Shown here: in pieces, positions 1 through 64,000 of the stretch
Position numbering within the stretch: the first letter of the stretch is position 1
How the letters are laid out: each line of letters begins with the position of its first letter
Assembly: GCA_016177845.1 (NCBI GenBank)
Contig: JACOUO010000030.1
Span: 37,649-101,648, forward strand
Source of the DNA: Deltaproteobacteria bacterium
GTDB lineage: Bacteria > Desulfobacterota > GWC2-55-46
Length of the DNA stretch: 64,000 bases
Reading direction: 5' to 3'
Notes under the pieces: generated by a model
Databases searched by the model: none
What the model saw: the letters and a program-made list of their open reading frames with translations, nothing else
What the model was told of the DNA's origin: nothing
Position numbers and translations under genes: made by a program

Positions 1-647
1 ATAGCTGTTTTATTCGCTACATCGCCGATTATGTTCATTACCTCTGAAACATTCGGGGCCGGGCGCCTTTTATCAATAATGGCAAGGTTTGCCCCAAGCC
101 TCTTGGCAAATGCCCTCGCCCTTTCAACACCGCCCGCGTCAGGCGAAACGATGACGATATCGTCAACAAAATTCTCTTTGATATAATTTAAAATCACAGG
201 GGTCGCGTAAAGATGGTCAACAGGGATATTGAAGAAACCCTGTATCTGGCCTGCGTGAAGGTCAACGCAAACGACCCTTGTTGCCCCTGCTGTGGTTATA
301 AGGTCCGCTACAAGCTTTGCTGATATTGGAGTCCTCGGAGCCACTTTTCTGTCCTGCCTTGCATACCCGTAATACGGCAGCACAGCGGTAATCGACACGG
401 CTGAAGCCCTCTTGAAGGCATCCAGCATTATCAGGAGCTCCATCAGGTTATTGTTGCATGGAGGGCAGGTGGATTGGACTACATATACTTCTACACCCCT
501 TACGCTCTCCTGTATATCAACGTATACTTCTCCGTCGCTGAAACTCTTTACTTCCGATTTTCCGAGGGTAATCCCAAGGTGTTCGCAGATCTCAAGCGCG
601 AGCGGCTTATTGGAATTTCCGGTAAAGACCTTAATCTTGTCCATCAT
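1..647 (-). CDS. prs: Ribose-phosphate pyrophosphokinase, 3' part outside window
   Basis: Manual minus-strand translation from ATG at 647 (or 644): [13 protein letters not shown]...[11 protein letters not shown]...[11 protein letters not shown]...[11 protein letters not shown]...DKRRP, the PRPP synthetase motifs; usual ispE-tRNA(Gln)-prs order. Confidence 0.95.
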
Positions 648-708
648 CTTAACCTTCTTCTTAAAAGTCGTTGTCGTTTCAGCTTCTATAGGTTCTATAT
701 AAATTTAC

Positions 709-783
709 TGGCTGGGGCGGGAGGATTCGAACCTCCGGGTGCGGGGATCAAAACCCCGTGCCTTACCGCTTGGCGACGCCCCA
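709..783 (-). tRNA. tRNA-Gln(UUG), CCA encoded
   Basis: Reverse complement TGGGGCGTCGCCAAGCGGTAAGGCACGGGGTTTTGATCCCCGCACCCGGAGGTTCGAATCCTCCCGCCCCAGCCA folds as a cloverleaf; anticodon TTG; GTTCGAATC T-loop; U1-A72 pair. Confidence 0.96.
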
Positions 784-835
784 AAATAAGCTTGAGACGC
801 TCAGTTAAAGCTTTGTGCTTGCGCCCATTGCCCTT

Positions 836-1720
836 CTAAAGCCCCTGCACCTTGAACAATGAGTAATTCTTCTTTAACGACCGACGCAGGTTCTCATATG
901 CGAGCCCCGCGCTCTGTTCATCGGGAAATACGCCGAAAACCGTAGGGCCGCTGCCTGACATTAGGGCGCCCATGGCCCCGTTTTCCATCAATAAACTTTT
1001 TATCTCTGATATCTCAGTAAACCTGGCAACAGTTACAGATTCCAGATCATTGACCAGGTATTCCCTTATTTTCCCGTATTCCGCAAAATCCTTTTCGGAA
1101 TATGATAGATTATTATCTTCTGCTTTTTTTGTCAAGTCCAAATTATTGTATACCCAGGCAGTAGAAACATGGAAACCTGGATTAATTAAAATGTAATTGA
1201 ATTTGGGGATTTTTACTGACTGCAGAACCTCTCCCCTGCCCTTTGCAAGCGCGGACCCCTTTAATATAAAAAAGGGCACATCGCTTCCTAACTTAGCGCC
1301 CATCTCCATCAACTCGTTCCTGGGAATACGGGCGTCCAGCATTCCATTTAAAGCCATCAAGGTCGTAGCCGCATCAGAGCTTCCGCCGCCTAACCCGGCG
1401 CCTACTGGAATTTTTTTGTTTATATCGATTGATACGGCCCTTTTTAAGCCTATCCTGCCAAGGACAAACTCAGCCGCCCTGTAGGCAATATTATCCCTGC
1501 CTTCAGGCACTTCACAGTGTCCGCAGGCAACCTTTATCGAGTCGCCATCGCTTATACTGAACGCAATCTCGTCATAAAGGGAGATTGGCTGCATTACTGA
1601 GAGCAGCTCATGGTAATTGTCAGCCCTTTTAAAGAGAATCCTTAAAAAAAGGTTTACCTTAGCCGGAGAATGAAATATCCTCCGGATTTCTTGTATGGAA
1701 TTTTTCAGGTTATGGTCCAT
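836..1720 (-). CDS. ispE: 4-diphosphocytidyl-2-C-methyl-D-erythritol kinase
   Basis: SPAKVNLFL start, KKIPVGAGLGGGSSDAA GHMP motif, MSGSGPTVFG. Confidence 0.95.
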   Translation of the reverse strand: MDHNLKNSIQEIRRIFHSPAKVNLFLRILFKRADNYHELLSVMQPISLYDEIAFSISDGDSIKVACGHCEVPEGRDNIAYRAAEFVLGRIGLKRAVSIDINKKIPVGAGLGGGSSDAATTLMALNGMLDARIPRNELMEMGAKLGSDVPFFILKGSALAKGRGEVLQSVKIPKFNYILINPGFHVSTAWVYNNLDLTKKAEDNNLSYSEKDFAEYGKIREYLVNDLESVTVARFTEISEIKSLLMENGAMGALMSGSGPTVFGVFPDEQSAGLAYENLRRSLKKNYSLFKVQGL

Positions 1721-1767
1721 GCTCAGTGTGGAAAGGGGCTTTTAAATGCAGAAATACAGATAGATGC

Positions 1768-2028
1768 TCAGAAATGCCCGGTCTTATGGGGAGCCTTTTT
1801 ACAGACCTGATTGAGCTCTTCCAGAAGTATATATTCGTGGTAATCGTGCATAGCGGCAAGAAATTCAATAGCCTCGGTCTTAAGGCCGGGAACTTTAAAT
1901 ACATTCTCGCCTAAATGCTTTTTGAAGACCGCTTCAGCCTGAGGGCACACATGAAGCACATCTTCTACAATCATCTTTCCGGTGATTACGCCTTCTTCGT
2001 GGTGATGGTGCGAGCTATGACCTGCCAT
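1768..2028 (-). CDS. Small DUF1858-like protein with His-rich N-terminus
   Basis: ITGKMIVEDVLHVCPQAEAVF...LLEELN resembles the DUF1858 pattern; N-terminus HSSHHHHEE; 24 bp downstream of nuoN. Confidence 0.55.
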   Translation of the reverse strand: MAGHSSHHHHEEGVITGKMIVEDVLHVCPQAEAVFKKHLGENVFKVPGLKTEAIEFLAAMHDYHEYILLEELNQVCKKAPHKTGHF

Positions 2029-2052
2029 AATTATCTCTTCTGTTATAAGTTT

Positions 2053-3474
2053 TTAAAACAGCACCTTCGCAATATCCATTACCCAATCGGTGACTGGGCC
2101 AGGATACATGCCAAGGAATATGGTTGCAAAGTTAACGACATAAAGCACCGCACGGCTTGTAAAATCAACGTGGATAGGCGCGGTATTATGGGGAGGCCTG
2201 AGATATATGCTCTTTACGACAAGGAGGAAGTAGTACATGGACACAATCGCCATTACTACGCCGATTACCGCAAGGACCCAGAGGCCTTCCTTTACTGCCG
2301 CGGCAAATATGTAGAGTTTCGCTATAAAGCCTCCAAGCGGAGGAAAACCGGCCACGGAAAGAAGACCTACGAACAATGAGAATGCAAGAAGCGGTGAACG
2401 CCTGCTTAAGCCTGCATATGAGTCAATCAGGTCCGAACCTTCAGAATTATGGAATATTACGATAGCCAGGAAGCTGCCGAGGATACCGAATATGTATGTC
2501 AGCATGTAGAACATGATCGCGCCTGCGCCGAGTGTTGACCCTGCGGCAACTGCCATAAGCAAGTAGCCTGCTGAGCCGATACCCGCATAAGCGATAAGTC
2601 TCTTAAGGTCTTTCTGGGGCATCGCAGCCAGATTACCGAAAATGAGGGTAGCGCCTGAGATTACCGCTACAAATACCATCCACTCAGCCTTTATTCCTCC
2701 AAGGGCTGTAAAGAGTATGCGCATAATCACGACAAAACCGGCTCCCTTTGAGGCAGCGGCAAGAAGCGCTGTCACAGGGGTCGGCGCGCCCTGATAGACA
2801 TCAGGCGACCATACATGGAAAGGGATTGAAGATATCTTAAATGTAAGGCCGATTATCGCAAGAGAAAGCCCGAGTACAAGGAAGCCTGAGCCCGGTGCGG
2901 TCTTAAGGGCTGTGGCTACAGCACTAAAGCCGGTTGCGCCGGTTGAGCCATATATGAAGCTTATACCATATACAAGGAAGCCTGAGGCAAGTGCGCCCGT
3001 TATCAGGTATTTCAATCCGGCTTCAATTGTATTTCTGTTCTCGCTTGTAAACGCCGCAAGAACATAGAGGCATACAGCTACGAACTCAAGAGACACATAG
3101 AAGCTTATGAAGTCAGAGCTTGAGGCAAGCAGCATCATGCCTGCTATTGAGAAAAGAATCAACGAGTAAAACTCGCCTTTCCAGTGCTTGATCTTGTCCT
3201 CATACATCATTGTTATATAAAGGACAAGGACAGCGCACAGGACAAAGAGGGCCTTAAAATAAATCGCGACCTGGTCCTGTATAAAAAGCCCGCCAAGCGC
3301 GCTTCCGGTCTCCTGATAGAGGAGGCTTATTCCTGTGGCTATAGCTCCCAGAATACCTATAACCCCGAAAAACTTTCTTGAACCCCTTGCGATAAAAAGC
3401 TCTATTACAAGGAGGAGAAAAGCCGTTCCGAGCATTATGAATTCAGGGACTACTTTTATAAGATTCATTTCCAT
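2053..3474 (-). CDS. nuoN: NADH-quinone oxidoreductase subunit N
   Basis: Antiporter-like subunit: EAGLKYLI, FKISSIPFHVWSPDVYQGAPTPV, GFPPLGGFIAK; position in operon. Confidence 0.95.
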   Translation of the reverse strand: MEMNLIKVVPEFIMLGTAFLLLVIELFIARGSRKFFGVIGILGAIATGISLLYQETGSALGGLFIQDQVAIYFKALFVLCAVLVLYITMMYEDKIKHWKGEFYSLILFSIAGMMLLASSSDFISFYVSLEFVAVCLYVLAAFTSENRNTIEAGLKYLITGALASGFLVYGISFIYGSTGATGFSAVATALKTAPGSGFLVLGLSLAIIGLTFKISSIPFHVWSPDVYQGAPTPVTALLAAASKGAGFVVIMRILFTALGGIKAEWMVFVAVISGATLIFGNLAAMPQKDLKRLIAYAGIGSAGYLLMAVAAGSTLGAGAIMFYMLTYIFGILGSFLAIVIFHNSEGSDLIDSYAGLSRRSPLLAFSLFVGLLSVAGFPPLGGFIAKLYIFAAAVKEGLWVLAVIGVVMAIVSMYYFLLVVKSIYLRPPHNTAPIHVDFTSRAVLYVVNFATIFLGMYPGPVTDWVMDIAKVLF

Positions 3475-3536
3475 CTTGAAAGCCTCTCATTAATTACCGC
3501 GGTCTTTCACCGCGGTTCAGAAGATCTGTATTCCGA

Positions 3537-5030
3537 TTATCCGAGCGGTACCGCATTGACCCTGTCAACAAGCGGTACGACACCGGTATTGATGATATCA
3601 ACTATGATAGCTGGATAGAAACCGACTACAAGGAGAACCGCTATCAGTATCACAAACGGCATTCTTTCAACAAATGTTGTCGCGTCCTTGATATGGTCCC
3701 ATTTATCCTGCGGCTCGCGGAAGAAGACATCCCTTAAGCACCTGAGCATGTATGTGGCGGTGACAATGATACCGAACACGGCGACAATGGCCTGAATGGG
3801 ATAGTCCTTGAATGCGCCGATAAAGACCATAAGCTCGGCAACGAAGTTTGCAAGGCCCGGCAAACCGCTTGAGGCAAATCCCATTATCGCGAATGCTATT
3901 GATACGAACGGAAGCTTTTTCGCAAGGCCTGAGAAGTCATACATCATACGGGTATGCGCCTGGTCGTAGATGAAGCCTATCAAGGAGAAGGCCAGGGCTG
4001 TCATTATACCGTGTGCGAACATAAGGAGCACCGCTCCGTTTACGCCTATATAATTAACCGTTGCCAAACCAAGCAGGACATAGCCCATATGGCTTGAAGA
4101 AGAATAGCCTATCATGAACTTCATATCCTTCCTGCTCATGGCAACCATGCCGCCGTAAAATATGTTTATCAAGCTTAATACCGCTACCCAGGGCATCCAG
4201 AACTGCGCGCCCTGCGGAAGAAGCCACATAGCCCTGATGATACCGTACGCGCCAAGCTTCATCAGAACGCCCGCATGAAGCATACTGACGGCTGAAGGTG
4301 CGGCAGCATGACCAATCGGCGACCAAGAGTGGAAAGGCGCAAGTGGCACAAGCACCCCGAAGCCGAAGAGCAGCGGCAGGAAAACCTTAATCTGATAGCT
4401 GCCGTCAAATGAGAGCTTTGCTATCTCAAGCATGTCAAAGGTATACACTCCCGTCTGCGCGCCTGAGACAAAGTATATTGAAAGGAGGCCAAGAAGGGCA
4501 AAGAGCGCGCCGAAGCTTAAGTAAAGAGTAAGCTTCATGGTAGCGTATTCCCTGTTGGCGCTGCCCCAGATACCGATAAGAGGATACATCGGGATAACAG
4601 CGAGTTCGTAGAAGAGGAAGAAGCATATCAGGTCAAGTGATTCGAAAACGCCAAACACGCCTGCGACAAGCAGAAGAAGGAATATATAATGCTCTTTGAT
4701 CCTGTGCTTCACGCCTACCCATGATACGAAGACACCGGTAAAGATGACTATCGAGGTGAGCACGACCATGGCTACGCTTATGCCGTCAACCCCAAGATGG
4801 TATGACACTCCAAGGGATTTGATCCATTCGACCTTTTCTATGAACTGGTAGCCGCCTTTTACCTTATCGTAAGCCCACAGGAGGTAGAAAGATAATATCA
4901 GGCAAATCGATGTAGAAACAACCGAGATGGCCCTTATTAGCCCAATCCTCTCCTCTTTTACAAAGAGAAGGATTATAACCGCGATAAGTGGCGAAAGTAT
5001 TAATGCTGATAATACCGGAAAACCTTCCAC
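3537..5030 (-). CDS. nuoM: NADH-quinone oxidoreductase subunit M
   Basis: LGVDGISV, FFLFYEL, PFHSWSPIGHAAAP, LMKLGAYG, GLPGLANFVAE. Confidence 0.95.
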   Translation of the reverse strand: MEGFPVLSALILSPLIAVIILLFVKEERIGLIRAISVVSTSICLILSFYLLWAYDKVKGGYQFIEKVEWIKSLGVSYHLGVDGISVAMVVLTSIVIFTGVFVSWVGVKHRIKEHYIFLLLLVAGVFGVFESLDLICFFLFYELAVIPMYPLIGIWGSANREYATMKLTLYLSFGALFALLGLLSIYFVSGAQTGVYTFDMLEIAKLSFDGSYQIKVFLPLLFGFGVLVPLAPFHSWSPIGHAAAPSAVSMLHAGVLMKLGAYGIIRAMWLLPQGAQFWMPWVAVLSLINIFYGGMVAMSRKDMKFMIGYSSSSHMGYVLLGLATVNYIGVNGAVLLMFAHGIMTALAFSLIGFIYDQAHTRMMYDFSGLAKKLPFVSIAFAIMGFASSGLPGLANFVAELMVFIGAFKDYPIQAIVAVFGIIVTATYMLRCLRDVFFREPQDKWDHIKDATTFVERMPFVILIAVLLVVGFYPAIIVDIINTGVVPLVDRVNAVPLG

Positions 5031-5042
5031 GATAACCTCTTT

Positions 5043-6896
5043 TTAGAATATTACGAATATAATCATCAGGACAAAGACCCCGCCCACCATTACAAGCGTG
5101 TAGTGCTGGAGCTGGCCTGAGATTGTCAGCCTTAAGCCTCTTCCAATCTGCCTGGTGATGTATGCAATGCCGTTGAGAATAAAGTTGATGATTATATATA
5201 CCTCGATAAAGTTTGAGATCTTTGCTATCCCGTTATAAATCTTCTTTACAAGGTAGTTGTCGTATACGTAATCGAAGTAGAACCTGTTCTCAAGGACCCT
5301 GAAAACCTTGGGAAACTTTACTGCAAGTATATCCTCATGCATATCCTTCTTCGAATACAAGGCATAGCCGATGATGATACCCAAAAATACTGCCGCTGTT
5401 GATATTGTCGCTACCGCATAATTGAAGTGGTGCTCGCCTCCGTGACCGTGGCCGCCTCCGATAAAGGTGCCGAAGTTCGGCTCTAATCCCGGAAGTCCGG
5501 CAAGACCGGCAAACACAGCGAATACTGAAAGTACCATAAGGGGAATGGTCATTACGCCCGGCGATTCGTGCGGGTGTCCGTGATATCTCTTCTCCCCAAA
5601 GAATGTTACAAGTAAAAGCTTTGTCATGAACAATGCTGTAATGAAAGCCGTGAACACGCCAAGCCCAAAGAGGAACGTGTCAGCATTATAAGCGGCTGAG
5701 AGTATCTCGTCTTTTGACCAGAATCCGCTGAACGGGAAGATACCCATCATCGCGAAACTGCCCAGCAGGAAGGTTACGGCCGTGACCTTCATCTTGGGGA
5801 AGAGCTTGCCCATGTGCCAGATCTCATTTGTGTGGCAGGCATGGATGACGCTGCCCGCGCCAAGGAAGAGAAGGGCTTTGAAGAACGCATGGGTCGTAAG
5901 GTAGAACATACCGGCGCTTGTGCCGCCGACACCAACGCTCATTACCATGTAGCCGAGTGAGCTGAGTGTTGAATAAGCGATGATTCGTTTTATATCAGAC
6001 TGGCCAAGGGCCAAAAGAGCTGCCATAAGTGCCGTGAAACCACCTATATAGGCGATTGTCATCATTGCGAAGTGCGGTGCCGCGCTGTAGAGGAATGAGG
6101 CCCTCGCGAGCATATAAACACCGGCTGCGACCATTGTAGCGGCATGGATCAACGCTGAAACAGGGGTCGGGCCTTCCATGGCGTCCGGCAGCCATACATG
6201 AAGAGGGAACTGGGCTGACTTACCAACCGCTCCGCAGAATATAAGGAGAGCCGCCAGTCCAAGTGTCGCTGAATCGACTTTGCCGGCCGCTATTATATGG
6301 CCAAGCTCAATGAAGTTGAATGTGCCTGTTGCGTAATAGAGCACAAAGATACCGAGTATGAATCCGAAGTCGCCAACCCTGTTCACAAGGAACGCCTTTT
6401 TGGCGGCATCTGCAGCAGAGGCCTTCTCAAAGTAGAAGCCGATAAGCAGATATGAAGCCAGACCGACAAGCTCCCAGAATACAAAGATCATTATGAAGTT
6501 ATTCGAGAGCACGATGCCCAGCATCGAGAATATAAAGAGGGACAGGCAGGCAAAGAACCTGGAGAAACCGTGTTCTCCGTGCATGTAGCCCCTTGAGTAT
6601 ATATGTATGAGTGAGCCGACGAAGGTTACTATAAAGAGCATTATTATGCTGAGCGGGTCTATAATGGTGCCCATCTCAATAGTCAGACCCTTGACTTGAA
6701 GCCAGGTGAATGACTGCTCTAAGGCCTCCATATGCGGATTGCCGAGCATCTTCAAAAGATACGGGAATACGATAAAGAAGCAAAGTACTATTGCTCCAAT
6801 TGAAATAAAGGAGCTTAAGTCCTCATTCTTCCTGGTTACCAGCGTTATTAAAAGCGCTGCGGCTAGGGGTATTATTAATAAGGCCCAGATATCCAT
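5043..6896 (-). CDS. nuoL: NADH-quinone oxidoreductase subunit L
   Basis: GKSAQFPLHVWLPDAMEGPTPVSALIHAATMV; HAFFKALLFLGAGSVIH. Confidence 0.97.
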   Translation of the reverse strand: MDIWALLIIPLAAALLITLVTRKNEDLSSFISIGAIVLCFFIVFPYLLKMLGNPHMEALEQSFTWLQVKGLTIEMGTIIDPLSIIMLFIVTFVGSLIHIYSRGYMHGEHGFSRFFACLSLFIFSMLGIVLSNNFIMIFVFWELVGLASYLLIGFYFEKASAADAAKKAFLVNRVGDFGFILGIFVLYYATGTFNFIELGHIIAAGKVDSATLGLAALLIFCGAVGKSAQFPLHVWLPDAMEGPTPVSALIHAATMVAAGVYMLARASFLYSAAPHFAMMTIAYIGGFTALMAALLALGQSDIKRIIAYSTLSSLGYMVMSVGVGGTSAGMFYLTTHAFFKALLFLGAGSVIHACHTNEIWHMGKLFPKMKVTAVTFLLGSFAMMGIFPFSGFWSKDEILSAAYNADTFLFGLGVFTAFITALFMTKLLLVTFFGEKRYHGHPHESPGVMTIPLMVLSVFAVFAGLAGLPGLEPNFGTFIGGGHGHGGEHHFNYAVATISTAAVFLGIIIGYALYSKKDMHEDILAVKFPKVFRVLENRFYFDYVYDNYLVKKIYNGIAKISNFIEVYIIINFILNGIAYITRQIGRGLRLTISGQLQHYTLVMVGGVFVLMIIFVIF

Positions 6897-7198
6897 TAAT
6901 ACCTCATATCATTGAGTTCTTCGACATTTATGGACTTTCTGCTCCTGTAGACATTTACCAGGATGGCGAGTCCAATCGCCACTTCCGCCGCCGCAACCGT
7001 TATATTAAAGACGACAAGCACGGTGCCGTTAAGCGTTTGCAGATAGTATGAAAAAGCAGCCAAGCTTATGTTAACCGAGTTGAAAATCAACTCAAGCGAC
7101 ATCAATACTATAATGATGCTCCTGCGAAGCAATACTCCCGCAACACCTATTGAGAAGAGTATGAAGCTTAGTATAAGAAAGTGTGTTAAAGTGACCAT
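6896..7198 (-). CDS. nuoK: NADH-quinone oxidoreductase subunit K
   Basis: MSLELIFNSVN, TVAAAEVAIGLA; 100 aa with three TM segments. Confidence 0.95.
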   Translation of the reverse strand: MVTLTHFLILSFILFSIGVAGVLLRRSIIIVLMSLELIFNSVNISLAAFSYYLQTLNGTVLVVFNITVAAAEVAIGLAILVNVYRSRKSINVEELNDMRY

Positions 7199-7223
7199 TT
7201 TTATCTCTTATGCCCTTTTTATT

Positions 7224-7739
7224 TTAGGCCTGCTTGCCTTTTTTCTCTTTCAATACAAGGACGATAGCCCCGACAAGCGCAATAAGGAGCAGGAGCGAAA
7301 CTACTTCAAACGGGAATATATACTGTGTAAAGAGCGATTTTCCTATAACTTCTGTGTTCTTTGAAAGAGCCTCTTCAGTGAACTTTCCAAGCGGTACCGT
7401 TATCCTGCCCTGCGACACCAGATAACCCATTGTGGCAAAAAGCGCTATTACGGTTACGATTGCCGGGATCGCCTGTGTATGGAGATGTTCCTTGAACTGC
7501 TCCTTTCCAATGTCGAGCACCATGACCGCGAAAAGGAACAGGACCATTACGGCGCCGACATACACAAAAACCTGTACCGCCGCAAGGAATGGCGCCCTGA
7601 GAAGGATAAATATCGCCGCTACCTGCAAAAAGCAGACAATCAGGTAGAACGCGCTATGTACCGCATTCCTTACTGATACGACCATTACTGCCGAGATAAT
7701 GGCAAGTATGGAGAAAATGTAGAAAAATATTTGTTCCAT
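7224..7739 (-). CDS. nuoJ: NADH-quinone oxidoreductase subunit J
   Basis: NAVHSA, QVFVYVGAVMVLFLF, FPFEVVSLLLL. Confidence 0.95.
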   Translation of the reverse strand: MEQIFFYIFSILAIISAVMVVSVRNAVHSAFYLIVCFLQVAAIFILLRAPFLAAVQVFVYVGAVMVLFLFAVMVLDIGKEQFKEHLHTQAIPAIVTVIALFATMGYLVSQGRITVPLGKFTEEALSKNTEVIGKSLFTQYIFPFEVVSLLLLIALVGAIVLVLKEKKGKQA

Positions 7740-7792
7740 TTGAAATCAGGCGGGGTTTTATGCCCCCGTACTCCCTTGAGTTTTTGTTGTGC

Positions 7793-8371
7793 TTACCAGG
7801 CCCGCTTCTTTGAGTTCGACAGATCGGGCACAACCTTTATGCCTTCAGGCGTCTTCTCGAATTTCGCCTTTACTATAAATCCGCCTTCTATGCTTTCGGG
7901 CACTGACTGCGGCTTAAGGAGCTCTTCTCTCTCTTTTACAGTGCATTTTGAATCTGTACAGGCAAGCTCATATTCCCTGCCGAGCCTCAAAGCCCTTGTC
8001 GGACATGCATCTTCGCAATAACCGCAGAAAAAACATCTTACAAGGTCAACCTTCCAGACTTTAGCTACCCTGTCCGCTATACCCCTGCCTGTATCGTCTT
8101 CCATCGGAATGACTGTTATACAGCCGGTCGGGCAGGCCTTCGAACAAAGTTCGCAGGCAACGCAAAGCTCTTTGCCGCTTGCATCCCTGTTAAGGGTGTG
8201 CAGGCCTCTCCACCTTCTGTGGGGTATCCATTTCTCCTCGTCCGGGTACTTAAGAGTAATACTCTTGGAGAGATTGTAGCCGAGGGTTATGGTAAGTCCC
8301 TTCATGAAGTCCGTGAAGAGAACCCTTTTTATCATGTCCATCAAATTGAAGCTGTTTTTATTATCGCTCAT
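7793..8371 (-). CDS. nuoI: NADH-quinone oxidoreductase subunit I
   Basis: Two CxxCxxCxxxCP motifs (CVACELCSKACP, CFFCGYCEDACP). Start placed at ATG 8371, which overlaps the nuoH stop (ATGA), rather than at the track's 8431. Confidence 0.93.
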   Translation of the reverse strand: MSDNKNSFNLMDMIKRVLFTDFMKGLTITLGYNLSKSITLKYPDEEKWIPHRRWRGLHTLNRDASGKELCVACELCSKACPTGCITVIPMEDDTGRGIADRVAKVWKVDLVRCFFCGYCEDACPTRALRLGREYELACTDSKCTVKEREELLKPQSVPESIEGGFIVKAKFEKTPEGIKVVPDLSNSKKRAW

Positions 8372-9399
8372 ATCCGTAAAAGCCCTGTGATAAGGATGTT
8401 TACCAGTGAGATGGGTATCAACACCTTCCATCCTATTGTCATCAATTGGTCATATCTGTATCTGGGCAGCGTGAACCTTATCCACATGAAGAAGTAGATG
8501 AATGCCGCCACTTTAGCCACGAGCCAGAAAATAGGCGGTATTGGCAACGGGATGTTTAAAGGTGAATGCCAGCCGCCGAAGAAGAATATTACCGAGAGTA
8601 TTGAAACTGTTACCATCGCGATATACTCGGCGAGCATGAAGAAAGCGAATCTCATGCCGCTGTATTCGGTATGAAAGCCTGAGGCCAATGTACCTTCGTC
8701 CTCTGTCAAGTCGAACGGGATACGATTGATCTCGGCAAGTGAAGCTATGAAGAATATCATGAACCAGACCGGCCCGACAGGCAGGTAGAATATATTCCAG
8801 CTAAGTATTCCGTTGCCCTGGTCGTTTACTATGTCAACAAGGCTTAAGGAGTTCGCTATCATTACGACGCCGATTGCTGCGAAGCTTATCGCGATTTCGT
8901 AGCTGATCATCTGTGCGGATGAACGAAGACCGCCAAGGAGCGCGTATTTACTGTTTGAGGCCCAGCCGCCAAGTATCAAGCCGTAGATGCCAAGGCCTGA
9001 GATGGCAAGAATGTAAAGGACTCCGACATTCATATCCGATATGTAAAGCGTTACTTCCTTGTTGATGAACGGAATCATCAGCTTATCGCCGAACGGGACT
9101 GCGACAAAGACTGCGAAGGCAGGGACCATTGAAAGAAGCGGCGCAATCTTAAAGAGGAATTTATCAGCCTTATCCGGAATGATATCCTCTTTGAAAAGGA
9201 GCTTTATCATATCGGCAAAGGGCTGCAGCAAACCATGGGGGCCTACCCTCCACGGGCCAAGCCTTACCTGGATATGGCCTGCTATCTTCCTCTCAAGCCA
9301 TGTAAGAGGCAAGGGAAGACCGAAGAGGATCATGGTCACGACCCCTACCTTTACAAAAATCAATAGCACTTCTAATATAGTTGAAATATCTGGCATCAT
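8368..9399 (-). CDS. nuoH: NADH-quinone oxidoreductase subunit H
   Basis: WLERKIAGHIQVRLGP, GLLQPFADMIKL, RSSAQMISYE, PFDL.E...EYSGMRF. Confidence 0.97.
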   Translation of the reverse strand: MMPDISTILEVLLIFVKVGVVTMILFGLPLPLTWLERKIAGHIQVRLGPWRVGPHGLLQPFADMIKLLFKEDIIPDKADKFLFKIAPLLSMVPAFAVFVAVPFGDKLMIPFINKEVTLYISDMNVGVLYILAISGLGIYGLILGGWASNSKYALLGGLRSSAQMISYEIAISFAAIGVVMIANSLSLVDIVNDQGNGILSWNIFYLPVGPVWFMIFFIASLAEINRIPFDLTEDEGTLASGFHTEYSGMRFAFFMLAEYIAMVTVSILSVIFFFGGWHSPLNIPLPIPPIFWLVAKVAAFIYFFMWIRFTLPRYRYDQLMTIGWKVLIPISLVNILITGLLRI

Positions 9400-9448
9400 C
9401 AGGTTTTATCTTCTGTTTTATTGTTACTTCTGCTGCTTTTGGGGCGGA

Positions 9449-9925
9449 TTATCTTCTTCTGCCCCACATGTAGTTGATCATCTCGATATATCTTGAGTTC
9501 ATACCGCGTACTATCGAATGAATGGTGAAGACGATGTTCTTAAGAAGCTTGTAGATTATCCTCGGGTTTCCGTCAACAAGGGTCTCAAACTCAGCCTTAT
9601 CCATTACAAAAGTCTCGAGGTCAGATACCGCGACTATTGTTGCTGAACGGGGCCTTCCGTCAAGGAAGCTCATCTCGCCGAAAATATCTCCGTCCTTCAT
9701 TATTGTAAGGGTAAAGAGCTCTCCGTCAGGAGCGGTCTTGCAGGCCTTTACCTCGCCTTTTCTGATGATGTAGAGGGCTGCGCCGTCCTGTGATTCCTTG
9801 AATACGGTCTCGCCGAGGTTGAAATGCTTCTGCTTTACAACCTTTGATACAACTTCGAGCTCATTATCCGAAAGGTCAGCAAAAAACGGAATTTCTCTAA
9901 GTAACTTCGGATCGACCATGTTCAC
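9449..9925 (-). CDS. Stand-alone cyclic nucleotide-binding domain protein (no HTH)
   Basis: LYIIRKGEVK and FGEMSFLDGRPRSATIVA phosphate-binding cassette; 158 aa, ends after the C-helix. Start GTG 9925 or ATG 9919. Confidence 0.88.
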   Translation of the reverse strand: MNMVDPKLLREIPFFADLSDNELEVVSKVVKQKHFNLGETVFKESQDGAALYIIRKGEVKACKTAPDGELFTLTIMKDGDIFGEMSFLDGRPRSATIVAVSDLETFVMDKAEFETLVDGNPRIIYKLLKNIVFTIHSIVRGMNSRYIEMINYMWGRRR

Positions 9926-9993
9926 CCCACCTCTCTTTAAGGCAGATTAACTTCTAATCTATTTATATTTGCTTTATGTCTTATATATGAAGA

Positions 9994-12510
9994 TTAAGCT
10001 TTTGTTATGCCGACTCTGGGGATGTCGTCACCCCTCCTGAAGAACTTGCCTATCGGCGCATCATCGAAGTTCTCGCCTATGAAGGCCACTCCGCTCTTTG
10101 TGCCTCTTTTTGTCCTGAGTGTCAGTGTTGCCTCATATGCCCTGCCCCTGACCTTTACCCTGTCGCCGTTCTTAAGGCCCAGCGAATTGGCGTCCTCTTC
10201 GCTTATCTCAACCTCTCCGCCCTGCACAAGCCCAAGAAGCGTCCTTGACATCCTTGAGTATTTGCCTGAATGGAAGAGATGGTTTCCGGTGACAAGCTGG
10301 AAAGGCGCATCAGGCGTCTTTCTCTCTACTTTTGTCTTAAACTCCCCTATTGAGAGGGCCGCTGAATCAGCTGCCGCTACAAGGGAGGCCTTGTTATCAA
10401 GCTTATTCTCAGTGTTTTTCCTGTTATTGAACAAGAGGTTCACATCCTTGTACATCGGGACTTCTTTTCTTATCTCATCGAGTACAAGAAGGGCGTTCTT
10501 GGGGCCGAAAGAGCGGTCAAAATGCTCGCCAATAGCCCTTATTATATCGATATCCTTCTTTGCCTTACCGGGTGTGGGGAGGAGCTTCTTGATAAGCTGT
10601 GCCCTTCCTTCCTGGTTTGTGAATGTGCCGTCCTTCTCGCCAAAGCTTGAGCCCGGCAATACCACATGAGCAAGTTTCGCTGTATCCGTAAGGAACATAT
10701 CCTGCACTACAAGGAATTTAACCTTCTGCAGGGCTGATACCGCAAGCTCCTGCTCAGGATACATGGAAGCTATATCCGAACCTATAACATAAAGTACATC
10801 AAGCTGATTGTTCTGAGCGGCCAGAAGCATGCCGTCTACTCCACGGCCTTTTTCCCTCAGCTCCGAGTAACCAGGGCCGAAGTTCGGGTGTACGCCCATC
10901 TCCCATGCGCCCCTCTGGTTAGCCCTGTCAAGGGTAGGCATTACAAGGACCTTCTTGCCAAGCGACTTAAGTATGTTCTTAAGCGCCGCAAGCCCTATGG
11001 TGCCTTCCGGGAACCTGAGGAACTCAGTTCCCGCGATAATGCTTACGGTTGAAGAAGCGTGCAGCTTCTGTGCGATTGTATTTATTTCACTGTCCTTTAC
11101 CCCTGCAAGGGTAAGGAGGTCTTCTATCCTGGAGTCCTTTAATGCCTTGACTGAATCGTTATTGGCAAGCTTATCCGCATTTGCCGCAAATACACCGAGT
11201 GCAAGCGAATTAAGCACTGCGTTCTCTGTGCCGGGATTATGCCTTAAGAGCGTATTGGCTGATGAATCCAGCTTCATTGCCCTTGGTGAGGCAATGATGA
11301 GGTTCATCCTCCTGTTTGCGGATATGCGCCTTACTATGTAATCCGTTACCGGGTTTTCATCTGATAAATGTGAGCCTATTACAAGGACAGTGTCCGCTTC
11401 AAGGCAGTCGAATACGGAAACCCCGCCTTCGTTCATACCTGTTGCGGCAACATAGCTTTCAACCGCGTTCTGCTCCCACCTTGAGGTTGAGTCAATATTG
11501 GGGCTCCTCAATACTCCCCTTATAAGCTTCTGGAAGAGATAAAGCTCTTCGTTGGTAAGCCTCGGTGAAGCGATACCGCCTATGTGAGCGCCATTCGTTG
11601 ACCTGACATTTTCTACTATCGTATTTATGGCTTCTTCCCATGTAGCGGGCTCAAGCCTGCCTGATTTTCTGATAAGAGGTGTTGTCAGCCTCTCGGGGTG
11701 GTTTACAAAGTCAAACCCGAACCTGCCTCTTGCGCAAAGGGTCTCGCTGTTAAGGCCCACTCCAAGCTGTGCCTTTGCCCTTAAGACCACGCCGTCCCTC
11801 TGCTCTATGACCATTCTGCAGCCTACACCGCAGTATGAACATATCGTGTCTGAGCCTTTCAGGTCCCACGGCCTTGCCTGATACCTGTAGGGCAGCCTCA
11901 TGAAGCAGCCCACAGGGCATACTTCAATGCAGTTTCCGTCCTGATCGCAGTCAAGGAAGTGCCTGAAAAAGCTTGAAGGCTCCTGATGGTCGCCTCTTCC
12001 GAGCGCGCCAAGGACATTTGCGCCTACGACCTCGCGGCATACCCTTACGCACTTCATGCACTGTACGCAGCGGTTTGAGTTCTTTATGATAACGGGGCTT
12101 AACTGGTAATCTTTTTCATGGAATTTGAATTTGGGCTCTGAATGCCTTCCTGTGTGCGGGCCAAACTTATATACCATATCCTGCAGTTCGCACTCGCCGC
12201 CCTTATCGCAGACAGGGCAATCCATTGCATGATTGGCAAGCAGGAACTCAAGCATGGATGACCTTGCGGACATTACCTGCTGTGTTTCGGTATTGATGCT
12301 CATGCCATGGAGCACGGGAGTTACGCAGGAGGGCTGAAGTTTTTTCTGCCCTTCTATCTCAACGAGACACATCCTGCATGAGCCGACACCCACAAGGTCT
12401 GCCTGATAGCAGAAAGTTGGTATGTCGTAACCCGCGTCCCTTGCGGCGTCCAGTATAAGGGTATTATCCTCTACTGTTATCTCTTTGCCGTTTATTTTTA
12501 CAGTTACCAT
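9994..12510 (-). CDS. nuoG: NADH-quinone oxidoreductase subunit G (long form)
   Basis: N1b (FCY...GSCRMC...SC), N5 (HAMDCPVCDKGGECELQ), N4 (RCVQCMKC...CP), N7 (CSYCGVGC...LC), plus a molybdopterin-oxidoreductase-like C-terminal part. Confidence 0.95.
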   Translation of the reverse strand: MVTVKINGKEITVEDNTLILDAARDAGYDIPTFCYQADLVGVGSCRMCLVEIEGQKKLQPSCVTPVLHGMSINTETQQVMSARSSMLEFLLANHAMDCPVCDKGGECELQDMVYKFGPHTGRHSEPKFKFHEKDYQLSPVIIKNSNRCVQCMKCVRVCREVVGANVLGALGRGDHQEPSSFFRHFLDCDQDGNCIEVCPVGCFMRLPYRYQARPWDLKGSDTICSYCGVGCRMVIEQRDGVVLRAKAQLGVGLNSETLCARGRFGFDFVNHPERLTTPLIRKSGRLEPATWEEAINTIVENVRSTNGAHIGGIASPRLTNEELYLFQKLIRGVLRSPNIDSTSRWEQNAVESYVAATGMNEGGVSVFDCLEADTVLVIGSHLSDENPVTDYIVRRISANRRMNLIIASPRAMKLDSSANTLLRHNPGTENAVLNSLALGVFAANADKLANNDSVKALKDSRIEDLLTLAGVKDSEINTIAQKLHASSTVSIIAGTEFLRFPEGTIGLAALKNILKSLGKKVLVMPTLDRANQRGAWEMGVHPNFGPGYSELREKGRGVDGMLLAAQNNQLDVLYVIGSDIASMYPEQELAVSALQKVKFLVVQDMFLTDTAKLAHVVLPGSSFGEKDGTFTNQEGRAQLIKKLLPTPGKAKKDIDIIRAIGEHFDRSFGPKNALLVLDEIRKEVPMYKDVNLLFNNRKNTENKLDNKASLVAAADSAALSIGEFKTKVERKTPDAPFQLVTGNHLFHSGKYSRMSRTLLGLVQGGEVEISEEDANSLGLKNGDRVKVRGRAYEATLTLRTKRGTKSGVAFIGENFDDAPIGKFFRRGDDIPRVGITKA

Positions 12511-12535
12511 AAGTAATTTCCTGACCGTGCCCTGT

Positions 12536-13801
12536 TTATCTGCCGGATACCATACATCTCTTGTGGTCTATATGGTATTGGAATTCCTCTCTGAAGTTCT
12601 TAAGCGCCCCTCTCAGTGCCATTACAGCTCCGTCTCCGAGCGGACAGAAAGTCCTGCCGAATATGTTTGTGCAAAGGCTTTCAAGAAGCTCTACATCTCC
12701 GGGCTTGCCTTCTCCGTGCTCTATCCTTCTGAGCACATTGGTAAGCCAAGGCGTACCGTCACGGCACGGCGTGCATTTTCCGCAGGATTCGTGGCTGAAA
12801 AATCTGTTTACTATATAAGCCGTCTTGACCATGCAGGTCGACTCGTCCATTACAACGACCGCGCCTGAACCGAGCATCGAGCCTTTTGCGGCAAGCGAAT
12901 CAAAATCAAGGGGTGTATCAAGGTCCTTGGGGGTCAGCATCGGGGCGCTTACGCCTCCGGGGATAACTGCCTTAAGGGGTTTATCAGTAAGCATCCCGCC
13001 GCAATGGTTATAGATGAGGTCCCTTGCTGTCGTGCCCATCGGGAGCTCGTAAAGGCCTGGCCTCTTTACATGGCCGCTTACGCAGTATATCTTCGGCCCC
13101 GGGCTCTTCTCAGGCCCTATCTTTGAGAACCATTCAGGCCCTTTCTCTATGATTGCCGGTATGCATGAAAGTGTTTCAACGTTATTGATGACTGTAGGCT
13201 TGCCGTAAAGACCTGCCAAAGCAGGGAAAGGAGGCTTCTTTCTCGGCTGCGCCCTGTAGCCTTCGATTGATTCAAGAAGGGCTGTTTCTTCACCGCATAT
13301 ATAGGCTCCGAAACCCCTGTGTACATACATATTAAGATTGAAGCCGCTGCCCTGAATATTCTTTCCGAGATATCCCTTGGCATATGCCTCTTTAATCGCT
13401 GCGTCAAGCCTGTTGGCGCCGAATGCAAACTCGCCTCTTATATAGATATAGGCATTTGAGGCGCCTATTGCATAGCAGGCTATTGCCATGCCTTCTATAA
13501 GGAGGTGCGGATCGTTATCGATGATACCCCTGTCCTTGAATGTCCCCGGCTCTCCCTCGTCAGCATTGCAGCAAAGGTACTTCGCGATTGTCGGGTCCTT
13601 GGGTATAAAGCTCCACTTAAGGCCTGTTGAGAAGCCGGCTCCTCCTCTACCCCTGAGCCCCGAGTCCTTGACCATCTGAATGATGTTGTCGGGCTTAAGC
13701 TTAAGGGCAGACTCGAATGCCTTATATCCCCCATATTGTATATAGTTCTCTATCTTATGGGCGTCAGGCTTGTCTAAATTTTTTAAGAGTATTTTTTCCA
13801 T
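12536..13801 (-). CDS. nuoF: NADH-quinone oxidoreductase subunit F
   Basis: SGLRGRGGAGF, NADEGEPGTFKDR, GAYICGEETAL, ESCGKCTPCR...CPLG. Confidence 0.97.
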   Translation of the reverse strand: MEKILLKNLDKPDAHKIENYIQYGGYKAFESALKLKPDNIIQMVKDSGLRGRGGAGFSTGLKWSFIPKDPTIAKYLCCNADEGEPGTFKDRGIIDNDPHLLIEGMAIACYAIGASNAYIYIRGEFAFGANRLDAAIKEAYAKGYLGKNIQGSGFNLNMYVHRGFGAYICGEETALLESIEGYRAQPRKKPPFPALAGLYGKPTVINNVETLSCIPAIIEKGPEWFSKIGPEKSPGPKIYCVSGHVKRPGLYELPMGTTARDLIYNHCGGMLTDKPLKAVIPGGVSAPMLTPKDLDTPLDFDSLAAKGSMLGSGAVVVMDESTCMVKTAYIVNRFFSHESCGKCTPCRDGTPWLTNVLRRIEHGEGKPGDVELLESLCTNIFGRTFCPLGDGAVMALRGALKNFREEFQYHIDHKRCMVSGR

Positions 13802-13851
13802 TTTTAAAATATGTTTTCAGAACGATTTAAAATGCGTGCCCCGGCTTTGAA

Positions 13852-14322
13852 CTATTCAAGTTTGCGCAGGAGTTCATCAATTTTCTGTTCAGTCAAGTTC
13901 TCGTGGAAATCGTCGTTTATCTGCATCATCGGCGCGGTACCGCATGAGCCGAGGCACTCAACAGTTGACAGGGTAAACTTCTTATCGGAAGTCGTCTCGC
14001 CTGTTTTGACATTTAAGGCCTTCTCCATGTGCTTTATGAGATGCTCGGCGCCAAGGAGCGAGCAGGAAATGTTCCTGCATACCTGAATGTGATACTTGCC
14101 TATAGGCTTATTTATCTTATACATGGTATAGAAGGCGGCTGCGGCATTTACTTCAACCAACCGCATATCAAGCATCCTGCCGATCTCCTCCATATCAGGC
14201 TTCTCAAGGTGTCCGCCCCCGTCCTGCTGGGCTATCCTCAAGGCGTCCATGACAGCGGACCTCTTGTTCGGATACTTCTGCATTGCAGCTTCTATTTCTT
14301 TTTTCGCTTTTTCTGACAGCAT
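13852..14322 (-). CDS. nuoE: NADH-quinone oxidoreductase subunit E
   Basis: VCRNISC...VECLGSC N1a [2Fe-2S] motif. Confidence 0.95.
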   Translation of the reverse strand: MLSEKAKKEIEAAMQKYPNKRSAVMDALRIAQQDGGGHLEKPDMEEIGRMLDMRLVEVNAAAAFYTMYKINKPIGKYHIQVCRNISCSLLGAEHLIKHMEKALNVKTGETTSDKKFTLSTVECLGSCGTAPMMQINDDFHENLTEQKIDELLRKLE

Positions 14323-14348
14323 GGTTTTATATTTTTCTTTTTAGTTTT

Positions 14349-15542
14349 TTACTTGTCGCACTCGCCGAAGACCGGGTCAAGGCTTGAAACTATAGCTACG
14401 ATATCAGCCAGGTACCTGCCTTTGGACATATGGTTTACGGTCTGCAGGTTCATGAATGATGGCACCCTGAGCTTAAGTCTGTAGGGCTTCTCCGAACCGT
14501 CGCTGACTATATATACTCCAAGCTCGCCTTTAGGAGCTTCTATTGCCGAGTAAACTTCACCCTTTGGAACCTTGAAGCCTGTTGATACATATTTAAAATG
14601 ATGGATCAAGGCTTCCATATTTGAATAAACATCGGGCTTTTTAGGAGGCACTATCTGCGGGATATCGACATTGAACGGGCCTTCCGGCATATCTCTGAGG
14701 CACTGCTTGATTATGCGCATCGACTGCCTCATCTCAGCCATCCTGACGAGGTAACGGTCAAAACAGTCGCCGTTCTCTCCTACAGGCACGTCAAAATCGA
14801 CCCTGTCATATACGAGATAAGGCTCATCCTTCCTTATGTCCCACTTCACACCGCTTGCCCTGAGTGACGGACCGCTAAGTCCGAGGGCTACCGCCTCTTC
14901 GCCTGATATTACGCCTACACCCTTATTCCTCTGTATCCAGATCCTATTGCCCGTAAGGATTGTCTCGTACTCGTCAAGCCTCTTGGGAAGGACCTCAAGG
15001 AGATTATTGCAGGCTTCCTTGACTTTATCGGTAAAATCATATCTGACTCCTCCGACACGGAGGTATGAAAGCGTCATCCTCGCGCCGCAGAGGGATTCGA
15101 ATATATCGAGCACTATCTCCCTGTCCCTGATGGCATAAAGGAGTATTGTCATTGCGCCAAGATCAACTGCCCATGCGCCTACTCCGAGGAGATGGCCTGC
15201 TATCCTTGAAAGCTCGGAAGCTATTACCCTTATATATTTGGCTCTCTCGGTTATCTCTATATCAAGGAGCTTTTCAACTGCCTGAACATACGCCAGGTTA
15301 TTTGTCATGGCGCACATATAGTCGAGCCTGTCTGTATAAGGCACAAACTGATGATAAAAGAGATTTTCCGCAAGCTTCTCAGTACCCCTGTGGAGGTATC
15401 CGATATCGGCTTCCGCGTTTATGATCCTTTCACCCTGCAGGTCCAGTATCAGGTGCAAAACACCGTGAGTGGAGGGGTGCTGAGGCCCCATGTGCAGAGT
15501 TACCTCTTGCGTAGTTATTATGTTATCTTTTGTATCAGGCAT
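14349..15542 (-). CDS. nuoD: NADH-quinone oxidoreductase subunit D
   Basis: GPQHPSTHGVL, GYLHRGTEK, DRLDY, EAPKGELG, DPVFGECDK. Confidence 0.97.
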   Translation of the reverse strand: MPDTKDNIITTQEVTLHMGPQHPSTHGVLHLILDLQGERIINAEADIGYLHRGTEKLAENLFYHQFVPYTDRLDYMCAMTNNLAYVQAVEKLLDIEITERAKYIRVIASELSRIAGHLLGVGAWAVDLGAMTILLYAIRDREIVLDIFESLCGARMTLSYLRVGGVRYDFTDKVKEACNNLLEVLPKRLDEYETILTGNRIWIQRNKGVGVISGEEAVALGLSGPSLRASGVKWDIRKDEPYLVYDRVDFDVPVGENGDCFDRYLVRMAEMRQSMRIIKQCLRDMPEGPFNVDIPQIVPPKKPDVYSNMEALIHHFKYVSTGFKVPKGEVYSAIEAPKGELGVYIVSDGSEKPYRLKLRVPSFMNLQTVNHMSKGRYLADIVAIVSSLDPVFGECDK

Positions 15543-15587
15543 ATTCCGAAACTTTTATCCCGTTTAACGGGTTATTTTTTTAAAACC

Positions 15588-16091
15588 CTATTCCTTTTCA
15601 ACACCGTAAGGATTGTAGCGGTCCTTGTAGCCCCTTACAGGATATTCCTTGCGAAGCGGGAACCCTTCAAAATCCTCCGGCAGGTAGATACGCTTCAAAT
15701 TCGGGTGCCCTTCAAAAACAATCCCGAACATGTCATAGACTTCTCTCTCAGGCCAATCAGCGCCGTGCCAGATACCGGCAATAGAGGGCACTGTCTCCCC
15801 GTCGTTGACCTTTACCTTAAGCCTTATCCTCAGCTTTTTCGAAGTTGAGTAGAAGTGATAGACGACCTCAAATCTTGGCGTTTCGGTATTGTAGTCAACC
15901 CCTACAACATCTGAAATAAAGTTCATCTTTATTTCGGGATCAGTCTTTAAAAAGGTGCATATGCTGCGCAGCGCGCTCATTTGAATAAGATGCGTCACTT
16001 CGCCCCTGAATACGGTTGTCTCTATAATGTCGTGCCTGAAGGCCGACTGTATTTTTTTGATTAAGAGTTCGTCTCTATCTACAGGAGTCAT
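15588..16091 (-). CDS. nuoC: NADH-quinone oxidoreductase subunit C
   Basis: [23 protein letters not shown]...GFPLRKEYP. Confidence 0.96.
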
Positions 16092-16657
16092 TTGCCTACT
16101 CCGATCTTTCTTTTATCAAGGATATACGGGTTTTCCTTCTTGATCTTCTCCATAAGCTGGAGGAAGCCGAAGAGGAGCGCGTCCGGCCTTGGCGGGCATC
16201 CCGGCACATAGACATCCACCGGAACAACAAGGTCTGTGCCCTGTACGACGGAATAAGTATTATAAGGCCCGCCTGCAGAGGCGCAACCGCCCTGCGCTAT
16301 GACCCACCTGGGCTCAGGCATCTGGTCATAAAGCTTTTTGACTGCGGGGGCTATCTTTTTGGTCATTGTACCGGCTACTACCATTACGTCCGACTGACGG
16401 GGTGAAGGCCTGAACACTATACCCATCCTGTCAAGGTCGTAGCGTGAGCACGCGGCAGCTATCATTTCAATGGCACAGCATGCCAGACCAAAGGTCATGG
16501 GCCACAAAGAAGAGGAACGACCCCAGTTGACCACATCGCCGGTAACGGTGTTTTCCTTGATTGTATTGATGACGGGATTATTCCTTAATACATCCGCTAT
16601 GCTTTCAAGCGTTGTAAAAAAGATAGAATCTTCGATTGGATTTTTCCCTGTAACCAC
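16088..16657 (-). CDS. nuoB: NADH-quinone oxidoreductase subunit B
   Basis: [27 protein letters not shown]; GTG start. Confidence 0.96.
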
Positions 16658-16721
16658 AGAATTACCTTCAAAAAATTAATTTATTTACTGCCAAGCCGCT
16701 CTTACCTGAAGCCGGGTAGAA

Positions 16722-17087
16722 TCAAATCCATTCAAGCGCGCCCTTGACCCATGCGTAGATGAGCCCGACGGCGAGAACGGCAATAAATACAAACATCTCC
16801 ACAAAGAGGAACATGGATATGCTATGGTCGGTTAATATTACAGCCCAGGGAAAGAGAAAGAGAGTTTCAACATCAAAGACGATAAAGAGTATGGCGATGA
16901 TAAAGAAGTGAATCCTGAAATGCCCGGTATTGGCGTCCCCTACAGGCTCCATACCGCACTCCCAAGGAGTAAGCTTTTCCTTGTAAGGGTTCTTGGGCTG
17001 CATGATGAAGCTCATAAAAAGAGCCATGACGCCCATGAAAGACGCGAACCCGATCATTATGAGAATTGGCAAGTAAGAAAGAAGCAT
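16722..17087 (-). CDS. nuoA: NADH-quinone oxidoreductase subunit A
   Basis: PWECG, ILFIVFDVETLFLFPWA, GALEW. Confidence 0.96.
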   Translation of the reverse strand: MLLSYLPILIMIGFASFMGVMALFMSFIMQPKNPYKEKLTPWECGMEPVGDANTGHFRIHFFIIAILFIVFDVETLFLFPWAVILTDHSISMFLFVEMFVFIAVLAVGLIYAWVKGALEWI

Positions 17088-17163
17088 GTAGACCCTCGTA
17101 AAATTACAATTATGGCAAGATTGTAAGTTCCAATTGTTACACTATATTTGTCAGGGTAGAGCA

Positions 17164-17192
17164 AGATTAAACCAACTTCCAAGATTTGTCAA
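17164..17192 (-). promoter_or_regulatory. Putative sigma70 promoter of the nuo operon
   Basis: Minus strand TTGACA (17192-17187), 17-nt spacer, TAATCT (17169-17164). Confidence 0.5.
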
Positions 17193-17201
17193 GAGGAAAA
17201 A

Positions 17202-17216
17202 TGTATACTGTATACA
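17202..17216. promoter_or_regulatory. Perfect palindrome TGTATAC-T-GTATACA, putative regulator site
   Basis: 7-bp inverted repeat with a 1-nt centre, just upstream of the nuo -35. Confidence 0.45.
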
Positions 17217-17283
17217 ATATACCCTCAAAAAAACCTTGACGACAATCTAACCCATTGAAAACACAGCTTTTTGCCCTCTAACA

Positions 17284-18075
17284 TTACAGTAAAAAAAGGT
17301 CTTTTCTTCTATCTTTGAAGAGATTATTCAGGGGTGTAATGTCCTTGGTGCGGGCCTTTTTGGGGTCGATTTCCACTACCCCGGCCTCCGGTTTCCGTCT
17401 TCCTGCCCTGCAGAGCACCTCTCCGTTGAATGCAGTGACCTGGCTGGTGCCTATGAACTTAAGCTCTTTTCCCTTTATCCTCTCCTCTGTGCCGACCCTG
17501 TTCGCTGTGATTGAAAAAATCCTGTTCTCAAGCGACCTCGTTATCATGGCCTGAGGGCAGTACGGCAGCACAAGGTTTGAAGGGTGCAGAATTACCTCAG
17601 CCCCTTTAAGGGCAAGCGTCCTTGCGGCCTCAGGGAAGACCCAGTCAAAGCATATCATCATGCCGACCTTGGCCTTTCCAATGTCATAGACCTCAAACGG
17701 TGTATCTCCGGGGCTGAATATCTTCTTCTCGTTCCAGAAAAGGTGCGCCTTCCTGTATACGCCTATGAACCCTTTGGGCCCTACGAGTATGGAAGAATTA
17801 AAGACCTTCCTCTTTACCTTCTCATTTATCCCCGCCGCAATAAACATCTTCTTCTTTTTAGCCACTTCTATCAGACTTGCAGCAGCGTATCCAACTTTAG
17901 CGTCCTCGGCAAGGCTCATCGCCTCTTCCTTTGACCTAAACTGGTATCCTGTTGAAAAAAGTTCCGGCAGGACTACAAGTTCGGCATCGAGTGAGCTTAA
18001 CCTGGCCACAGCTTTATCGACATTGGCCAGGATGTCCCCGAAAACAGGCAGGGTCTGAATGAAACCGACTTTCAT
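17284..18075 (-). CDS. Nitrilase/carbon-nitrogen hydrolase family protein
   Basis: Catalytic triad contexts LPEL (Glu), YRKAHL (Lys), ICFDW (Cys); ANRVG. Confidence 0.9.
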   Translation of the reverse strand: MKVGFIQTLPVFGDILANVDKAVARLSSLDAELVVLPELFSTGYQFRSKEEAMSLAEDAKVGYAAASLIEVAKKKKMFIAAGINEKVKRKVFNSSILVGPKGFIGVYRKAHLFWNEKKIFSPGDTPFEVYDIGKAKVGMMICFDWVFPEAARTLALKGAEVILHPSNLVLPYCPQAMITRSLENRIFSITANRVGTEERIKGKELKFIGTSQVTAFNGEVLCRAGRRKPEAGVVEIDPKKARTKDITPLNNLFKDRRKDLFLL

Positions 18076-18260
18076 TTTCTTCTCCCGAAAAGGTATAAAA
18101 ACCGTTAAGGCTTAATAAGCCTAAAAACACAATTTAAAATTGAATTAAGTGGAGTTGAGCCGCAAAAACAGAAGGTACAGCAGAGGAGAATGTTACGGAA
18201 TAAAGCTCATATTAATATTTATTTTTTTCAAAGTCAAGATGCGAGAACAGCAGACAAACC

Positions 18261-18292
18261 AAAGGGAGATGACATTGCTGTCATCTCCCTTT
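18261..18292 (-). terminator. Hairpin, probable terminator of the 34-aa ORF
   Basis: Perfect 14-bp stem AAAGGGAGATGACA/TGTCATCTCCCTTT with a 4-nt loop, 18 nt past the ORF stop. Confidence 0.7.
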
Positions 18293-18310
18293 CAGTGCGG
18301 ATGCGTTCTC

Positions 18311-18415
18311 TTAGCGGCAGCAGCCTGATTTCTTGGCTGCGGTCTTCTTTACGGTGGTCTTCTTCGCTGCTGTTGTCGCCTTCTTTTTCGGAGCAGCCTT
18401 TTTCGTTGTAGCCAT
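18311..18415 (-). CDS. 34-aa Lys/Ala/Thr-rich histone H1-like small protein (not in ORF track)
   Basis: MATTKKAAPKKKATTAAKKTTVKKTAAKKSGCCR; AAGGAGG 6 nt upstream of ATG; promoter upstream and hairpin downstream. Confidence 0.8.
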   Translation of the reverse strand: MATTKKAAPKKKATTAAKKTTVKKTAAKKSGCCR

Positions 18416-18474
18416 TACTTGCCTCCTTGGTTTTAGGGTTTTGAGTTTTAGATCCCTCAACGAAATTCAAGGAA

Positions 18475-18503
18475 AATTTAACATTTAAAAAAATCGGTGT
18501 CAA
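18475..18503 (-). promoter_or_regulatory. Putative sigma70 promoter for the 34-aa ORF
   Basis: Minus strand TTGACA (18503-18498), 17 nt, TAAATT (18480-18475). Confidence 0.6.
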
Positions 18504-18578
18504 CACTATTCCCCTGATTTCTAAAGATTTTATCGGCCCTTCCGATTGAAAACTTTAAAAGATTTTTCAAGCTCAAAC

Positions 18579-18607
18579 TTGCATGTAGCATCTTTGTATG
18601 GTAATTT
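18579..18607 (+). promoter_or_regulatory. Putative promoter of gatCAB
   Basis: TTGCAT, 17 nt, TGn-TAATTT. Confidence 0.4.
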
Positions 18608-18641
18608 AATTTTTTAAAATTTCTTTCAAGGGGTTTGTAGC

Positions 18642-18929
18642 GTGTCAATCACGAAAAAGGATGTCCTGCATGTAGCCGACCTTGCGAGGCTTGCCTTGAC
18701 CGAAGAGGAAATCAACCTCTACACAGATCAGATCCAGAGGATTTTAAGCTACGTTGAAAAACTCTCCGAGCTCGATACAACCGGAGTTGAGCCGACAACG
18801 CACACTGTCCCGCACAAGACCGCATTCCGCGAGGATAAGGCTCTCCCTTCTCTTGCGCAGGATGATGTGCTGAGAAATGCGCCTGAAGCTGAGCGCAGCT
18901 GCTTCAAGGTCCCAAAGATCATCGAATAA
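18642..18929 (+). CDS. gatC: Asp/Glu-tRNA amidotransferase subunit C
   Basis: HVADLARL...FRED...NAP...FKVPKIIE; first gene of gatCAB; GTG start. Confidence 0.95.
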
Positions 18930-18975
18930 AAAAAACAGGTTCAGTTCCTTTCAATATATTTTAAGGAGAAGGCGC

Positions 18976-20436
18976 TTGGATTTAACTTCTTTAACAATAC
19001 ACGAGCTTTCGGAAAAATTATCAAAAAAGGAAGTATCCTCGGTTGAGGTCACAAATGCATACCTCAAAAGGATAGAGTCGCTTGAAGACAGGATACACGC
19101 CTTTATTACTGTCACTCCTGAAGAGGCGTTAAAAGCCGCACAGGCCGCTGACGACAGGATTGCAAAGGGAGATAAGATTACCCCTCTTACCGGCGTGCCC
19201 ATCTCAGTCAAAGACATCTTCTGCACAAAGGATGTACGGACGACCTGCGCCTCAAAGATACTTGGGAACTTCGTACCCCCTTATGACGCTACCGTCACAA
19301 GGAAGTTAAAAGAGGCAGGAGCGGTAATACTCGGCAAAAACAATATGGACGAGTTCGCAATGGGCTCATCGACCGAGAACTCCGCTTTTTACAAGACCCG
19401 CAACCCTTGGGCGCTTGACAGGGTGCCTGGCGGAAGCTCAGGCGGCTCAGCCGCTTCTGTTGCGGCAAGCGAATGCATCGCCTCTGTCGGCACTGACACA
19501 GGCGGCTCAATAAGACAGCCTGCCTCATGCTGCGGAGTGGTAGGGCTTAAGCCGACATACGGCAGGATATCAAGGTTCGGCATGATAGCGTTCGCTTCAT
19601 CGCTCGACCAGGCAGGCCCGTTTACAAAAGATGTCAAAGACTCTGCGATAATGCTTCAGGCCCTTGCGGGTTTCGACCCATCCGATTCTACTTCAATCAA
19701 TACGGAAGTGCCTGATTATAGCTCATTCCTTACAGGCAACCTCAAAGGGCTTAAGGTAGGCATACCCAAGGAATACTTCATCGAGGGAATGGATACGGAT
19801 GTCGAAGCCGCTATCAGGCAGTCCCTTGAGGTGCTTAAAGACCGGGGAGCGGAACTTGTCCCCGTAAGCCTGCCCCACACCGAATACGCCGTTGCCGTTT
19901 ACTATCTCGTGGCAACAGCAGAAGCCTCCAGCAACCTTGCCCGTTATGACGGGGTAAAGTACGGTCTTAGGGTAAACGATACCGGAAGCCTCATCGACAT
20001 GTATAAAAGGACAAGGGATGAGGGCTTTGGCGGAGAGGTAAAAAGAAGGATAATGCTTGGCACATATTCCCTTTCAGCGGGATATTATGATGCCTATTAT
20101 AAGAAGGCCTCACAGGTAAGGACGCTTGTCAAAAACGATTTTGACGAGGCATTCAAGTCCTGTGATGTGATAGCGACCCCTACTGCCCCGACAGCGGCTT
20201 TCAAGCTCGGTGAGAGGGTAGAAGACCCGCTTACAATGTATCTCTCTGACATATTTACGATATCTTGCAACCTTGCCGGCATTCCCGGCATCTCAGTCCC
20301 CTGCGGCTTTACAAAAGACGGGCTTCCGGTAGGGCTTCAGATACTCGGCAAGACCCTTGACGAAGGCACAGTGCTTAAGGCTGCCCACGCTTACGAGCAG
20401 GCAACAGACTGGAACAAGAGAAAGCCTTCGATTTAA
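18976..20436 (+). CDS. gatA: Asp/Glu-tRNA amidotransferase subunit A
   Basis: Amidase signature [21 protein letters not shown]; start moved to TTG 18976 after an AAGGAG RBS. Confidence 0.96.
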
Positions 20437-20502
20437 TTTTTAAATAACCCGGCTTGCATTTTATTGCCGGAACCATAAAAAATTCAAAAGAGGATTTTTT
20501 AA

Positions 20503-21939
20503 ATGAAATACGAAGCAGTTATAGGTCTTGAGGTACACGCCCAGCTCCTGACTGATTCAAAACTCTTCTGCGGGTGCTCAACTAAATTCGGCTCTGACCC
20601 TAACACTCAGGTCTGCCAGATATGCCTGGGCATGCCGGGCGTCCTGCCTGTCCTTAACAGGAAAGCGGTTGAGTACGCAGTCAAGATGGCGCTTGCCGTA
20701 AACTGCAAGGTAAACCATAAGAGCGTCTTCGCAAGGAAAAATTACTTCTACCCTGACCTGCCCAAGGGCTACCAGATATCGCAGTATAACGAGCCTCTGA
20801 CTGAAAAAGGCTTCCTTGACATAGACCTCGAAGCAGGAAGAAAGAGGATAGGCATAACAAGGATACACATGGAGGAAGACGCAGGAAAGCTCCTCCACGG
20901 AGAAGGCATTGAGGACGCCAACTACAGCTTTGTCGACCTCAACAGGACAGGAGTGCCGCTTATCGAGATCGTCAGCGAGCCTGACATGCGCACCTCTGAA
21001 GAGGCGCAGGCATACCTTAGGGCTTTAAGGGATATACTGGTTTATCTTGAGATATGCAGCGGCAACATGGAGGAAGGCAGCTTCCGCTGTGACGCCAATG
21101 TCTCCATCAGGCCGGTTGGGGCTGAGAAGCTCGGCACAAAAGCAGAGCTTAAGAACATGAACTCATTCAAATTCGTAAAAGAGGCAATCGATTACGAAAT
21201 TCAAAGGCAGATAGACATTGTCGAAAACGGCGGCAAAGTTGTTCAGGAGACACGCCTTTTCGACTCCGCCAAAGGCATTACTGCTTCAATGAGGTCAAAG
21301 GAAGAGGCGCACGACTACAGGTACTTCCCTGAGCCGGATCTCCTTCCCTTGTTTGTCGAAGATAAACTCATAGAAGACTGCCGCTCAAAACTACCGGAAC
21401 TCCCTCAGCAGAAAAGAGAGAGGTTTATAAGCGAGTACGGCATCCCTGCTTATGACGCAGGCGTCCTTACAGCCACAAAAGAACTTGCCCATTATTACGA
21501 ATCAGTCGTAAAGGCAACAGGTGAGCCCAAGCTTTCTTCCAACTGGATAATGGGAGAGCTTCTAAGGCTCCTTAAGGAAGACAACAAGGATGTCAAGGAC
21601 TGCCCTATCACGCCTGAGGCAATAGCAAGCCTTATCGAAATGGTCAAAAAAGGCGAGATAAGCGGCAAGATGGCAAAAGAGGTCTTTGAAGATATGTACA
21701 AGACCGGCAAAGCCCCTGCCGAGATAGTAAAGTCCAAGGGCATGTCACAGATATCAAACGAGGATGAACTCGGAAAGATTATAGAAGGCATCATCGCCGC
21801 AAACCCTGAAAACGCCGAAAGGTACAGGGCAGGAAAGGTTCAGCTCATGGGCTTTTTCGTAGGCGAGACAATGAAGGCGACAAAAGGGCAGGCAAACCCC
21901 GGCGTTGTCAATAAGATACTCAAACAAAAACTCGGCTAA
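20503..21939 (+). CDS. gatB: Asp/Glu-tRNA amidotransferase subunit B
   Basis: [51 protein letters not shown]. Confidence 0.97.
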
Positions 21940-21953
21940 CTGCAAAAGCTTTA

Positions 21954-21983
21954 CAGGGGTTCAGGCATCCGCCTGAACCCCTG
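21954..21983 (+). terminator. Hairpin after gatB
   Basis: Perfect 13-bp stem CAGGGGTTCAGGC/GCCTGAACCCCTG, 4-nt loop; weak T-tract. Confidence 0.65.
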
Positions 21984-22313
21984 TTCTAATTTCACATCCC
22001 GGAATACCAAAATACAATTACCGATATAATTAAAACACTTCTTCCTCAGCACATCTCATACCGTAACCCAATATGAAAAAAATTAAGCTTGCCTATCTTT
22101 TGTTAAATTCGAATAGCGAACTCAACTAAAAAGCCAACTATTGCTTTGACACTGTAAATATTTAATGTTATCACCAAGCGATATCGTTTAAATAACCAGC
22201 CTGCAGCTTGAATTGTAAAATGTTAATATGTTTTATAAGGCTTATATTCTGCCAATTGGGGCGGTGATGCTATTGAGTTAGCGGCAGGTACAGCTGCAGA
22301 GTAATCTCAAATT

Positions 22314-22330
22314 GGTGCGTGGCACCCTAC
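22314..22330 (-). repeat. GTAG-type REP-like element
   Basis: Minus strand GTAG-GGTGC-CAC-GCACC: GTAG tetranucleotide followed by a short palindrome. Confidence 0.4.
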
Positions 22331-22410
22331 AGAACTAGTTTTTTTGGGGAGGGAACCTCAAAGCAGGATAATTTAACTTCAAACAATGAAAAAATGAGGG
22401 AGACTCATCT

Positions 22411-22977
22411 ATGTCAAAATGCCACACATGCGGTTGTCTGCCTGGTTTTTTCGGACCATTAGTAGAGTTTCAGGAAAAGAAATATTGTAGCAAGTGTGCC
22501 GAAAAAGCCATGTTACCGAAATGCTACACATGCGGTTCTGTGCCCGGTTTTCTAGGTGGACCATTAGTAGAGTTTCAAAGCAAGGAATATTGCAGAAAAT
22601 GTGCAGAAGGAGCTATTGATGAAGCTTCCTCAGTTGTAATGGTTACTACTACACACAATTTTGATGGGTATAGGGTTCAAAGATATATCGAAATAGAATC
22701 CGTAGAAATCGTAATTGGAACAGGTATTTTTAGCGAAATTACCGGCGAATTTTCAGATTTTTTTGGATCTCGCTCGTCTGCTTTTGAAAAAAAGCTTACA
22801 AGGGCTAAAGAGGTTGCTTTTAAAAAATTGAAATATCAAGCGTTTATGAAAGGTGGTAACGCAGTCATCGGCATAGATATGGACTACACCGAGTTTTCAG
22901 GAAATAGAATAGGCCTGATAGTAAACGGAACGATCGTGGAACTTGAAAAATGCAGCCAAAACACGAGGGGGAAGTGA
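22411..22977 (+). CDS. YbjQ/UPF0145-family protein with two tandem N-terminal CxxC...CxxC repeats
   Basis: C-terminal VTTTHNFDGYRV...GGNAVIGIDMDY...LIVNGTIV typical of YbjQ; duplicated KCxTCG...YCxKCAE unit. Confidence 0.8.
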   Translation: MSKCHTCGCLPGFFGPLVEFQEKKYCSKCAEKAMLPKCYTCGSVPGFLGGPLVEFQSKEYCRKCAEGAIDEASSVVMVTTTHNFDGYRVQRYIEIESVEIVIGTGIFSEITGEFSDFFGSRSSAFEKKLTRAKEVAFKKLKYQAFMKGGNAVIGIDMDYTEFSGNRIGLIVNGTIVELEKCSQNTRGK

Positions 22978-23001
22978 GGTCCTAAGAAGGGCCAGCTTCC
23001 A

Positions 23002-23079
23002 TAGGTAGGCTTAGCGAAGCGTAACCCAAACTACGAAACTAATGGTATGGTCAGCCTTGTAGGTTGCGCTGTGCCCACC
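23002..23079. repeat. Two degenerate GTAG-type REP-like palindromes
   Basis: TAGGTAGGCTTAGCGAAGCGTAACCCAAACTAC (23002-23034) and GTAGGTTGCGCTGTGCCCACC (23059-23079). Confidence 0.4.
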
Positions 23080-23155
23080 ATTTAATCTTTGCTTCAGACA
23101 AAGTAAGCACCCTTAAAAACTACCAAGCGCCCTGATTCCAAACCCAATTATAACT

Positions 23156-23599
23156 TCACATCTCAAACACCTTAAACCCATCCCTCTTCCATCTGAAGTA
23201 ATCCTTAAGCACCTGAGCATGGTCAAAGGCAAGAGGGCCTGGCAGATTATTCTCTGTAAATACCCCGATATTTTTGGCGTCATCCTTTGCCTCAGGAAGC
23301 CCCTCTGCATCTGCCGCGAATACCATAGTAACCGTATGGAATCTCGGGTCTCTTTTGGGGTCTGAGTATGCGTGCATCTGGCATTTAAGGCGAATATCAA
23401 GCGAGGTCTCTTCCTTTGCCTCCCTTATTGCCGCCTCCTCAAGGCTTTCCCCGTAGTCAACAAACCCGCCCGGTATTGCCCAGCCCGCTGGAGGGTTCTT
23501 CCTTTCAATCAGGATTATCCCCTTGCCTTCAAGCTCTATGATTATATCTACCGTCGGCTTGGGGTTTTTATATTCCTTTGGCATCAGCCTTCCTTTCAA
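23156..23599 (-). CDS. NUDIX hydrolase (ADP-ribose pyrophosphatase-like)
   Basis: Nudix box [24 protein letters not shown]; YSDPKRDPR. Confidence 0.92.
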
Positions 23600-24591
23600 T
23601 CAGATCTCGCCGCCCTTAAAAATTCCGCGCTCTTCTCAGGCAGGCTTGTATTTATGAACATGCCGCTTCCCAGCTCAAAACCGGCAGTCCTTGTCACTCT
23701 CGGCACAATGCTTAAGTACCAATGGCAGTATAGATTAGCGGAGTCCTGCGGCCTGCTTGACCTGACCACGAAATTATAATCAGGGTTATCAAGCCCGTAA
23801 TAGACCTTTGAAAGGAGTGTCTTTAAATGGAATGACAGATCCTTTATCTCATCTTCACCAATAGATGTGAATGACGCCGAATGCCTCTTCGGGAAGATCC
23901 ATGTATGAAAAGGAGAGAGGGCCGCATAGGGAATAAAAGTGACAAAGTTATCCGTATCGATGATTATCCTTGTGCCCTCCTCCCGTTCCTTTCTGAGTAT
24001 CGAGCAGAACATGCATTCGCCCGTATCATCAAAGAAATGCATGGCTGCCTGCACCCTGTCCCTGAACTGTATCGGCACAACAGGGGTTGCGATAAGCTGA
24101 GAATGCGGATGCTCAAGCGAAGTGCCTGCGCCCTCCCCTGAGTTCTTAAAGATGATAGCGTGCTCAATCCTTGGGTCATTGTGGGCGTTTATAAACCTGC
24201 TCTGATAAACCCTTATCAGGTCCTGCACATCCCTCAGGTCCATCTGGGCTATGCTTAGGTTATGCACGGGAGTCTCTACTATGACCTCGTGTATGCCGAC
24301 CCCCGTAACAAACCTTTTGAACACATCGGAAGACCTGTGTTTCTCCCCTTGCGGATTAAGCGCAGGGTATTTATTGGAGACTACCCTTATCTTCCAGCCC
24401 TCTTCAGCCGAGAGTCGAAAGTGCTCCTGAGGCGTTTTATATTCGTTACCCGGGCAAAAAGGGCAGGTGTTAAGGAATGAGGGAATGGTCCTGGTTTCTC
24501 TGTATTCCTTGAAATCAATAGGCCTTTTAGCCCTTTCGGTAGCTATAATGACCCATTCCCTTGTGACAAGGTTAAGTCTGAGTTCCGGCAT
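23596..24591 (-). CDS. galT: GalT-family nucleotidylyltransferase (galactose-1-P uridylyltransferase / ADP-glucose phosphorylase-like)
   Basis: [24 protein letters not shown] active-site motif, CMFC, GFELGSG. Confidence 0.8.
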
Positions 24592-24612
24592 TTTGTATTA
24601 GCCTGTTGTATT

Positions 24613-25101
24613 TTAAGGGTTGGCCGAGAGCATATTCTCTATCTGGCTGACATGGGACTTCTCTTCTTCAAGAAGCTCGCTGTATATTTTTCTTCCTTCT
24701 TCGGTCTGCGACCTCTTTGAGAGCTTCTCAAAATACTCAACAGAATGCCTTTCCGTATCGAGAGCTATAATGAGGGCCTTTTTAGGGGTATCTATGGCAC
24801 GCACAAGAGCATCTACATTTATCCTTTTTGAAAAAATATCTGCCGCGCCGGTCCGCTCGATAAAATCTTCTATCTGCAGTTCTTCTTCCGTGATCTGGTC
24901 TGAAAACCCTGCCTCAGGGAAGAAATGCGTCTCTATCAATTTAAGGTGCTGTTTTTCGTCATCCGCAAGCTTCTTAAATATTGCGCGCGCGTCCTTGTTC
25001 TCCGTCTTTCCTGCAAGAAGCGTATAAAACCTGTAACCGTTTATCTCTATCAGAGCCGCTCTCTTGACTGCCTCTTTTTCTTCCAGATGATCAAAAACCA
25101 T
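24613..25101 (-). CDS. Ferritin-like / rubrerythrin diiron-domain protein
   Basis: Two E...ExxH halves (EINGYRFY...DEKQH; ERHSVEYF...EEKSH); no rubredoxin domain. Confidence 0.8.
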   Translation of the reverse strand: MVFDHLEEKEAVKRAALIEINGYRFYTLLAGKTENKDARAIFKKLADDEKQHLKLIETHFFPEAGFSDQITEEELQIEDFIERTGAADIFSKRINVDALVRAIDTPKKALIIALDTERHSVEYFEKLSKRSQTEEGRKIYSELLEEEKSHVSQIENMLSANP

Positions 25102-25297
25102 AACCGAATCTCCTTTTAAAAGTTTGCGCGCCCGAATTCCTATTTAAATTTATCAGAAATAAGGGATTTGGGCAAGTCAGGCCAAAAGTAAGTATTGAAT
25201 CACAGGCGGAATAATGTTAGAAGATATGGTCTGCTAATATTTAGATTTCTGAAACGCGCGCAAACTAATACGGTATTACCTAAAGAGGAGGTTGTGA

Positions 25298-26068
25298 ATG
25301 GGACTGCTTGAGGGGAAAAAGGGTATAATTTTCGGCGTCGCGAATGACAAAAGCATAGCGTGGGCAATTGCCCAGCTCCTCCATAAAGAGGGCATGGAAT
25401 TGGCCTTCACATACGCCGGAGAGGCCCTTGAGTCCAGGGTCAGGCCTCTTGCGGATTCACTTGGCGCAAAACTCATATTGCCCTGTGATGTAACCAATGA
25501 CAGCCAAATAGACGAAGTATTTGAAATCATTAAGAAAGAATGGAACGGGCTCGATGTCCTCGTCCATTCCATAGCATTTGCAAAGAAAGAAGAGCTTAAG
25601 GGCGAATACACCCAGACCTCAAGAGAGGGCTTCAAGCTCGCAATGGAAGTAAGCGCATATTCCCTTGTAGCGCTGGCAAGAAGAGCTGAGCCCTTGATGC
25701 TTGACAGGAACGGCAGCATCGTTACCTTAAGCTACTACGGAAGCGAAAAGGTAATACCCAATTATAATGTAATGGGGGTAGCAAAGGCAGCTCTTGAGGC
25801 AAGCGTCAGGTATCTGGCCGCTGACCTTGGCCCGAAAAACATAAGAGTCAATGCTATTTCAGCAGGCCCTTTAAAAACGCTTGCTGCAATGGGCATCTCC
25901 GGGTTCAAGCAAATCCTCGATATAGTCGAAGCGAAGGCCCCTCTCAGGCGTAATGTCACGCAGGAAGATGTAGCAAAAACAGCGCTTTACCTCTTAAGCG
26001 ACCTTGCCAGTGGCGTTACCGGAGAAGTGCTTTATGTGGATTCAGGATACAATGTGATAGGGATTTAG
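25298..26068 (+). CDS. fabI: Enoyl-ACP reductase
   Basis: [31 protein letters not shown]. Confidence 0.95.
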
Positions 26069-26320
26069 CCCGGTAAGCGTAATTTTGGGCTTTCCTTTTA
26101 TGTTTTTTTGTGATAGACTCTACTAAAATCTACATCCCTGATTAAACAAAGAAATTTTAAGAAAACACTGAGAATTTGCCCCCATACAGTTTTTTTTAAG
26201 CTTCGGGCAAATTAATCCATAAATCTGCCCTGCGTTGACAGGCAGGTTTTTTATGTATAGGACTGCGTAAAATAAAGGAAGATATGATTACCTGAATAAA
26301 AGCTGTACACATATAAAGTT

Positions 26321-27595
26321 ATGCATATAATAGCCGACCTGCACATCCACAGCAGTTACTCGAGGGCGACAAGCAAAGACATGAATCTGGACACGCTTTC
26401 GCTCTGGGCAAAAGTAAAAGGGATAGATCTCCTCGGCACCGGAGATTTTACCCACCCTGCACATTTTGCCTCCATCGAAGAGAAGCTCGAACCCACTGGG
26501 GACGGGCTGTTCGTCCTGAAAAATTCAAACAATCCCAAAAAATCAAATAATCCTCCCATAAATTTCATGCTGACGGCTGAAGTCAGCAACATATATTCCG
26601 AAGGCGGGAAGACCCGTAAGATACACAACCTTATCTTTGCCCCTTCCCTGGAAGCCGCAAAGAAGATAAACGCCTCTTTTGCCAAACTGGGCAATATCAC
26701 CTCTGACGGCAGGCCCATTTTCGGTTTTTCGGCAAAAGACCTCATTAAGATAGTCCTTGATGCCTCGCCTGACTGCATGCTCATCCCGGCACACGCGTGG
26801 ACCCCGTGGTTTTCAATCTTCGGCAGCAAATCAGGCTACAACTCAATAGAAGAATGCTTCGGCGAGTATTCAAAATACATCTACGCCATTGAAACCGGGC
26901 TTTCCTCCAATCCGCAGATGAACTGGAGGCTCTCATCGCTCGATAATGTCACCCTTATCTCCAATTCAGACGCCCATTCGCCCTCCAAGCTCGGCAGGGA
27001 GGCAAATGTCCTCGACTGCAAAATGGACTACTTTGAGATAATAGATATTTTAAAAACAAAGAATAACGAAAAATTCCTTTATACAATAGAATTTTACCCT
27101 GAAGAGGGCAAATACCACTCAGACGGCCACAGGGGCTGCGGCATCCTCTTCTCTCCTGAAGAGACCATAAAGGCAGGAAAGAGATGTCCTGTCTGCAACA
27201 GAGATGTAACCGTAGGAGTCTTAAGCCGGGTAGAAGAGCTTGCGGACAGGCCTGAGGGCTTTATGCCTGAAAATGCCATCCCCTCGAAGCACCTTGTTCC
27301 GCTTGAGGAAATCCTCGCCGAGACATTTGAAGTAGGTGTAGCCTCAGTAAAAGTGCAAAGGGAATACAAAAGGCTTACAGAAGAAGCAGGGAGCGAGTTC
27401 AATCTGCTCCTCCATATGGATGAGGATGAAATATCGACGATAGCCGGCCCAAAGGTGGCAGAGGCTATCTTAAAAGTAAGGAATGGAGATTTAAGCATCA
27501 GCCCCGGCTTTGACGGGGAGTTCGGAAAAATAAAGATCTTCGGCAGGACTGAAGAGATCGTGCCTCTTGGCCCTCAGCAGATAGGGCTCTTTTGA
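26321..27595 (+). CDS. Endonuclease Q family / PHP-domain protein
   Basis: DLHIHSSYSRATSK, GTGDFTHP, PAHAWTPW, SNSDAHS, GKYHSDGHR, CPVC, PGFDGEFG. Confidence 0.85.
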   Translation: MHIIADLHIHSSYSRATSKDMNLDTLSLWAKVKGIDLLGTGDFTHPAHFASIEEKLEPTGDGLFVLKNSNNPKKSNNPPINFMLTAEVSNIYSEGGKTRKIHNLIFAPSLEAAKKINASFAKLGNITSDGRPIFGFSAKDLIKIVLDASPDCMLIPAHAWTPWFSIFGSKSGYNSIEECFGEYSKYIYAIETGLSSNPQMNWRLSSLDNVTLISNSDAHSPSKLGREANVLDCKMDYFEIIDILKTKNNEKFLYTIEFYPEEGKYHSDGHRGCGILFSPEETIKAGKRCPVCNRDVTVGVLSRVEELADRPEGFMPENAIPSKHLVPLEEILAETFEVGVASVKVQREYKRLTEEAGSEFNLLLHMDEDEISTIAGPKVAEAILKVRNGDLSISPGFDGEFGKIKIFGRTEEIVPLGPQQIGLF

Positions 27596-27691
27596 TTTTT
27601 TTAGCGGGGAGAAAAGCTTTCCCGTGTCAGCATCGGCAACAATTTTATTCACGATACTATTCTTACTACTTGTATTACACAGGAGGGCTTT

Positions 27692-28378
27692 ATGCAGAGG
27701 CTATATAAGGGAATTCAGAAATTCCAGCAACTGCACCACAAAAAAGATGAAGAGTTCTACTCAGAATTGTCGAAAGGACAATCTCCTGATGTACTCTTTT
27801 TCGCGTGTTCGGACTCAAGGGTCGATCCGAACCTTATAACCCAGAGCAAACCCGGCGAACTCTTCATAGTAAAAAATGTCGGCAATATCATCCCCGCAAA
27901 CGGCCCGCGCTGGAACAAGAGCTGTACGGCAGCGGCTATAGAGTTTTCATTGCTCGTATTGAAGGTGCCCGATATCGTAATCTGCGGTCACTCGGACTGC
28001 GGCGCGATGAAGGCGCTTTACTATGATGAAAAAGACTTCTCAGAGATGCCAAATCTCAAGGATTGGGTCAACACGGCCAAGAATGTAAAGGAAGCCGTTG
28101 AGCATGAAAAGAACCCTGACCCGTCTTACAAGGCGCGCAAGGAACTTACCGAGAAGATGCATGTAATGCTTCAGATAGAGAACCTTATGAGCTATCCTCT
28201 TGTAAAGGAAGCTGTCGAGGAAGAAAAGCTTACGCTTCACGGCTGGTATTATGATATCGGCACAGGCCTTGTGCACGCCTATGACAGGCACAACAACACA
28301 TTCGAGCCCATACAGTGCGACGATGACGACCTCATAGGGCCGGTGCTTAAGAGAGATTCCTGCAGCGACGCGCAGTAA
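27692..28378 (+). CDS. Beta-class carbonic anhydrase
   Basis: CSDSRV and HSDCG zinc ligands; LHGWYYDI. Confidence 0.93.
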   Translation: MQRLYKGIQKFQQLHHKKDEEFYSELSKGQSPDVLFFACSDSRVDPNLITQSKPGELFIVKNVGNIIPANGPRWNKSCTAAAIEFSLLVLKVPDIVICGHSDCGAMKALYYDEKDFSEMPNLKDWVNTAKNVKEAVEHEKNPDPSYKARKELTEKMHVMLQIENLMSYPLVKEAVEEEKLTLHGWYYDIGTGLVHAYDRHNNTFEPIQCDDDDLIGPVLKRDSCSDAQ

Positions 28379-28619
28379 TCATTTTTAATTGTTTTTTTCC
28401 GGAGTTCACAGACATTTTTTAAATGGTCTGAATGAAAATAGCCTCCTTTTTTCTTTTTTAAAAAATCTGAAACTTATTTGATCTGGAATTTTTTAGTATT
28501 TTCCGGCAAGAGTCTCTTTTTTCCTGAATCCTTCCACAAACCCCTGTTAACTCCCCAAAAACCTGAAAAAAAATTTTGTATTATACTTTATCGAGGCTTA
28601 ACTACCGAAAGGCAAAGCG

Positions 28620-28868
28620 ATGAGGTATCTCAAGTATCTCCTTTTACTTTTCATACTTATATGCGTCCTTATCATCTCTGCCGTGTCATGGCATTCGATA
28701 GAGGAGATACACTACCTTAAATCCTTTTATCCTGAGCGCCTCTCGGTTGAAGACGCTTTCCATGCCGCATGGGTCGAGGTCTTAAAAATACATATAATCA
28801 GCCTGCCTCTGCTTACCATCATCCTCATCTGCGCATTCCTGCTATGGCTCTATAAAAAAAGGGAATAG
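28620..28868 (+). CDS. Hypothetical small membrane protein (2 TM)
   Basis: Two hydrophobic segments; 56 bp upstream of the USP gene. Confidence 0.6.
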   Translation: MRYLKYLLLLFILICVLIISAVSWHSIEEIHYLKSFYPERLSVEDAFHAAWVEVLKIHIISLPLLTIILICAFLLWLYKKRE

Positions 28869-28924
28869 CCGGCTGCCTTAAAATCCTTTCCTAAGCCCGT
28901 GATTTAAGATAAAATATCCGCCGT

Positions 28925-30109
28925 ATGTATAGAAAAATACTATTTTGCCTTGATAATTCAGCTTACGCAAACACCGGAATAGACCTTGGGCTTGAGATAG
29001 CCAAAGAGCATAACGCCTCTAATGCCGGCTGCCATGTGTATGCTGCAAAGCTCCACAATGACAGGTTCCGCGAGATGGAAGACGGCCTGCCGCCACAGTA
29101 CCAACAAGGAGAAATATTAAAAAACCAGCGCGAAGTCCACGACACCCTCATTACAAGGGGCTTAAAAATAATCTCCGACTCCTACACCTCCGTACTCCAT
29201 GCCAAATCAAAGGTGCTTGGACTTGATTCAATAGGGATAAGCAGGGAGGGCAAGAATTACGAACAACTTGTCCTGGAGATAACCGAAGGCGGATACGACC
29301 TTGCCGTAATCGGCGCTTTCGGGCTCGGCAAGACAGAATCAGGCCGCATAGGAAGCGTCTGCGAAAGAGTAATAAGGCGGATAAACATAGACACCCTCGT
29401 TACGAGGGATACACTCTCAACAAACCCTCAGGGAAGCATTCTGGTTGCCATTGACGGCAGCCCGCAATCATTCGGAGGGCTTTTGACCGCGCTTGAGCTT
29501 TCAAAGGTGTTTAACCGCAAAGTTGAGGCAGTGAGCGCATTTGACCCATGCTTCCATCAGACAGCGTTCCGTTCGATTGCCGGGGTACTCAGTGTTGAGG
29601 CAGGCAGGCTATTTAAATTCAGCGAACAGGAAAAGCTCCATGAAGAGATAATAGATAAAGGGCTTGCCAGAATATACCAGGAGCACCTCGATACCGCAGT
29701 CTCAATAGGCAAAGAAAAAGGCATCGAGGTAAAGGCAACTCTCCTTTCAGGCAAGCCTTTCAATGAGATACTCAAATACATGAAAAAGACCTCTCCTTTC
29801 ATGCTCATTATCGGCAGGACAGGCGTCCATGCCTCCCCTACCCTTGACATAGGCTCTACAACCGAGAACTGCATGAGGGAGTCAGACTGCCATATCCTCA
29901 TCTCTTCAAGGAAATACTCGCCTGATGCGGGAGCAAAAAAGATTGACGCCATCACATGGACGGATGAGGCTAAAACAATCCTTGAGCGCATTCCCCAGTT
30001 CGCAAGGGGTGTAGTCAAGAACATGGTTGAAAACTCTGCAAGGAGCGCGGGCCTCGATGAGGTCACTGCGGAGTTCATGCACACTGTCCGCAAGAAGATG
30101 GAAGAATGA
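28925..30109 (+). CDS. Tandem universal stress protein with C-terminal PCP_red-like domain
   Basis: Two USP units (KILFCLDNS...GSVCERVIR; ILVAIDGS...GSTTENCMR); tail WTDEAKTILERIPQFARGVVKNMVE...VTAE. Confidence 0.8.
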   Translation: MYRKILFCLDNSAYANTGIDLGLEIAKEHNASNAGCHVYAAKLHNDRFREMEDGLPPQYQQGEILKNQREVHDTLITRGLKIISDSYTSVLHAKSKVLGLDSIGISREGKNYEQLVLEITEGGYDLAVIGAFGLGKTESGRIGSVCERVIRRINIDTLVTRDTLSTNPQGSILVAIDGSPQSFGGLLTALELSKVFNRKVEAVSAFDPCFHQTAFRSIAGVLSVEAGRLFKFSEQEKLHEEIIDKGLARIYQEHLDTAVSIGKEKGIEVKATLLSGKPFNEILKYMKKTSPFMLIIGRTGVHASPTLDIGSTTENCMRESDCHILISSRKYSPDAGAKKIDAITWTDEAKTILERIPQFARGVVKNMVENSARSAGLDEVTAEFMHTVRKKMEE

Positions 30110-31308
30110 TTCCGATGGACTGCCCTCCTTTTTTAGTCTCATGGAATATCACCAAAAGGTGCAATCTCAAATGCAGCCACTGCTATCTTGACGCCTCTGA
30201 GCTTGAAGGCAACAATGAAGCCACAACGGTTGAAGCGCACAGGTTTGTCGATGAGATAGCTTCCGTAAACCCTCAGGCAATGCTGGTGCTGACAGGCGGA
30301 GAGCCTCTGATGCGCCCCGATATTTTTGAGGTCTCTTGCTACGCCTCTCAAAAAGGGCTTACAGTCGTACTTGGCACCAACGGAACGCTGCTTGAAGACA
30401 AGCTGATTGAAAAACTCAAGGATAGCGGAGTTAAGGGTGTAGGAGTAAGCCTTGACTCCTTAAACCCAAGCTACCACGATACATTCAGGGGACAAGACGG
30501 AGCATGGCAAAAGACAGTTAAAGCAATAGATTCGCTGAGATTACATGAAGTGCCTTTCCAGCTTCAGCTTACTGCCACACGGCAGAACATGCAAGAGATA
30601 CCCTCCTTCATTGAATTCGCCTATGAAAAAAATGCCAAGGCCGTTAACATTTTCTTTCTTGTATGCACAGGCAGGGGGCAGGATATAACGGATATAACCC
30701 CATCCGAATACGAAGAGATACTGAAATACCTTACAGAGGCTGAAGATGCCTATAAAGGCAAGATCATGGTCAGGGCAAGGTGCGCACCTCATTTTTTAAG
30801 GGTCGCCTCAGAGAATCCCCTTCACGGCTCTACAAGCGGCTGCATAGCAGGAAGAGGGTATTTAAGGATATCCCCTGAGGGGTTTGTCACCCCATGCCCC
30901 TACATACCCGTAAACAGCGCCACCTATAATCTAAAGGAAAAACCCCTTAAAGATATTATCGAGACCGACCGGCAGTTCACCTCTCTCAGAAAACCTCAAT
31001 ACTCCGGCAGGTGCAAGGGTTGTGAATTTGCGGAGAGCTGCGGCGGGTGCAGGGCAAGGGCGCTTGCCTCTACAGGCGACCTTATGGGAGAAGACCCGTG
31101 GTGCGCTTACGAGCCGAAAGGATCCGACGCAAAAAAGATTGAGGTAAACCCGCTCTGGACTATTGAAGCTCAAGAGAGGCTTAAAAACATCCCTTCTTTT
31201 TTAAGAGGCATGGTAAAAAAAGGGGTCGAGAGATACGCAAAACATAAAGGCATTGAAAGGATTACCCCTGAGTTAATGGCAGAGCTTAGAAAGAGGAGCG
31301 GCAGGTGA
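30106..31308 (+). CDS. Radical SAM/SPASM protein (Ahb/NirJ-like) with C-terminal PCP_red-like domain
   Basis: WNITKRCNLKCSHCY, TGGEP, SPASM cysteines (CIAG...PCP...CKGC...CGGCRAR...DPWC); tail WTIEAQERLKNIPSFLRGMVK. Confidence 0.85.
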   Translation: MIPMDCPPFLVSWNITKRCNLKCSHCYLDASELEGNNEATTVEAHRFVDEIASVNPQAMLVLTGGEPLMRPDIFEVSCYASQKGLTVVLGTNGTLLEDKLIEKLKDSGVKGVGVSLDSLNPSYHDTFRGQDGAWQKTVKAIDSLRLHEVPFQLQLTATRQNMQEIPSFIEFAYEKNAKAVNIFFLVCTGRGQDITDITPSEYEEILKYLTEAEDAYKGKIMVRARCAPHFLRVASENPLHGSTSGCIAGRGYLRISPEGFVTPCPYIPVNSATYNLKEKPLKDIIETDRQFTSLRKPQYSGRCKGCEFAESCGGCRARALASTGDLMGEDPWCAYEPKGSDAKKIEVNPLWTIEAQERLKNIPSFLRGMVKKGVERYAKHKGIERITPELMAELRKRSGR

Positions 31309-31502
31309 GCAAAAAAGAAAGCGAATTTAAACCCAAAAAGGGGATCAAAAGACAGTTCTTCGGCTGCGTGCTCCTTTCGCTTGGTTTTCTCAATACTTTA
31401 TTATCGGTAAGGGCGGGTGTTGAGCCGGGCTGGTTTAATTATCTGATGATAATCTTCGGTTCGATATTTTTAGGCACAGGCATATGGCAGGCGCGCTCTT
31501 AA
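31305..31502 (+). CDS. Hypothetical small membrane protein (2 TM)
   Basis: GTG start overlapping the rSAM stop (GTGA); basic N-terminus plus two hydrophobic segments. Confidence 0.6.
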   Translation: MSKKESEFKPKKGIKRQFFGCVLLSLGFLNTLLSVRAGVEPGWFNYLMIIFGSIFLGTGIWQARS

Positions 31503-33034
31503 TCCTTCTTTCTCCTTGCGCTGTAAAGCCACAAAAGCTCGCCTGCGAACACAAATAGCCCTATCAATACAGGCCATACATAAAATGAATTATCCGCCTC
31601 AGTCTCTAAGATCAGCCAATGCCAGCTCGTCATCACATGCCTTGAGCCCTTATCCCCGTTAGAGCCGTCCCATGCTGCAAAGGCTACAGGGATGAACTTG
31701 CCCGGTTCAAACTGGATATCTCTTTTGCTGTCGCCTGTCTTAAGCGGTCTTGTGAGAATAACTCTCCAGGTACCCTTTTCATAAGCGCCCGTTGCCTTAA
31801 GGCCAATCTCTTCGGACATACGAATTTCACTGTTGCTTGCTCCCTTTGAGTTCATCAGCTTTAGGCTCTGCGGTGAATCGATTGCGCCCTCACTTTGCCA
31901 GAACCAGATGTTTACAGGCTTGGAATCTCCCATGCCGAAGTATGGCTTTTCACTTTCTTTCGAAACAACAGGAAACTGAACCGCAACTCCGTCCACAAAC
32001 AACTCGCCGTCTGCTATCTCTATCGCCTTTTCATCCCAGGGCATGCTCTTTGTCGGGTCATCCCATTCAAGGAGGAAGACTATCTCGCTCTCGTTATAAA
32101 GGACCTTTACGGAAATCGAATTCAAGGAAGGCTTGAAGTGCCTCTCATTCGCTATAATCTGGGGCACCATGTAAAAGCTTGTGTATTCGGCCTTTGCCCA
32201 GGCCTCGCTCTTAGCATCCTTTGGCAGCTGCCCCGTTACCCTCACAGCCTTTATGGCATCGCTGTCGCCGGGCTTTTTATACGGCTCATCAAGAGAGGCA
32301 ACATAGTTGGCAACATCCCACCTCTCCTTGTCAGTCATTATCTTTTTGCTCTGCGGGTCCGCAAAGCTCGGCATCTGCGTGCCGGGTATGCCTACGGTAA
32401 TGCGGGCGTAAATATCCTCAGGCTCATTCGTAACCCTGAACGACCATCCTTTTGTAAGATTCCTTGGCCATGTCCTGCCCCCCCAGTCATCCTTAAGCTT
32501 CTTTGTTCCGTCTCCCCTGCCCTCTTCCCCGTGGCATTCCGAGCACCTGTCCCTGAAAAGCTTGCCTCCGCTCTCGATACTCTCTTTTGAAGACCTTACT
32601 TTTGAGGACAGGTCTATTTTCCCCTTCTCAGGTTTTTCTAATCCCCCCAGGCTCTTTATGTAAGCCGTGGCATTCTTTATTTCAGAGCCGCTTAACATAT
32701 CAGCCCAGCCGGGCATTGATGTGCCGTTCATGCCTGTCCAGCCCGGTATTCCGTTATGGGCGTTCGCGCCTGCTATCATCCTATTGAAATCTTCATCAGA
32801 TGGCGCAATCTCATCGAACGGGGTCGACTTCCACTTATATACGCCAAGGGTGAAGTCCCTCGGGGCAGGGTTCAGGAATTCAGAGGCAGGCCCGTCCCCT
32901 GCGCCGTCCTTTCCGTGGCACCATGAACATCTTTTTCCGTAAACTTCTTTCCCTTTTTCAATATCGCCTTCAGCCAATGAAAGCATCGGAAAAAGAGTAA
33001 ATATTGTTATAAGGAGTAAAATCCTTTTAAGCAT
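31499..33034 (-). CDS. Diheme cytochrome c fused to an EbdC-like (DOMON-type) heme-b domain, C-terminal TM anchor
   Basis: Signal peptide; CSWCH and CSECH; EWDD...DGVAVQFP...FGMGD...NIWFW...AFAAWDG; hydrophobic C-terminus. Confidence 0.8.
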   Translation of the reverse strand: MLKRILLLITIFTLFPMLSLAEGDIEKGKEVYGKRCSWCHGKDGAGDGPASEFLNPAPRDFTLGVYKWKSTPFDEIAPSDEDFNRMIAGANAHNGIPGWTGMNGTSMPGWADMLSGSEIKNATAYIKSLGGLEKPEKGKIDLSSKVRSSKESIESGGKLFRDRCSECHGEEGRGDGTKKLKDDWGGRTWPRNLTKGWSFRVTNEPEDIYARITVGIPGTQMPSFADPQSKKIMTDKERWDVANYVASLDEPYKKPGDSDAIKAVRVTGQLPKDAKSEAWAKAEYTSFYMVPQIIANERHFKPSLNSISVKVLYNESEIVFLLEWDDPTKSMPWDEKAIEIADGELFVDGVAVQFPVVSKESEKPYFGMGDSKPVNIWFWQSEGAIDSPQSLKLMNSKGASNSEIRMSEEIGLKATGAYEKGTWRVILTRPLKTGDSKRDIQFEPGKFIPVAFAAWDGSNGDKGSRHVMTSWHWLILETEADNSFYVWPVLIGLFVFAGELLWLYSARRKKD

Positions 33035-33799
33035 CTATTTCTTTCCCCATGACCTTGGTACATTGCCGGTATAGTCGTAGATAAAGAGTATCGCCTTCCA
33101 GACCTCATCCTCAGTTAGCATATTCTCCCACGCAGGCATGGATGATATGGCTGGAGAGCCTTCTTTAGGCAGGCCGGGCCCGCCTTTTACAACTCTCCAG
33201 AAGACATACGATTCCTGAAGCTGTGCAATTGTATCCTTGCCCTGAAATGGCAGGGGCAGAGGGTTAAGGCCCTGCGCATAGTGGCCTTTGCCGTCAAGCT
33301 TGTCTCCGTGGCAATAAAAACAATTCCTGAAATAAATCACGCCGCCCTCACCTACAAACTGCCTGAACTGTGCCGGGTCTTCCTTCTCAAGCCTTCTGTA
33401 AGGGTTTTCAAGGGTAGCAAGGTCAAATGTCTTATCATATGCCTTGATGGTTGCGGGCGGTGCAGGATGCGTTGCCCTAAGCTCTACAGGCGGCTCAAGG
33501 GAGGGCTTAACTGCGTTATAAGTAAAATAAATTGCAATCAAAGGAAGGACCGCAAATACGACATTCCTTATTAGTCTTTTTGAAGGGTCTTCCACAAGCG
33601 CCCTGATGGGAGAGAAGAGCTCCTTTGTGCCTTTCTCAGTAGATGTCATCACAAGCAGTATTGTGATGACTACAAAGAACATATACATGAATATGAGGCT
33701 CTCAGGGATGGGCTTACCCAATAAAAACCCGGGAGCCTTGAAGAACAGATAGGCAAGGAGCGAAAGGACGATAAATTGTATTATCTTCGGCATCTTCAT
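33035..33799 (-). CDS. Membrane-anchored monoheme cytochrome c
   Basis: N-terminal TM segments; CFYCH; distal SSMPAW. Confidence 0.85.
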   Translation of the reverse strand: MKMPKIIQFIVLSLLAYLFFKAPGFLLGKPIPESLIFMYMFFVVITILLVMTSTEKGTKELFSPIRALVEDPSKRLIRNVVFAVLPLIAIYFTYNAVKPSLEPPVELRATHPAPPATIKAYDKTFDLATLENPYRRLEKEDPAQFRQFVGEGGVIYFRNCFYCHGDKLDGKGHYAQGLNPLPLPFQGKDTIAQLQESYVFWRVVKGGPGLPKEGSPAISSMPAWENMLTEDEVWKAILFIYDYTGNVPRSWGKK

Positions 33800-34338
33800 T
33801 GCTTGCCTTCCATAGCGTTTTGTTCCTGAGCTTGAGGAGGCGTTACGACAGTCACCTCAGCCCCGCCGAGTCTCTGCAGATATGCGATTACAGCCTTTAT
33901 TTCTGTCTCATTTAATCCTATCGAGCCTGTGCGCACATCAGGCATGGGGCTTTCTTTATCGTTCGTACCTGTCACGCCAAACCCCGCTGCAACATAGGCT
34001 GAAGGGCTTACCATCGACTCACGGATATATTCCTCAGCGGTCTTTGCGCTCCCCTTATACCCTGCCCCCTTTATCCTTTCAGAAGCAACAGTTGCTATAT
34101 TATCAAGCAGAGGCGCCCTGCCCCCGACAGGAGTATGGCATAGCGTGCAGGCGCCTTTGCCGTTGTATACGACTTCTCCGAGAGAGACGAACTCATCTAC
34201 CGTCATTGAGCCTTCATCAAAGGCCTCTTCCTTCGGCGGCTCTTCGGGCTTTATAGGCGGCACATACTTTACTGAAAAGAGCGTATAGACCCCGATTACG
34301 AAAAGGCTGAATATCGTCACCTTTACAAAGTTACTCAT
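33796..34338 (-). CDS. Monoheme cytochrome c
   Basis: N-terminal anchor; CTLCH; YIRES...SPMP. Confidence 0.85.
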   Translation of the reverse strand: MSNFVKVTIFSLFVIGVYTLFSVKYVPPIKPEEPPKEEAFDEGSMTVDEFVSLGEVVYNGKGACTLCHTPVGGRAPLLDNIATVASERIKGAGYKGSAKTAEEYIRESMVSPSAYVAAGFGVTGTNDKESPMPDVRTGSIGLNETEIKAVIAYLQRLGGAEVTVVTPPQAQEQNAMEGKQ

Positions 34339-36181
34339 CCGCTGCCCCGTATTTGTTCTCAGTGCTCATCTGGCTCAGCCAGAATATGAAAATGACGATT
34401 GCCATGAAGATGATGGTGCCGACCGATACCACATTTGCGGCATAGCCGATTGTCGGCGTGTACGCGTCAGGAGAAGTGTCCCGCATCACAGAATAGACAT
34501 GCCAGTGCTGCCTTATGGCAGACCGTACAAAGCCCATGAGCCCCATCAGCCATGTGAATGAAACCGCAATGAGGAAAAGGGCGTACTGGCTCCTGTCAGG
34601 CATCCTGCCCCATCTGTGCGGGCTCGCCTCTTTCGCGCCACTGAACATGAAAAAATCTATTACGCTGCACAAAATTATTACTGCCAGGGTTGACATGACC
34701 TGCGGAACCGATGAAGCCACCTTGTAAACGGTATTCGTGAAGTATCCGTAATAAACCCCAAGATAGATGATGTTTACGATAGCCGCAGTAAAAATCGCGC
34801 CCTGCGCCGCGTTGCCGTATTTTGCCCATGAGACTGCGGCAATTTTATTCGCCCTTCTGTATAAAAGAAAACTTAGAAAGGTAAACAGGAGCATTATATT
34901 TACAGCCGTATTCTTGGCAGGCATTATGCCAAGCGGGCCAAGATACGGATGGTATTGGCCTCCGAGAGCCTTTGCCTCATAGGGCTTAAGTATCAGACTA
35001 TGCGGAGTGAACCATATCAAAAAGCAGACCATTATCACAAAGGCGATGTACTTGATGTATTTAGTGTAACGCTGCCCGCCCTCGCTCCTTTCAAGCCCGC
35101 ACCAGAGGTAATAATTCGCCGCAAGGAAGAGCGCGCCTATCAAGACCGCCTGAATGATGAAGAGCCACGCGAACACCCCTCCCATAAGAGTAATGCCCAT
35201 CTGCTGGCTGTAGGCATAAATCTCTGCGGTAAGCCAGTAGCCCGCAAAAGGCAAAGGAAGGAGCGCGCCTATGGCGATAAGGTTTGCCGTATAGCCCATC
35301 CAGTCGTAATGCGCCCTTTGTTCCATCGTGCGCGCGCTTAAGAACTTGTAAGCGGCATATGCCCCGACAATTGAACCGCCGTAAGCGATATTTGCGATAA
35401 ACCTGTGGAGGTTCATGGGATTCCAGAGGTGGTTGTGCACTGCATGCCAGATATTGCCGTCAAAAGACCCCGCGATATCCACTCCCGCGGGCGACATCAT
35501 GAATGTCACCCATGCGTTTGCAATGAACATGAGGGTAGTGCCTGCGCCGTTTAACAATAACCCAACCCCAAGGTGCGCCCATTTTTTATAGCCCTTATCC
35601 ATTGAATGCCAGCCGTAGTAATAGATGTAGAGGGCGGCTGACTCAACAAAAAAGAACAGGGCATACAAAAGCATGGTCGGCCCGAAGATGGAGGAGAGAT
35701 ACTTCATCAGGTCAGGATAGAATACGATTAAACTAAGCAGGAGAAGGCCGCCTGTTACCGCGGTAATCGAGTACGCCGTAAGGCTTACCCTTATGAACTC
35801 ATACGCCATCTCATCATAGCGTTTATCTTTTGTAGCCATGCCGATTGCTTCGATAATGAATACAAATATCGGAACCGCAAGCACAAATGCCGCAAACCAC
35901 AGGTGCATCTGAGCGGCCAGCCATACTGCCACCCTGCCGTTCACACCCTTTATCTTCGGGTAGTCCTGTGCCTTGAGCTTGGGCGCGGGCGGGTTCGCCT
36001 GTTTTACCGAATCCCCGGTAACGGAACTGCCCTGAACTGGTTCAGTTATTGCCGTCTCAGCGGCAAAGGATATGTTACGGGAGCCATCGAAAGAAATAGA
36101 GACGCAAAGGAATGAGAACGCGAAAAGCAGTATGAGGAATACTTTTCTTCCAAAAAGATTTAAAGCGGAGGTGCTCACCAA
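34331..36181 (-). CDS. Cytochrome bd subunit I (CydA)-like membrane oxidoreductase
   Basis: QMHLW (His19-like), ANAW...SPAG, LHRF (His186-like), IMP (Met393-like), RQHW in place of GRQPW; no CydB beside it. Confidence 0.8.
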   Translation of the reverse strand: MVSTSALNLFGRKVFLILLFAFSFLCVSISFDGSRNISFAAETAITEPVQGSSVTGDSVKQANPPAPKLKAQDYPKIKGVNGRVAVWLAAQMHLWFAAFVLAVPIFVFIIEAIGMATKDKRYDEMAYEFIRVSLTAYSITAVTGGLLLLSLIVFYPDLMKYLSSIFGPTMLLYALFFFVESAALYIYYYGWHSMDKGYKKWAHLGVGLLLNGAGTTLMFIANAWVTFMMSPAGVDIAGSFDGNIWHAVHNHLWNPMNLHRFIANIAYGGSIVGAYAAYKFLSARTMEQRAHYDWMGYTANLIAIGALLPLPFAGYWLTAEIYAYSQQMGITLMGGVFAWLFIIQAVLIGALFLAANYYLWCGLERSEGGQRYTKYIKYIAFVIMVCFLIWFTPHSLILKPYEAKALGGQYHPYLGPLGIMPAKNTAVNIMLLFTFLSFLLYRRANKIAAVSWAKYGNAAQGAIFTAAIVNIIYLGVYYGYFTNTVYKVASSVPQVMSTLAVIILCSVIDFFMFSGAKEASPHRWGRMPDRSQYALFLIAVSFTWLMGLMGFVRSAIRQHWHVYSVMRDTSPDAYTPTIGYAANVVSVGTIIFMAIVIFIFWLSQMSTENKYGAADE

Positions 36182-36198
36182 AGATTCTCCCGGATTTT

Positions 36199-36312
36199 TT
36201 ACGGCTTGAAAATAAATGAGAGGCCCTGCGCATTGAAAAGGGCTACATCAAGGCCAAGGAACAAAATGCCGAATGCCGCAAGGGCTATCAAGAATGCCAG
36301 ACTATACTTCAT
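36199..36312 (-). CDS. 37-aa single-TM protein heading the oxidase operon (not in ORF track)
   Basis: MKYSLAFLIALAAFGILFLGLDVALFNAQGLSFIFKP; AAGGT upstream; stop 17 nt before the CydA-like start. Confidence 0.65.
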   Translation of the reverse strand: MKYSLAFLIALAAFGILFLGLDVALFNAQGLSFIFKP

Positions 36313-36377
36313 CTCTTACCTTTTACGCTCGTCTTTACCGCATTGACAAAATATTATGCATGGATTAATCTTAAGAA

Positions 36378-36491
36378 ATGATTAGAGAAATTCTCAGAAG
36401 GTCAAGGCCTGCGGATATCCTGATACTGCTTGGCGTTATCATAAACATTTTTGTCATAGCAGCGATACTCGCTTTTTACTTTCTCTCTTGA
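36378..36491 (+). CDS. 37-aa single-TM ORF divergent from the oxidase operon (not in ORF track)
   Basis: MIREILRRSRPADILILLGVIINIFVIAAILAFYFLS; preceded by TTGACA-17-TAATCT; weak RBS. Confidence 0.45.
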   Translation: MIREILRRSRPADILILLGVIINIFVIAAILAFYFLS

Positions 36492-36575
36492 TGAACAGAG
36501 GCCTTCTGAATTCTTCACCTGTTCCGCAGCAAAATTTCCCACATATTATACTCATTAATCAATTGTTTTTACAAG

Positions 36576-36597
36576 TGTATCTATATTGTATCTATAT
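36576..36597. repeat. 11-bp tandem direct repeat (TGTATCTATAT x2), putative regulator site
   Basis: Exact duplication 69 bp upstream of the hydrogenase maturation operon. Confidence 0.5.
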
Positions 36598-36666
36598 ATG
36601 GATTAGTCCTCATCTTTTTGTTAAAATAGAGTTAAAAGAATAAGGCCTGCATACCCCTGAGCGCAC

Positions 36667-37167
36667 ATGGCGAATAAAGACAAAAAAAAGGCCCTTGTAC
36701 TTGGAATAGGCAATATCCTATTAAAGGACGAAGGGCTTGGGGTCAGGGCGATAGAGTTTTTTGAGAGGATGTACAGTTTCAGCCGGGAAGTCTCCTGCAT
36801 GGACGGGGGCACTGCCGGGTTAGCGCTTCTTTCATATATAAAAGATTTCTCCCACATCATTATTATCGACGCTGTCGCCGCAAACGGGCACCCCGGCTCT
36901 ATCCTTAAGTTCAAAGGAGACGAAGTCCTCAAAGGCCCGCCCCTCAGGACATCCGCTCACCAGCTCGGAGTTACAGACCTGCTCACTCTTTTGAAATTCG
37001 AGGGTTACAGCCCTGAAGTTGCCATTATAGGGGTAATCCCTGAAGATTATTCAGCCGGACTTGAACTTTCTCCTTCTATCTCAAAGGTTCTCCCTGAAAT
37101 TGCCGAAGCTATATCAGATGAGCTTGCCGCCTTTGGATTCAAGACAAAGAGGAAAAACCATGCATGA
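36667..37167 (+). CDS. Hydrogenase maturation endopeptidase (HyaD/HybD family)
   Basis: LGIGNILLKDEGLG, DGGT, IIDA, SAHQ. Confidence 0.92.
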   Translation: MANKDKKKALVLGIGNILLKDEGLGVRAIEFFERMYSFSREVSCMDGGTAGLALLSYIKDFSHIIIIDAVAANGHPGSILKFKGDEVLKGPPLRTSAHQLGVTDLLTLLKFEGYSPEVAIIGVIPEDYSAGLELSPSISKVLPEIAEAISDELAAFGFKTKRKNHA

Positions 37168-37501
37168 GATGTCCATAACAAAAAGCATGCTTGAGATAAT
37201 CAAAGACGAGATGGATAAAAGCAAAGTCTCTCAGCTCAGAAGCGTTCGGATTAAAGTCGGGGAACTTACGGCTGTAGAGCCTGATGCGCTTAGGTTCTGC
37301 TTTGAGGCATCCACAAAAAACACCCCACTGGAGGGAGCTTCCCTTGAGATTGAGGAAGTGCCTTTGAAAGGGAAATGCCGCAGGTGCGGAAATAAATTCA
37401 GGATAGAGGCATTCGTAAGCCGATGCCCTGAATGCGGCGGCGCTGATATAGAAAAAATATCAGGCACTGAACTTGATATAGTCTCGATAGAGGCTGAGTG
37501 A
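37160..37501 (+). CDS. hypA: Hydrogenase nickel incorporation protein
   Basis: MHE start at ATG 37160; CRRC and CPEC. Confidence 0.93.
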   Translation: MHEMSITKSMLEIIKDEMDKSKVSQLRSVRIKVGELTAVEPDALRFCFEASTKNTPLEGASLEIEEVPLKGKCRRCGNKFRIEAFVSRCPECGGADIEKISGTELDIVSIEAE

Positions 37502-37520
37502 TTACGGAGGATTTTGCAAA

Positions 37521-38189
37521 ATGCACGATATATCGGTTGAACAGAAGATATTATCCAAAAACGACGAGCTTGCGGGCGAGAACAGAGAGCTTCTTACAAG
37601 TAAAAAGATATTTTCCATTAACATGGTAAGCTCGCCCGGTTCTGGAAAGACTTCAATCATCGAAAAGACGCTCCCCTATCTCAAAGAGCGCATTAAGATA
37701 GCGGTAATCGAAGGGGACCTTCAGACCGACCTTGACGCGCAAAGGGTCGCAAAGTACGGTATCCCAGTAAAGCAGATAACAACGGGCAAGGCCTGCCACC
37801 TTGACGCGCACAACATCCACCATGTACTGCCCTGGGTAATGGAGCAGGACGGGATAGGTCTCCTCATAATCGAAAATGTCGGCAACATGGTCTGCCCGGC
37901 TGAATACGACCTTGGGGAAGACATGATGATAACCGTAATGAGCACGACCGAGGGAGATGACAAGCCGCTTAAATACCCGGCAATTTTCAGCTCAGCGGAT
38001 GTGCTGCTTTTAAATAAGACAGACCTCGCGCCTTATACTGACTTCAATATCGAAAGGGCAAAAGAGAATGCCCTCAGGATAAACCCGTACCTTAAAATTT
38101 TTGAGACCTCATGCAGGACAGGCGCTGGCATAAAAGAGTGGAGCGATTTTCTCGCTCAAACAGCCCTGAACGGGCATGGAAAGATTTGA
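37521..38189 (+). CDS. hypB: Hydrogenase nickel GTPase
   Basis: SSPGSGKT, CHLDA, ENVGNMVCPA, NKTDL. Confidence 0.95.
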   Translation: MHDISVEQKILSKNDELAGENRELLTSKKIFSINMVSSPGSGKTSIIEKTLPYLKERIKIAVIEGDLQTDLDAQRVAKYGIPVKQITTGKACHLDAHNIHHVLPWVMEQDGIGLLIIENVGNMVCPAEYDLGEDMMITVMSTTEGDDKPLKYPAIFSSADVLLLNKTDLAPYTDFNIERAKENALRINPYLKIFETSCRTGAGIKEWSDFLAQTALNGHGKI

Positions 38190-40514
38190 ATGGACAAAGC
38201 CTCAAGGATACATATTACCGGAATAGTGCAGGGAGTCGGCTTCCGTCCCTTTGTCTATAATCTCGCTGGAAAATACAACCTCAAGGGGTTCTGCCTCAAT
38301 GACTCCGAAGGGGTTACAATCGAGGTACAGGGCAATTCCGTTGACAGGTTCATTGATGAACTCAAGGCAGCTCCTCCGCCCCTTTCAAGGATAGAGACAT
38401 TTTCTGTGGAGGATGTAGCCGCTTCCCCCTACACTGATTTCTCAATCAGGGAAAGCCAAAAGAAAGACGGAAAGTTCGTCCTCATATCCCCTGACATAGC
38501 CATATGCCCGGACTGCCTGAGGGAGTTACTGGACCCCGCTGACAGGAGATACCTCTACCCGTTCATAAACTGCACCAATTGCGGCCCGCGGTATTCAATA
38601 GTAAAAGACATACCCTATGACAGGCCGTTTACCACAATGGCCCCTTTCAAATTATGTGCAGACTGCGAGAGCGAATACCATAACCCGGCTGACCGCCGCT
38701 TCCATGCCCAGCCAAACGCATGCGCGCATTGCGGCCCAATGCTCTGGCTTGCGGAAGACCATCTCGCAAAACCTTATGAGGTAAATTATTCGGCAATAAA
38801 GATGGTGCAGGAACTCCTGAAAAAGGGAGCGATACTGGCCATTAAAGGGCTTGGGGGCTTCCACCTTGCCTGCGACGCTGAAAACGATAAGGCTGTAAAG
38901 AAGCTGAGGGAGAGAAAAAGAAAATCCCTTCTCAAAGGCGTAAGCTCAAATAAGCCATTTGCGCTCATGAGCCCTGACATTGAAAAGATAAAGTCCTATG
39001 CCCATGTGTCAAGGCTTGAGCAGGAAACGCTTGAAGGCAGAATAAGGCCTATCGTACTTCTCGAAAAAAAGGATTCGAGGAATCTGTCTGAATCCATCGC
39101 GCCCAATAATACGCGCTACGGAGTGATGCTTCCATATACGCCTATGCATTACCTGCTCTTCAATTCAGAGGCGCATAACTTCAGGGCGCTTGTAATGACA
39201 AGCGGAAATCTATCAGAAGAGCCTATTACCATTTCCAATAATGAAGCTGAGGAGAGGCTTTCAGGCATTGCAGATTATTTTCTCCAGCACAACAGGGACA
39301 TATACATGAGGGTCGATGACTCAATCGTCCGCGCGGACGGAAAGCTCAGGATACTGAGGCGCGCTCGCGGCTTCACACCAAGCCCTATTCACATCGGCGA
39401 AGAGGTGAAAGACATACTGGCCTGCGGTGCTGAACTTAAGAACACATTCTGCATCACGAAAGGAAAGAACGCCATCTTAAGCCAGCACATAGGAGACCTT
39501 GAAAATTTCGAGGCTCTGGAATTTTATAAAGAGACGCTTAAAAACCTTAAGAACTCATTCAGGAGCGAACCCGGGATTATTGCCCATGACATGCATCCTG
39601 ATTACCTGAGCACCAAGTTTGCCTCTGAATATATCGAAGAGAATAATATCAAGCATGAGGATGTCTTTCCCGTACAGCACCACCACGCCCATATTGCAAG
39701 CTGCATGGCTGAGAACGGCTTAAGGCAAAAATGCATCGGGATATCCTTTGACGGCACAGGCTACGGCACTGACGGGAATATCTGGGGAGGAGAATTCCTT
39801 ATAGCGGACAGGTTGGATTTTAAACGGGAGGCCCACTTCAGCTACATCGCTCTGCCCGGAGGGGACAAGGCCGTAAAAGAGCCGTGGAGGGTCGCGCTTT
39901 CATATCTCATGCATACCTATAATGATGAAAACAGCGATGAAGTGAAGCTCTTCCTGAAAAGGTTTGAAAGTAAAGAATCCGATATAATACTTAAGATGAT
40001 AAAAGGCCGCATCAATTCTCCTTTGACATCGAGCGCGGGGAGGCTCTTTGACGCCATCGCCTCCATTATAGGACTAAGGGACAGGATAACATTCGAGGCA
40101 GAGGCTGCCATAGAACTTGAGGCAATTGCCGACAACTCCGTTAAAGAAAGCTATCCTTATGCTGTTGAAAACAGAGAGCCTTCTGAAATTGATCTTAGGC
40201 CTCTTATAATGGCAATAATCAATGACCTGAAAGACGGCATCTCTCTTCCGACAATCTCAGGCAGGTTCCACAATACGATTGCCGATATCATTAAAAATAT
40301 TGCCCGGAAGGTCAGGAGCAGGGATAAAACAAACGATGTGGTCTTAAGCGGAGGCGTGTTTCAGAACAACCTCTTATTGCAAAAAACACAGGAACTCCTT
40401 GAGGCAGAGGGCTTCAAGGTATGGACTCATGGGCAGGTGCCGTCAAATGACGGAGGCATTGCGCTCGGTCAGGCAATTGTCGCATGGGAGAGATTCAAAC
40501 ATAAAGGAGTATAA
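38190..40514 (+). CDS. hypF: Carbamoyltransferase
   Basis: GIVQGVGFRPF acylphosphatase domain; four CxxC zinc motifs; KGLGGFHL; QHHHAH; PSNDGGIALGQ. Confidence 0.96.
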   Translation: MDKASRIHITGIVQGVGFRPFVYNLAGKYNLKGFCLNDSEGVTIEVQGNSVDRFIDELKAAPPPLSRIETFSVEDVAASPYTDFSIRESQKKDGKFVLISPDIAICPDCLRELLDPADRRYLYPFINCTNCGPRYSIVKDIPYDRPFTTMAPFKLCADCESEYHNPADRRFHAQPNACAHCGPMLWLAEDHLAKPYEVNYSAIKMVQELLKKGAILAIKGLGGFHLACDAENDKAVKKLRERKRKSLLKGVSSNKPFALMSPDIEKIKSYAHVSRLEQETLEGRIRPIVLLEKKDSRNLSESIAPNNTRYGVMLPYTPMHYLLFNSEAHNFRALVMTSGNLSEEPITISNNEAEERLSGIADYFLQHNRDIYMRVDDSIVRADGKLRILRRARGFTPSPIHIGEEVKDILACGAELKNTFCITKGKNAILSQHIGDLENFEALEFYKETLKNLKNSFRSEPGIIAHDMHPDYLSTKFASEYIEENNIKHEDVFPVQHHHAHIASCMAENGLRQKCIGISFDGTGYGTDGNIWGGEFLIADRLDFKREAHFSYIALPGGDKAVKEPWRVALSYLMHTYNDENSDEVKLFLKRFESKESDIILKMIKGRINSPLTSSAGRLFDAIASIIGLRDRITFEAEAAIELEAIADNSVKESYPYAVENREPSEIDLRPLIMAIINDLKDGISLPTISGRFHNTIADIIKNIARKVRSRDKTNDVVLSGGVFQNNLLLQKTQELLEAEGFKVWTHGQVPSNDGGIALGQAIVAWERFKHKGV

Positions 40515-40517
40515 AAT

Positions 40518-40733
40518 ATGTGCCTTGGAATTCCGGGCAAGATAATAGAAATAAACGGCTCAACGGCAAAGGTCGATATAGCCGGCACGAGGAAAGAGGC
40601 TTCCATAAAGCTTATGGAAGATGTCAAGGTCGGTGAATTCGTCATCATCCACGCAGGCTTTGCCATAGAAAAGGTCGACGAGCAAAAGGCCAGAGAGACT
40701 CTCGAACTTATAGACGAGGTTATAGAACGATAA
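40518..40733 (+). CDS. hypC: Hydrogenase chaperone
   Basis: MCLGIPG N-terminus; HAGFAI. Confidence 0.96.
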   Translation: MCLGIPGKIIEINGSTAKVDIAGTRKEASIKLMEDVKVGEFVIIHAGFAIEKVDEQKARETLELIDEVIER

Positions 40734-41824
40734 TGAAATACATAGATGAATTCCGCCGAAAAAAAGAAGCGCAGGGGATATTGAAAACAATCCATAAGAT
40801 ATCCCGAAAACGGGTAAACATCATGGAGATATGCGGCACACACACGCATTCGATCTCCAGGTACGGGATACGGGAAGGCCTTCCTGAGAGCATCAAGCTC
40901 ATCTCCGGGCCGGGCTGCCCTGTGTGCGTCACATCCGCAGCGGACATAAACAGGATAATAGAGTTCAGCAAGTCCAGAAAGGACGCTATCATAGCTACCT
41001 TCGGGGACATGATGAGGGTCCCTGGCACTAACTCTTCGCTTCAGGAAGAAAGGGCAAGGGGCGGTGATATAAGGGTAGTCTATTCGCCTCTCGGCACGCT
41101 TGATATCGCAAGGGCAAACCCTGATAAAGAAGTTGTCTTCTATGCCGTAGGGTTTGAGACGACTGTGCCTACAGTTGCCTCCACCATCCTTACAGCCAAA
41201 GAAGAGGGGCTTAAGAACTTATCAGTCCTGTCCCTGCACAAGCTCACGCCTCCAGCAATGAGGGCTCTGCTTGACAGCGGCGAGGTCGAGATAAACGGGT
41301 TTATCTGTCCGGGCCATGTTACGGCCATAATTGGTGCAGGCGCATACGAGTTCCTTGCAACGGATTACAAATCACCCTGTGTCGTAGCGGGCTTTGAGCC
41401 GATTGACGCGCTCATGGGCTTATATATGCTTGTAAAACAGCTTGAAGAGGACAGGTGCGAGATAGAGATAGAATATAATAGAGTAGTCACCTGGGACGGC
41501 AACAAAAAGGCCCAGACTGTAATAGATGAAGTATTCGAGCCTTCCGACAGCCTCTGGAGAGGCATTGGCAATATCCCGAAGAGCGGACTTCAGATAAATG
41601 AAAAATACGCCTTCTTTGATGCCGAGAAGAGGTTTTCAATACCAAAGGGCGAGGATGCAGAGCCCAAGGGCTGCAGGTGCGGCTTAGTGCTTAAAGGCAT
41701 TATGACGCCTGACCAGTGCCCGCTCTTTGCCACGGCGTGCACGCCTGAATCACCGGTTGGCCCTTGCATGGTATCCTCAGAAGGCACATGCGCGGCCTTC
41801 TTCAAATACAGAAGAGTTGCTTGA
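40733..41824 (+). CDS. hypD: Hydrogenase maturation protein
   Basis: CGTHTH, GPGCPVC, GFETT, PGHV, C-terminal Cys cluster. Confidence 0.96.
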   Translation: MKYIDEFRRKKEAQGILKTIHKISRKRVNIMEICGTHTHSISRYGIREGLPESIKLISGPGCPVCVTSAADINRIIEFSKSRKDAIIATFGDMMRVPGTNSSLQEERARGGDIRVVYSPLGTLDIARANPDKEVVFYAVGFETTVPTVASTILTAKEEGLKNLSVLSLHKLTPPAMRALLDSGEVEINGFICPGHVTAIIGAGAYEFLATDYKSPCVVAGFEPIDALMGLYMLVKQLEEDRCEIEIEYNRVVTWDGNKKAQTVIDEVFEPSDSLWRGIGNIPKSGLQINEKYAFFDAEKRFSIPKGEDAEPKGCRCGLVLKGIMTPDQCPLFATACTPESPVGPCMVSSEGTCAAFFKYRRVA

Positions 41825-41841
41825 AATCAAATAGGAGTAAT

Positions 41842-42858
41842 ATGTCCAAAGAAAAAGAAAAGATACTTTTAGCACACGGCAGCGGCGGAATACTGAGCAG
41901 GAGGCTTGTTGAAGAAGTCTTCGCGAAGGCATTCTCAAACCCTCTGCTTGCCCCTTTAAACGATCAGGCCATATTCGAGCTGCCGAATAAAAAACTCGCC
42001 TTCACGACTGATTCATATGTGGTGAACCCTGTATTTTTCCCGGGCGGAGATATCGGCAAGCTATCCGTATGCGGCACAATAAACGACCTTGCTGTAGGAG
42101 GGGCTGAGCCGGTCTATCTGAGCGCTTCATTTATCATCGAAGAGGGCATGGACTTTGATGACCTTAAAAAAATAGTTGATTCAATGTCGAAAACAGCCAA
42201 TGCCGCCGGGGTAAAGATAATCACCGGGGATACAAAGGTTGTTGAACGGGGAAAGGGTGATAAGGTCTTTATAAATACAACAGGTATCGGAGTGGTAAAT
42301 GATGATATTAATCTGACCCCTGCAAACATCAGCCCCGGAGATGTTATCATAGTCTCAGGTTCCATGGGAGACCACGGTATCGCCATCATGACCTTCAGGG
42401 AAGGCATACAGATGGAAGTGCCTGTTGAGAGCGACTGCGCCCCTCTACACCTCCTTGTAAACGATATGCTTACAAAGGCAGGCGGCGTCAAGGCAATGAG
42501 AGACCCCACGAGGGGCGGGCTTGCCACTATCTTAAATGAGTTTGCCTCATCCTCAAACTGCGGGATGATTATCAGGGAAGATGATATCCCCGTAAAAGAA
42601 GAGGTAAAAGGCGCCTGTGAAATTCTTGGGTTTGACCCGCTCTATCTCGCCAATGAAGGAAAACTTGTTGCCGTTGTAGCAAAGGAATATGCCCAAGATG
42701 TGCTCTCGGCAATGAAGGCGAACCCGCTCGGGAAAGATGCCGCTATTATCGGCACTGTATTGAGCGAGCCTAAAGGGAAGGTACTGCTTGAGACTTCAAT
42801 AGGAAATAAGAGGATACTTGACATGCTCTCAGGCGAGCAGCTGCCGAGGATTTGCTGA
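41842..42858 (+). CDS. hypE: Carbamoyl dehydratase
   Basis: AHGSGG, TTDSYV, DPTRGG, C-terminal PRIC; start moved to ATG 41842 after AGGAG. Confidence 0.96.
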   Translation: MSKEKEKILLAHGSGGILSRRLVEEVFAKAFSNPLLAPLNDQAIFELPNKKLAFTTDSYVVNPVFFPGGDIGKLSVCGTINDLAVGGAEPVYLSASFIIEEGMDFDDLKKIVDSMSKTANAAGVKIITGDTKVVERGKGDKVFINTTGIGVVNDDINLTPANISPGDVIIVSGSMGDHGIAIMTFREGIQMEVPVESDCAPLHLLVNDMLTKAGGVKAMRDPTRGGLATILNEFASSSNCGMIIREDDIPVKEEVKGACEILGFDPLYLANEGKLVAVVAKEYAQDVLSAMKANPLGKDAAIIGTVLSEPKGKVLLETSIGNKRILDMLSGEQLPRIC

Positions 42859-42861
42859 TAA

Positions 42862-43257
42862 CTATACGGTCTCGTCCACAAGGTGCTTTTTACCTTCGAG
42901 GTAATCCTCTAACCTCTGAAGGTCTTCTGCCAAATGGTTTCTAAACCGCACCTGCATGCCTTTGGGATATTCAGGGTCATTGGTATTGACTCCAACGACC
43001 TCTCCTTCCAAACGGCACAGCACCTTTTCTTCGGGGATTTCAAAGACAAGCGTCAGCTCTGCCCCTTTGTCCAAAGGGTCTTCCAAGAGTATGAAAATAT
43101 CAGCCTTGTTGATATTCAGGATAAAATCAGGGCAGGCCGCAAATTCCTTTCCTGTGTACTTGATTGACAGGCACACGGGAAAGCGGACCTGTTTACGTTT
43201 ATCCCTGCCCTCAAACTCCTGAACCTCTCCTCCCTTATCGACAAAAAGCTTATCCAT
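42862..43257 (-). CDS. PilZ-domain protein
   Basis: RKQVR RxxxR motif followed by a beta-barrel pattern ending GMQVRF. Confidence 0.7.
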   Translation of the reverse strand: MDKLFVDKGGEVQEFEGRDKRKQVRFPVCLSIKYTGKEFAACPDFILNINKADIFILLEDPLDKGAELTLVFEIPEEKVLCRLEGEVVGVNTNDPEYPKGMQVRFRNHLAEDLQRLEDYLEGKKHLVDETV

Positions 43258-43258
43258 T

Positions 43259-44206
43259 TCAAAACCTCAGCATTGTTTTTAAAACACCTTTTTTAGCCGC
43301 ATGTTCAAAAGCAGCCAGCCCTTCCTCAACAGGAAATATTTTATCGACAAGCGGCATTACATCGACCCTTTTTTCAGCCAAAGCCTTTATCGCAGGCCCG
43401 AAAGGCCCGCACCTTGACCCTGTAATGGTAATCTCATCGATGACTATCTGATTAAGGTCGAATGCGCCCCTGTCGGCAACAGTTGTCTTAAGTACGATAT
43501 TGCCCCTTGGCTTTACAATGCGAAGCGCCTCATTAAGGCCGTCATTCGAGCCTGTGCAATCGACTGCAACATCAAATTCACGCCCAAGCCCGTCTGCATT
43601 GTCCCTTGTTCTCAGGCCTCTGTTTTTAAGTATTGACAGCTTCTCAGGGTGTCTGCCGATAGTTGTTAACCTGCACCCCGTAAGCGCAAGGACCTGCGCG
43701 CACAAAAGCCCAAGCCTGCCGTCCCCGATAACGCAGACCTTTTTATCTTTTAGCTCCACCTGCTCAAGTATCTCAAAGGCCGCCGCAAGCGGCTCAATAA
43801 ATACCGCCTCAAGATAACTGATTGAATCAGGCAGCAGATGGAGGTTCCTGACAGGGAGCGTCACATAATCCGCGAATACCCCGTCTTTTTTGTATATGCC
43901 TAAAACAGTCCTGTTCGGGCAGTGAGTCTTATTGCCGCCAATGCAGAATTCGCATGTCCCACACCAGAGGTTTATCTCTCCTACTACCCTTTTACCTATG
44001 AGACTTTCATCAGCGCACTTCTCTACTATGCCGATGAACTCATGGCCGGGTATGCCCTTAAAGCCCATGTAGCCTTTGGTAATCTCAAGGTCTGTGGCGC
44101 AGATGCCTGCGTAACAGACCCTGATAAGCGCCTCACCGGCATTTGGCACAGGCGTTGGATAGTCAGCACAATATTCAAGTTTTCCGTCAAAAACAAGCGC
44201 TCTCAT
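43259..44206 (-). CDS. Zinc-dependent alcohol dehydrogenase (MDR family)
   Basis: GICATD, GHEFIG, CGTCEFC...HC, GDGRLG. Confidence 0.92.
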   Translation of the reverse strand: MRALVFDGKLEYCADYPTPVPNAGEALIRVCYAGICATDLEITKGYMGFKGIPGHEFIGIVEKCADESLIGKRVVGEINLWCGTCEFCIGGNKTHCPNRTVLGIYKKDGVFADYVTLPVRNLHLLPDSISYLEAVFIEPLAAAFEILEQVELKDKKVCVIGDGRLGLLCAQVLALTGCRLTTIGRHPEKLSILKNRGLRTRDNADGLGREFDVAVDCTGSNDGLNEALRIVKPRGNIVLKTTVADRGAFDLNQIVIDEITITGSRCGPFGPAIKALAEKRVDVMPLVDKIFPVEEGLAAFEHAAKKGVLKTMLRF

Positions 44207-44267
44207 ATAAGACCAGAGTATATCAAAATACGAAAAAAAAGTAATCGGTAATCAAAATACAGGTCTG

Positions 44268-44283
44268 AGTGATTAAAGTCACA
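44268..44283. promoter_or_regulatory. CRP/FNR-family box-like site
   Basis: AGTGA-N6-TCACA, 9/10 match to TGTGA-N6-TCACA, in the divergent adh/ABC intergenic region. Confidence 0.45.
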
Positions 44284-44368
44284 TAATGGTACTTACGATT
44301 TGACTATCCTTTTAGGGGTAAGGCATTTATAATATCCGTAACCATTCAATTTTCAAAGGTTTTTCAAG

Positions 44369-46135
44369 ATGTCTACAGAACAAGGCAAAGGTTGGTTCAA
44401 ACAGGCAGGAAGAGCCCTCCAATTCATCTCCCCCCACAGAAGCTCAATCACCGTAATAATGGCAATGACGCTGGCGGTAGCCGCCCTTGGGGCAATCGAG
44501 CCGCTTATAATGAAGTACTTCTTCGACAGGCTTGGGAACCGCGCAATTGACTCAGTTCTCATCGGGGCTTTCATGCTTATCTCCCTCGGGCTTGCCAGAG
44601 AGATAATAGGAGGCGCATCAAACTGGCTCACCTGGCGGGTAAGGCTCAATGTCAACTACGACCTCCTTGAGGCAACCGTGACACGGCTTCACTCCCTGCC
44701 AATTACCTATCACCGCGAGGAGACTGTTGGCGGTATAATGACCAAACTTGATAAGGGCATCAACGGCTTTGTAAGCGCACTCTCCGAGATAGCGTTCAAT
44801 ATATTTCCGGGCATCGTCTATCTTTTCATCTCCCTTGTGGTCATGCTTGAGCTTGATTGGCGCCTTTCCGGCCTTGTCCTTTTCTTCGCTCCCATTCCGG
44901 CTTTAATCGGCATGTGGGCCGCCAAAGAGCAGACCCAGAGGGATAAAATGCTCATGGACAGCTGGACCGGAATCTTCTCACGCTTCAACGAAGTCCTCTC
45001 CGGCATCCTCACCGTGAAAAGCTTTGTCATGGAGGATGTCGAAAAACACCGTTTCATGCAGGGGGTAAAGGGCGCAAACGAAATGGTCATCAAGGGGGTG
45101 GGCATTGACACAGGGGTAGGGGCGGCAAAAAATGTCGTCGGCATATTTGCGAGGATTGCGGCCCTTGCGGCAGGAGGCTATCTTGTCATCAAGGGAGAGA
45201 TAACAGCAGGCACTCTCGTTGCCTTTCTCGGCTATGCCACCGGGCTTTTCGGCCCTGTGCAGGGGCTTACCGGAATTTATCAGACCTTAAGGCGGGCTAC
45301 AGTTTCGCTTGATATAATCTTTTCCATACTTGACGCCCATGACCATATGAAAGACCTGCCCGGCGCCGGACACATAAAGATAATCGGCGGAGATGTCAGG
45401 TTTGAAAATGTAAGTTTTTCCTATCATAAAAAGGATAACCCCATATTGACCCATATTGACCTGCATATAAAACAGGGTGAAGTTGTCGCCCTTGTAGGCC
45501 CAAGCGGAGCAGGCAAAACAACCATGATGGCGCTTCTGCAACGGCTCTATGACCCCACATTCGGCACGATAAAGATAGACGGAGTTGATATCAGGGAAAT
45601 ACAGCAGAGGTCCTTAAGGCAGCAGATAGGTGTAGTTTCACAGGAGGCGCTGCTGTTCAATGACTCGATTAAAAACAACATCGCTTACGGTAAGCCCTAT
45701 GCCTCGATGAGAGAGATAATTGATGCGGCAAAGGCTGCGCATGCCCATGAGTTCACGGTCAGGCTCAGGGATGGATACGACACAAGGATAGGAGAGAGGG
45801 GAGGCCGCCTGTCAGCAGGTGAAAGGCAACGCCTGAGCATTGCCCGCGCCATCATCAAAGACCCTCCGATACTCATCCTCGATGAGGCGACTTCAGCCCT
45901 TGACGCTGAATCAGAGACTTTTGTTCAGGACGCCCTTGAAGTGCTGATGAAAGACCGCACCACATTTATTATCGCCCACAGGCTCTCAACCGTTGTACGC
46001 GCTGACAGGATACTTGTGCTGAAAGATGGCAGGATAACGGAGATGGGTAGCCATGAGAAGCTTATAAAGCAGGGCGGTTATTATGCCTCTCTCGTGCAGT
46101 GCCAGACAAAGGGGCTTCTTATAGAAGCCGCCTGA
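44369..46135 (+). CDS. ABC exporter, fused TMD-NBD half transporter
   Basis: N-terminal TM helices; GPSGAGKT, LSAGERQR, ILDEATS. Confidence 0.93.
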   Translation: MSTEQGKGWFKQAGRALQFISPHRSSITVIMAMTLAVAALGAIEPLIMKYFFDRLGNRAIDSVLIGAFMLISLGLAREIIGGASNWLTWRVRLNVNYDLLEATVTRLHSLPITYHREETVGGIMTKLDKGINGFVSALSEIAFNIFPGIVYLFISLVVMLELDWRLSGLVLFFAPIPALIGMWAAKEQTQRDKMLMDSWTGIFSRFNEVLSGILTVKSFVMEDVEKHRFMQGVKGANEMVIKGVGIDTGVGAAKNVVGIFARIAALAAGGYLVIKGEITAGTLVAFLGYATGLFGPVQGLTGIYQTLRRATVSLDIIFSILDAHDHMKDLPGAGHIKIIGGDVRFENVSFSYHKKDNPILTHIDLHIKQGEVVALVGPSGAGKTTMMALLQRLYDPTFGTIKIDGVDIREIQQRSLRQQIGVVSQEALLFNDSIKNNIAYGKPYASMREIIDAAKAAHAHEFTVRLRDGYDTRIGERGGRLSAGERQRLSIARAIIKDPPILILDEATSALDAESETFVQDALEVLMKDRTTFIIAHRLSTVVRADRILVLKDGRITEMGSHEKLIKQGGYYASLVQCQTKGLLIEAA

Positions 46136-46786
46136 TCACTTCTTTTTCTTTTTATAAACAGTTTTATAATAGATGCTGTAGTCCTGAATGGGGCATGTGT
46201 CGCAAAGGGGATTTGCCGCTTTGCAGGTCTTTCTGCCATGCTGGATAAAAAGGTGCGTGGTTTTTGTCCACCACTCCTCCGGTATAACGGCGCACAGGTC
46301 TTTTTCAACCTGGTCAGGATTATCGGACTCAGTCAGGCCAAGCCTCCTGGCTACCCTCTTCACATGGGTATCCACGGCAAGGGCATTCTTCCCGAACGCA
46401 TTGCCAAGGACGATATTGGCTGTCTTTCTGCCTACTCCGGGCAGTTCGGTCAGCTCTTCAAGCGTCTCAGGCACTTTTCCGCCGTACTCATCGACTATCA
46501 TCCTGCAGCAGGCCTTTATATTTTTTGCCTTGGTCTTATAATAATTGACCGGGGCTGAGAGCTTTGCCAGCTCTTCTGGGTCAGCTTCTGCAAAGTCTTT
46601 TGCGCTACTGTATTTTTGAAATAGAGCCGGGGTTATCTTATTTACGAGTTTATCTGTGGCCTGGGCTGAAAGGATTGTTGCGATAAGGAGTTCAAGCGGG
46701 TTGGTGAATTCGAGGGCTGTAGTTGCCTCGGGGAATTCTTTTTCCAGTATATCGAGGACTTTTTTTGCCTTTTCTTTTTTATCCAT
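46136..46786 (-). CDS. nth: Endonuclease III
   Basis: ILSAQATD, LPGVGRKTA HhH with catalytic Lys, AVDTHV; Fe-S motif has Ser at the fourth Cys. Confidence 0.92.
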   Translation of the reverse strand: MDKKEKAKKVLDILEKEFPEATTALEFTNPLELLIATILSAQATDKLVNKITPALFQKYSSAKDFAEADPEELAKLSAPVNYYKTKAKNIKACCRMIVDEYGGKVPETLEELTELPGVGRKTANIVLGNAFGKNALAVDTHVKRVARRLGLTESDNPDQVEKDLCAVIPEEWWTKTTHLFIQHGRKTCKAANPLCDTCPIQDYSIYYKTVYKKKKK

Positions 46787-46813
46787 TTGTATGCCGGTCT
46801 TGAGGCTTATGGA

Positions 46814-47830
46814 TTAATAGGTCCTGTCTATGACAAAATCCGCTACGGCAATTAACGCCGCCCTCTCGATATTAGGCTCAAACGAATCAAGGTTCTTCTT
46901 TGCGTCATCAATATACTTATGCGCCCTGTCCATCGTGTAATCGATACCGCCGTATTTCTTTATAAGCTCTATAACGCCCTGAAGCTTGTCGTCTTCAAGG
47001 TCTTCTGATTCGATGGCTTCCCTGATATATTCCCTCTCTGCATCATTGGCCTTTTTAGAGGCCTGTATAAGGGGCATCGTTACCTTGCCTTCCCTTAGAT
47101 CATTGCCTACTGACTTGCCGAGGTCTTCATCCGTTGAGATATAGTCAAGGCAGTCATCCATGAGCTGGTACGCGATTCCCAATCCCATTCCGAAGTTTGC
47201 CAGAGCCACTTCCTTCTCAAGACTTACTTCTCCAAGAATGCCTGCGACCTGTGCTGCCGCTGATATGAGGACAGCGGTCTTGTTCGTGACTACATCGAGG
47301 TAATCCTTCTCGGTCGTGTCCGCGTCGCTGTGCTTTATAAGCTGTAATACCTCGCCTTCAGCCATGCGGGTTGTCGTGTTTGAAAGGACTTTGAGTATCC
47401 TCATATCGCCATTAGCCACGGCAAGCGAGAACGCCTTTGAAAGCAGGTAATCGCCTACAAGGATGCTTGCGCCATCGCCCCAGACAGTATTTGCGGATGC
47501 GCTTCCACGCCTTAAGTTCGCGTTATCAACTACATCGTCGTGAAGGAGGGTAGCGGTGTGGATGAACTCAATTACTCCGGCAAGCGCAATTTGCTTATCG
47601 CCGGTATAGTTGCAAAGGCGCGCGGCAAGGAGCATTATCATGGGCCTGAACCTTTTGCCGCCGCTCTTCAATATGTATTCGCCAACCTTGCTTACCAGGT
47701 AAACATCGGAATTGAGGTTTTTCTTAAAGCCGTCTTCCATCTTCCTGATGTCGTCTTTTATGAGGTCAAAGGCTTCCTGAATATGCATGAGTGCTGGCTC
47801 CGTGGCTGTCTCTTTTAGCTTCTTGTCCAT
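46814..47830 (-). CDS. Polyprenyl diphosphate synthase (IspB/HepT-like)
   Basis: GGKRFRP, HDDVVD...RRG, QLMDDCLD, GKVTMP. Confidence 0.92.
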   Translation of the reverse strand: MDKKLKETATEPALMHIQEAFDLIKDDIRKMEDGFKKNLNSDVYLVSKVGEYILKSGGKRFRPMIMLLAARLCNYTGDKQIALAGVIEFIHTATLLHDDVVDNANLRRGSASANTVWGDGASILVGDYLLSKAFSLAVANGDMRILKVLSNTTTRMAEGEVLQLIKHSDADTTEKDYLDVVTNKTAVLISAAAQVAGILGEVSLEKEVALANFGMGLGIAYQLMDDCLDYISTDEDLGKSVGNDLREGKVTMPLIQASKKANDAEREYIREAIESEDLEDDKLQGVIELIKKYGGIDYTMDRAHKYIDDAKKNLDSFEPNIERAALIAVADFVIDRTY

Positions 47831-47980
47831 TTTTTTATTCCGGGAAATTAAAACAGAAAATCCCCCTAAGCTTTCGCTTTGAAAATTGATAATTTCAGGG
47901 GTTTTTATGGGTTAGATGTTACCCCATATACGCTGTCCTGTCAAAGATATTTTAATTAACCCAATGTTTTACTTGGATTT

Positions 47981-48847
47981 TTACAAAATGCAGATTTTCT
48001 TTATCAGGCAACTTTCGCATTTTTCAGGGTCAGGCTCTTTAGGGCATTGGTCCAATATCCCGAGCCTGCAAAGCGAGAAGTCATATTTTACGGGGTCGTT
48101 CGGGTCAAGAGCCTTTAAAGATTCGGTTATCTCCTCAGCCATTTTCCAGTCCGGGTTTGCCCTTGCGGTCAGCCCTATGTTCCTGGAAATCCTTGCTATA
48201 TGGGTATCAAGCGGTATGACGAGCTTTGAGGGGCTGACCTCTTTCCATATGCCGAAATCAAGTTTATCCCCCCTCCGTACCATCCACCTCAGGTAAAGGT
48301 TGAGCCTTTTGCACGGGCTTCCGTCAACAGGAGAAGGGAAGAAGAACCTTACGCCCGCCTTTTCAGGCAGTTTTTCCCTCCCGTAAATCGGGGCAGAATC
48401 AAGAGCCAATACATTCCCGGAAAATTTTGAGAGAGCGTCTTTTATATTCCTGTGGTCTTGCGAATACCCTTTCAGGAAGAATTTGCCGATTGAGCCCTTC
48501 TCTTCTATCATCTGCTTTATGAAATAAATGAGGCAGGCTATGTCAGGGCCCCTGTTGAACCTGTGGACAAATCCGTCAAAAACTCCTTTATCCCTCTCAG
48601 GGGAGAAGTTTACGGCAAATTTATAAGGAGACGCCCCCACTACGGAGAGGACTTTTTCAATGCTCTTCTTAATGGTGTCAACCCGCCCGTAAGCAAGGCT
48701 TGAGGCGATGAGGCCAACTATCTCCCGGTCCTTTGAAGAACTGTACTTATGCACAAATTCCAAAGGGTCGGTAGAGAGGAACTCCAGATCAAAAGTCCTG
48801 TAAAGCCTCTCCAAATACTCTTTCAGCGAATCATTCCTTGACGGCAT
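47981..48847 (-). CDS. TIGR02757-family protein (HhH-GPD related)
   Basis: DPLEFVH, LAYGRV, CKRLNLYLRWMVR, IPLDTH, DPVKYDFSL. Confidence 0.8.
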   Translation of the reverse strand: MPSRNDSLKEYLERLYRTFDLEFLSTDPLEFVHKYSSSKDREIVGLIASSLAYGRVDTIKKSIEKVLSVVGASPYKFAVNFSPERDKGVFDGFVHRFNRGPDIACLIYFIKQMIEEKGSIGKFFLKGYSQDHRNIKDALSKFSGNVLALDSAPIYGREKLPEKAGVRFFFPSPVDGSPCKRLNLYLRWMVRRGDKLDFGIWKEVSPSKLVIPLDTHIARISRNIGLTARANPDWKMAEEITESLKALDPNDPVKYDFSLCRLGILDQCPKEPDPEKCESCLIKKICIL

Positions 48848-49006
48848 GAAACAAAAATCCAGGATTTATTTTGCCCTTAAAAGGATACAGGCATTACAAC
48901 CAAATATAGCATACTTTTCGGGGATTATTTTGAGTTTTTGAGGGAGGGAATAAGATTAATTTTAATTGTACAAAGCACAAGTAGAGGCGCGCTCTTTTAA
49001 AACAAA

Positions 49007-49037
49007 AAAGGCCTTAGCTCTTTGAGCTAAGGCCTTT
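49007..49037 (-). terminator. Intrinsic terminator of tRNA-Pro
   Basis: Perfect 14-bp stem AAAGGCCTTAGCTC/GAGCTAAGGCCTTT; T-rich tail on the minus strand; 11 nt past CCA. Confidence 0.85.
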
Positions 49038-49048
49038 ACCTGATTTCA

Positions 49049-49125
49049 TGGTCGGGGCGAGAGGATTCGAACCTCCGGCCCCCGCGTCCCGAACGCGGTG
49101 CTCTACCAGACTGAGCCACGCCCCG
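49049..49125 (-). tRNA. tRNA-Pro(CGG), CCA encoded
   Basis: Reverse complement CGGGGCGTGGCTCAGTCTGGTAGAGCACCGCGTTCGGGACGCGGGGGCCGGAGGTTCGAATCCTCTCGCCCCGACCA; anticodon CGG. Confidence 0.96.
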
Positions 49126-49146
49126 ACTGTAAACAATTTCAAATAC

Positions 49147-50238
49147 TTATGGCTTTGAAAAACGCCCCTGAATTATATTTTCATGGGTTTCGCCACAATT
49201 TTGCCACACTTTTGAATAACCCAATCCAAAATCAAGCCTATCAACGGAATCCCGAAGATCTTCCTTGACCAAGTTAACATAAAGCATCGTAGTCTCGATG
49301 TCAAGATGACCAGCGAGAAACATGATCTTCTGGACAGGTACATTTTTCCTGGCAAGCTGGGTACAAAAGGTGTGCCGAAGAGAATGTATATCTGCATCAG
49401 TGATACCGGCTCTCTTATAGCACACCTTAAGGTTCCGAAGCAAATTATTTTTTCTCGGGTTCCCCTTCTCATTCGGGAAAACATACCTGCTCGTGCCTGC
49501 CAGCCTGTCCCTCTGAATAAGCAGGGCATTGTAAGCATCCTCATTCAACGGAACAGTCCGGGGCTGATAGTTCTTGGTGTGATAATTATACTCAGGCTTG
49601 TTCCTGACGTAAACCATCCTGTCCTCAAAGTCTATGTCACACCATTCCAGCATGACCAGCTCCATTTTCCGGAGGCCGATGTTGATCCCTGCCACGATAA
49701 ACGCCCACATGGTATCAGTGGTCAGAGCCAAAAGTGTCTTTATCTCGTGATCACGGAGCCAGCGGGGAAGTTTTTTGGTCTTTACCTTGTAAAACCTGAC
49801 CTCTTTTACAGGGTTCTCGACAAGGTACTTCTTAGTGACCGCATAGTTGAACATGCTCCGTATGTCAGAAAGCTCGCGATTCACCGTATTCTCCGACACC
49901 TTCGCCTTCCTGGCCGGCTTATACGCTTCAATCACCGATGGGGTGACCTTATCCAGGAATTCGATTCCAGATATATGCGCCAGGAAATGATTCATCGAAA
50001 GCTGCATCCTGGAGTATCCGTTGTGTGAAGCGTGGTCTTTGAAATACGGCAGGAACTCGCCCATGAACTCTGAAATGCTTATCCTGCTCGCGAATCCCAG
50101 GCCATGGCGTTCTTTGCGGAGCTTCATATCCGAAATCCAAGCCTCCGCAAAGCGCTTGGTGCTGAACCGCTTGGTTCTGCGAACACCGTTGATCATCACA
50201 TTTGCTTCATATGAGCCATCTTTGAATCTCACGCCCAT
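49147..50238 (-). CDS. Tyrosine recombinase / integrase
   Basis: GLRKMEL (Arg), HSLRHT (HxxR), LAGH, TMLY (Tyr); N-terminal arm and core-binding domains. Confidence 0.95.
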   Translation of the reverse strand: MGVRFKDGSYEANVMINGVRRTKRFSTKRFAEAWISDMKLRKERHGLGFASRISISEFMGEFLPYFKDHASHNGYSRMQLSMNHFLAHISGIEFLDKVTPSVIEAYKPARKAKVSENTVNRELSDIRSMFNYAVTKKYLVENPVKEVRFYKVKTKKLPRWLRDHEIKTLLALTTDTMWAFIVAGINIGLRKMELVMLEWCDIDFEDRMVYVRNKPEYNYHTKNYQPRTVPLNEDAYNALLIQRDRLAGTSRYVFPNEKGNPRKNNLLRNLKVCYKRAGITDADIHSLRHTFCTQLARKNVPVQKIMFLAGHLDIETTMLYVNLVKEDLRDSVDRLDFGLGYSKVWQNCGETHENIIQGRFSKP

Positions 50239-50495
50239 TATAGGTCTGCCTCCTTCCCTGGACGCGGCTCATTGTGCGTATTATCCGTAAATATGATAAC
50301 ACTTTCGACCGGCAAATCAAGCGCCCGAAGAATCCTTACAATAGTTCGGGTCTTGGTCTTCCGACCATTATACTTCATCAATGTCTGCCACGCCTCAAAA
50401 GATACTCCGGCCTTCTTGCAGATATCTTTAATGTCATACATCTTCTTGAGCCTTTGCAGCTCAATCTGTTTTATATCAAACTCGCGAGCTATCAT
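50238..50495 (-). CDS. Small HTH protein, possible excisionase/Cro-like
   Basis: IKDICKKAGVSFEAWQTLM helix-turn-helix; stop overlaps the integrase start (TAATG). Confidence 0.6.
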   Translation of the reverse strand: MIAREFDIKQIELQRLKKMYDIKDICKKAGVSFEAWQTLMKYNGRKTKTRTIVRILRALDLPVESVIIFTDNTHNEPRPGKEADL

Positions 50496-50597
50496 CCTTC
50501 ACCTCAGAAGACGCTTCTCTGCTTTTATCGTACCAATTTGCCCACTACACTGATGGCAGAATACCTTTTCACGCCATAGGTTTTTATTTCTTAATGA

Positions 50598-51386
50598 TTA
50601 ACCAAGTTTTTTCCATTCCCCCTTTTCGCCATCGAATATCGATTTTTGGAATCTTTGTATAGCTATGACACAGCTCATAAGTCCGTTATTTTTGAAATCC
50701 GCATGTGTGATTATGCAGATACCAAGAAGGGAACCCTCTATATATTTGGCCAGATTTGCGGCACGCTTGGCATCTCTGACAATCAAGATGATATTCATCT
50801 CCCAGCTCCTGAGTTTTGGCTCCCAATAGCTCCGCCCCTTGTTTCCATTTTCATATTCAATATGATAACCGCGCTCGATCACACGATTATCTCTGCCCTT
50901 CAATCTTATAGCTATCATGAGATCGGCTATGTACTTGTTCTTGAGGCTCTCACCCCTGTTCTTATGCCACAGCCTTATCTGCGTGTCATCGGACAAGCTG
51001 ACCAACTCGTATTGCTTCAGTCGGCTCCCTGTTTTTATTACATTTACGATTTCAGTTAGCCTGATCTCGTGGTCTACATTCGCGGGTTTTGGACAGGTCA
51101 TACGAAAGTCAGCAGGATCAAGGTTGGATCCCATGGCACACAGAAAATTCGCCCCTAAAGGGAGCAGGATGGCTGCCCGACGCCCATAGGTCTCACTGGC
51201 ATACTCGCAGGATATTATCTTGATATACTTGTTTTCTGCCAATTTTCTCATGCCGCGAAGGAAAAACTTCCAGCCTACCCGTGTGCCGTCGCGCTTAAGG
51301 AAGCAGTCAAGATTGTAGAGGATTTTAAGGGGTGTCAAGCCCGATGTTAAATGCCAAAAGACGATTATCATTCTATCATTATTCAT
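50598..51386 (-). CDS. Replication-relaxation (Replic_Relax)-like protein
   Basis: N-terminal wHTH-like part, then DHEIRL...IADLMI...HIEYENG...W.PKL pattern; recognised by eye only. Confidence 0.45.
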   Translation of the reverse strand: MNNDRMIIVFWHLTSGLTPLKILYNLDCFLKRDGTRVGWKFFLRGMRKLAENKYIKIISCEYASETYGRRAAILLPLGANFLCAMGSNLDPADFRMTCPKPANVDHEIRLTEIVNVIKTGSRLKQYELVSLSDDTQIRLWHKNRGESLKNKYIADLMIAIRLKGRDNRVIERGYHIEYENGNKGRSYWEPKLRSWEMNIILIVRDAKRAANLAKYIEGSLLGICIITHADFKNNGLMSCVIAIQRFQKSIFDGEKGEWKKLG

Positions 51387-51528
51387 ATAGCCCTCCTTTT
51401 GGATATAAGATTGTAGGGGCGAACTTATCCCTTGATAGTCTTATCGACGAACCCTGAAATAACTTTAATTAAAATGCTTATATCAACTTCTAAGATTTAT
51501 ATTTTAATAGATATTTATTGACAATTGC

Positions 51529-52284
51529 TTGACTTGGCTTATGTTTCCTGTTATGTTCTGGTTCATGGAACTTAATAAACTTTTCAGATTATCGAGAGAA
51601 GTCCAAGGGCTCAAGCAATCCGCTTTGGTAAAAAAGCTTCATATTTCACAGTCTTCGCTCTCTCAGTTCGAAAACGGGCAGTCTACTCTATCTTCGGAGT
51701 GCCTGCTCACCCTCGCCCCCCTGCTCAAAATAAATCCGGGATATCTAATGTGCGAGTCGAAAAACCCCTTCAGTAGCCCGGATCTTATAAAAATGCTTCT
51801 CACGGAAAAAATATTAGTGGGCGTGGACTATACTCCGCTTGAATATGTAGTAATGGTAAACCCCGGCGTGCAGGTCGTCTTTTTGCTCGCCACCTCGATG
51901 TTGGATAAGGCATTGGCAAAGACGGTAGTCGGGCAGTTGACCCTGGCAATCCTCGTCAGGGATCAGGACGGGAATACATTCATTTTCCGCCGAAACAGTC
52001 GGGGCTCCTATATCGTTGGAGAAGGTAATCTGCAGGCCAAGCTACAAGCCATGGAGAAGGAGGACGAAAATAAGGTTGTTACGGTCCGCTTCGAGCATAT
52101 TAGCAAGGCACTTGCCAAGAAGATTAGCGCCTGGGATGTCACTCTTACAGATGTTCAGGGTTTCTTTGAATCGAAGGTGACCAAGACCTTAACGCTGGCT
52201 GAGAACAGGGTCATCGAGCTGATGAGGGCCGAAAAACTTGATCTTGAAGCAGTTGAGCAACTCCTGAGGCATATGAAAGAATAG
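51529..52284 (+). CDS. XRE-family HTH regulator
   Basis: LKQSALVKKLHISQSSLSQFENG; divergent from the relax-xis-int unit; true start may be ATG 51565. Confidence 0.75.
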   Translation: MTWLMFPVMFWFMELNKLFRLSREVQGLKQSALVKKLHISQSSLSQFENGQSTLSSECLLTLAPLLKINPGYLMCESKNPFSSPDLIKMLLTEKILVGVDYTPLEYVVMVNPGVQVVFLLATSMLDKALAKTVVGQLTLAILVRDQDGNTFIFRRNSRGSYIVGEGNLQAKLQAMEKEDENKVVTVRFEHISKALAKKISAWDVTLTDVQGFFESKVTKTLTLAENRVIELMRAEKLDLEAVEQLLRHMKE

Positions 52285-52495
52285 AAAACTATTGAGGAGA
52301 GGCTAATTCTTTGCCGCCCCCCTAAAACATGCCGGCTCCCATGGTGGTTCCCTGTTTCCGGTATTATCAGAATGAAAGTATCATGAATAATCGAGGCTGC
52401 TTTTTCATATAGCCATAATGTGCCTTTTTGCGTTATATTCGATTCGGTCTCAAGTGATGGGGCCTGTATCCTGCGTTGACTCTGGAGGTGGACTG

Positions 52496-52798
52496 ATGGG
52501 AATGGCGAAAATAAATATTCCCTATGATGAGCTGGCGGACTTTTGCCGGAGGAACCATATCATTAAGCTTGCCCTTTTCGGCTCCGTTTTGCGTAACGAC
52601 TTCGGCCCGGAAAGCGATATCGATGTACTGGTGGAATTCGAGAGGGGGCGCGTGCCCGGCCTTATCACCCTCTCGGGAATGGAGCTCGAGTTAAGCCGGA
52701 TGTTCGGACGCAAGGTCGACCTGAGGACGCCCGAAGACCTTAGCAGGTATTTCCGGGATGAAGTTGTGAAGGCCGCAGAGGTCCAATATGCCGCGTAG
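52496..52798 (+). CDS. MNT nucleotidyltransferase antitoxin (MntA-like)
   Basis: [19 protein letters not shown] (GSx10DxD); GGAGG RBS before ATG 52496. Confidence 0.88.
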
Positions 52799-53138
52799 GG
52801 AAGATGTCATACGCCTGCACCATATGCTGGAGGCCTCAAGGGACGCACTGTCATTTATCAGCGGCAAGGCGAGACGCGACCTCGATGATAACAAGATGCT
52901 GCGCCTCTCACTTGTCAGATGCATAGAGATTATAGGTGAAGCGGCCTCAAGGCTCTCCCCTGATTGCCAGTCGGAATTCCCCGCTATTCCTTGGAAAAAT
53001 ATTATTAATATGAGGAACAGGCTCATACACGCCTATTACGATATAAATATCGATACCGTCTGGGGCACAGTCACTGAAGACCTTCCGCCTCTTATAACTG
53101 AGCTCGAAAAGATAGTCACATTAGCCGAGAAGCCTTGA
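52788..53138 (+). CDS. HEPN/DUF86 RNase toxin (HepT-like)
   Basis: IEIIGEA, IPW...MRNRLIHAY (Rx4H); overlaps the MNT gene. Confidence 0.88.
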
Positions 53139-53184
53139 GCCCTCTCGGCTTCCATTAATTGTCAAATACGCCTGAAGGAAAGAA

Positions 53185-54876
53185 GTGAAGAAGACAAAAC
53201 TTGAGCTGACCTGGATAGGCAAAGAGAACCGGCCGAGGCTTGAGCCGCGTATCCTCATCGAGGACCCGTCAAAGTCGTACCACGCGCCCTTCCGTACCGG
53301 CGGGAATGATATATTCGACAACCGCATCATTTTCGGGGACAACCTGCTGGCCCTCAAGGCCCTGGAGCAGGAGTTTGCCGGGAAGGTGAAGTGCATATAT
53401 ATAGACCCGCCGTATAATACCGGGAGCGCCTTTACGCATTACGATGATGGCGTCGAGCATTCAATATGGCTGTCTCTGATGCGCGAAAGACTTAGCATTC
53501 TCTGGCGCCTTTTAGATCGCACGAGCGGGTCTTTGTGGGTCTCTATAGATGACCGCGAAATGGCATACCTCAAAGTATTATTAGATGAGATTTGTGGTAG
53601 GCTGAATTTTATAGCTGCGAATGTCTGGCAAAAACGCTATTCACGAGAGAATCGAGAAGCCATTGGCGATGCACATGAATACCTACTCGTTTATGCTACC
53701 GACCCAGTAGCCTTTAAGGAAGGGCGGAATTTAATTCCTCTTCAAGAGAAACAGAAAAAGCAATACTCAAACCCTGATAATGACCCACGCGGGCCATGGC
53801 AGTCGGTTTCGTTACTGGCGCAAGGCTATAGGCCGAATCAGATGTATGAGATAATCGCTCCAAATGGTCGTCGCCATACACCGCCGCCTGGAAACTGCTG
53901 GAAAATCATTAATTCAGAGTACGAAAAGCTTGTAGCAGAAAACCGCGTGTATTTTGGTCGAGATGGCAATGGGGTGCCGAGGCGCAAGGAGTTTCTTAGT
54001 AAATCAAAAGGCTTAGTGCCATGGACATGGTGGCCCCACGAAGATGTTGGGCATACAGGTGAATCCAAGATAGAAGCAAATACTCTTTTCGGTGCTGATA
54101 TCAGTTTCGGGACACCAAAACCTGAGCGTCTTATGAAAAGAGTTATTGAGATTGCCACCAATCCCGGCGACCGCGTCCTCGACTCTTTCGCCGGTTCCGG
54201 CACAACCGGCGCCGTGGCGCACAAGATGGGCCGCCGCTGGATAATGGTCGAGCTGGGCGAGCACTGCCACACCCACATCATTCCCCGAATCAAGAAGGTG
54301 ATAAATGGGGAAGACAAGGGCGGTATCAGCGAGCCTGTCAATTGGAAGGGCGGCGGGGGCTTCAGGTATTACCGCATCGCGCCCTCTTTACTTGAAAAAG
54401 ACCAGTTCGGCAACTGGGTCATAAGCAAGGAATATAATCCGGCCATGCTTGCCGAGGCAATCTGCAAGCTCGAGGGCTTCACCTACGCCCCGAGCGATAC
54501 GGTCTATTGGCAGCACGGCCACTCCACTGAGAGCGACTTCATTTATGTCACGACCCAGACGCTCACCCGTGAGCAGCTCCAGAAACTCTCGGATGAGGTC
54601 GGCCCGAAAAGGAGCCTCCTTATAATGTGCGGGGCCTTCCGGGCAAAGAGCCTTGACGAGTTCCAGAACCTGACCGTAAAGAAAATACCCAAGGCCGTGC
54701 TCAATAGCTGCGAATGGGGCAAGGACGACTACAGCCTTGAAGTAGACAACCTTCCGATTAAAACCCCTAATGAAGAGACGGCCCCGGATGACCGGAAGCC
54801 GCACTCCATGAAAGAGAAGCGGACAGGAGCGCAAACCCTTTTATTTAATATGGCAGGTGAGAAAGAGGACGCGTAA
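53185..54876 (+). CDS. mod: Type III R-M methyltransferase (Mod)
   Basis: GDNL, IYIDPPYNTG, TPKPE, DSFAGSGTTG. Confidence 0.9.
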   Translation: MKKTKLELTWIGKENRPRLEPRILIEDPSKSYHAPFRTGGNDIFDNRIIFGDNLLALKALEQEFAGKVKCIYIDPPYNTGSAFTHYDDGVEHSIWLSLMRERLSILWRLLDRTSGSLWVSIDDREMAYLKVLLDEICGRLNFIAANVWQKRYSRENREAIGDAHEYLLVYATDPVAFKEGRNLIPLQEKQKKQYSNPDNDPRGPWQSVSLLAQGYRPNQMYEIIAPNGRRHTPPPGNCWKIINSEYEKLVAENRVYFGRDGNGVPRRKEFLSKSKGLVPWTWWPHEDVGHTGESKIEANTLFGADISFGTPKPERLMKRVIEIATNPGDRVLDSFAGSGTTGAVAHKMGRRWIMVELGEHCHTHIIPRIKKVINGEDKGGISEPVNWKGGGGFRYYRIAPSLLEKDQFGNWVISKEYNPAMLAEAICKLEGFTYAPSDTVYWQHGHSTESDFIYVTTQTLTREQLQKLSDEVGPKRSLLIMCGAFRAKSLDEFQNLTVKKIPKAVLNSCEWGKDDYSLEVDNLPIKTPNEETAPDDRKPHSMKEKRTGAQTLLFNMAGEKEDA

Positions 54877-57563
54877 TGAATCCCATCGTAAATGCCATTG
54901 CCAACCGCCTTAGCCTGAGGCAGCCACAGCGGAACTCTCTCGATATACTGGCCCAACTCTGCGATATGCTGCCCTTTGAGAAGAATACGGATACCATCGA
55001 AGCGCTCAAGGCGGTGCAGGCCGGATATGCCTCTGTCACTGATTTTGAACGCGACTTTCCCTCTCTATGCTTCGCCCTCGCTACCGGAGTTGGGAAGACG
55101 AGGCTCATGGGCGCGTTCATTGCCTATCTTTATAAGGCAGAAGGCCTCAGGCATTTCTTCGTCCTCGCCCCGAACCTTACCATCTACAACAAGCTCATAG
55201 CCGATTTTACTCCCAACACTCCGAAGTATGTTTTGCAGGGGATATCCGAGTTTGCGATGGAACCGCCGGAGCTAATAACGGGAGACAACTACGAGAGCGG
55301 ACGGGGAGTGCGCAAGGAAGGCAATCTGCCTGGAGTAGACTGGGAAAGGAATGTACATATAAACATTTTCAACATTTCGAAGATAAACAGCGAAGTGCGC
55401 GGCGGCAACGCGCCCCGTATAAAGCGGCTGGCAGAATACATCGGGCAGAGCTATTTTGAATACCTCGCTGGACTCAATGACCTGGTTCTCCTTATGGATG
55501 AATCTCACCGTTACCGGGCTACTGCCGGTGTTCGCGCCATTAACGAGCTGAAGCCCGTACTGGGGCTTGAGCTTACAGCCACGCCGCAGGTTGAGACTGG
55601 CGGCAAGACTACCTCATTCAAGAATGTCATTTACAGCTACCCGCTTTCAAGCGCAATGGCCGACGGCTTCGTAAAAGAACCGGCTGTGGCCACCCGCGAG
55701 AACTTCGACGCGAAGAACTATGACGCTGACGGGCTGGAGCGCCTTAAGCTCGAGGACGGCGTCCGCATCCATGAGAACACCAAGGTTGAGCTTGAGGTAT
55801 ATGCCCGTGAAAACAGCAAGCCCATCGTAAAGCCTTTCATGCTGGTCATAGCGCGAGATACAGTACACGCCAATGAGCTTGTAAAGGCGATAGAGGATGA
55901 GTCCTTCTTCGAGGGGCGGTACAAGGGCAAGGTCATCCAGGTCCATTCAAAGCAGAGCGGTCAGGAAAAAGACGAGACCGTCCAACAGCTCATTAATGTG
56001 GAGAAGCCGGAAAACCCGACCGAGATAGTCATTCATGTCAATATGCTCAAAGAAGGCTGGGATGTCACCAACCTTTATACGATTGTCCCATTGAGGGCCG
56101 CGAACTCGCAGACGCTTGTGGAACAGTCCATTGGGCGCGGCCTTCGTCTGCCATACGGCAAGCGCACCGGCGTTGGGGCGGTAGACCGGCTGACCATAGT
56201 CTCTCATGACAAGTTCCAGGAGATAGTTGATTATGCCAATAGCCCGAATTCTGTAATAAGGGGCGGGCTGAAGGTCGTCTATGTTAATGACGAGCGTTCA
56301 AAAGTATATGTGGCGGAGCCGGAGATAATCTTTCGCGTAAATCCCCCGGCTGAGGGTGGCCAGCTTCCTGCGGGCGCACCATCAAAACAGAAGGTCTTAT
56401 TTGAATCGCCCAAAGAGCAGGAGGCCGCGAAAGCAACCCTTGAGGTAATCCGAGAATACGAGAACCTGCCGCGCTCCGTTGACCTTGCCAGGCCGGAGAT
56501 ACAGAAGGAGATAATAGAGAAGGTCAGGGAGATAATCACCCCAGCTCAGAAGGAACTGGAAGGCGTAACGGAGAAGATAGAACTGGCCAAGATAGTGGCC
56601 GAGACAGTTGCCAAACATAACGAGCTTTTAATAGATATCCCCAGGATTACGCTCCAGCCCATTGGCGATGTCACGCGAGGGTACAAAGAGTTCAAGCTCG
56701 ACCTGTCGGGCGTGCGCCTCCATCCGGTGGAGAACGAGATCCTCATCGAGGAACTGCACCGGAGGGAACAGGTTCTCCTGATGAGTGGCACCGGGATTAT
56801 GCCCGAGGACAAGCCGGAAGATTACATAGTACGCGGCCTCATGGAATTTGATGATATTTGCTATGACGAGCACGCCGGGCTTCTTTACAACTTGGCAGGG
56901 CAGGTTGTCGCGCACCTCAGGACATACCTCAAGAATGAAGATGAGGTCTTAAATGTCCTTCAAAATCACAATCCGGCCCTCGTAAACCTGATACATGCCC
57001 AGATGCAGGCCCATTACGAAGATAAAGCCGAGGGCTATGAAGTACATGTAAGCAGGGGCTTCACGACCCTGAGGGCGAATAATTATTCAGCCCCGGCTGG
57101 CGAGTCAGAGCGTGACTTCCGTGTGCCTGTCGCTGATAAACAGGATATCCGCAGGATGCTCTTTGCCGGGTTCGAGAGATGCCTCTACAGGGTTCAGAAG
57201 TTCGACTCCGACTCCGAAAGGCGGTTCGCCGTCGTACTGGAAAAAGACAAGGATGTCCTAAAGTGGTTCAAGCCCGTCAAGGGAGATTTCAGGATACACT
57301 ACACGAGTGACGCAAGCTATGTGCCGGACTTTATCGTAGAGACCAGGGACAAGAAGTTTATCTGCGAGCCAAAGGCCGCTGGGGAGATGACCGACAAGGA
57401 TGTGCAGTCAAAGGCAAGGGCGGCCGTTGAATGGTGTGCCCATGCGACGGCCCACGAGCTTAAGCACGGCGGCAAGCCCTGGGCGTATCTCCTTATACCC
57501 CATGATGCTATCGCGAATAACAAAAGCCTCAAGGGACTGGCTACCTCTTTTACAGTGACGTGA
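54876..57563 (+). CDS. res: Type III R-M endonuclease/helicase (Res)
   Basis: ATGVGKT, DESH, TATP, MLKEGWDV, QSIGRGLRL, C-terminal PDF...EPK nuclease; start overlaps the mod stop. Confidence 0.9.
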   Translation: MNPIVNAIANRLSLRQPQRNSLDILAQLCDMLPFEKNTDTIEALKAVQAGYASVTDFERDFPSLCFALATGVGKTRLMGAFIAYLYKAEGLRHFFVLAPNLTIYNKLIADFTPNTPKYVLQGISEFAMEPPELITGDNYESGRGVRKEGNLPGVDWERNVHINIFNISKINSEVRGGNAPRIKRLAEYIGQSYFEYLAGLNDLVLLMDESHRYRATAGVRAINELKPVLGLELTATPQVETGGKTTSFKNVIYSYPLSSAMADGFVKEPAVATRENFDAKNYDADGLERLKLEDGVRIHENTKVELEVYARENSKPIVKPFMLVIARDTVHANELVKAIEDESFFEGRYKGKVIQVHSKQSGQEKDETVQQLINVEKPENPTEIVIHVNMLKEGWDVTNLYTIVPLRAANSQTLVEQSIGRGLRLPYGKRTGVGAVDRLTIVSHDKFQEIVDYANSPNSVIRGGLKVVYVNDERSKVYVAEPEIIFRVNPPAEGGQLPAGAPSKQKVLFESPKEQEAAKATLEVIREYENLPRSVDLARPEIQKEIIEKVREIITPAQKELEGVTEKIELAKIVAETVAKHNELLIDIPRITLQPIGDVTRGYKEFKLDLSGVRLHPVENEILIEELHRREQVLLMSGTGIMPEDKPEDYIVRGLMEFDDICYDEHAGLLYNLAGQVVAHLRTYLKNEDEVLNVLQNHNPALVNLIHAQMQAHYEDKAEGYEVHVSRGFTTLRANNYSAPAGESERDFRVPVADKQDIRRMLFAGFERCLYRVQKFDSDSERRFAVVLEKDKDVLKWFKPVKGDFRIHYTSDASYVPDFIVETRDKKFICEPKAAGEMTDKDVQSKARAAVEWCAHATAHELKHGGKPWAYLLIPHDAIANNKSLKGLATSFTVT

Positions 57564-57857
57564 AGCTGCAGCCCTTTCTATGAGTCTCAAAAGGCGGTTC
57601 CGGATGGGGTTCCAGGGGTGATGTCGTGGGAAATACTGTAATTTTTCTAAGCTCCCATTCTGCTTATGTTTTTTCATGCCTTAATTCCCAGCCATAACAT
57701 ACCTTTTTATGCTGTAAAATAAAAAACACACTTGGCTGGCTATCGCCCGCTACATCTTCAGAATAAAAGAATGACCCAGGATTTATCACAAATATCCGGG
57801 CGGCTGCTACCTATTCTCCTTTGGCAACTGCCTCAAAAAATCTGCCCCTAACGCCAA

Positions 57858-57866
57858 TGCTATAAT
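57858..57866 (+). promoter_or_regulatory. Extended -10 promoter
   Basis: TGcTATAAT, 49 nt upstream of the 27-aa ORF. Confidence 0.55.
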
Positions 57867-57915
57867 AATCCTGAGTTGAAGAGGTTTAAAAATATCTCAA
57901 TACAAGGAGGGTTTT

Positions 57916-57999
57916 ATGCAAAAGGTACTCGGGGTTATTGCGGATGTCATTACGGTATCAGTATTTATAAAAGTACTCGTGACAGCCGCAGGAATCTAA
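57916..57999 (+). CDS. 27-aa hydrophobic peptide (not in ORF track)
   Basis: MQKVLGVIADVITVSVFIKVLVTAAGI; AAGGAGG RBS. Confidence 0.6.
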   Translation: MQKVLGVIADVITVSVFIKVLVTAAGI

Positions 58000-58114
58000 A
58001 CAGTCAAAAATAGGTCAATACAACTTAATACTTATTCCCCATATCTCAGGGCTCTTTTTTAGGAAGAGATTGGTTTACCATTGAACTTATACAGGATGGA
58101 AAGGAGGGCAGCGT

Positions 58115-58249
58115 ATGAATACAGTTGCAATCTTTTTTGCGCTTATGACGGCAGTCGGGTTTATAGGTGCTTATCTTGTCCGAAGGCATGAACGCAAGGT
58201 CCGAGTTGAAAGGGCGGCACAGGCCGAAAGGCACAGCCGTCATCTCTAA
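58115..58249 (+). CDS. 44-aa single-TM peptide with charged tail (not in ORF track)
   Basis: MNTVAIFFALMTAVGFIGAYLVRRHERKVRVERAAQAERHSRHL; AAGGAGG RBS. Confidence 0.65.
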   Translation: MNTVAIFFALMTAVGFIGAYLVRRHERKVRVERAAQAERHSRHL

Positions 58250-58482
58250 ACCTTCACATGTTTACTCCTCTTTAAAACATAAGGGCCTTCGGGTGCCATT
58301 AAAGCACCTGAAGGCCTCCTCGTTTTTTTGGCAGGCTTCAAAGCTACATTCAAACAACATGGCCTTATCGCCCAACATTCTCCTAAAACAAACGCCTTTG
58401 ATGTCCTTTTCTCCAGAAACCTCTTAACAGCGGATTCCGGGATAAGGACCGGTTTTCCCCTTATAGTCGTAATAAGCCTCAT
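58246..58482 (-). CDS. Hypothetical protein
   Basis: 78-aa ORF with an ATGA overlap to the upstream ORF; no family recognised. Confidence 0.35.
   Translation of the reverse strand: MRLITTIRGKPVLIPESAVKRFLEKRTSKAFVLGECWAIRPCCLNVALKPAKKTRRPSGALMAPEGPYVLKRSKHVKV
58284..58329 (+). terminator. Intrinsic terminator after the 44-aa ORF
   Basis: 13-bp stem GGCCTTCGGGTGC/GCACCTGAAGGCC (one G-U pair) followed by T7. Confidence 0.6.
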
Positions 58483-58667
58483 ACTGACCTAATGGCGGGA
58501 CAAAGTACGGGGTCAGAGCCTTTACGCAGGCGCTCGCGCTTGAGCACCATGGACACAGAATATGCAACGTATGTCAATGGGCAATGAATTTTTACCCCTT
58601 TGGGGCTTTGAAAATTTACCCCCTGTGCCGGTTTAGTTTTCTTCCTCTTGGTTTCTGATGAGCCCAA
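58479..58667 (-). CDS. Hypothetical protein
   Basis: 62-aa basic ORF, TTG start, AAGGT upstream; no family recognised. Confidence 0.3.
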   Translation of the reverse strand: MGSSETKRKKTKPAQGVNFQSPKGVKIHCPLTYVAYSVSMVLKRERLRKGSDPVLCPAIRSV

Positions 58668-58766
58668 CTTTTACCTTTTCCTTGAGCCCAATTTAAAACG
58701 GAATATCTTCTATATTATTATTGTGTATCCGTCAATCAGGTTTGTATCAAGGTCTGCGGCGGCCTT

Positions 58767-59015
58767 TTGAAGTATTGCGTCTTTAATATTCAGGTTCCGA
58801 CCATCTTGATGGTGAATAAGGAAAATGGCAGTTACTTTCCAGTATCCACGGGTGTAGTGGCGTTAGATGATTTAGAACTCAGAATCTATAGGAGCGTGCG
58901 TCTACTTAAAGGGGAGATTCAACCTAAGGACTGGTCTGATTACGAGTTCCAAAATGGCGGAATCTTCGATACCCAGACTAGACCAAATATGCCTCAAATA
59001 GAAAGCTACCAGTAA
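58767..59015 (+). CDS. Hypothetical protein
   Basis: Open frame directly upstream of traH; start uncertain. Confidence 0.35.
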   Translation: MKYCVFNIQVPTILMVNKENGSYFPVSTGVVALDDLELRIYRSVRLLKGEIQPKDWSDYEFQNGGIFDTQTRPNMPQIESYQ

Positions 59016-59056
59016 AATCCAAAGGTCAATTTTAACCTTTATCAAAAGGACCTGAT

Positions 59057-60421
59057 ATGAACCGTAAAATCATTCTTTTATTTATTACCCTTCTGTTCTG
59101 CGTAAATACAGCTCATGCCGGCTGGGTTGACGACTGGTTCAACCAAAAAACAGAGACGGCACCAGGGTATCTTGAGGGCCAGAAAAGAGGGTATGTGACT
59201 GGAGGCTCTTTTTCCGCCAGAGTACAGAGCCACAATGACTACCTTGCAACCTTTCAGGCCCCTTCATTTAAAGGGGGGTGCGGCGGTATAGACGCATTCA
59301 TGGGAGGTTTTTCATTTTTAAATACGGACAGACTTGTCAATAAGGCCGAGGCCATGATAGCAAGCGCCCCTGCTATCGCATTCGACTTAGCCTTAAACTC
59401 ATTATCCCAGACACTGTCAATAAGCTCTAAAGATTTTAATACTATATCGGACACCTTAAATAAGCTTCAGCTGGATGACTGCAAGATGTCAAAGGCCGTT
59501 ATTACAAGAACTCTGGATTATACTGCTGGCACTCATGTAGCTCAGCAGAATGATGAAATAGATAAATTTGTCGGCATGTGGAGAGGGACAACAGACTTGG
59601 CGCAAAACATCACGGATAATCACAAAAACAACACAGCTTCTTCCAATTGGTCCGAAGCCCATTCTGCCTGTCCTGCGGAGCTTCAAAATATAGTAGGCTA
59701 TAATTCAGTACTAGAATATGTGGTAGCGCTTAACGGGATTGGAGGGTCAGATACCACTCAGCTACTACGCGGCTATATCGGAGATATTAGATTGAACTTT
59801 AGCGGGACTACCTTAAAGGCCGCTTATGAGTCTTCTTGTGCTGAAAATCTTGATTATAAGGCTATCTTAGAGGGGACTGCTTACGGTAAAGTCATGGGTG
59901 GGGGATGCGCTCAATTAGGCCCAAATACCATCAAGACTACAGTTTACAATAATATAACAGATGCCATGAACTCCATGAAAACCGGTACTCCTTCTAATCC
60001 GGCCACTACCGCTTTTTTAAATTCTATGTCAACCATCCCTTTGTATCACTATCTTCAATATATGATAGTGACAAACCAGTTTGATGCCGGTAGAAATGTG
60101 GCAACAGATTTTGTGTCCGAGGCATATGTATACAATGTATTCCAAGCCTTGATGGATACATCCTTGAGCCTGCAGAAAAATTTAAAGAAGCTTGTTAGCA
60201 GCGCTGATTCCCAAGCGCAATGCCAATTACAGGAGTTCGACGGGCTTATTGAATCACTTAATGTTTTAAATCAATTCGCACGGATTTACAAGGAAGATGC
60301 TGACAAGCAGTATAGCAGGGCAACCAGTGCGTTTATGCAGACTTTTGAGATGTCGGATAAGGTGTTGACCTTCAAAAAAATGGCCACAGACAACTTAAAG
60401 AAACTAACTTACAGTAAATAG
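59057..60421 (+). CDS. traH: F-type conjugative pilus assembly protein TraH
   Basis: Signal peptide; AGWVDDWF...GGSFSAR...PSFKGGCGGIDAFMGGFSF.N; followed by traG. Confidence 0.85.
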   Translation: MNRKIILLFITLLFCVNTAHAGWVDDWFNQKTETAPGYLEGQKRGYVTGGSFSARVQSHNDYLATFQAPSFKGGCGGIDAFMGGFSFLNTDRLVNKAEAMIASAPAIAFDLALNSLSQTLSISSKDFNTISDTLNKLQLDDCKMSKAVITRTLDYTAGTHVAQQNDEIDKFVGMWRGTTDLAQNITDNHKNNTASSNWSEAHSACPAELQNIVGYNSVLEYVVALNGIGGSDTTQLLRGYIGDIRLNFSGTTLKAAYESSCAENLDYKAILEGTAYGKVMGGGCAQLGPNTIKTTVYNNITDAMNSMKTGTPSNPATTAFLNSMSTIPLYHYLQYMIVTNQFDAGRNVATDFVSEAYVYNVFQALMDTSLSLQKNLKKLVSSADSQAQCQLQEFDGLIESLNVLNQFARIYKEDADKQYSRATSAFMQTFEMSDKVLTFKKMATDNLKKLTYSK

Positions 60422-60426
60422 GATTT

Positions 60427-63400
60427 ATGTATACTACTGAATATATAACGCATTCCGGCTTCGATATACTGAAAAACTCTCTCCAGGGGACAGCCCTTCT
60501 TTTCGGGGATAGTTCCCTGGATACGCTCTATACGGCTATCCTTATGTTGGGGGTTGTGCTGGTAGCTGTGGCGATTTCAATCAAAGTAGTATTCGACAGC
60601 AAGACCCATCCCTTGGAATGGGTTAAGCCTGCTGGTCTGGCGGTGATGCTCTATCTTTTACTGGTAGTGCCAAAAGGAACCATCAATCTCTATGACGATG
60701 TAGAAAATAAATCCATATCGATAGGCGGCCTTCCAGTGGGCCTTGTACTGATGGCAGGGCTGACAAACAACATAGAGACCGAAATCAATGACAGGATAAC
60801 CCTTGCCATGTCCCCCATTATTTCTATATCTGACATAGGGTACGGTAGGACTTTTGACCTCTATAAAAATTTGTTTAATTCGGTAGACAAGACCGACTCT
60901 ATAAGCCCTTACCATCGGATGACTGTAAAAAACTACATGAACGACTGCGTCCTGTGGGGAGTCTCATTGGGGGATATCTCGGTGGAGGATGTACAAGGCA
61001 ACGATAACTGGACCGCAATTATGAATGCGGCCTCAACTTACAGTTCGACATATACTACCTATCATGACGCAACTTCGGCTGCTAATATGGCGGGTGTAAC
61101 CAAAACCTGTACGGAGGCATGGGCTTCTATACAGGCGCAGCTATGGCCGGATGCAGCAGCCCATTGGGAGAGGGCTCTCAAAGACTATTGCTCCTCGACT
61201 GGCTTTAACTCTGCCGACCCAGCTTCATATCTTGAATGCAAGAACAAGATGGAGTCTTTTACCAAGTACATAACAAAGACCGCCGTTGATATTCCGGCTA
61301 CAGCCCTTTTAAAGCAGGCCTGGGTTTCCAATGTGATAGCCCATACTCTAAGCGAAGGGCAGTCCGTGGACGCAGCCCAGATGCAGGGGCTTCTCCAGAC
61401 CAATACCACCTTAGTCTCAAGCGGGCTGATGGCCACTGAATATATCTATATAATCAAGGCCGTCACTACAGGTATTGTATTCGGCTCTACAATAATTATG
61501 GCGCTTCTCATCTGCACCCCTTTTGCCAAGACAGCCGCGCAGTACTGGTTGGGCATGTATCTGTGGCTTCTGATGTGGGGAGTCATGGATGCGCTATTGC
61601 AGACCACCGCGATAAATTACGCCTACCAGTTTATGCAATCCAACAGGGAGTCCCTTGGCTTGGGTCTGGCGGGCATGAGCGTCTTAGGAGATAATGCCAC
61701 CAAAGCCATTGCCCTGATGGGGCATATGCGTTGGATGGGTATGATGCTTAGCGCCTCTCTTACATTCGGCGTGTTTAAGTTCGGAGGGGACGCATTCACC
61801 TCGTTTGCCGGAAGTCTTGGAAGCGTTCCCCAGGGGGCAGGTGGAGGCGCCGGCAAGGTAATGACCCCTGAAGGGGCGACATCTGCCATAAACGAACACG
61901 CCAAGAGTGTAGCCCCTACGATGGCCGTTACTAGCCGTTATGGAGTAGAAGGCATGTCCAGCGCTAATACATACGAAGCAATGAGACAGCATTCGGCAAA
62001 TAGCGCATTAGGGAGCAGTGACACAGCCAGTGAAGCTGGCCGTATACAAGGCCTCAATACTGTGGGGAACACAGTCGGTGCTGCCGGCTATTCGACACAT
62101 CAAGAAGGTAATAAGCAAATATATGGCAAGGTCAATGCTGATGGTTCAACAACCACGGGTGAAATAGACCGGTTAACAGGCGCTGGTACGGAAACAACAA
62201 CCGGCATGAAAGATGGATTGTCCTTTACCAAAACAGAAGCTGTGCAGTCTTCTAAATTTGGGGCGAATGCAAGCGCAGAAGACATACTTGACAGTAAGCA
62301 GAGTAAAGGTGGCACCTATCATGCTACAGGTACACAGAGTATGGATCTGGACGGCAAAGGGAGTAAGCCTTATCAGGTGTCGCAGGACGGCATGGTCGGG
62401 GCTGACGGCTCAACAACACCGACTACTACAAATGTCGCATCTACAGACGGGTCTAATTTCAGGGCCTCTTTAGACAGTAAGGGCAATATAGTATCTTCCA
62501 GTGACGATCAGAGGAACACTATCAGCGTCGCAGGCGGAAGCATTGTTATGGATAAAGACGGCCATGTAAGGGACGCTAACTTAAAGGGTATAAGCACCCA
62601 GTTCTCAAACAAGATAGGGACAGCCTTTACTAAGTCTGACGCCAATTCAATAGCCAAGTCAGTAGGTTGGCAGCAAATCCTGAGTAACGATACCAACGCC
62701 AGCTGGAATAAAGGGGTTGATAAAAGACATACGGATTCATTGTCTTCTACTACAAGACAGATGATGTCGGAAGGCATAACCACTAACAACTCTCTTAGCA
62801 ACGCAAGATCGAAAGAGACGGGGCAGACCCTTGCTGGGGCTATCAGTGCAGGTGTTGGCACTCCCAGTATCAGTCCTATAAAAGTAAACGGAGAGACGCG
62901 GTATCAGGTAGAAACAAAAACTAAAGACGGAACAACGCAGACATTTGAGCTCAGCGCACAGCAGAAGGAGGCCTATGACAAGATTACTGAATCTGCAGTG
63001 ACCAATGCAATAACAAAGTCTGCCTCAACCTCCGAAGGCAGGGCCAATACCTTAAGGATCGCGGAGAATGTGAATGCCACTCAAGCCAGTCAATCCCTCT
63101 CTCAGATAAGAAGGGAAGAGGCTGCTGCGGCCCAGATAACCAACAATATGGATGCAGCCGCGTTTACCGCCTATGCCGATAGCAACTTCGGAGAGATTAA
63201 AAACGATAGGGAGCGGTATACGGCAGCACTTAATCATATTGCTGAGACTTATAGCTCAGGAGATATCGATAAAGTGAGTGAGCTGAATAAACAGTTGAGC
63301 GGGCCTGTCCATTCCATGAATGACGCAGCCACTCAAGGATTAGAGGAAAAAGCTGTAAATGCGGGCGTACAGCCAAGCGAAGTTACAGCAACAGAAGTAG

Positions 63401-63777
63401 AACAGCATGCGCAGGAGGTTCATAATAAGGCAAATGAAGGAGCTGAGAAGCTGGATAAAGTCCCGGACAAGCCAGGGGACCCGCGCCAACTACCAAATAC
63501 GCCTCGCCCCGATGAAGGAAAATTTGAGGAAAAAGAAAAGGAGCAGAAGAATAAAATCAATGGCACAGATATGCCTACTACACCGTTTCATACTGTTGTG
63601 GATGCCGTAAAAAATGCAGCAATTGCCGGCGGGACGCCCGATGACCCCGCTGCGGCTCTAAAGAAACAGGCTGGGGAACTCTTTAAATTTGGAGGAATAT
63701 CAAATCCCTCTCCGGATATATCTTTAGGCGAAAACCTAAAGAAAGAATTGCAGGAAAAATCAGGGGACAAGAGGTAG
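60427..63777 (+). CDS. traG: F-type mating-pair stabilisation protein TraG
   Basis: 1116 aa; TraG_N-like multi-TM N-terminal half (GLPVGLV, NYMNDCV, YLWLLMWG) and a long Ser/Thr/Gly-rich C-terminal region. Confidence 0.8.
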   Translation: MYTTEYITHSGFDILKNSLQGTALLFGDSSLDTLYTAILMLGVVLVAVAISIKVVFDSKTHPLEWVKPAGLAVMLYLLLVVPKGTINLYDDVENKSISIGGLPVGLVLMAGLTNNIETEINDRITLAMSPIISISDIGYGRTFDLYKNLFNSVDKTDSISPYHRMTVKNYMNDCVLWGVSLGDISVEDVQGNDNWTAIMNAASTYSSTYTTYHDATSAANMAGVTKTCTEAWASIQAQLWPDAAAHWERALKDYCSSTGFNSADPASYLECKNKMESFTKYITKTAVDIPATALLKQAWVSNVIAHTLSEGQSVDAAQMQGLLQTNTTLVSSGLMATEYIYIIKAVTTGIVFGSTIIMALLICTPFAKTAAQYWLGMYLWLLMWGVMDALLQTTAINYAYQFMQSNRESLGLGLAGMSVLGDNATKAIALMGHMRWMGMMLSASLTFGVFKFGGDAFTSFAGSLGSVPQGAGGGAGKVMTPEGATSAINEHAKSVAPTMAVTSRYGVEGMSSANTYEAMRQHSANSALGSSDTASEAGRIQGLNTVGNTVGAAGYSTHQEGNKQIYGKVNADGSTTTGEIDRLTGAGTETTTGMKDGLSFTKTEAVQSSKFGANASAEDILDSKQSKGGTYHATGTQSMDLDGKGSKPYQVSQDGMVGADGSTTPTTTNVASTDGSNFRASLDSKGNIVSSSDDQRNTISVAGGSIVMDKDGHVRDANLKGISTQFSNKIGTAFTKSDANSIAKSVGWQQILSNDTNASWNKGVDKRHTDSLSSTTRQMMSEGITTNNSLSNARSKETGQTLAGAISAGVGTPSISPIKVNGETRYQVETKTKDGTTQTFELSAQQKEAYDKITESAVTNAITKSASTSEGRANTLRIAENVNATQASQSLSQIRREEAAAAQITNNMDAAAFTAYADSNFGEIKNDRERYTAALNHIAETYSSGDIDKVSELNKQLSGPVHSMNDAATQGLEEKAVNAGVQPSEVTATEVEQHAQEVHNKANEGAEKLDKVPDKPGDPRQLPNTPRPDEGKFEEKEKEQKNKINGTDMPTTPFHTVVDAVKNAAIAGGTPDDPAAALKKQAGELFKFGGISNPSPDISLGENLKKELQEKSGDKR

Positions 63778-63783
63778 TTGTAT

Positions 63784-64000
63784 ATGGAATGGCCTTTAAA
63801 ACTTGTTAATTTTTCTGAAAGCGCTGTAATCATATACGGGAAGAAAATATCCGCGAATATGCAAATATTGACTATCGACAGGATAGAAGGCAACTTGGCT
63901 TTAGTGATAGGGGATACGATATGTATCCCCTTGAACCTCTTGGATCTGACTGATGCGGCAACTTACAGGTTGTTTCTGGCAGGCGGGGGTACTGATCCTG
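63784..64000 (+). CDS. Partial ORF downstream of traG
   Basis: Frame open from ATG 63784 to the window end (MEWPLKLVNFSESAVIIYG...); no family recognised. Confidence 0.4.
   Translation, partial: MEWPLKLVNFSESAVIIYGKKISANMQILTIDRIEGNLALVIGDTICIPLNLLDLTDAATYRLFLAGGGTDP

Follow-up and report, generated by a model that had tools for sequence, protein, structure and literature searches.

Complex I of bacteria is generally regarded as an enzyme of 13 to 14 subunits that is regulated mainly by transcription. Supernumerary subunits are known from T. thermophilus, where Nqo15 and Nqo16 belong to complex I and Nqo15 sits beside the N-module. Extra open reading frames (ORFs) also occur within nuo and nqo operons, such as the URFs of Paracoccus and pcd and nhaD of Rhodothermus marinus; to our knowledge, none of these has been reported to be retained in one constant place by many species. 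In mitochondria, cAMP controls complex I by way of PKA, which phosphorylates subunits such as NDUFS4. Homologues of NDUFS4, NDUFS6 and NDUFA12 in P. denitrificans and an NDUFA9-like subunit in M. smegmatis are further complex I supernumeraries (10.1101/2025.03.13.643058). Two genomic surveys of complex I, one of them that preprint, make no mention of a gene of the kind described here, and literature searches combining CNB (cyclic-nucleotide-binding) domains or cAMP with nuo or complex I found no such arrangement. Judging from these searches, a family of CNB receptors that is specific to complex I operons appears to be previously undescribed.

Such a gene lies in a 64,000-nucleotide stretch of DNA from a Deltaproteobacteria bacterium, the whole of which we refer to as the window. 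An earlier note on this DNA had described an ORF for a cyclic nucleotide monophosphate (cNMP)-binding protein between nuoG and nuoH, co-oriented with them, and had placed it in an otherwise canonical nuoA-N operon. Both descriptions were borne out, the first by the ORFs, Pfam and NCBIfam; the ORF is on the minus strand, and the nuoA-N cluster around it is complete and co-oriented. Here, we will refer to the gene as cnb. Direct domain scans covered NuoG, NuoH and NuoI, and the other nuo genes were assigned from their translations, their order and labelled homologous operons. The features of the cluster, all on the minus strand, are as follows.

2053-17087, minus strand: the whole nuoA-N cluster (translated ORFs, order of the genes, homologous operons with Pfam labels)
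16722-17087, minus strand: nuoA
16088-16657, minus strand: nuoB
15588-16091, minus strand: nuoC
14349-15542, minus strand: nuoD
9994-14322, minus strand: N-module block nuoE-F-G, with nuoG last
13852-14322, minus strand: nuoE
12536-13801, minus strand: nuoF
9994-12510, minus strand: nuoG, 838 amino acids (TIGR01973, E=1.9e-149; Pfam domains)
9920-9993, minus strand: spacer between nuoG and cnb, with the Shine-Dalgarno sequence GAGAGGTGGGG (sequence)
9925, minus strand: alternative GTG start of cnb
9449-9919, minus strand: cnb, a 156-amino-acid stand-alone cyclic-nucleotide-binding protein (ORF, PF00027, homologue lengths, AF2 model)
9629-9682, minus strand: phosphate-binding cassette FGEMSFLDGRPRSATIVA, residues 80-97 (aligned to CRP)
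9452-9565, minus strand: C-terminal helix, residues 119-156, with the family signature ...RGMNSRYIEMINYMWGRRR (AF2 model, conservation)
9449-9451, minus strand: cnb stop codon
9400-9448, minus strand: spacer between cnb and nuoH, with a small hairpin across the cnb stop codon
8368-9399, minus strand: nuoH, 343 amino acids (PF00146, E=1.7e-120)
7793-8431, minus strand: nuoI
7224-7739, minus strand: nuoJ
6896-7198, minus strand: nuoK
5043-6896, minus strand: nuoL
3537-5030, minus strand: nuoM
2053-3474, minus strand: nuoN

Further genes flank this cluster. Just upstream of nuoA is a carbon-nitrogen hydrolase gene (17284-18075, minus strand), which is also found in this position in two related loci, L001 (67% identity) and L083 (60%). 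Directly 3' of nuoN, an ORF for an 86-amino-acid His-rich protein (1768-2028, minus strand) has a weak, sub-cut-off match to DUF1858 (E=0.0067), and a homologue (43% identity, PF08984) likewise follows nuoN in the distant operon L085. Possibly, this ORF is another accessory gene that is conserved in the nuo cluster. An apparent extension at the N-terminus of NuoI was also considered as a docking site; it is probably an artefact of ORF calling, since relatives align only from about residue 29 onward.

The remainder of the window holds several other respiratory and mobile gene sets. A row of genes at 31499-36181 on the minus strand encodes a 616-amino-acid protein with a partial match only to cytochrome bd subunit I, a 180-amino-acid ORF without a family, a 254-amino-acid c-type cytochrome, and a 511-amino-acid protein with two cytochrome c domains and an ethylbenzene-dehydrogenase-like haem domain; this row may specify an atypical terminal oxidase. 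Two neighbouring genes at 28925-31308 on the plus strand, for a tandem universal stress protein and a radical SAM/SPASM enzyme, each end in a PCP_red domain (PF08369). A hydrogenase maturation set (a HycI-type protease, HypB, HypF, HypD and a HypE-like protein) lies at 36667-42858 on the plus strand, and the scanned ORFs of the window were found to include no structural genes for a hydrogenase. Two tRNAs were the only known RNA elements found in the window. One of them marks the start of a probable integrated mobile element at 49049-63777, which comprises the following.

49049-49125, minus strand: tRNA-Pro(CGG), start of the element
49147-50238, minus strand: tyrosine integrase
51529-52284: helix-turn-helix (HTH) protein
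53185-54876: DNA methylase, restriction-modification-like together with the helicase
54876-57563: ResIII helicase, restriction-modification-like together with the methylase
59057-60421: TraH
60427-63777: 1,116-amino-acid ORF

The cnb gene had been read as 158 codons from a GTG at 9925. The ORF itself stands, but its start is most likely the ATG at 9919, giving 156 codons, since this ATG is preceded by GAGAGGTGGGG and the listed homologues begin with MVDPK or MIDPK and are nearly all 156 to 158 amino acids long. The longer ORF (9449-9925) is separated from nuoG by 68 bp (9926-9993) and from nuoH by 49 bp (9400-9448), in agreement with the earlier note; counted from the ATG, the gap to nuoG is 74 bp. 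The GC content of cnb (0.463, compared with 0.47 to 0.51 in its neighbours) indicates a native composition.

We examined both spacers for signals that would set cnb apart as its own transcription unit. RNA structure in the spacer after nuoG is not notable (z=-1.2). At the other end, a hairpin of the form GGGGC...GCCCC encloses the cnb stop codon (9440-9465, minus strand; -13.4 kcal/mol, z=-2.7); it is not followed by a U-run and, when its conservation was looked for in 79 relatives, none was found, so we rejected it as a terminator. Terminator-like hairpins are present in a few relatives with long gaps (L029 and L037). A consensus scan found no promoter or terminator on the coding strand in either gap of the window, its total counts over 8 to 13 kb being at chance level, and an own promoter or terminator for cnb was rejected for lack of a coding-strand consensus. 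In other genomes, cnb overlaps the nuoG stop or the nuoH start by 4 to 10 nt (L030/31, L050, L053, L073 and L081), and in L085 the gaps around it are only 10 and 4 bp, making a separate cnb transcription unit implausible in those genomes. The possibility raised in the earlier note, that the gene has its own promoter and terminator, thus found no support in the window gaps or in the gene overlaps of several genomes, and cnb is presumably co-transcribed with the nuo genes.

The cnb protein contains a single recognizable domain. PF00027 (cNMP_binding) matches residues 33 to 118 (E=1.4e-22; 79.9 bits, with the Pfam gathering score at 27.5) and was the sole family in the Pfam scan, which detected no second domain and no HTH. 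We found no dedicated NCBIfam model for cnb; sub-threshold partial matches were to proteins with CNB domains, such as CRP, Pat and 2B encapsulin, and the CRP/FNR models match in their N-terminal part only, far under cut-off. The AF2 model (pLDDT 84.7) comprises a CNB beta-barrel followed by a single continuous helix at residues 119 to 154. In this model and in Foldseek comparisons, the protein has the eight-stranded beta-barrel with flanking helices of CNB domains and the combination of a CRP-like sensor domain with a long C-helix. Foldseek matched it with probability 1.00 to the CNB domains of CRP, PKA-R and PKG, the best matches being M. tuberculosis CRP and GlxR, in each case over the sensor domain and the C-helix (E~1e-11, 27 to 29% identity). 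The nearest solved chains by sequence are likewise CNB domains of PKA-R, PKG and CRP, and neither complex I entries nor close cnb relatives occurred among the PDB sequence matches and the listed Foldseek matches.

Two elements of this protein stand out by their conservation. The first is the phosphate-binding cassette, which had been reported as intact in a protein without an HTH; the Pfam scan and a residue check confirmed both points. In the 156-residue numbering, FGE occupies residues 80 to 82 and RSA residues 91 to 93, with G81/E82 and R91/S92 aligning to G71/E72 and R82/S83 of CRP, and the canonical contacts G81, E82, R91, S92 and A93 are all kept. The second is the 36-residue C-terminal helix, which is near-invariant across the family and carries the signature R-x-M-N-x-x-Y-x-x-M-x-x-Y-M-W-G-R. 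Mean column identity is 0.91 in the cassette, 0.85 in the C-helix, 0.78 in the barrel and 0.64 in the N-terminal helices. Within helix residues 134 to 156, only positions 135, 142, 145, 148 and 155 vary, forming one narrow stripe, and most of the helix circumference is therefore probably buried against a partner. Residues R138, M140, N141, Y144, M147, Y150 and M151 are retained even in members with 31 to 37% identity. There is no winged-helix DNA-binding domain, as the chain ends at residue 156 right after the C-helix. We also considered Cys60 and His134, which had appeared invariant, as a metal, haem or redox site and dropped this idea because both are lost in deep-branching members. Thus, cnb is a real gene, and its 156-amino-acid product is built like the sensor half of CRP.

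The earlier note had proposed a survey of nuo operons for this insertion, which could have turned out to be sporadic. A protein search with cnb returned 353 clusters at E<=1e-5, and homologues of 155 to 158 amino acids occur in several hundred 90%-identity clusters. The best 120 of the 353 clusters are 156 to 172 amino acids long and 72 to 100% identical to the window protein, and their named sources are all metagenome-assembled genomes (MAGs) labelled Deltaproteobacteria or Thermodesulfobacteriota. A scan of GTDB with one genome per species identified cnb relatives in 135 genomes, of which the best 80 matches (60 to 88% identity) were analysed as loci; 45 are labelled "Deltaproteobacteria," 20 Thermodesulfobacteriota and 7 Nitrospirae or Nitrospiraceae, with single loci labelled Olavius Delta 1 symbiont, Desulfobacterales and "Proteobacteria." Every titled carrier is an uncultured MAG, and the carriers include groundwater and sediment Thermodesulfobacteriota or "Deltaproteobacteria" as well as Nitrospirae-labelled MAGs. 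For one cnb relative, the index of the assembly collection lists 104 blocks.

The genomic setting of these genes is constant. Using the window Nuo proteins in tblastn, we found the order nuoE-F-G-cnb-H-I-J on one strand in 80/80 loci as far as their contigs reach, with median gaps of 64 and 60 bp. The same placement between nuoG and nuoH recurs in 8 to 10 further loci (L001, L002, L083 to L087 and L089 to L091), so the insertion is not sporadic. In all 80 genome loci and 11 further loci, cnb is within a nuo-type cluster; on the 1-kb contig L088, the sole visible neighbour is a nuoE-like gene. An exhaustive profile search of 1.84 billion representatives returned four full-length single-domain clusters (P0187, P0220, P0243 and P0297), and nearly all other top matches were multi-CNB proteins that score on the barrel alone. 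By these searches, the cnb family is small and sharply bounded. Every inspected member adjoins complex I-type (nuo) genes at an edge of the nuoE-F-G block, and no fusions of cnb to Nuo subunits appeared in the homologue lists.

Several variants were seen along the way. The 339-amino-acid protein P0265 is a tandem two-domain relative with a degenerate C-terminal helix motif after each CNB domain. Two MAGs each have two cnb-bearing nuo loci, OFTM14 (L065 and L083, 71 to 73% nucleotide identity) and NC_groundwater_1707 (L005 and L014, 85%), which could be paralogous operons or mixed bins. Many cnb-bearing operons (L001, L083, L089 and L090) have an unusual membrane arm downstream of nuoK, consisting of a NuoL-like gene of about 505 codons, an 83-amino-acid ORF, an antiporter-like gene of about 590 codons and at least two further Proton_antipo_M genes. 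We take this arm to resemble the extra-antiporter ("2M") complex I of Chadwick et al. 2018. Unlike these four loci, the window operon has standard nuoL, nuoM and nuoN genes.

The most divergent members indicate which of its neighbours cnb is tied to. Members with 43 to 48% identity are still directly upstream of nuoH (P0243 in L084, P0337 in L085, P0220 in L087, and L091). At 35% identity, L092 and L093 have the order nuoA-B-C-D, cnb, nuoE-F-G-H. At 36%, the cnb gene of L088 has non-coding DNA on its 5' side and the NuoE-like gene on its 3' side. At 32%, L094 has nuoC-D-E-F-G, then cnb, then a second set of NuoE-like, NuoF-like and NuoG/FdhA-like genes, and here cnb overlaps the start of the NuoE-like gene. 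In this arrangement (L094, 1-11198), the second set encodes proteins of 193, 608 and more than 763 amino acids, respectively, the NuoF-like protein carrying two extra 4Fe-4S motifs, and no nuoH-N genes were found within 4.7 kb downstream. Thus, cnb follows nuoG in the clade of the window and precedes nuoE in deep branches, and the placements in L088, L092, L093 and L094 identify the nuoE-F-G (NADH-oxidising) block, not nuoH, as its constant neighbour. In these four loci, the link between cnb and complex I-type genes survived relocation of the gene. Gene order in the same four divergent loci, on which the argument for the N-module rests, points to the NuoE-F-G module rather than NuoH as the partner of cnb.

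To gauge the constraint on cnb, we compared it with the nuo genes around it. Mean identity to the window across the loci is 71.8% for cnb, 78.5% for NuoF, 74.8% for NuoD, 72.8% for NuoH, 67.0% for NuoK, 64.5% for NuoI, 63.2% for NuoE and 57.2% for NuoG; by this measure, cnb is as conserved as core subunits. Median dN is 0.199 for cnb, 0.18 for NuoH and 0.38 for NuoG, and dN/dS of cnb is about 0.03 to 0.1, like that of core subunits, these ratios being approximate because dS is saturated. Pairwise distances among cnb proteins correlate with those of NuoD, NuoE, NuoF, NuoG and NuoH (Mantel r of 0.74 to 0.81, reached by 0/500 permutations), which indicates that cnb diverged together with the operon and was not exchanged independently. 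Taken together, purifying selection and co-divergence with the Nuo subunits support cnb as a functional member of the operon. The reading of cnb as non-functional, whether as a neutral or selfish insert or as an ORF called in error, has nothing in its favour and virtually no chance of being right, being excluded by the conservation data: the several hundred clusters, the low dN/dS, the conserved synteny, the co-divergence with the operon and the native composition.

Our best reading, which we think about 45% probable, is that cnb serves complex I as a lineage-specific accessory or regulatory factor, docked by its helix on the N-module and coupling nucleotide occupancy to it. The data establish the gene with its fold and motifs, its strict synteny, the purifying selection on it and its co-divergence with the Nuo subunits. 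Beyond this, we infer that cnb is co-transcribed, which ligand it binds, that it binds physically to its partner, that this partner is the N-module, and in which direction it acts. The protein would be made from the same transcript as complex I, and the near-invariant C-terminal helix would serve as its output element, docking on NuoE, NuoF or NuoG, possibly with cnb as a CRP-like dimer. Occupancy of the nucleotide pocket, by cAMP or cGMP in the case of the window protein, would then be coupled to the activity, assembly or attachment of the N-module. The earlier note had suggested a co-expressed accessory or regulatory factor that could couple cAMP or cGMP to complex I assembly or activity, an idea that is partly supported: synteny, selection and co-divergence strengthen the operon membership. 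The deep branches point to NuoE-F-G, not NuoH, as the likely partner.

A bolder version of this model makes cnb a stoichiometric fifteenth subunit and complex I a second-messenger-gated enzyme, which we consider doubtful. Binding of cAMP or cGMP would then cause the C-terminal helix to turn the NADH-oxidising N-module on or off. Alternatively, cnb would control which NuoEFG-type electron-input module attaches to the membrane enzyme, a choice hinted at by L094, in which two EFG sets flank cnb.

Whether the pocket holds a cyclic nucleotide at all is a separate question. Across 82 members, the cassette Gly is present in 82/82 and the Glu in 80/82, and the phosphate-binding Arg is present in 60/82 and replaced by His in the other 22/82. 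This His is found in most deep branches, including P0220, P0297, L091, L092/93 and L094, and the Glu is lost in P0243 and L094. Such losses mean that cNMP binding may not be a conserved function of the family, and a cyclic nucleotide is not certain as the ligand of the family as a whole. The remaining cassette positions are nearly invariant, so that a ribose-phosphate-type ligand is still likely. A nucleotide cyclase was also considered as part of the cnb neighbourhood and rejected, none having been found among the scanned ORFs of the window.

These observations bear on the rival that we rate highest, in which the ligand is not a 3',5'-cyclic nucleotide but, for example, a nucleoside, AMP or ADP, or an NAD-related compound, or the pocket is purely structural; cnb could then still be a complex I accessory, but no receptor for cAMP or cGMP. 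The Arg-to-His replacements and the two Glu losses favour this reading, as does the occurrence, among the structural matches, of trypanosome PKA-R domains solved with inosine or guanosine. We nevertheless regard it as unlikely for cnb, since the window protein retains all canonical contacts, the near-invariant cassette argues for a conserved ribose-phosphate site, and a His can still bear a positive charge.

Another possibility is that cnb acts only during biogenesis, as a nucleotide-gated assembly factor or chaperone for the N-module or the peripheral arm that is absent from the mature enzyme. Synteny and conservation speak for this as much as for the accessory protein docked on the N-module, and the position of cnb where the N-module genes meet the remaining operon, as well as the lack of such a protein in solved complex I structures, would fit. 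The overlap of cnb starts or stops with structural genes, seen in some genomes, would equally fit its production alongside them as a subunit, and the complex I assembly factors known to us lack a CNB fold, none having one of the cnb type. The present data do not separate an assembly factor from the docked accessory protein, and we hold the former to be quite improbable.

We see an equally slim prospect that cnb, although expressed together with complex I, is a soluble signalling protein with its role elsewhere, for instance as a CRP "decoy" or a cAMP buffer. As a decoy, it would form heterodimers through its C-helix with full-length CRP/FNR regulators, and either form would report the level of complex I expression to a regulon. 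The architecture is indeed that of a CRP sensor and dimerisation helix minus the DNA-binding domain, and by our reading the conserved helix has a heptad-like hydrophobic pattern and an invariant Asn. However, cnb stays in nuo clusters in which NuoG has diverged to 32 to 33% identity and keeps to the edge of nuoEFG after relocation, whereas a free regulator would be expected to wander. The distal helix is also more conserved than a plain two-stranded coiled coil would need.

If the favoured reading of cnb as a complex I accessory protein is true, a receptor domain encoded in the complex I operon would bring respiratory NADH oxidation under direct post-translational signalling control. The presence of a conserved cnb in the complex I cluster suggests that a second messenger acts directly on the enzyme. 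The gene is fixed in nuo operons in at least 135 species-level genomes (80 loci examined) and conserved like core subunits. Moreover, its product is small, soluble and defined, and it can be produced and assayed although the hosts have not been cultured.

Among known proteins, those of the CRP type (E. coli CRP, M. tuberculosis CRP [Rv3676] and C. glutamicum GlxR) share with cnb the barrel, the G-E...R-S-A cassette and a long C-helix; over the barrel, cnb and E. coli CRP are 29% identical. Unlike them, cnb stops after the C-helix and lacks the winged-helix DNA-binding domain, its longer helix bears a near-invariant motif, peculiar to the family, whose tail is aromatic and basic, and its gene is fixed inside nuo operons. 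Gmet_1532 (PDB 3mdp) and Mfla_1926 (PDB 3gyd) are stand-alone single-domain CNB proteins of similar size (query-normalised TM 0.73 to 0.75), yet they are only 22 to 25% identical to cnb, and for neither are we aware of a published function or a nuo setting. The family 2B encapsulin shell protein, mycobacterial Pat and the Bd1971 EAL enzyme, which appeared among the sub-threshold NCBIfam or PDB matches, use a CNB domain as an allosteric module and show that such domains can gate enzymes and large assemblies. In these proteins, the CNB domain is fused to its effector, whereas cnb is a separate polypeptide.

On the side of complex I, the bacterial supernumerary subunits resemble cnb in being lineage-specific extra proteins tied to the enzyme, cnb being so tied by its gene position. 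Its fold is unrelated to those of Nqo15, Nqo16 and the NDUFS4, NDUFS6, NDUFA12 and NDUFA9 homologues (PF00027; Foldseek), and none of the known supernumerary subunits is a second-messenger receptor, unlike the putative role of cnb. The URFs of Paracoccus and pcd and nhaD of R. marinus are, like cnb, co-oriented extras inside complex I operons but belong to other protein families. The mitochondrial PKA route resembles the putative role of cnb in connecting a cyclic nucleotide with complex I. It takes an indirect path via a kinase, whereas cnb places a receptor domain in the enzyme's own operon.

Follow-up and report, generated by a model that had tools for sequence, protein, structure and literature searches.

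A lysine-rich, two-cysteine micro-gene under apparent purifying selection in one clade of uncultured groundwater bacteria: a candidate thiol-bridged polycation

To our knowledge, the Lys-rich "H1-like" DNA condensers of bacteria are all either long proteins or tails attached to folded domains. The chlamydial protein Hc2, which binds DNA and RNA, is 165-237 aa long and is made up of several ~36-aa repeat elements with conserved flanking regions; like BpH1, it consists largely of consecutive Lys-rich pentamers, each of two basic and three mainly Ala, Val, Thr or Pro residues, so that the charge is evenly spaced (PMC2848022). AlgP associates with polyphosphate granules (PMC9239181). Coxiella ScvA and Hq1 are small, basic, DNA-binding proteins that are enriched in the form of the organism whose nucleoid is condensed (PMC4766238). 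Protamines and other sperm nuclear basic proteins lock condensed DNA by means of networks of inter- and intramolecular Cys bonds (PMC7126135, PMC5122968).

A free-standing gene of ~30 codons that encodes just such a tail, together with two Cys, lies on the minus strand of a 64,000-nucleotide stretch of deltaproteobacterial DNA (the window, by which that whole stretch is meant); its product would be a minimal form of the H1-like proteins. The gene, its signals and its neighbours are placed in the window as follows:

18475..18503, minus strand: promoter, with the -35 element TTGACA at 18503..18498, a 17-nt spacer ending in TGt, and the -10 element TAAATT at 18480..18475
18416..18474, minus strand: 5' leader of ~59 nt, containing the Shine-Dalgarno sequence AAGGAGG
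18415..18311, minus strand: coding sequence of the 34-aa peptide, stop codon included (ATG at 18415, TAA stop at 18313-18311)
18243..18310, minus strand: terminator, a perfect 14-bp hairpin in a longer stem (GAGAACG...CGUUCUC), followed by UUUGGUUUGUCUG
18209..18237, minus strand: weaker promoter-like site, TTGACT-17-TAATAT, for the downstream hydrolase; comparable sites in 6 of 13 loci
17284..18075, minus strand: nitrilase-superfamily (carbon-nitrogen) hydrolase of 263 aa, the constant downstream partner
18642..18929, plus strand: gatC, the divergently transcribed neighbour, given as context only

Translation of the minus strand from 18415 to 18311 confirms the 34-aa Lys-rich peptide, with 11 Lys and no acidic residues, that the first-pass annotation had picked out: MATTKKAAPKKKATTAAKKTTVKKTAAKKSGCCR has 11 Lys, 1 Arg and no Asp or Glu, ends in SGCCR, and carries a net charge of ~+12. 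It can be divided into ~5 "xxxKK" pentamers, each composed of two basic residues and three that are Ala, Thr, Pro or Val. Among the 266 ATG-started ORFs of 25-60 aa in the six frames of the window, it is the only one with Lys at 25% or above. AlphaFold2 gives it no secondary structure (pLDDT 58.8), and it is predicted to be intrinsically disordered.

How does this peptide stand with respect to the systems already described? Its pentamers have the make-up of those of Hc2 and BpH1, and its ~5 pentamers amount to approximately one 36-aa Hc2 element. The "H1-like" label that it was first given is to this extent apt, as a description of composition. As a statement about descent it finds no support: there is no detectable homology to Hc1, Hc2 or AlgP, and none to Hc2 and BpH1 in Pfam, NCBIfam or a profile search. 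Unlike Hc2 and BpH1, moreover, the peptide is free-standing, measures 28-34 aa across its family (plus one 67-aa gene call), has no flanking domains, and has two Cys. Pseudomonas AlgP and the tail of mycobacterial Hlp/HupB resemble it in being low-complexity Lys/Ala/Pro polycations, with KPAA/AKKP repeats that bind polyanions, but their repeats are long and are usually attached to folded domains, whereas here the repeat, with two Cys, is the whole protein. ScvA is similarly tiny; neither it nor Hq1 has a Cys pair, as far as we know. These two Coxiella proteins (set against the peptide by description) differ from it in composition and in being tied to a developmental cycle. Protamines, like the peptide, are small disordered polycations, and the two are comparable in size, charge density and Cys pair, with cross-linking of the peptide itself putative. 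Protamines are, on the other hand, Arg-rich, eukaryotic, and the property of a terminally differentiated cell, while the peptide is Lys-rich (11 Lys to 1 Arg) and was recovered from bacterial MAGs, and neither homology to protamines nor a developmental switch is in evidence for it. Judged by homology or by architecture, the peptide is outside the Hc1, Hc2 and AlgP families; the likeness is probably one of working mode.

The signals that surround this reading frame were found exactly as first described (TTGACA-17-TAAATT, AAGGAGG and a perfect 14-bp hairpin), and they are close to consensus. The promoter matches at 10 of 12 positions and has a TG before its -10 element (an extended -10); the Shine-Dalgarno sequence, at 18428..18422, is placed 6 nt 5' of the ATG; the hairpin (18292..18261; 14 perfect pairs, 4-nt loop) starts 18 bases past the stop codon. 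A 71-nt segment made up of the hairpin and its flanks folds at -38 kcal/mol (z = -6.8), and none of 200 shuffled sequences does as well. Comparison between loci shows that the "complete transcription unit" proposed in the first-pass annotation has been kept in relatives in each of its parts, promoter, Shine-Dalgarno sequence, frame and terminator. An exact TTGACA and an extended -10 of the TGnTAnnnT type are present in 18 of the 18 loci examined; every relative has AAGGAGG or GGAGG 5-8 nt 5' of the ATG, at the end of a leader of 43-68 nt; and a strong hairpin follows just past the stop codon in every relative (whole-segment folds of -25 to -45 kcal/mol), mostly with a clear T-run. The sequences of these terminator hairpins are unrelated between lineages: as read from the alignments, it is the structure that is conserved, despite sequence turnover. 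The leader has no comparable property (RNAalifold gives 0 conserved pairs), and positions 17000-20000 of the window have no Rfam match at E up to 1. The micro-gene is probably transcribed independently and highly expressed, and we infer that the peptide is translated in vivo and abundant.

(Two technical notes. A longer imperfect stem, GAGAACGCA...UGCUGUUCUC, encloses the 14-bp hairpin; this longer stem begins directly past the stop codon, at 18243-18310 on the minus strand, and its base would be opened by a terminating ribosome. The sequencing runs that hold this stretch are DNA runs of groundwater metagenomes only, with no RNA run among them.)

Genes of this kind readily escape notice. In the ORF listing for the window, the 34-aa frame appears only as a 49-aa ORF with a TTG start (18460..18311), beside an out-of-frame ORF of 90 aa (18506..18234) that spans both promoter and terminator. 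With the default cut-off of 60 aa, just the latter would be visible, and at that cut-off it holds, as had been pointed out, that the ORF track misses the 34-aa ORF and offers a longer out-of-frame one in its place. The ATG is fixed as the start of the small ORF by a relative (L004) in which a stop codon lies immediately 5' of it. Searched exhaustively with a profile, 1.84 billion representative proteins yielded two matches, both belonging to the same micro-family: a peptide of 31 aa, and a 67-aa gene call that is the peptide behind a spurious upstream extension. Searches of Pfam and NCBIfam at E up to 10 gave nothing beyond noise (DUF6465 at E = 1.5, Rv3852_fam at E = 5); a word-indexed homology search with the 49-aa extended form considered 36 candidates without retaining any at E up to 10; in a collection of 15 billion proteins, neither the window's peptide nor any of the seven relatives' peptides looked up has an exact match; and a search of the literature turned up no description of such a Lys-rich two-Cys micro-peptide. 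The family is in effect unannotated, and gene callers almost never call the small gene. The finding also makes plain that genes so short and of such low complexity are overlooked systematically.

Relatives were accordingly fetched by way of the neighbouring 263-aa hydrolase, and the DNA upstream of it was scanned in the 20 closest loci, all of them in "Deltaproteobacteria bacterium" MAGs and many from groundwater; 12 of the 20 have a matching small ORF on the same strand. The full set comprises 18 distinct homologues of 28-34 residues, 13 of them from syntenic genome loci, three further ones from metagenome contigs and two from the profile matches; L003 MATAKKATAKKKTTAKKTTKKAAPKKSGCCR, L006 MAIAKKAPAKKKTAAKKTAAKKAPAKKRGCC, L010 MAATKKPVKKKTEKKPAAKKPTAKKSGGRCGC and L020 MPAKKTSCKKTSTAKKSTAKKSTTKKGCKSK are examples. 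The alignment consensus is MATAKK-PxxKKK-TxAKK-TTAKK-xxKK-SGCCR; K5, K6, K10, K18, K19, K29, G31 and C32 are invariant, while the residues between the Lys pairs are exchanged among Ala, Thr, Pro and Val. Evidence that what is retained is a protein comes from the pattern of change. Indels involve whole codons only. Differences at codon positions 1, 2 and 3 number 620, 465 and 1136; the median dN is 0.21 and the median dS 1.26 (for the 46 pairs with a finite dS, the remaining pairs being saturated). Codon-position differences and dN/dS values together imply purifying selection on a protein, and the 34-aa frame, whose absence from relatives would have told against the gene, is conserved in them. 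With high confidence, then, though on comparative grounds, we regard the 34-codon gene as genuine and as maintained by selection within a single group of uncultured bacteria from groundwater. It combines purifying selection with near-consensus expression signals and is invisible to gene callers.

The Cys residues follow a rule of a different sort. The terminal CC of the window's peptide had been singled out, but CC as such is not a conserved feature: every family member has exactly two Cys, arranged as CC, as CGC or, in L019 and L020, as Cys8 and Cys28. On the sequences at hand, this two-Cys rule is the most specific conserved feature of the family. (A note on codon usage: 85% of the family's Lys codons, 121 of 142, are AAG, versus 57% in the long ORFs of the window; the preference may serve to avoid slippery A-runs, or may be due to selection for translation.)

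The carrier lineage is narrow and uncultured. In a tree of the hydrolase, all 13 carriers belong to one clade of 16 (support 98/96) that also contains three non-carriers, and the small gene is absent from the locus in outgroups that have gatC-hydrolase synteny; the distribution points to a single origin and a few losses or relocations. On that evidence the small gene seems to have arisen, or to have been inserted, in the gatC-hydrolase spacer of one sub-clade, and an origin de novo is possible. (Spacers of 166-231 nt between gatC and the hydrolase, without the small gene, are seen at L015:3835-4001, L018:1855-2035 and L017:1103-1334.) Upstream, gatC has been replaced in L006 and L014 (by ligA), in L008 (by a secG-like gene and others) and in L019 and L020 (by a gene for an AMP-dependent ligase). 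The divergent neighbour at the RGCC-type loci, L006:1587-3647 (minus strand) and L014:1-1266 (minus strand), is an NAD-dependent DNA ligase with a ligA-like N-terminus.

Downstream, nothing changes: the small gene is directly upstream of the hydrolase in 13 of 13 genome loci and in all 10 of the metagenome contigs that reach that far. The enzyme itself is a generic one, its best match being NF040852 with 300 bits, under that model's cut-off of 500, and at 50-60% identity it is found in many phyla, there without the small ORF. Is the hydrolase dependent on the small gene's promoter? A TTGACA-type promoter intervenes between the terminator and the hydrolase in six of the 13 loci (the window, L002, L004, L011, L012 and L013); in the other seven (L003, L006, L008, L010, L014, L019 and L020) the 84-182 nt gap between terminator and hydrolase contains no sigma-70-like promoter, so that in many relatives the hydrolase is probably transcribed by read-through from the small gene's promoter. 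A leaky terminator may thus feed the hydrolase in approximately half of the lineage, and shared regulation of the two genes may explain their constant adjacency.

What would such a peptide do? The reading that we favor, by analogy, and to which we would give an even chance, is that it acts as a nucleic acid-binding polycation, abundant and free-standing, whose molecules are bridged through their thiols in the manner of a protamine. The two parts of this proposal can be weighed separately. A role in binding a polyanion, suggested by the sequence, has somewhat the better of the argument; bridging between peptides through their thiols is put forward tentatively, and we would sooner doubt it than assert it. 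The proposed mechanism is simple. The peptide would be a genetically encoded polycation that binds chromosomal DNA most probably, and RNA possibly; it would neutralize the charge of the polyanion and compact it, as the Lys pentamer repeats of Hc2 and H1-type proteins and the protamines do. Its two thiols would make each peptide bivalent, and disulfides, or a shared metal ion, would join peptides into dimers or chains of much higher charge valence, so that condensation could be switched by redox state or by the supply of metal. That the number of Cys is fixed while their position is free fits inter-peptide bridging better than it fits a specific vicinal-dithiol site, and it is the prospect of such bridging that makes protamines and the other sperm nuclear basic proteins the closest functional analogy. 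If the Cys do bridge peptides, the system would constitute a bacterial counterpart of protamine-type, redox-locked DNA packing, and would also offer a simple, synthesizable means of exploring polycation valence and nucleoid compaction.

Several considerations temper this proposal. DNA is proposed as the ligand on the strength of composition, no DNA-binding family showing any detectable homology to the peptide, and RNA, ribosomes, polyphosphate or acidic proteins would suit a Lys-rich polycation just as well. Thiols in the cytoplasm are normally reduced, and disulfide bridging would need oxidizing conditions or a metal. A role on the nucleoid leaves the constant pairing with the hydrolase unexplained. 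One can nevertheless extend the proposal to a thiol-switched "micro-protamine" acting on the nucleoid or on another polyanion, in which oxidation or a bridging metal would string the peptides into DNA-condensing chains and reduction would free them; the gene would have had a single origin, perhaps de novo, in the spacer upstream of a housekeeping hydrolase that now depends on the gene's promoter, and it would stand for a wide class of free-standing polylysine micro-proteins that has been overlooked in uncultured prokaryotes. Taken as a whole, the extended version is unlikely.

Of the other explanations, the one that survives best, itself improbable, makes the thiols primary: the peptide would be a polycationic thiol serving as a redox or metal (Zn, Cu, Fe, Fe-S) buffer or carrier on polyanionic surfaces, and might cooperate with the adjacent Cys-dependent hydrolase. 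This would account directly for the two-Cys rule being the family's most specific conserved feature, and it would give meaning to the constant adjacency to an enzyme of the nitrilase superfamily, whose members use a catalytic Cys. The invariant pattern of Lys shows, however, that selection acts on the polycation itself; two thiols per 30 residues would make a poor buffer by mass; the neighbours compared across loci include no metal or redox regulator, transporter or chaperone gene; and the family to which the hydrolase belongs is widespread without the peptide.

The next, also improbable, is that the peptide is a lineage-specific micro-protein associated with the ribosome or with RNA, binding rRNA or tRNA in the manner of bS22, bL37 or bTHX. 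The known lineage-specific ribosomal micro-proteins are small, very basic, stand-alone and limited to particular clades. The present family answers to that description in its ~30 aa, its extreme basicity, its strong promoter and ribosome site, its stand-alone gene and its restriction to one clade, and in most loci its neighbour is gatCAB, which acts in translation. bS22, bL37 and bTHX are also close to it in size (~24-33 aa), are likewise very basic, and are often unannotated and lineage-restricted. The resemblance does not go deeper: no NCBIfam ribosomal model matches; the peptide, unlike those three, has regular pentamers spaced by Ala, Thr and Pro, paired Cys, and a length that varies between close relatives. 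That variation (28-34 aa), and the freedom of the spacer residues, would be unusual for a peptide occupying an rRNA pocket, and the gatC neighbourhood is not retained in L006, L008, L014, L019 and L020. The ribosomal micro-proteins known to us are rich in Arg, Lys and His, without regular Ala/Thr/Pro spacers or paired Cys, which also counts against the ribosomal explanation.

A third possibility is that the ORF is a regulatory leader: whether transcripts run on through the hairpin into the hydrolase gene would depend on translation of the Lys-rich ORF, an attenuation that senses Lys-tRNA or translation status. The arrangement of the locus invites the suggestion. Order (ORF, hairpin, hydrolase) and strand are constant in the 13 genome loci and the 10 metagenome contigs; the ORF-hydrolase pair persists beneath four different upstream neighbours; seven of the 13 loci have only the bare 84-182 nt gap, without a sigma-70-like promoter, before the hydrolase; and the Lys codons are the invariant positions. 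What attenuation would require of the RNA is another matter. No antiterminator appears: when the whole transcript is folded, the 14-bp hairpin is the dominant element, the leader is without conserved structure, and the ORF is as purine-rich as the 5' arm of the hairpin is, so that the two cannot pair. The retention of exactly two Cys and of the G-C motif, with a Cys relocated in L019 and L020, is foreign to codon sensing, which needs neither. Nor does the hydrolase make a convincing target: it is a generic member of the nitrilase superfamily and is not known to be connected with the supply of lysine, it has its own TTGACA promoter in six loci, and at 50-60% identity it occurs in many phyla without the ORF. 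On account of the selection on Cys and on G-C, the missing antiterminator, the generic character of the hydrolase and its wide occurrence without the ORF, we rate this explanation low.

That there is no protein gene here at all, the locus specifying a small RNA, or else that the true gene is the hydrophobic antisense ORF or the out-of-frame 90-aa ORF, is very improbable: promoter, Shine-Dalgarno sequence, ATG, stop codon and terminator all serve the 34-aa frame of the minus strand, indels preserve that frame, Rfam has no match, and the 90-aa ORF is interrupted in L006, L011 and L019 and overlaps both promoter and terminator.

(A further technical note concerns the antisense strand, where an open frame of 51 aa at 18333..18488, plus strand, is rich in Phe, Val and Ala and resembles a membrane peptide. 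Its wobble positions coincide with those of the sense frame, and in no relative is it interrupted within the coding sequence. L004 and L011, however, offer it no usable start, and elsewhere it runs to 37-114 aa from non-ATG starts and without a Shine-Dalgarno sequence; that it stays open is a consequence of a Lys/Ala/Thr frame having no TTA-, CTA- or TCA-type codons. A reading of this ORF as a type I toxin was considered and set aside, since neither its start nor its ends are conserved and it has no Shine-Dalgarno sequence. The antisense and the out-of-frame ORFs were both rejected as by-products of composition that are not conserved.)

The family can also be sought without reference to its neighbours. 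A context-free DNA pattern for KKSGCCR followed by a stop codon, run over a metagenome collection, gave 44 matches: 12 are true family members, and about 32, close to the number estimated beforehand, are chance matches without a Lys-rich ORF. (The one match to the C-terminal DNA pattern among viral contigs is likewise due to chance, in an unrelated frame.) All 12 true members represent a single locus type, gatC, divergent small gene, hydrolase and nuoA, as far as their contigs reach. In other groundwater metagenomes (runs X3-X6), many contigs match only the coding part of the gene, at 18310-18386, and diverge on both flanks. Sequence matches of this kind suggest that groundwater communities contain many diverged relatives with the peptide gene.

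Follow-up and report, generated by a model that had tools for sequence, protein, structure and literature searches.

Among bd-type respiratory complexes, those of the OR-N type are presumed to serve Nitrospira, Nitrospina and Manganitrophus as their main terminal oxidase. Murali et al. (2021) described one of their subfamilies, OR-N2, as a CydA homologue whose gene stands with an ebdC homologue and several cytochrome c genes, and predicted the class to be an oxygen reductase. The same gene set has been named "bd-like_3 + two cyt c + alt_NxrC_2" in Nitrospira, an equivalent cluster is "TO_1" in Ca. Manganitrophus, and the set has also been described in Nitrospina and in anammox bacteria. In favour of O2 reduction, the cluster ranks with the top transcribed genes of N. 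moscoviensis, its transcription reaches the 98th percentile in Manganitrophus, and other terminal oxidase genes are absent from most Nitrospinota and many Nitrospirales genomes. Its reported conservation in the strictly anaerobic anammox bacteria nevertheless counts against O2 reduction, and in Nitrospira reverse electron flow, not O2 reduction, has been proposed for this cluster type. A copper site has also been suggested, according to a paper that cites Lücker et al., 2010 (PMC2922143). As the original prediction for the present locus had it, the family lacks biochemical characterisation: the literature searched offered no biochemical or structural work on bd-like oxidases, and papers from 2024-2025 still term the family uncharacterised.

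An OR-N2 gene set facing a heme-type operon

The locus lies within a 64-kb stretch of DNA, hereafter the window, and comprises eight open reading frames, all present at the coordinates given here. Five of them form a tightly packed operon on the minus strand, as had been predicted from the sequence. Its first gene (36199..36312) encodes a 37-aa peptide with a single transmembrane (TM) helix, recognised from the reading frame and hydropathy, and is followed after 17 bp by the gene of a 616-aa CydA-like subunit (34331..36181; PF01654). This gene overlaps by 8 bp that of a 180-aa monoheme cytochrome c with an N-terminal anchor helix (c180; 33796..34338; PF00034), which in turn overlaps by 4 bp the gene of a 254-aa monoheme cytochrome c with three N-terminal TM helices (c254; 33035..33799; PF13442). 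The c254 gene abuts the last gene of the operon (31499..33034), encoding a 511-aa protein of the "alt_NxrC" type in which a diheme cytochrome c is joined to an EbdC/NxrC-type heme-b domain and a C-terminal TM anchor (two PF00034 matches, PF09459, TIGR03477). The plus strand carries a convergent operon: a tandem universal stress protein (USP) with a C-terminal PCP_red domain (28925..30109; two Usp domains + PCP_red), a Radical SAM/SPASM enzyme of the AhbD/NirJ type, likewise with a C-terminal PCP_red (30106..31308), and a 65-aa protein with two TM helices (31305..31502), recognised as a reading frame with homologues in oxidase operons elsewhere. The 65-aa gene overlaps the radical SAM stop by 4 bp and shares another 4 bp, 31499-31502, with the EbdC gene that it meets, and this is the predicted stop overlap between the two operons.

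We assign the core to OR-N2, of which it is, judged by residues and gene content, a well-preserved copy. The signature of the reference sequence (H269, N434/M430, S563, H99, Y183, E190, H213, W569, Y197 and Y199; Supplementary Table 6 of Murali et al., 2021) is matched throughout and with the same spacings by H259, N424/M420, S554, H93, Y173, E180, H203, W560, Y187 and Y189. The other traits of the subfamily are present as well: an ebdC homologue and several cytochrome c genes share the operon, and the CydA-like protein has about 14 predicted TM helices. The predicted placement in an OR-N-type clade was thus right, but the module cannot be called undescribed, its gene set being already on record in Murali et al. 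(2021) and in the accounts of Nitrospira, Manganitrophus, Nitrospina and anammox bacteria.

The core is encoded in at least 598 species genomes, largely of aerobic or microaerophilic lithotrophs (Gallionella, Mariprofundaceae, Thiodiazotropha, Sedimenticola, Nitrospinota, Nitrospirota), and where the same operon occurs in Nitrospirota and Nitrospinota, identity is 55-65%. Across 80 species loci the order CydA-like, c180, c254, EbdC-2c is kept wherever the genes were detected and the contig is long enough. This constant order, together with a fusion of c254 to EbdC-2c in gammaproteobacteria and the retention of both small peptides in place, argues that the core genes form one unit.

A CydA-like subunit with a modified heme site

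The matches of the CydA-like protein in the PDB are to CydA only and the top 10 Foldseek hits are all CydA chains, the Cyt_bd_oxida_I match (PF01654) being limited to residues 83-316. About 14 helices, one of them an N-terminal signal or anchor helix, are predicted from the AF2 secondary structure, at modest confidence and in agreement with hydropathy; the count of 14 membrane-length helices takes residues 286-327 as one helix. The AF2 model itself, built with 24 close homologues (pLDDT 63, pTM 0.59), is too weak for cofactor geometry. A fusion of CydA with CydB was considered and ruled out, given 14 helices against 18 and only weak Foldseek matches to CydB chains. The hallmark of OR-C, a CXXCH motif inside the CydA-like protein, is absent from its 616 residues.

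Alignment to E. coli CydA (hhalign, combined with Table S6 of Murali et al., 2021) equates H93 with H19, Y173 with E99, E180 with E107, H203 with H126, H259 with H186, M420/N424 with M393, S554 with E445 and W560 with W441. The ligand and proton set of the canonical quinol oxidases is therefore incomplete: H93, H259, M420 and E180 are in place, but Ser stands in for E445 and Tyr for E99, so that the di-heme site cannot be identical to that of canonical bd. The motif predicted to read RQHW without its preceding Glu is indeed S554-A-I-R-Q-H-W. The equivalents of H19, E107, H126 and H186/M393 do not vary across 81 sequences, and among 73 orthologues seven His are each kept in at least 97%; in the 8 long paralogues, too, His predominates at these positions.

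Two further elements of a quinol oxidase were predicted to be missing, and both are. Alignments to the CydA of E. coli, M. smegmatis and G. thermodenitrificans, the solved structures, end at about residue 269-286, with no Q-loop (K252/E257), and past this break AF2 places helices, not a loop. A tblastn search of the window with the E. coli CydB sequence found no cydB (best E 0.46), and no CydB-like members occur among the conserved neighbour families of the 80 related loci.

Cytochrome c, heme-b and small subunits

With two CXXCH motifs in the 511-aa protein and one in each monoheme cytochrome, the core encodes the four c-hemes that had been predicted, and a matched EB_dh domain is the predicted heme-b domain. 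In c180 the motif (CTLCH) lies at residue 64 behind a TM helix at 5-23, and its gene always comes next after the CydA-like gene in related loci; in c254 it is CFYCH at residue 160, and in gammaproteobacterial loci c254 is fused with EbdC-2c into one protein of ~800 aa. The 511-aa protein matches EB_dh at 8e-27 and TIGR03477 at 8.6e-35, and in the PDB 6h5l_B over its diheme part (6e-37), 2ivf_C (EbdC, 3e-17) and 7b04_C (NXR-C). Its heme-c ligands (C36/C39/H40 with M107, C164/C167/H168 with M221) do not vary among 68 sequences. In the same set the putative heme-b ligands M368 and H466 do vary, between His and Met, and the Met/Lys pair of EbdC/NxrC is incomplete, the Met being probably M368 and the Lys position being occupied by H466. 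No alpha or beta genes of a type II DMSO reductase were found in the window.

Both small peptides are real genes, each being kept at the same position in other genomes. Right upstream of the CydA-like gene, the 37-aa peptide recurs at 53-69% identity in seven related loci, and phmmer ties it to the small gene at this position in three loci, one of them among the seven. Its sequence does not resemble that of E. coli CydX; it is probably a small subunit. The 65-aa protein is homologous to a small gene directly 3' of the EbdC gene in six loci (phmmer 8e-9 to 2e-4): it is a conserved sixth member of the module, its gene being relocated here behind the radical SAM gene. A RiPP maturase acting on the 65-aa protein was rejected as first choice, with peptide-maturase models scoring at most 160 bits against 300+ for heme-type families; the reading is further disfavoured because the 65-aa gene lies in the oxidase operon elsewhere.

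Putative heme-type maturation genes travel with the core

The best NCBIfam matches of the radical SAM enzyme are NirJ2 (TIGR04055, 314 bits) and AhbD (TIGR04545, 302 bits), both under the cutoff of 500. Its orthologues, at 41-63% identity, keep the same C-terminal PCP_red domain across classes; this part matches Asr4154 and the C-terminus of BchB, a DPOR subunit that ends in a PCP_red domain. In DPOR this domain contacts the substrate. In the companion protein both USP domains carry the ATP-type motif G-x2-G-x9-G-S, and orthologues in other classes have 3-4 PCP_red repeats. The predicted link between the oxidase core and the USP/radical SAM unit is borne out, the neighbourhood being kept in Delta-, Alpha-, Beta-, Gamma- and Zetaproteobacteria and in Nitrospinota. 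In genome loci with both accessory genes, the USP-PCP_red gene is directly upstream of the radical SAM gene, and in metagenome loci the two adjoin in most cases and are sometimes 1-2 kb apart.

These genes are frequent neighbours of OR-N2. Within 10 kb of the core, among 30 loci with full flanks, we found USP-PCP_red in 17, rSAM-PCP_red in 16, a HemY-type gene in 18 and a HEAT-repeat gene in 18, at least one accessory gene being present in 26 of the 30 and the genes occurring in three different arrangements. ORF calling in the related loci was crude, with antisense ORFs appearing in high-GC contigs, four of the neighbour clusters being examples, so these counts are lower bounds. In three loci the HemY-type gene scores 236-270 bits against TIGR00562, over the cutoff of 97.85. 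A SCO1 gene is found in 11 loci, directly after the EbdC gene in most. HemY-type, HEAT, CPDreg, SCO1 and CCP genes were also sought in the window and none was found. We make no claim that the HEAT-repeat protein is a bilin lyase: its matches to CpcE, CpcF and NblB are far under cutoff and reflect the repeat type only. Seen from the other side, OR-N2 lies within 10 kb in approximately 8 of 21 full-flank rSAM-PCP_red loci and is missing from approximately 13; cassettes without OR-N2 stand beside a CtaA/COX15-like heme a synthase homologue.

That the OR-N2 core travels with heme-type maturation genes is, as far as we could find, new: nothing in the literature searched ties AhbD, protoporphyrinogen oxidase or radical SAM enzymes to a bd-like oxidase, nor did it yield an account of the USP/rSAM unit in this family. 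The co-localisation supports a dedicated cofactor-maturation unit, the link not being exclusive to OR-N2.

A proposed cytochrome c-fed oxygen reductase and its alternatives

We propose, at about even odds (roughly 0.5), that the OR-N2 complex is a cytochrome c-fed O2 reductase that works without quinol or CydB and that the convergent operon is its heme accessory unit. Gene set, domains, signature residues, conserved order and co-localisation are observed; from them we infer the electron path, that the substrate is O2, and what the accessory genes do. The choice of O2 draws on the unvarying bd-site residues, the largely aerobic or microaerophilic hosts, the strong transcription of the cluster and the many genomes without another terminal oxidase. 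Electrons would enter from the periplasm, brought by a soluble cytochrome c or by a docked periplasmic dehydrogenase, at the diheme-c/heme-b subunit held by its C-terminal helix, and move on via both membrane-anchored monoheme cytochromes c to a b558-like heme of the CydA-like subunit with H259/M420 as ligands, and on to the ligand-binding heme under H93, where O2 would be reduced. The retained E180/H203 path would supply cytoplasmic protons, so that charge would be separated in the manner of cytochrome bd. The products of 37 and 65 aa would be small subunits. The ATP-binding USP-PCP_red and the AhbD/NirJ-like rSAM-PCP_red would make, tailor or deliver heme for the complex, in a unit that elsewhere is extended by a HemY-type porphyrinogen oxidase, the HEAT-repeat protein and sometimes SCO1. 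A bolder version, which we hold to be rather doubtful, gives OR-N2 a cofactor that canonical bd lacks: a heme derivative made by the HemY-type and AhbD-like radical SAM enzymes and delivered by PCP_red and HEAT proteins, perhaps with Cu on four extra His, loaded by SCO1. If true, this would be a third chemistry of respiratory O2 reduction beside the heme-copper and bd oxidases.

Several observations could be read differently. The complex might not be an oxidase at all and might instead connect periplasmic redox enzymes or cytochrome c to the quinone pool, in the manner of a pmf-driven, reversed alternative complex III, or anchor an enzyme of the type II DMSO-reductase family through its NxrC/EbdC-like subunit. 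Such a role has already been proposed for the cluster in Nitrospina, Nitrospira and anammox bacteria, and the last of these, which are anaerobic, have kept it; the EB_dh domain is that of the gamma subunit of these molybdoenzymes, and other genomes have the module beside periplasmic molybdoenzyme genes (Rieske + AioA/IdrA-like). We consider it unlikely here, since a quinone site is not recognisable and the Q-loop residues are absent, while the residues of the bd O2 and proton sites are invariant; alpha/beta molybdoenzyme genes are moreover absent from the window and from most of the 80 loci, and the Lys heme ligand of EbdC/NXR-C is a His. The oxidant could also be another small molecule, such as NO, H2O2 or the product of a halogen oxyanion. 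The literature cites interactions of canonical bd oxidases with NO and H2O2, and cytochrome c peroxidase genes, mostly two, follow the module in 22 loci, 18 of which also hold an AioA/IdrA-like molybdoenzyme gene in an iodate-reductase-like set. These neighbours are however lineage-restricted and missing from the window, which also holds no nir or nor genes, and we regard a substrate other than O2 as very improbable.

The accessory operon raises a separate question, because an AhbD-like enzyme in a deltaproteobacterial lineage could also serve general heme synthesis. The USP/radical SAM unit would then be an O2-independent heme-synthesis or stress module, merely co-regulated with low-oxygen respiration. 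There is a parallel: in many proteobacteria hemN is co-regulated with cbb3 oxidase genes. The nearest families, AhbD and NirJ2, belong to general anaerobic heme synthesis, HemY-type and AhbD-type enzymes could together provide a coproporphyrin-type route to ordinary heme b, the USP domains suggest regulation, and many metagenome loci have the cassette without OR-N2. A general role nevertheless seems somewhat unlikely to us: the scores of 302-314 fall well short of 500, orthologues from different classes share the PCP_red fusion, and accessory genes accompany 26 of the 30 OR-N2 loci in three independent arrangements. Alpha- and gammaproteobacterial hosts, in addition, as a rule use the protoporphyrin route for heme and should have no need of an AhbD-type enzyme.

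The tetrapyrrole-type maturation genes beside the complex offer concrete knockout targets and predict an unusual heme. The OR-N2 type is found here in hundreds of lineages that oxidise sulfur, iron or hydrogen. Some taxa with the full set include cultured members, such as Sedimenticola, Roseovarius and the isolate Aestuariirhabdus sp. LZHN29, and these are far easier to grow than nitrite oxidisers. The window adds a further family member, with the accessory set in reduced form.

Comparison with known systems

Set beside the described OR-N2, Nitrospira bd-like and TO_1 clusters, the locus shares about 14 helices, the lack of a Q-loop and of CydB, the H/Y/E/H/H/M(N)/S/W residues at E. coli H19/E99/E107/H126/H186/M393/E445/W441, and an operon in which genes for two membrane cytochromes c accompany one for a c-heme/EbdC-type heme-b subunit. 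It differs in its host, an uncultured groundwater deltaproteobacterium-like lineage, in having no NXR nearby, and in the gene of the 65-aa subunit, which stands in the convergent operon. With canonical CydABX (E. coli bd-I, G. thermodenitrificans, M. smegmatis bd-II) it has in common the first 4-5 helices, the H19/E107/H126/H186 equivalents, a Met at the M393 position, an R-Q-x-W motif and the fold; in contrast, CydB and the K252/E257 Q-loop are absent, E445 has become Ser and E99 Tyr, the CydA-like protein has extra helices and four additional conserved His, and electrons are proposed to enter through c-type hemes, not from quinol. The 511-aa subunit resembles EbdC and NXR-C in its EB_dh beta-sandwich and in the Met of the heme-b ligand pair, within a conserved MGD-x-KPVN stretch, but is fused to a diheme cytochrome c, bears a C-terminal membrane anchor, has His at the Lys ligand position and is encoded away from any alpha/beta subunit genes. 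Finally, the radical SAM enzyme shares with AhbD, NirJ and NirJ2 the CX3CX2C core and a SPASM auxiliary-cluster domain, and departs from them in scoring under the family cutoffs, in its C-terminal PCP_red and in its pairing with USP-PCP_red and, elsewhere, also with a HemY-type oxidase.

Results

The 616-aa CydA-like protein of the window (34331-36181, minus strand), with Cyt_bd_oxida_I over residues 83-316, is by its signature residues of the OR-N2 type, a subfamily of the cytochrome bd superfamily (Murali et al., 2021). Profile alignment with E. coli CydA, read against Supplementary Table 6 of Murali et al. (2021), makes residues H93, E180, H203, H259 and W560 equivalent to H19, E107, H126, H186 and W441, while Y173 stands at E99 (a one-residue deletion follows), M420/N424 at M393 and S554 at E445; the OR-N2 signature is thus present at every position with the spacing of the reference sequence, bearing out the OR-N-type assignment of the original prediction. 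OR-N1 is excluded, since in that type E107 corresponds to Gly and W441 to Phe (W/Y/F). OR-C is excluded too: its heme-c motifs sit inside the CydA-like protein, and a search of the window protein for CXXCH found none. Sequence searches of solved structures matched CydA subunits only, over the first five helices only, and the ten best Foldseek matches of a modest AF2 model (pLDDT 63) are all CydA chains. A comparison of 81 sequences from other genomes shows seven conserved histidines, which at least 97% of 73 orthologues keep and which are the majority residue in 8 long paralogues; four of the seven, H291, H394, H411 and H561, lack an equivalent in canonical CydA.

ORF lists and domain scans also matched the predicted gene-by-gene anatomy. 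Around the CydA-like gene, all on the minus strand and abutting or overlapping, lie a 37-aa hydrophobic peptide (36199-36312, from the ORF list), a 180-aa monoheme cytochrome c found by domain scan, with an N-terminal anchor (33796-34338), a 254-aa protein in which three N-terminal helices accompany a single heme-c domain (33035-33799), and a 511-aa protein that runs from a signal peptide through two heme-c domains and an EbdC/NxrC-type EB_dh domain to a C-terminal helix (31499-33034). A motif count gives four CXXCH in total, and no cydB was found across the 64-kb window. Homologues of the 37-aa peptide lie 5' of the CydA-like gene in other loci, and a 65-aa two-helix protein (31305-31502, plus strand), whose stop codon overlaps that of the convergent 511-aa gene by 4 bp, is homologous to a small gene directly 3' of the EbdC gene in other classes. 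On this homology the core is one of six genes, one of them relocated to the opposite strand in the window.

In the 511-aa protein, motifs and conservation indicate two His/Met heme-c sites, and the diheme part is a close relative of PDB 6h5l chain B. The EB_dh domain aligns to EbdC and Kuenenia NXR-C, with M368 in a conserved MGD-x-KPVN stretch, but the Lys heme-b ligand of these proteins is replaced by His. Positions 368 and 466 are those aligned to the Met/Lys ligands of EbdC; within the family we observe His (29 sequences), Met (18) or Arg (11) at the former and His (47) or Met (11) at the latter, a variation from which heme-b ligation, and hence potential, probably differs among lineages.

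A protein search scored 8,000 candidates, of which more than 7,500 (90%-identity clusters) were relatives; identity to the query is 67-80% for the best 120, and clustering at 50% leaves only 277 representatives at E 1e-30, so that the family, judged by these counts, is plentiful yet under tight constraint. Scanning one genome per species yielded at least 598 loci. The closest hosts are groundwater Deltaproteobacteria MAGs (73-79% identity, syntenic with the window); others include Magnetococcales, Mariprofundaceae, Gallionella, Acidiferrobacteraceae, Thiodiazotropha, Sedimenticola, Thiomargarita, Rhodospirillaceae, Roseovarius, Nitrospinota, Nitrospirota and a cultured isolate, Aestuariirhabdus sp. 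LZHN29. Wherever the genes are detected and the contig is long enough, the order is CydA-like, 180-aa cytochrome, 254-aa cytochrome, EbdC-type diheme protein; in gammaproteobacteria the last two are fused, which argues that their products share one complex.

Around the module the window is ordinary chromosome: the nuo operon is on one side together with gatAB, fabI and a carbonic anhydrase gene, and hydrogenase maturation genes flank the other. The Complex I operon (836-17000, minus strand) holds nuoN, M, L, G, F and D by NCBIfam, with smaller subunits between. Divergent from the oxidase operon (36667-42858, plus strand) are an endopeptidase-like gene, hypA, hypB, hypF, hypD and hypE, a synteny shared by L002 and L005, the nearest MAG loci; the window contains no structural genes for hydrogenase. 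A likely mobile or defence region (49147-63777, GC swinging between 0.44 and 0.54) contains a tyrosine recombinase, an adenine DNA methyltransferase alongside an 895-aa protein resembling a restriction enzyme, a TraH-like protein and an unassigned 1116-aa ORF.

Facing the core on the plus strand are a gene for a protein that joins PCP_red to two USP domains, both bearing the ATP-type G-x2-G-x9-G-S motif (28925-30109), and one for a radical SAM/SPASM enzyme plus PCP_red (30106-31308). The latter enzyme scores highest against NirJ2 (314 bits) and AhbD (302 bits), short of the 500-bit cutoff of either family. When the ORFs of all 80 OR-N2 loci were clustered and the conserved families domain-scanned, the recurrent neighbours were: (i), USP-PCP_red, often with 3-4 PCP_red repeats; (ii), rSAM-PCP_red; (iii), a HemY-type flavoprotein that scores 236-270 bits against TIGR00562, a protoporphyrinogen oxidase model, and passes its cutoff of 98; (iv), a large HEAT-repeat protein of ~800 aa; (v), a ~250-aa protein with a CarboxypepD_reg-like domain (CPDreg); and (vi), a small conserved membrane protein. 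SCO1/SenC occurs in 11 loci, mostly directly 3' of the EbdC gene. The order USP, rSAM, HemY-type is constant, and the set takes one of three positions: behind the core and convergent with it, which is the case in the window; downstream in the same orientation; or divergent on the upstream side. Full flanks, meaning no less than 9 kb upstream and 5 kb downstream, are available for 30 loci. Of these, 17 have USP-PCP_red, 16 rSAM-PCP_red, and 18 each HemY-type and HEAT; 26 carry at least one of these or CPDreg, a recurrence of the kind that the original prediction proposed to check. Of this set, only the USP and rSAM genes occur in the window and in its closest relatives. A conserved membrane-anchored protein of ~110-130 aa with PRYC and RRP(Y/F)LIAAKLL(Y/F)L motifs, unmatched in Pfam and NCBIfam, is found with the module in 11 loci, adjoining the HemY-type gene (L043, L051, L057, L062, L068) or just upstream of the CydA-like gene (L063, L064, L072, L076, L081).

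Reciprocally, 80 metagenome loci were picked by the rSAM-PCP_red protein alone. USP-PCP_red adjoins rSAM, at times 1-2 kb upstream, in most loci that are long enough, and OR-N2 lies within 10 kb in ~8 of 21 with full flanks, the rest being in other contexts; the link is thus strong but not exclusive. Cassettes with no CydA-like gene within 10 kb (L088-L101, L154; L128, L130, L144, L146) occur in two contexts, one with an ODP metallo-beta-lactamase-fold protein, a B12-radical SAM (slr0320-like), UbiE, a CopD-like membrane protein and a diheme peroxidase, where the USP protein has an added rubredoxin-like domain, the other with a 733-aa CtaA/COX15-like protein (heme a synthase homologue). The common theme of the cassette partners is tetrapyrrole chemistry.

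Discussion

We propose that periplasmic electrons would pass through five c/b hemes to a b558-like heme (H259/M420) and from there reach the heme under H93, with protons entering via E180/H203 and O2 as the electron acceptor. Cytochrome c has been raised as a possible donor for OR-N2 (Murali et al., 2021). With its EbdC/NXR-C-like domain, the module could instead act as an electron wire to quinone or anchor a periplasmic molybdoenzyme, which we consider unlikely; that it reduces an oxidant other than O2 seems very improbable. In the favoured oxidase scheme, the accessory products would make or insert heme. Such a maturation unit, suggested by the original prediction as possibly dedicated to the complex, gains real comparative support, though the cassette is not exclusive to OR-N2, with only ~8/21 cassette loci near it; co-regulated general heme synthesis is a tentative, somewhat doubtful alternative. 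Beyond heme maturation, a role for copper is speculative, drawing on SCO1, the extra histidines and an older Nitrospira proposal as cited in a later study. The link between OR-N2 and maturation genes appears unreported: in the literature searched, no paper combined bd-like oxidases with AhbD, protoporphyrinogen oxidase or radical SAM.

Several related loci touch on described systems. Marine gamma- and alphaproteobacterial OR-N2 modules are usually followed, ~6-11 kb past the CydA-like start, by genes encoding two diheme cytochrome c peroxidases, a Rieske protein and an AioA/IdrA-like Rieske_3/molybdopterin protein (L041, L043-L046, L051, L053, L055, L058-L060, L063, L065, L068, L072, L076, L078, L081; a few without some genes), the same set as described for iodate reductase, idrP1P2BA, in a paper that mentions no adjacent oxidase. 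Elsewhere a second module stands in tandem upstream (L013, L014, L015, L024, L032, L077, L080; also L027, L028, L067), in the order HEAT, CPDreg, a CydA-like paralogue (longer, at ~710-730 aa, and sharing 44% identity with the window protein), three cytochrome genes, two small cytochrome genes and the OR-N2 module, recalling the duplicated bd-like_3/_4 clusters of Nitrospira.

The core itself is not undescribed, as had been claimed. OR-N2 operons typically hold several cytochromes c and an ebdC homologue (Murali et al., 2021), and the same four genes as in the window core form the Nitrospira moscoviensis cluster 'bd-like_3, two c-type cytochromes, alt_NxrC_2', which belongs to the top 40 transcribed genes of that species, and 'TO_1' of Ca. 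Manganitrophus, expressed at the 98th percentile; Nitrospina and anammox bacteria are reported to keep the cluster as well. Literature searches found no purification or structure of a bd-like/OR-N2 complex, and papers of 2024-2025 still term OR-N enzymes uncharacterised. The novelty of the core therefore falls and 'uncharacterised' stands, the maturation-gene link being a useful new lead on a complex type already known from Nitrospira and Manganitrophus.

Follow-up and report, generated by a model that had tools for sequence, protein, structure and literature searches.

A gene for a tandem universal stress protein (USP) and the gene for a radical SAM (rSAM) enzyme directly behind it form a conserved module, which was found in at least 502 species-level genomes, including those of the main nitrite oxidisers and of comammox bacteria. 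Both proteins end in the same small domain, PCP_red, otherwise known from the tetrapyrrole enzyme BchB/ChlB. Given this common C-terminal domain and the linkage of the genes in hundreds of species, often near an unusual oxidase, the two proteins seem to carry out, as a pair, a step of haem synthesis or haem modification that has not been described before. Our preferred reading, held tentatively and with a little less than even confidence, is that the pair is an oxygen-independent AhbD-type haem side-chain decarboxylase working with an obligate ATP-binding USP partner. Databases give the two proteins no names beyond 'universal stress protein' and 'radical SAM protein', and a literature search found no published description of the module. 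Searches on PCP_red/PF08369, on AhbD or NirJ in Nitrospira, on bd-like oxidases together with rSAM and USP, and on Asr4154/2L09/2KRU returned nothing on a USP/rSAM system.

The window, a stretch of 64,000 nucleotides from a Deltaproteobacteria bacterium, carries the pair as follows:

28925 to 30109, + strand: tandem USP of 394 aa with two USP domains and a C-terminal PCP_red (Pfam Usp twice, PF00582, 97 bits in two stretches, and PCP_red)
30106 to 31308, + strand: radical SAM/SPASM enzyme of 400 aa, AhbD/NirJ2 branch, with a C-terminal PCP_red (Pfam Radical_SAM, SPASM and PCP_red)

The overlap of the two genes, which a preliminary description of this DNA had pointed out, was confirmed in the sequence as an ATGA start/stop overlap at 30106-30109 (...gaagaATGAttccg). 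Across lineages the genes typically overlap or nearly abut, and the rSAM gene lies 3' of the USP gene in 74 of the 76 loci that could be evaluated, which come from Thermodesulfobacteriota-type MAGs, Betaproteobacteria, Nitrospira and Manganitrophaceae; the co-occurrence check proposed earlier thus shows that the two are almost never apart. A USP-rSAM fusion was sought in ten long representatives and none was found; instead, the long forms had additional PCP_red repeats, fusions with AhbA/B, a doubled rSAM or the ATPase domain of a histidine kinase. Promoter and terminator scans of 28300-31700 gave counts no higher than in shuffled sequence.

The tails of the two proteins were examined as domains in their own right:

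29957 to 30085, + strand: PCP_red of the USP, residues 345-387 (PF08369, 52.1 bits), behind a low-confidence linker of about residues 330-344
31156 to 31290, + strand: PCP_red of the rSAM enzyme, residues 351-395 (PF08369, 61.0 bits), behind a low-confidence linker of about residues 331-350

Both exceed the PF08369 gathering score of 32.5 bits, and BLASTP aligned them with 43% identity over 63 residues (E = 8e-15), which bears out the homology that had been claimed. The likeness to the C-terminal PCP_red of BchB/ChlB holds as well: the USP tail matches PDB 2L09 and ChlB C-termini, and the rSAM tail matches 2L09 (E 4e-7) and BchB residues 476-520 of 525. In the AlphaFold models each tail forms one short strand plus a three-helix unit behind its linker. 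In the USP, pLDDT falls to 67, with residues 337-339 under 50, ahead of helices 347-354, 358-374 and 382-391. In the rSAM enzyme (overall pLDDT 86.5) values of 75 and 67 over residues 331-350 are followed by helices 353-360, 364-381 and 388-397. PCP_red was present in every listed homologue of either protein; for the USP, which has more than 646 homologues, this was 120/120 among the matches listed. Recent exchange between the two tails was rejected, because cross-type identity (40% within a genome, 37% between genomes) lies below the identity within each type (51% and 63%). A PCP_red profile search of a set of 5.8 billion proteins yielded stand-alone cyanobacterial proteins about 61 aa long and no other architectures, and no published function of PCP_red, in DPOR or elsewhere, was found in the literature.

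PCP_red copy number ranges between 1 and 5, and Manganitrophus and L087 also have stand-alone proteins with multiple PCP_red domains. This would suit a haem chaperone or insertion factor, in which the rSAM protein binds finished haem and delivers it to membrane apoproteins while the USP and the PCP_red repeats act as carrier platform; HemW provides an rSAM-family precedent acting on respiratory enzymes (PMC10114771), and the third gene described below encodes a membrane protein. We consider this reading improbable, as all AhbD-type catalytic features of the enzyme are invariant, both cluster motifs included, and HemW comes from the unrelated HemN branch.

The AlphaFold model of the USP (pLDDT 88.5) found its best PDB folds in the tandem USPs TTHA0350 (3AB8, with ATP) and Rv2623 (Foldseek, E 1e-15 to 1e-17, TM-score 0.8 on target). 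Each half contains a predicted nucleotide-binding motif:

29312 to 29359, + strand: USP domain 1, G130-x2-G133-x9-G143-S144 (GAFGLGKTESGRIGS); G130, G133, G143 and S144 at least 97% conserved
29813 to 29860, + strand: USP domain 2, G297-x2-G300-x9-G310-S311 (GRTGVHASPTLDIGS); G297, G300, G310 and S311 at least 97% conserved

G-x2-G-x9-G-S is found in USPs that bind ATP, MJ0577 for example. With two PF00582 domains, the tandem fold and G-x2-G-x9-G-(S/T) in both halves, the protein is predicted to belong to the ATP-binding tandem type. Among 69 unique sequences from four lineages, about 85 positions were at least 97% conserved. The atypical His-containing inserts noted earlier (LHNDRF, CFHQTAF, LHEEIID) proved real, and their H44, H211 and H239 are invariant in this set, as are H37 and H72; all five sit outside the USP core. 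H254 and H302 were about 98% conserved in the 69 sequences. In Nitrospira and Manganitrophus rubredoxin-like domains are fused to the USP.

That an ordinary stress or regulatory USP stands by chance beside a haem synthase, the common tail being an evolutionary leftover without joint function, is disfavoured already and appears highly improbable to us. USP genes are indeed often neighbours of operons that low oxygen induces, as in Nitrospira marina (PMC8115632), but neither the linkage across phyla nor a PCP_red in every listed homologue fits such a neighbour, and the near-invariant positions, the five histidines and the marginal similarity to characterised USPs (E ~1e-3) count against it as well.

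The rSAM enzyme scored 85.6 bits with PF04055 and 29.7 bits with SPASM PF13186 (cut-off 21.5), and two cluster motifs were located:

30160 to 30183, + strand: radical SAM cluster motif CX3CX2C (C19, C23, C26; CNLKCSHC), Cys invariant in 43 family members
31012 to 31104, + strand: auxiliary Fe-S cluster motif CX2CX5CX2CX17C (C303, C306, C312, C315, C333), AhbD type, five Cys invariant in 43 family members

C226, C246 and C264 are likewise invariant in the 43 homologues, and the auxiliary motif, which is that of AhbD (PMC10114771), was found in 32 of 35 tail-bearing representatives. From these features the protein is assigned to the radical SAM superfamily and its SPASM subfamily. The best NCBIfam matches were NirJ2 (TIGR04055, 314 bits) and AhbD (TIGR04545, 302 bits), both over the full length (model positions 1-339), so that the layout of tetrapyrrole rSAM enzymes described earlier was recovered. 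All scores remained below the equivalog cut-offs, which are 500 bits for TIGR04055 and TIGR04545 and 515-650 bits for NirJ, AhbC and NirJ1 (here 180-181 bits). Members from Nitrospira, Manganitrophus, Rhodocyclaceae and L086 reached 260-338 bits with the AhbD model.

In a neighbour-joining tree of 131 core sequences, all 30 tail-bearing rSAM enzymes and 6 others formed one clade (relaxed bootstrap 191/200), and the enzyme was not placed inside the AhbD clade. Its sister clades include the true NirJ2 member P0283 (533 bits) and AhbD fused to siroheme decarboxylase domains. L086 encodes a near-threshold AhbD (497.5 bits, cut-off 500) directly downstream of its PCP_red rSAM, and this AhbD fell inside the tail-bearing clade in 0/200 replicates; L084 has a second rSAM-SPASM gene at the corresponding position. 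As judged by sequence, the enzyme belongs to the AhbD/NirJ tetrapyrrole branch but is no AhbD orthologue, because its scores of 302-314 bits stand against 500, it lies in a clade of its own and a near-threshold AhbD is encoded beside it in L086. The phylogenetic check on a plain AhbD orthologue has come out in favour of a separate clade.

Two small open reading frames flank the pair:

31305 to 31502, + strand: small membrane protein of 65 aa, likely a third component; its GTG start overlaps the rSAM stop (GTGA, ...ggcagGTGAgc)
28620 to 28868, + strand: small ORF of 82 aa upstream of the USP gene, with two hydrophobic segments and no Pfam family

The other delta-type loci whose rSAM gene is intact, and L019 as well, have a hydrophobic ORF of 58-74 aa at an offset of -3 to +25 relative to the rSAM stop, and these ORFs have the pattern F.G..LL.LG.LN..L in common. 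Nitrospira has a gene for a 4-TM DUF4149/CopD-like protein at the third position instead, and the small ORF is absent in Betaproteobacteria. Third place in the module is usually taken by a small membrane protein, and the gene in this genome is likely a third component. The 82-aa ORF may be part of it too; homologues stand at the corresponding position in related delta-type loci (44-52% identity), and its membership is doubtful because it is conserved in close relatives only.

SPASM enzymes often modify peptides, and this habit, together with the small ORF after the rSAM gene, counts against the reading as haem decarboxylase. The pair could then be a protein or peptide maturase like PqqE, anSME or QhpD that modifies or cross-links a residue in the small membrane protein or in an oxidase subunit, with PCP_red for substrate recognition and the USP as chaperone. 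The SPASM domain retains all its Cys, PqqE is the closest solved structure by sequence, and the small ORF is translationally coupled to the rSAM gene and conserved in the delta lineage. Nevertheless, we think such a role quite unlikely: peptide-maturase models match far more weakly than tetrapyrrole enzymes (E 1e-37 for PqqE, 1e-93 for NirJ2), the ORF is hydrophobic and gives way to an unrelated protein in Nitrospira and to none in Betaproteobacteria, and HemY and AhbD are among the neighbours. The 65-aa ORF as a RiPP precursor was rejected as the main reading, because it encodes a hydrophobic membrane protein that is swapped for the DUF4149/CopD-like protein in Nitrospira.

Downstream of the pair, and convergent with it, the window contains a cluster of haem proteins:

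31499 to 33034, - strand: membrane-anchored di-haem cytochrome c fused to EB_dh (haem b, DMSO-reductase type II gamma-like; Pfam EB_dh and Cytochrom_C twice; NCBIfam DMSO_red_II_gam, 120 bits; CxxCH at residues 36 and 164)
33035 to 33799, - strand: membrane-anchored mono-haem cytochrome c (Pfam Cytochrome_CBB3; CxxCH at residue 160)
33796 to 34338, - strand: mono-haem cytochrome c (Pfam Cytochrom_C; CxxCH at residue 64)
34331 to 36181, - strand: cytochrome bd-like protein of putative OR-N type, CydA N-terminal half (PF01654, 79 bits, profile positions 3-232 of 418)

In Nitrospira, Nitrospina, Manganitrophus and their relatives, OR-N bd-like oxidases are putative terminal oxidases. The neighbouring bd-like oxidase of the preliminary description was identified as a CydA-only protein with at least 11 hydrophobic segments by a crude hydropathy count, no CxxCH and no CydB gene, next to the three c-type cytochrome genes. 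The OR-N family comprises CydA homologues that keep the N-terminal four-helix haem region, lack the quinol-binding half and CydB and are encoded with alternative electron donors; their operons were described with c-cytochromes, as at this locus (10.1101/2021.01.16.426971). The EB_dh cytochrome gene adjoins the pair in delta and beta loci.

The link between the pair and such an oxidase, which had also been proposed, stood in two lineages and was not seen in the others. A bd-like oxidase with cytochromes was located no more than 10 kb away in 9/11 delta loci and in 9/11 beta loci (18/22), in two different gene orders, whereas neither a bd-like oxidase nor HemY was found within 10 kb in any of 37 Nitrospirota loci (0/34 Nitrospira, 0/3 Manganitrophaceae), where the neighbours are housekeeping genes (MetK, AhcY, UvrA, FtsK). 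A tetrapyrrole context finds independent support in these cytochromes and the oxidase, in the near-threshold AhbD of L086, in the second rSAM-SPASM gene of L084 and in a HemY-type oxidase (274-288 bits, cut-off 98) near the rSAM gene in 7/7 evaluable beta loci; in Betaproteobacteria the module is accompanied by oxidase genes, a two-component regulator and this HemY of its own. A cytochrome b is encoded near the pair in L074, L084 and L086. Among Nitrospira, one subgroup has a B12-rSAM and a UbiE methyltransferase beside the pair and another MetK and AhcY, neighbours that are not conserved across lineages.

In our preferred reading, the USP and the rSAM enzyme, probably with the small membrane protein, would together form a conserved machinery that carries out a radical step on an iron tetrapyrrole independently of oxygen. 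The enzyme, seen as a paralogue of the haem synthase AhbD/NirJ2, would by analogy with AhbD cleave SAM at its CX3CX2C cluster. The resulting 5'-deoxyadenosyl radical would act on coproheme or a close relative by taking a hydrogen from a propionate side chain, which would then lose CO2 and become a vinyl group, and the surplus electron would exit via the auxiliary cluster. The most likely product would be haem b, whose synthesis would need neither O2 nor H2O2 and would serve haem-rich respiratory complexes in microaerophiles; the adjacent consumer in this genome would be the bd-like oxidase of putative OR-N type, along with its four c-haems and the EB_dh haem b domain. The tandem USP would be an obligate partner and no stress protein; it probably binds ATP and may either hold the tetrapyrrole or relay an electron. 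The flexibly tethered PCP_red units probably gather the partners or their common ligand.

AhbD works alone in vitro, and the need for a USP partner is therefore unexplained by the decarboxylase reading; two isofunctional enzymes in one operon, as in L086, would also be odd and count against haem b as product. The wide gap between the scores and both equivalog cut-offs likewise speaks against the decarboxylase reading. Ordinary haem b synthesis by AhbD-type chemistry may nonetheless be the role of the pair, since the AhbD auxiliary motif is intact and reviews, including PMC10114771, expect that in the absence of oxygen an AhbD-like enzyme takes the place of ChdC in organisms with the coproporphyrin pathway, of which Nitrospirota carry CgoX (PMC10740692). 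Proteobacteria with the classical pathway are normally without AhbD/HemQ (PMC5095920), yet the module occurs with its own HemY in Rhodocyclaceae and Burkholderiales, and this hints that the product is not ordinary haem b.

Such a product is central to the view, present in outline in the preliminary description, of the pair as a special-haem maturase, which would carry out a non-AhbD side-chain reaction or just a partial decarboxylation on coproheme or haem to give a non-canonical haem for the OR-N oxidase, with the USP as ATP-dependent carrier and hand-over via the small membrane protein. The module adjoins the putative OR-N cluster in two classes with differing gene orders, the betaproteobacterial hosts should already make haem b, a near-threshold AhbD coexists with the enzyme in L086, the rSAM clade is distinct from AhbD and NirJ2, and a CopD/DUF4149-kind membrane protein or a 2-TM mini-protein follows the rSAM gene. 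We regard this view as doubtful, though worth weighing: the Nitrospirota loci have no oxidase gene within 10 kb, the auxiliary motif is exactly that of AhbD, and the literature search found no unusual haem from these organisms. The bolder proposal that the module of USP, rSAM enzyme and membrane protein makes and delivers a non-canonical coproheme-derived haem required by OR-N oxidases, PCP_red being a general tetrapyrrole-handling or docking domain, DPOR included, seems unlikely to us.

Two questions become testable now: which enzyme completes haem in the absence of oxygen in bacteria that use the coproporphyrin pathway and are not Gram-positive, and which cofactors OR-N oxidases use and how these are matured. 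PCP_red gains a first functional setting, and the USP is seen here in a fixed partnership with an enzyme and not as a stress factor. Should the product be plain haem b, the pair would still be a new two-component form of haem synthase.

Compared with known systems, the enzyme is closest to AhbD and NirJ2, to which it aligns over the full length with CX3CX2C, SPASM, the identical auxiliary motif and haem-related neighbourhoods. It differs from them by its extra PCP_red domain or domains, its obligate upstream USP, its separate clade and its scores below 500, and no AhbA, AhbB or AhbC was seen near it. With NirJ and AhbC it has in common the rSAM/SPASM branch acting on iron tetrapyrroles and significant matches of 180 bits, but it matches AhbD/NirJ2 much better. 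The NirJ motif is CX2CX5CX20-21C, and an almost identical motif is given for AhbC and AhbD (PMC10114771); the present enzyme carries the CX2CX5CX2CX17C form given for AhbD. HemW, also of the rSAM family and tied to the haem supply of membrane respiratory enzymes, is alike in concept only, as it belongs to the HemN/CgdH branch and lacks SPASM, a USP partner and PCP_red. The USP has the two-domain fold and the G-x2-G-x9-G-S motif in both halves in common with the ATP-binding tandem USPs TTHA0350, Rv2623 and UspE; in contrast to these, strand 2 is followed in each of its domains by a longer helical insert that contains invariant His, Arg, Tyr and Phe, and it adds the C-terminal PCP_red, rubredoxin-like domains in Nitrospirota and a fixed partnership with an rSAM enzyme. 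With BchB/ChlB and the stand-alone cyanobacterial PCP_red proteins (Asr4154, PDB 2L09; 2KRU) the tails have the Pfam domain above its cut-off and a conserved W-T-x-E-A...P-x-F-x-R...G...T signature in common. The in-trans helix of BchB that contacts substrate (residues 398-420) lies upstream of PCP_red. In BchB/ChlB as here, a tetrapyrrole enzyme ends in PCP_red as a small helical unit, whereas in the module the domain occurs on both USP and rSAM enzyme, in 1 to 5 copies and in non-phototrophs.

In the window, a gene for a tandem universal stress protein (USP) is followed by one for a radical SAM/SPASM protein (rSAM), and both products end in a PCP_red domain (PF08369), hereafter the tail. Together with a small membrane-protein gene, which is usually third, the pair forms a module that was annotated with its neighbours as follows:

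28925-30109, + strand: USP gene; 394 aa, USP domain in two copies, PCP_red at the C-terminus (52 bits, cut-off 32.5)
30106-31308, + strand: rSAM gene; 400 aa, Radical_SAM, SPASM and PCP_red (61 bits)
31305-31502, + strand: third small gene; 65 aa, hydrophobic, with a GTG start overlapping the rSAM stop
Convergent with these three genes: a fusion of a di-haem cytochrome c with an EB_dh haem b domain
Convergent with these three genes: two mono-haem cytochromes c and a CydA-only bd-like protein

The USP/rSAM junction reads gaagaATGAttc, so that the USP stop and the rSAM start have ATGA in common. In pairwise alignment the two tails were 43% identical (E 8e-15). Domain, junction, tail and neighbour data thus show that the preliminary description, which had reported the ATGA overlap, homologous PCP_red tails and an oxidase neighbour, was correct in every particular. 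At 31499-31502 the stop of the small membrane ORF (+, ending at 31502) overlaps by 4 bases that of the EB_dh cytochrome gene running towards it (-, ending at 31499); therefore, the transcription units meet without an intergenic spacer, and no terminator-like site was found between them there.

In both AlphaFold models (pLDDT 88.5 for USP, 86.5 for rSAM) the tail consists of a short strand and three helices and is separated from the body of the protein by a low-confidence linker. Across genomes, identity was 51% among USP tails, 63% among rSAM tails and 37-40% between the two, with no excess within the same genome. Judged by these identities, USP and rSAM tails are distinct types, both of them old. 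Some rSAM members carry up to four PCP_red repeats, while the USP reaches ~700 aa in Nitrospira (three PCP_red repeats, one rubredoxin-like domain) and 893 aa in Manganitrophus (five and two, respectively). Manganitrophus and the related metagenome contig of locus L087 further encode a protein built solely of PCP_red repeats. These proteins of 323-328 aa adjoin the module (L053, the Manganitrophus locus, 14252-15238; L087, 13900-14871) and have no other Pfam match; four repeats were counted in the former. PCP_red is represented by the NMR structures 2L09 and 2KRU and in BchB comprises residues 476-520, downstream of the helix touching the substrate in trans; a literature search yielded no described function for it.

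A one-genome-per-species scan returned at least 502 USP relatives, and 80 loci were fetched. The rSAM gene lay downstream of the USP gene, typically overlapping or almost abutting it, in 74 of the 76 evaluable loci (ORF table), and a merely incidental proximity of the USP is less likely. One of the two loci with a USP-PCP_red gene and no adjacent rSAM is L074 (7025-13167), where the gene is flanked by feoB and a DtxR/FeoA-type iron regulator, and by a TPR protein and cytochrome b. The rSAM is followed by a 58-74 aa membrane ORF in loci from Thermodesulfobacteriota-type MAGs (delta-type) and in L019, and by a 4-TM DUF4149/CopD-like gene in Nitrospira, Manganitrophus and L087. No paper describing the gene pair was found in the literature search.

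AhbD forms haem b from coproheme through radical decarboxylation, its auxiliary cluster serving electron transfer, and AhbC and NirJ take off other side chains; AhbD-like enzymes were proposed in reviews to stand in for ChdC without oxygen in coproporphyrin-pathway organisms (PMC10114771). The best NCBIfam matches of the rSAM were NirJ2 (314 bits) and AhbD (302 bits), both full length and far under the 500-bit cut-offs. Peptide maturase models scored much lower, and a function of the rSAM in protein maturation is less likely. After 1.84 billion representatives had been searched exhaustively with HMMER, 131 core sequences were placed in an NJ tree, in which all 30 tail-bearing proteins, plus six others without a detected tail, grouped in a single clade (relaxed bootstrap 191/200, exact 75/200); the remaining clades hold a NirJ2 scoring above cut-off and fusions of AhbD to siroheme decarboxylase domains. 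In L086 a second rSAM, scoring 497.5 bits on AhbD, directly follows the tail-bearing one, and both coexist. On sequence grounds, the rSAM is a paralogue of AhbD/NirJ2 and not the plain AhbD orthologue that had been considered earlier. The AhbD auxiliary-cluster motif CX2CX5CX2CX17C is kept exactly, with all its Cys invariant, and was found in 32 of 35 tail-bearing representatives; a pure chaperone role of the module is less likely.

In structure comparison the USP fold matched tandem USPs, among them TTHA0350 with bound ATP and Rv2623; sequence similarity to any solved USP was marginal. More than 646 homologues were obtained, and the USP+PCP_red architecture was present in 120/120 among the matches listed. 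The conservation analysis covered 69 unique sequences, taken from delta-type MAGs, Betaproteobacteria, Nitrospira and Manganitrophaceae. Conservation reached >=97% at about 85 positions, among them both G-x2-G-x9-G-S nucleotide motifs and five invariant histidines (H37, H44, H72, H211, H239). Each domain has, after strand 2, a helical insert in which these histidines are located; the two inserts look related to each other in a manual alignment of the two halves (H44 pairing with H211, H72 with H239). The USP is no generic stress protein.

The cluster of a bd-like oxidase, putatively of the uncharacterised OR-N family (10.1101/2021.01.16.426971), and c-type cytochromes was present in 9/11 evaluable delta-type loci, convergent with the pair, and in 9/11 from Betaproteobacteria, upstream on the same strand. 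No oxidase gene occurred within 10 kb of the pair in any of the loci from Nitrospira (34) and Manganitrophaceae (3), where its neighbours are housekeeping genes. All seven betaproteobacterial loci having downstream sequence encode a HemY-type proto/coproporphyrinogen oxidase close to the rSAM; five betaproteobacterial loci have a MauG-like di-haem enzyme nearby and four a two-component regulator. L084 and L086 contain an extra rSAM-SPASM gene (AhbD-like in L086), cytochrome b and EB_dh cytochromes. From these neighbourhoods, the tetrapyrrole link proposed earlier is well supported, whereas the proposed oxidase connection varies by lineage; the earlier interpretation as a whole is partly supported. 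A non-canonical haem made specially for the OR-N oxidase is a live if rather unlikely alternative. CgoX of the coproporphyrin pathway is present in Nitrospirota (PMC10740692), and AhbD/HemQ are mostly absent from classical-pathway proteobacteria (PMC5095920).

Several further genes were observed at these loci. MauG/MbnH-like di-haem peroxidase genes repeatedly adjoin the HemY gene (L020, 16038-18128; other f51 members L025, L027, L035), and the betaproteobacterial cluster version in L022 includes a DsbD/thioredoxin-like protein. L086 carries a chlorite-dismutase-family gene (197-994, possibly ChdC-like) 3 kb upstream of USP; as the near-threshold AhbD is encoded here too, this locus may have as many as three candidates for coproheme handling. 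In one Nitrospira subgroup (L029, 7200-9831, and ~30 other loci) genes for a UbiE-type methyltransferase and for a B12-binding radical SAM protein directly precede USP on the same strand, the latter best matching slr0320, a 'photosystem II high light acclimation' rSAM (448 bits, under cut-off).

Around the module, delta-type relatives keep the order rubrerythrin-like, FabI, PHP/MJ0043_C-domain protein (immediately upstream of USP in nearly all), (carbonic anhydrase), USP, rSAM, oxidase cluster and the hydrogenase maturation genes hycI-hypA-hypB-hypF, at 50-65% protein identity (window 24613-28378 and 36667-42858). Elsewhere, tRNA-Pro(CGG) (49049-49125, -) adjoins a phage-type integrase gene (49147-50238, -), after which GC swings from 0.447 to 0.536 over 6 kb; region 49049-50238 looks like an integrated mobile element. 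A long ORF run at 836-18075 (-) resembles a respiratory complex I (nuo) operon; the six ORFs scanned comprise three antiporter-like, a NuoG-like (838 aa, with molybdopterin domain), a NuoF-like and a NuoD-like one.

Our preferred reading, held tentatively and with slightly less than even confidence, is that USP and rSAM form a two-protein complex, probably membrane-tethered, which would perform AhbD-type, O2-independent propionate side-chain decarboxylation on an iron tetrapyrrole, with haem b as the most likely product. As partner, the USP would bind ATP and handle substrate or electron, and the PCP_red units may bring the module parts together. We infer the substrate from homology, and likewise all roles of the USP and the tails. 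The module represents a widespread, unannotated version of a known enzyme kind. The rSAM resembles AhbD in its auxiliary-cluster motif but differs from it in clade and in score.
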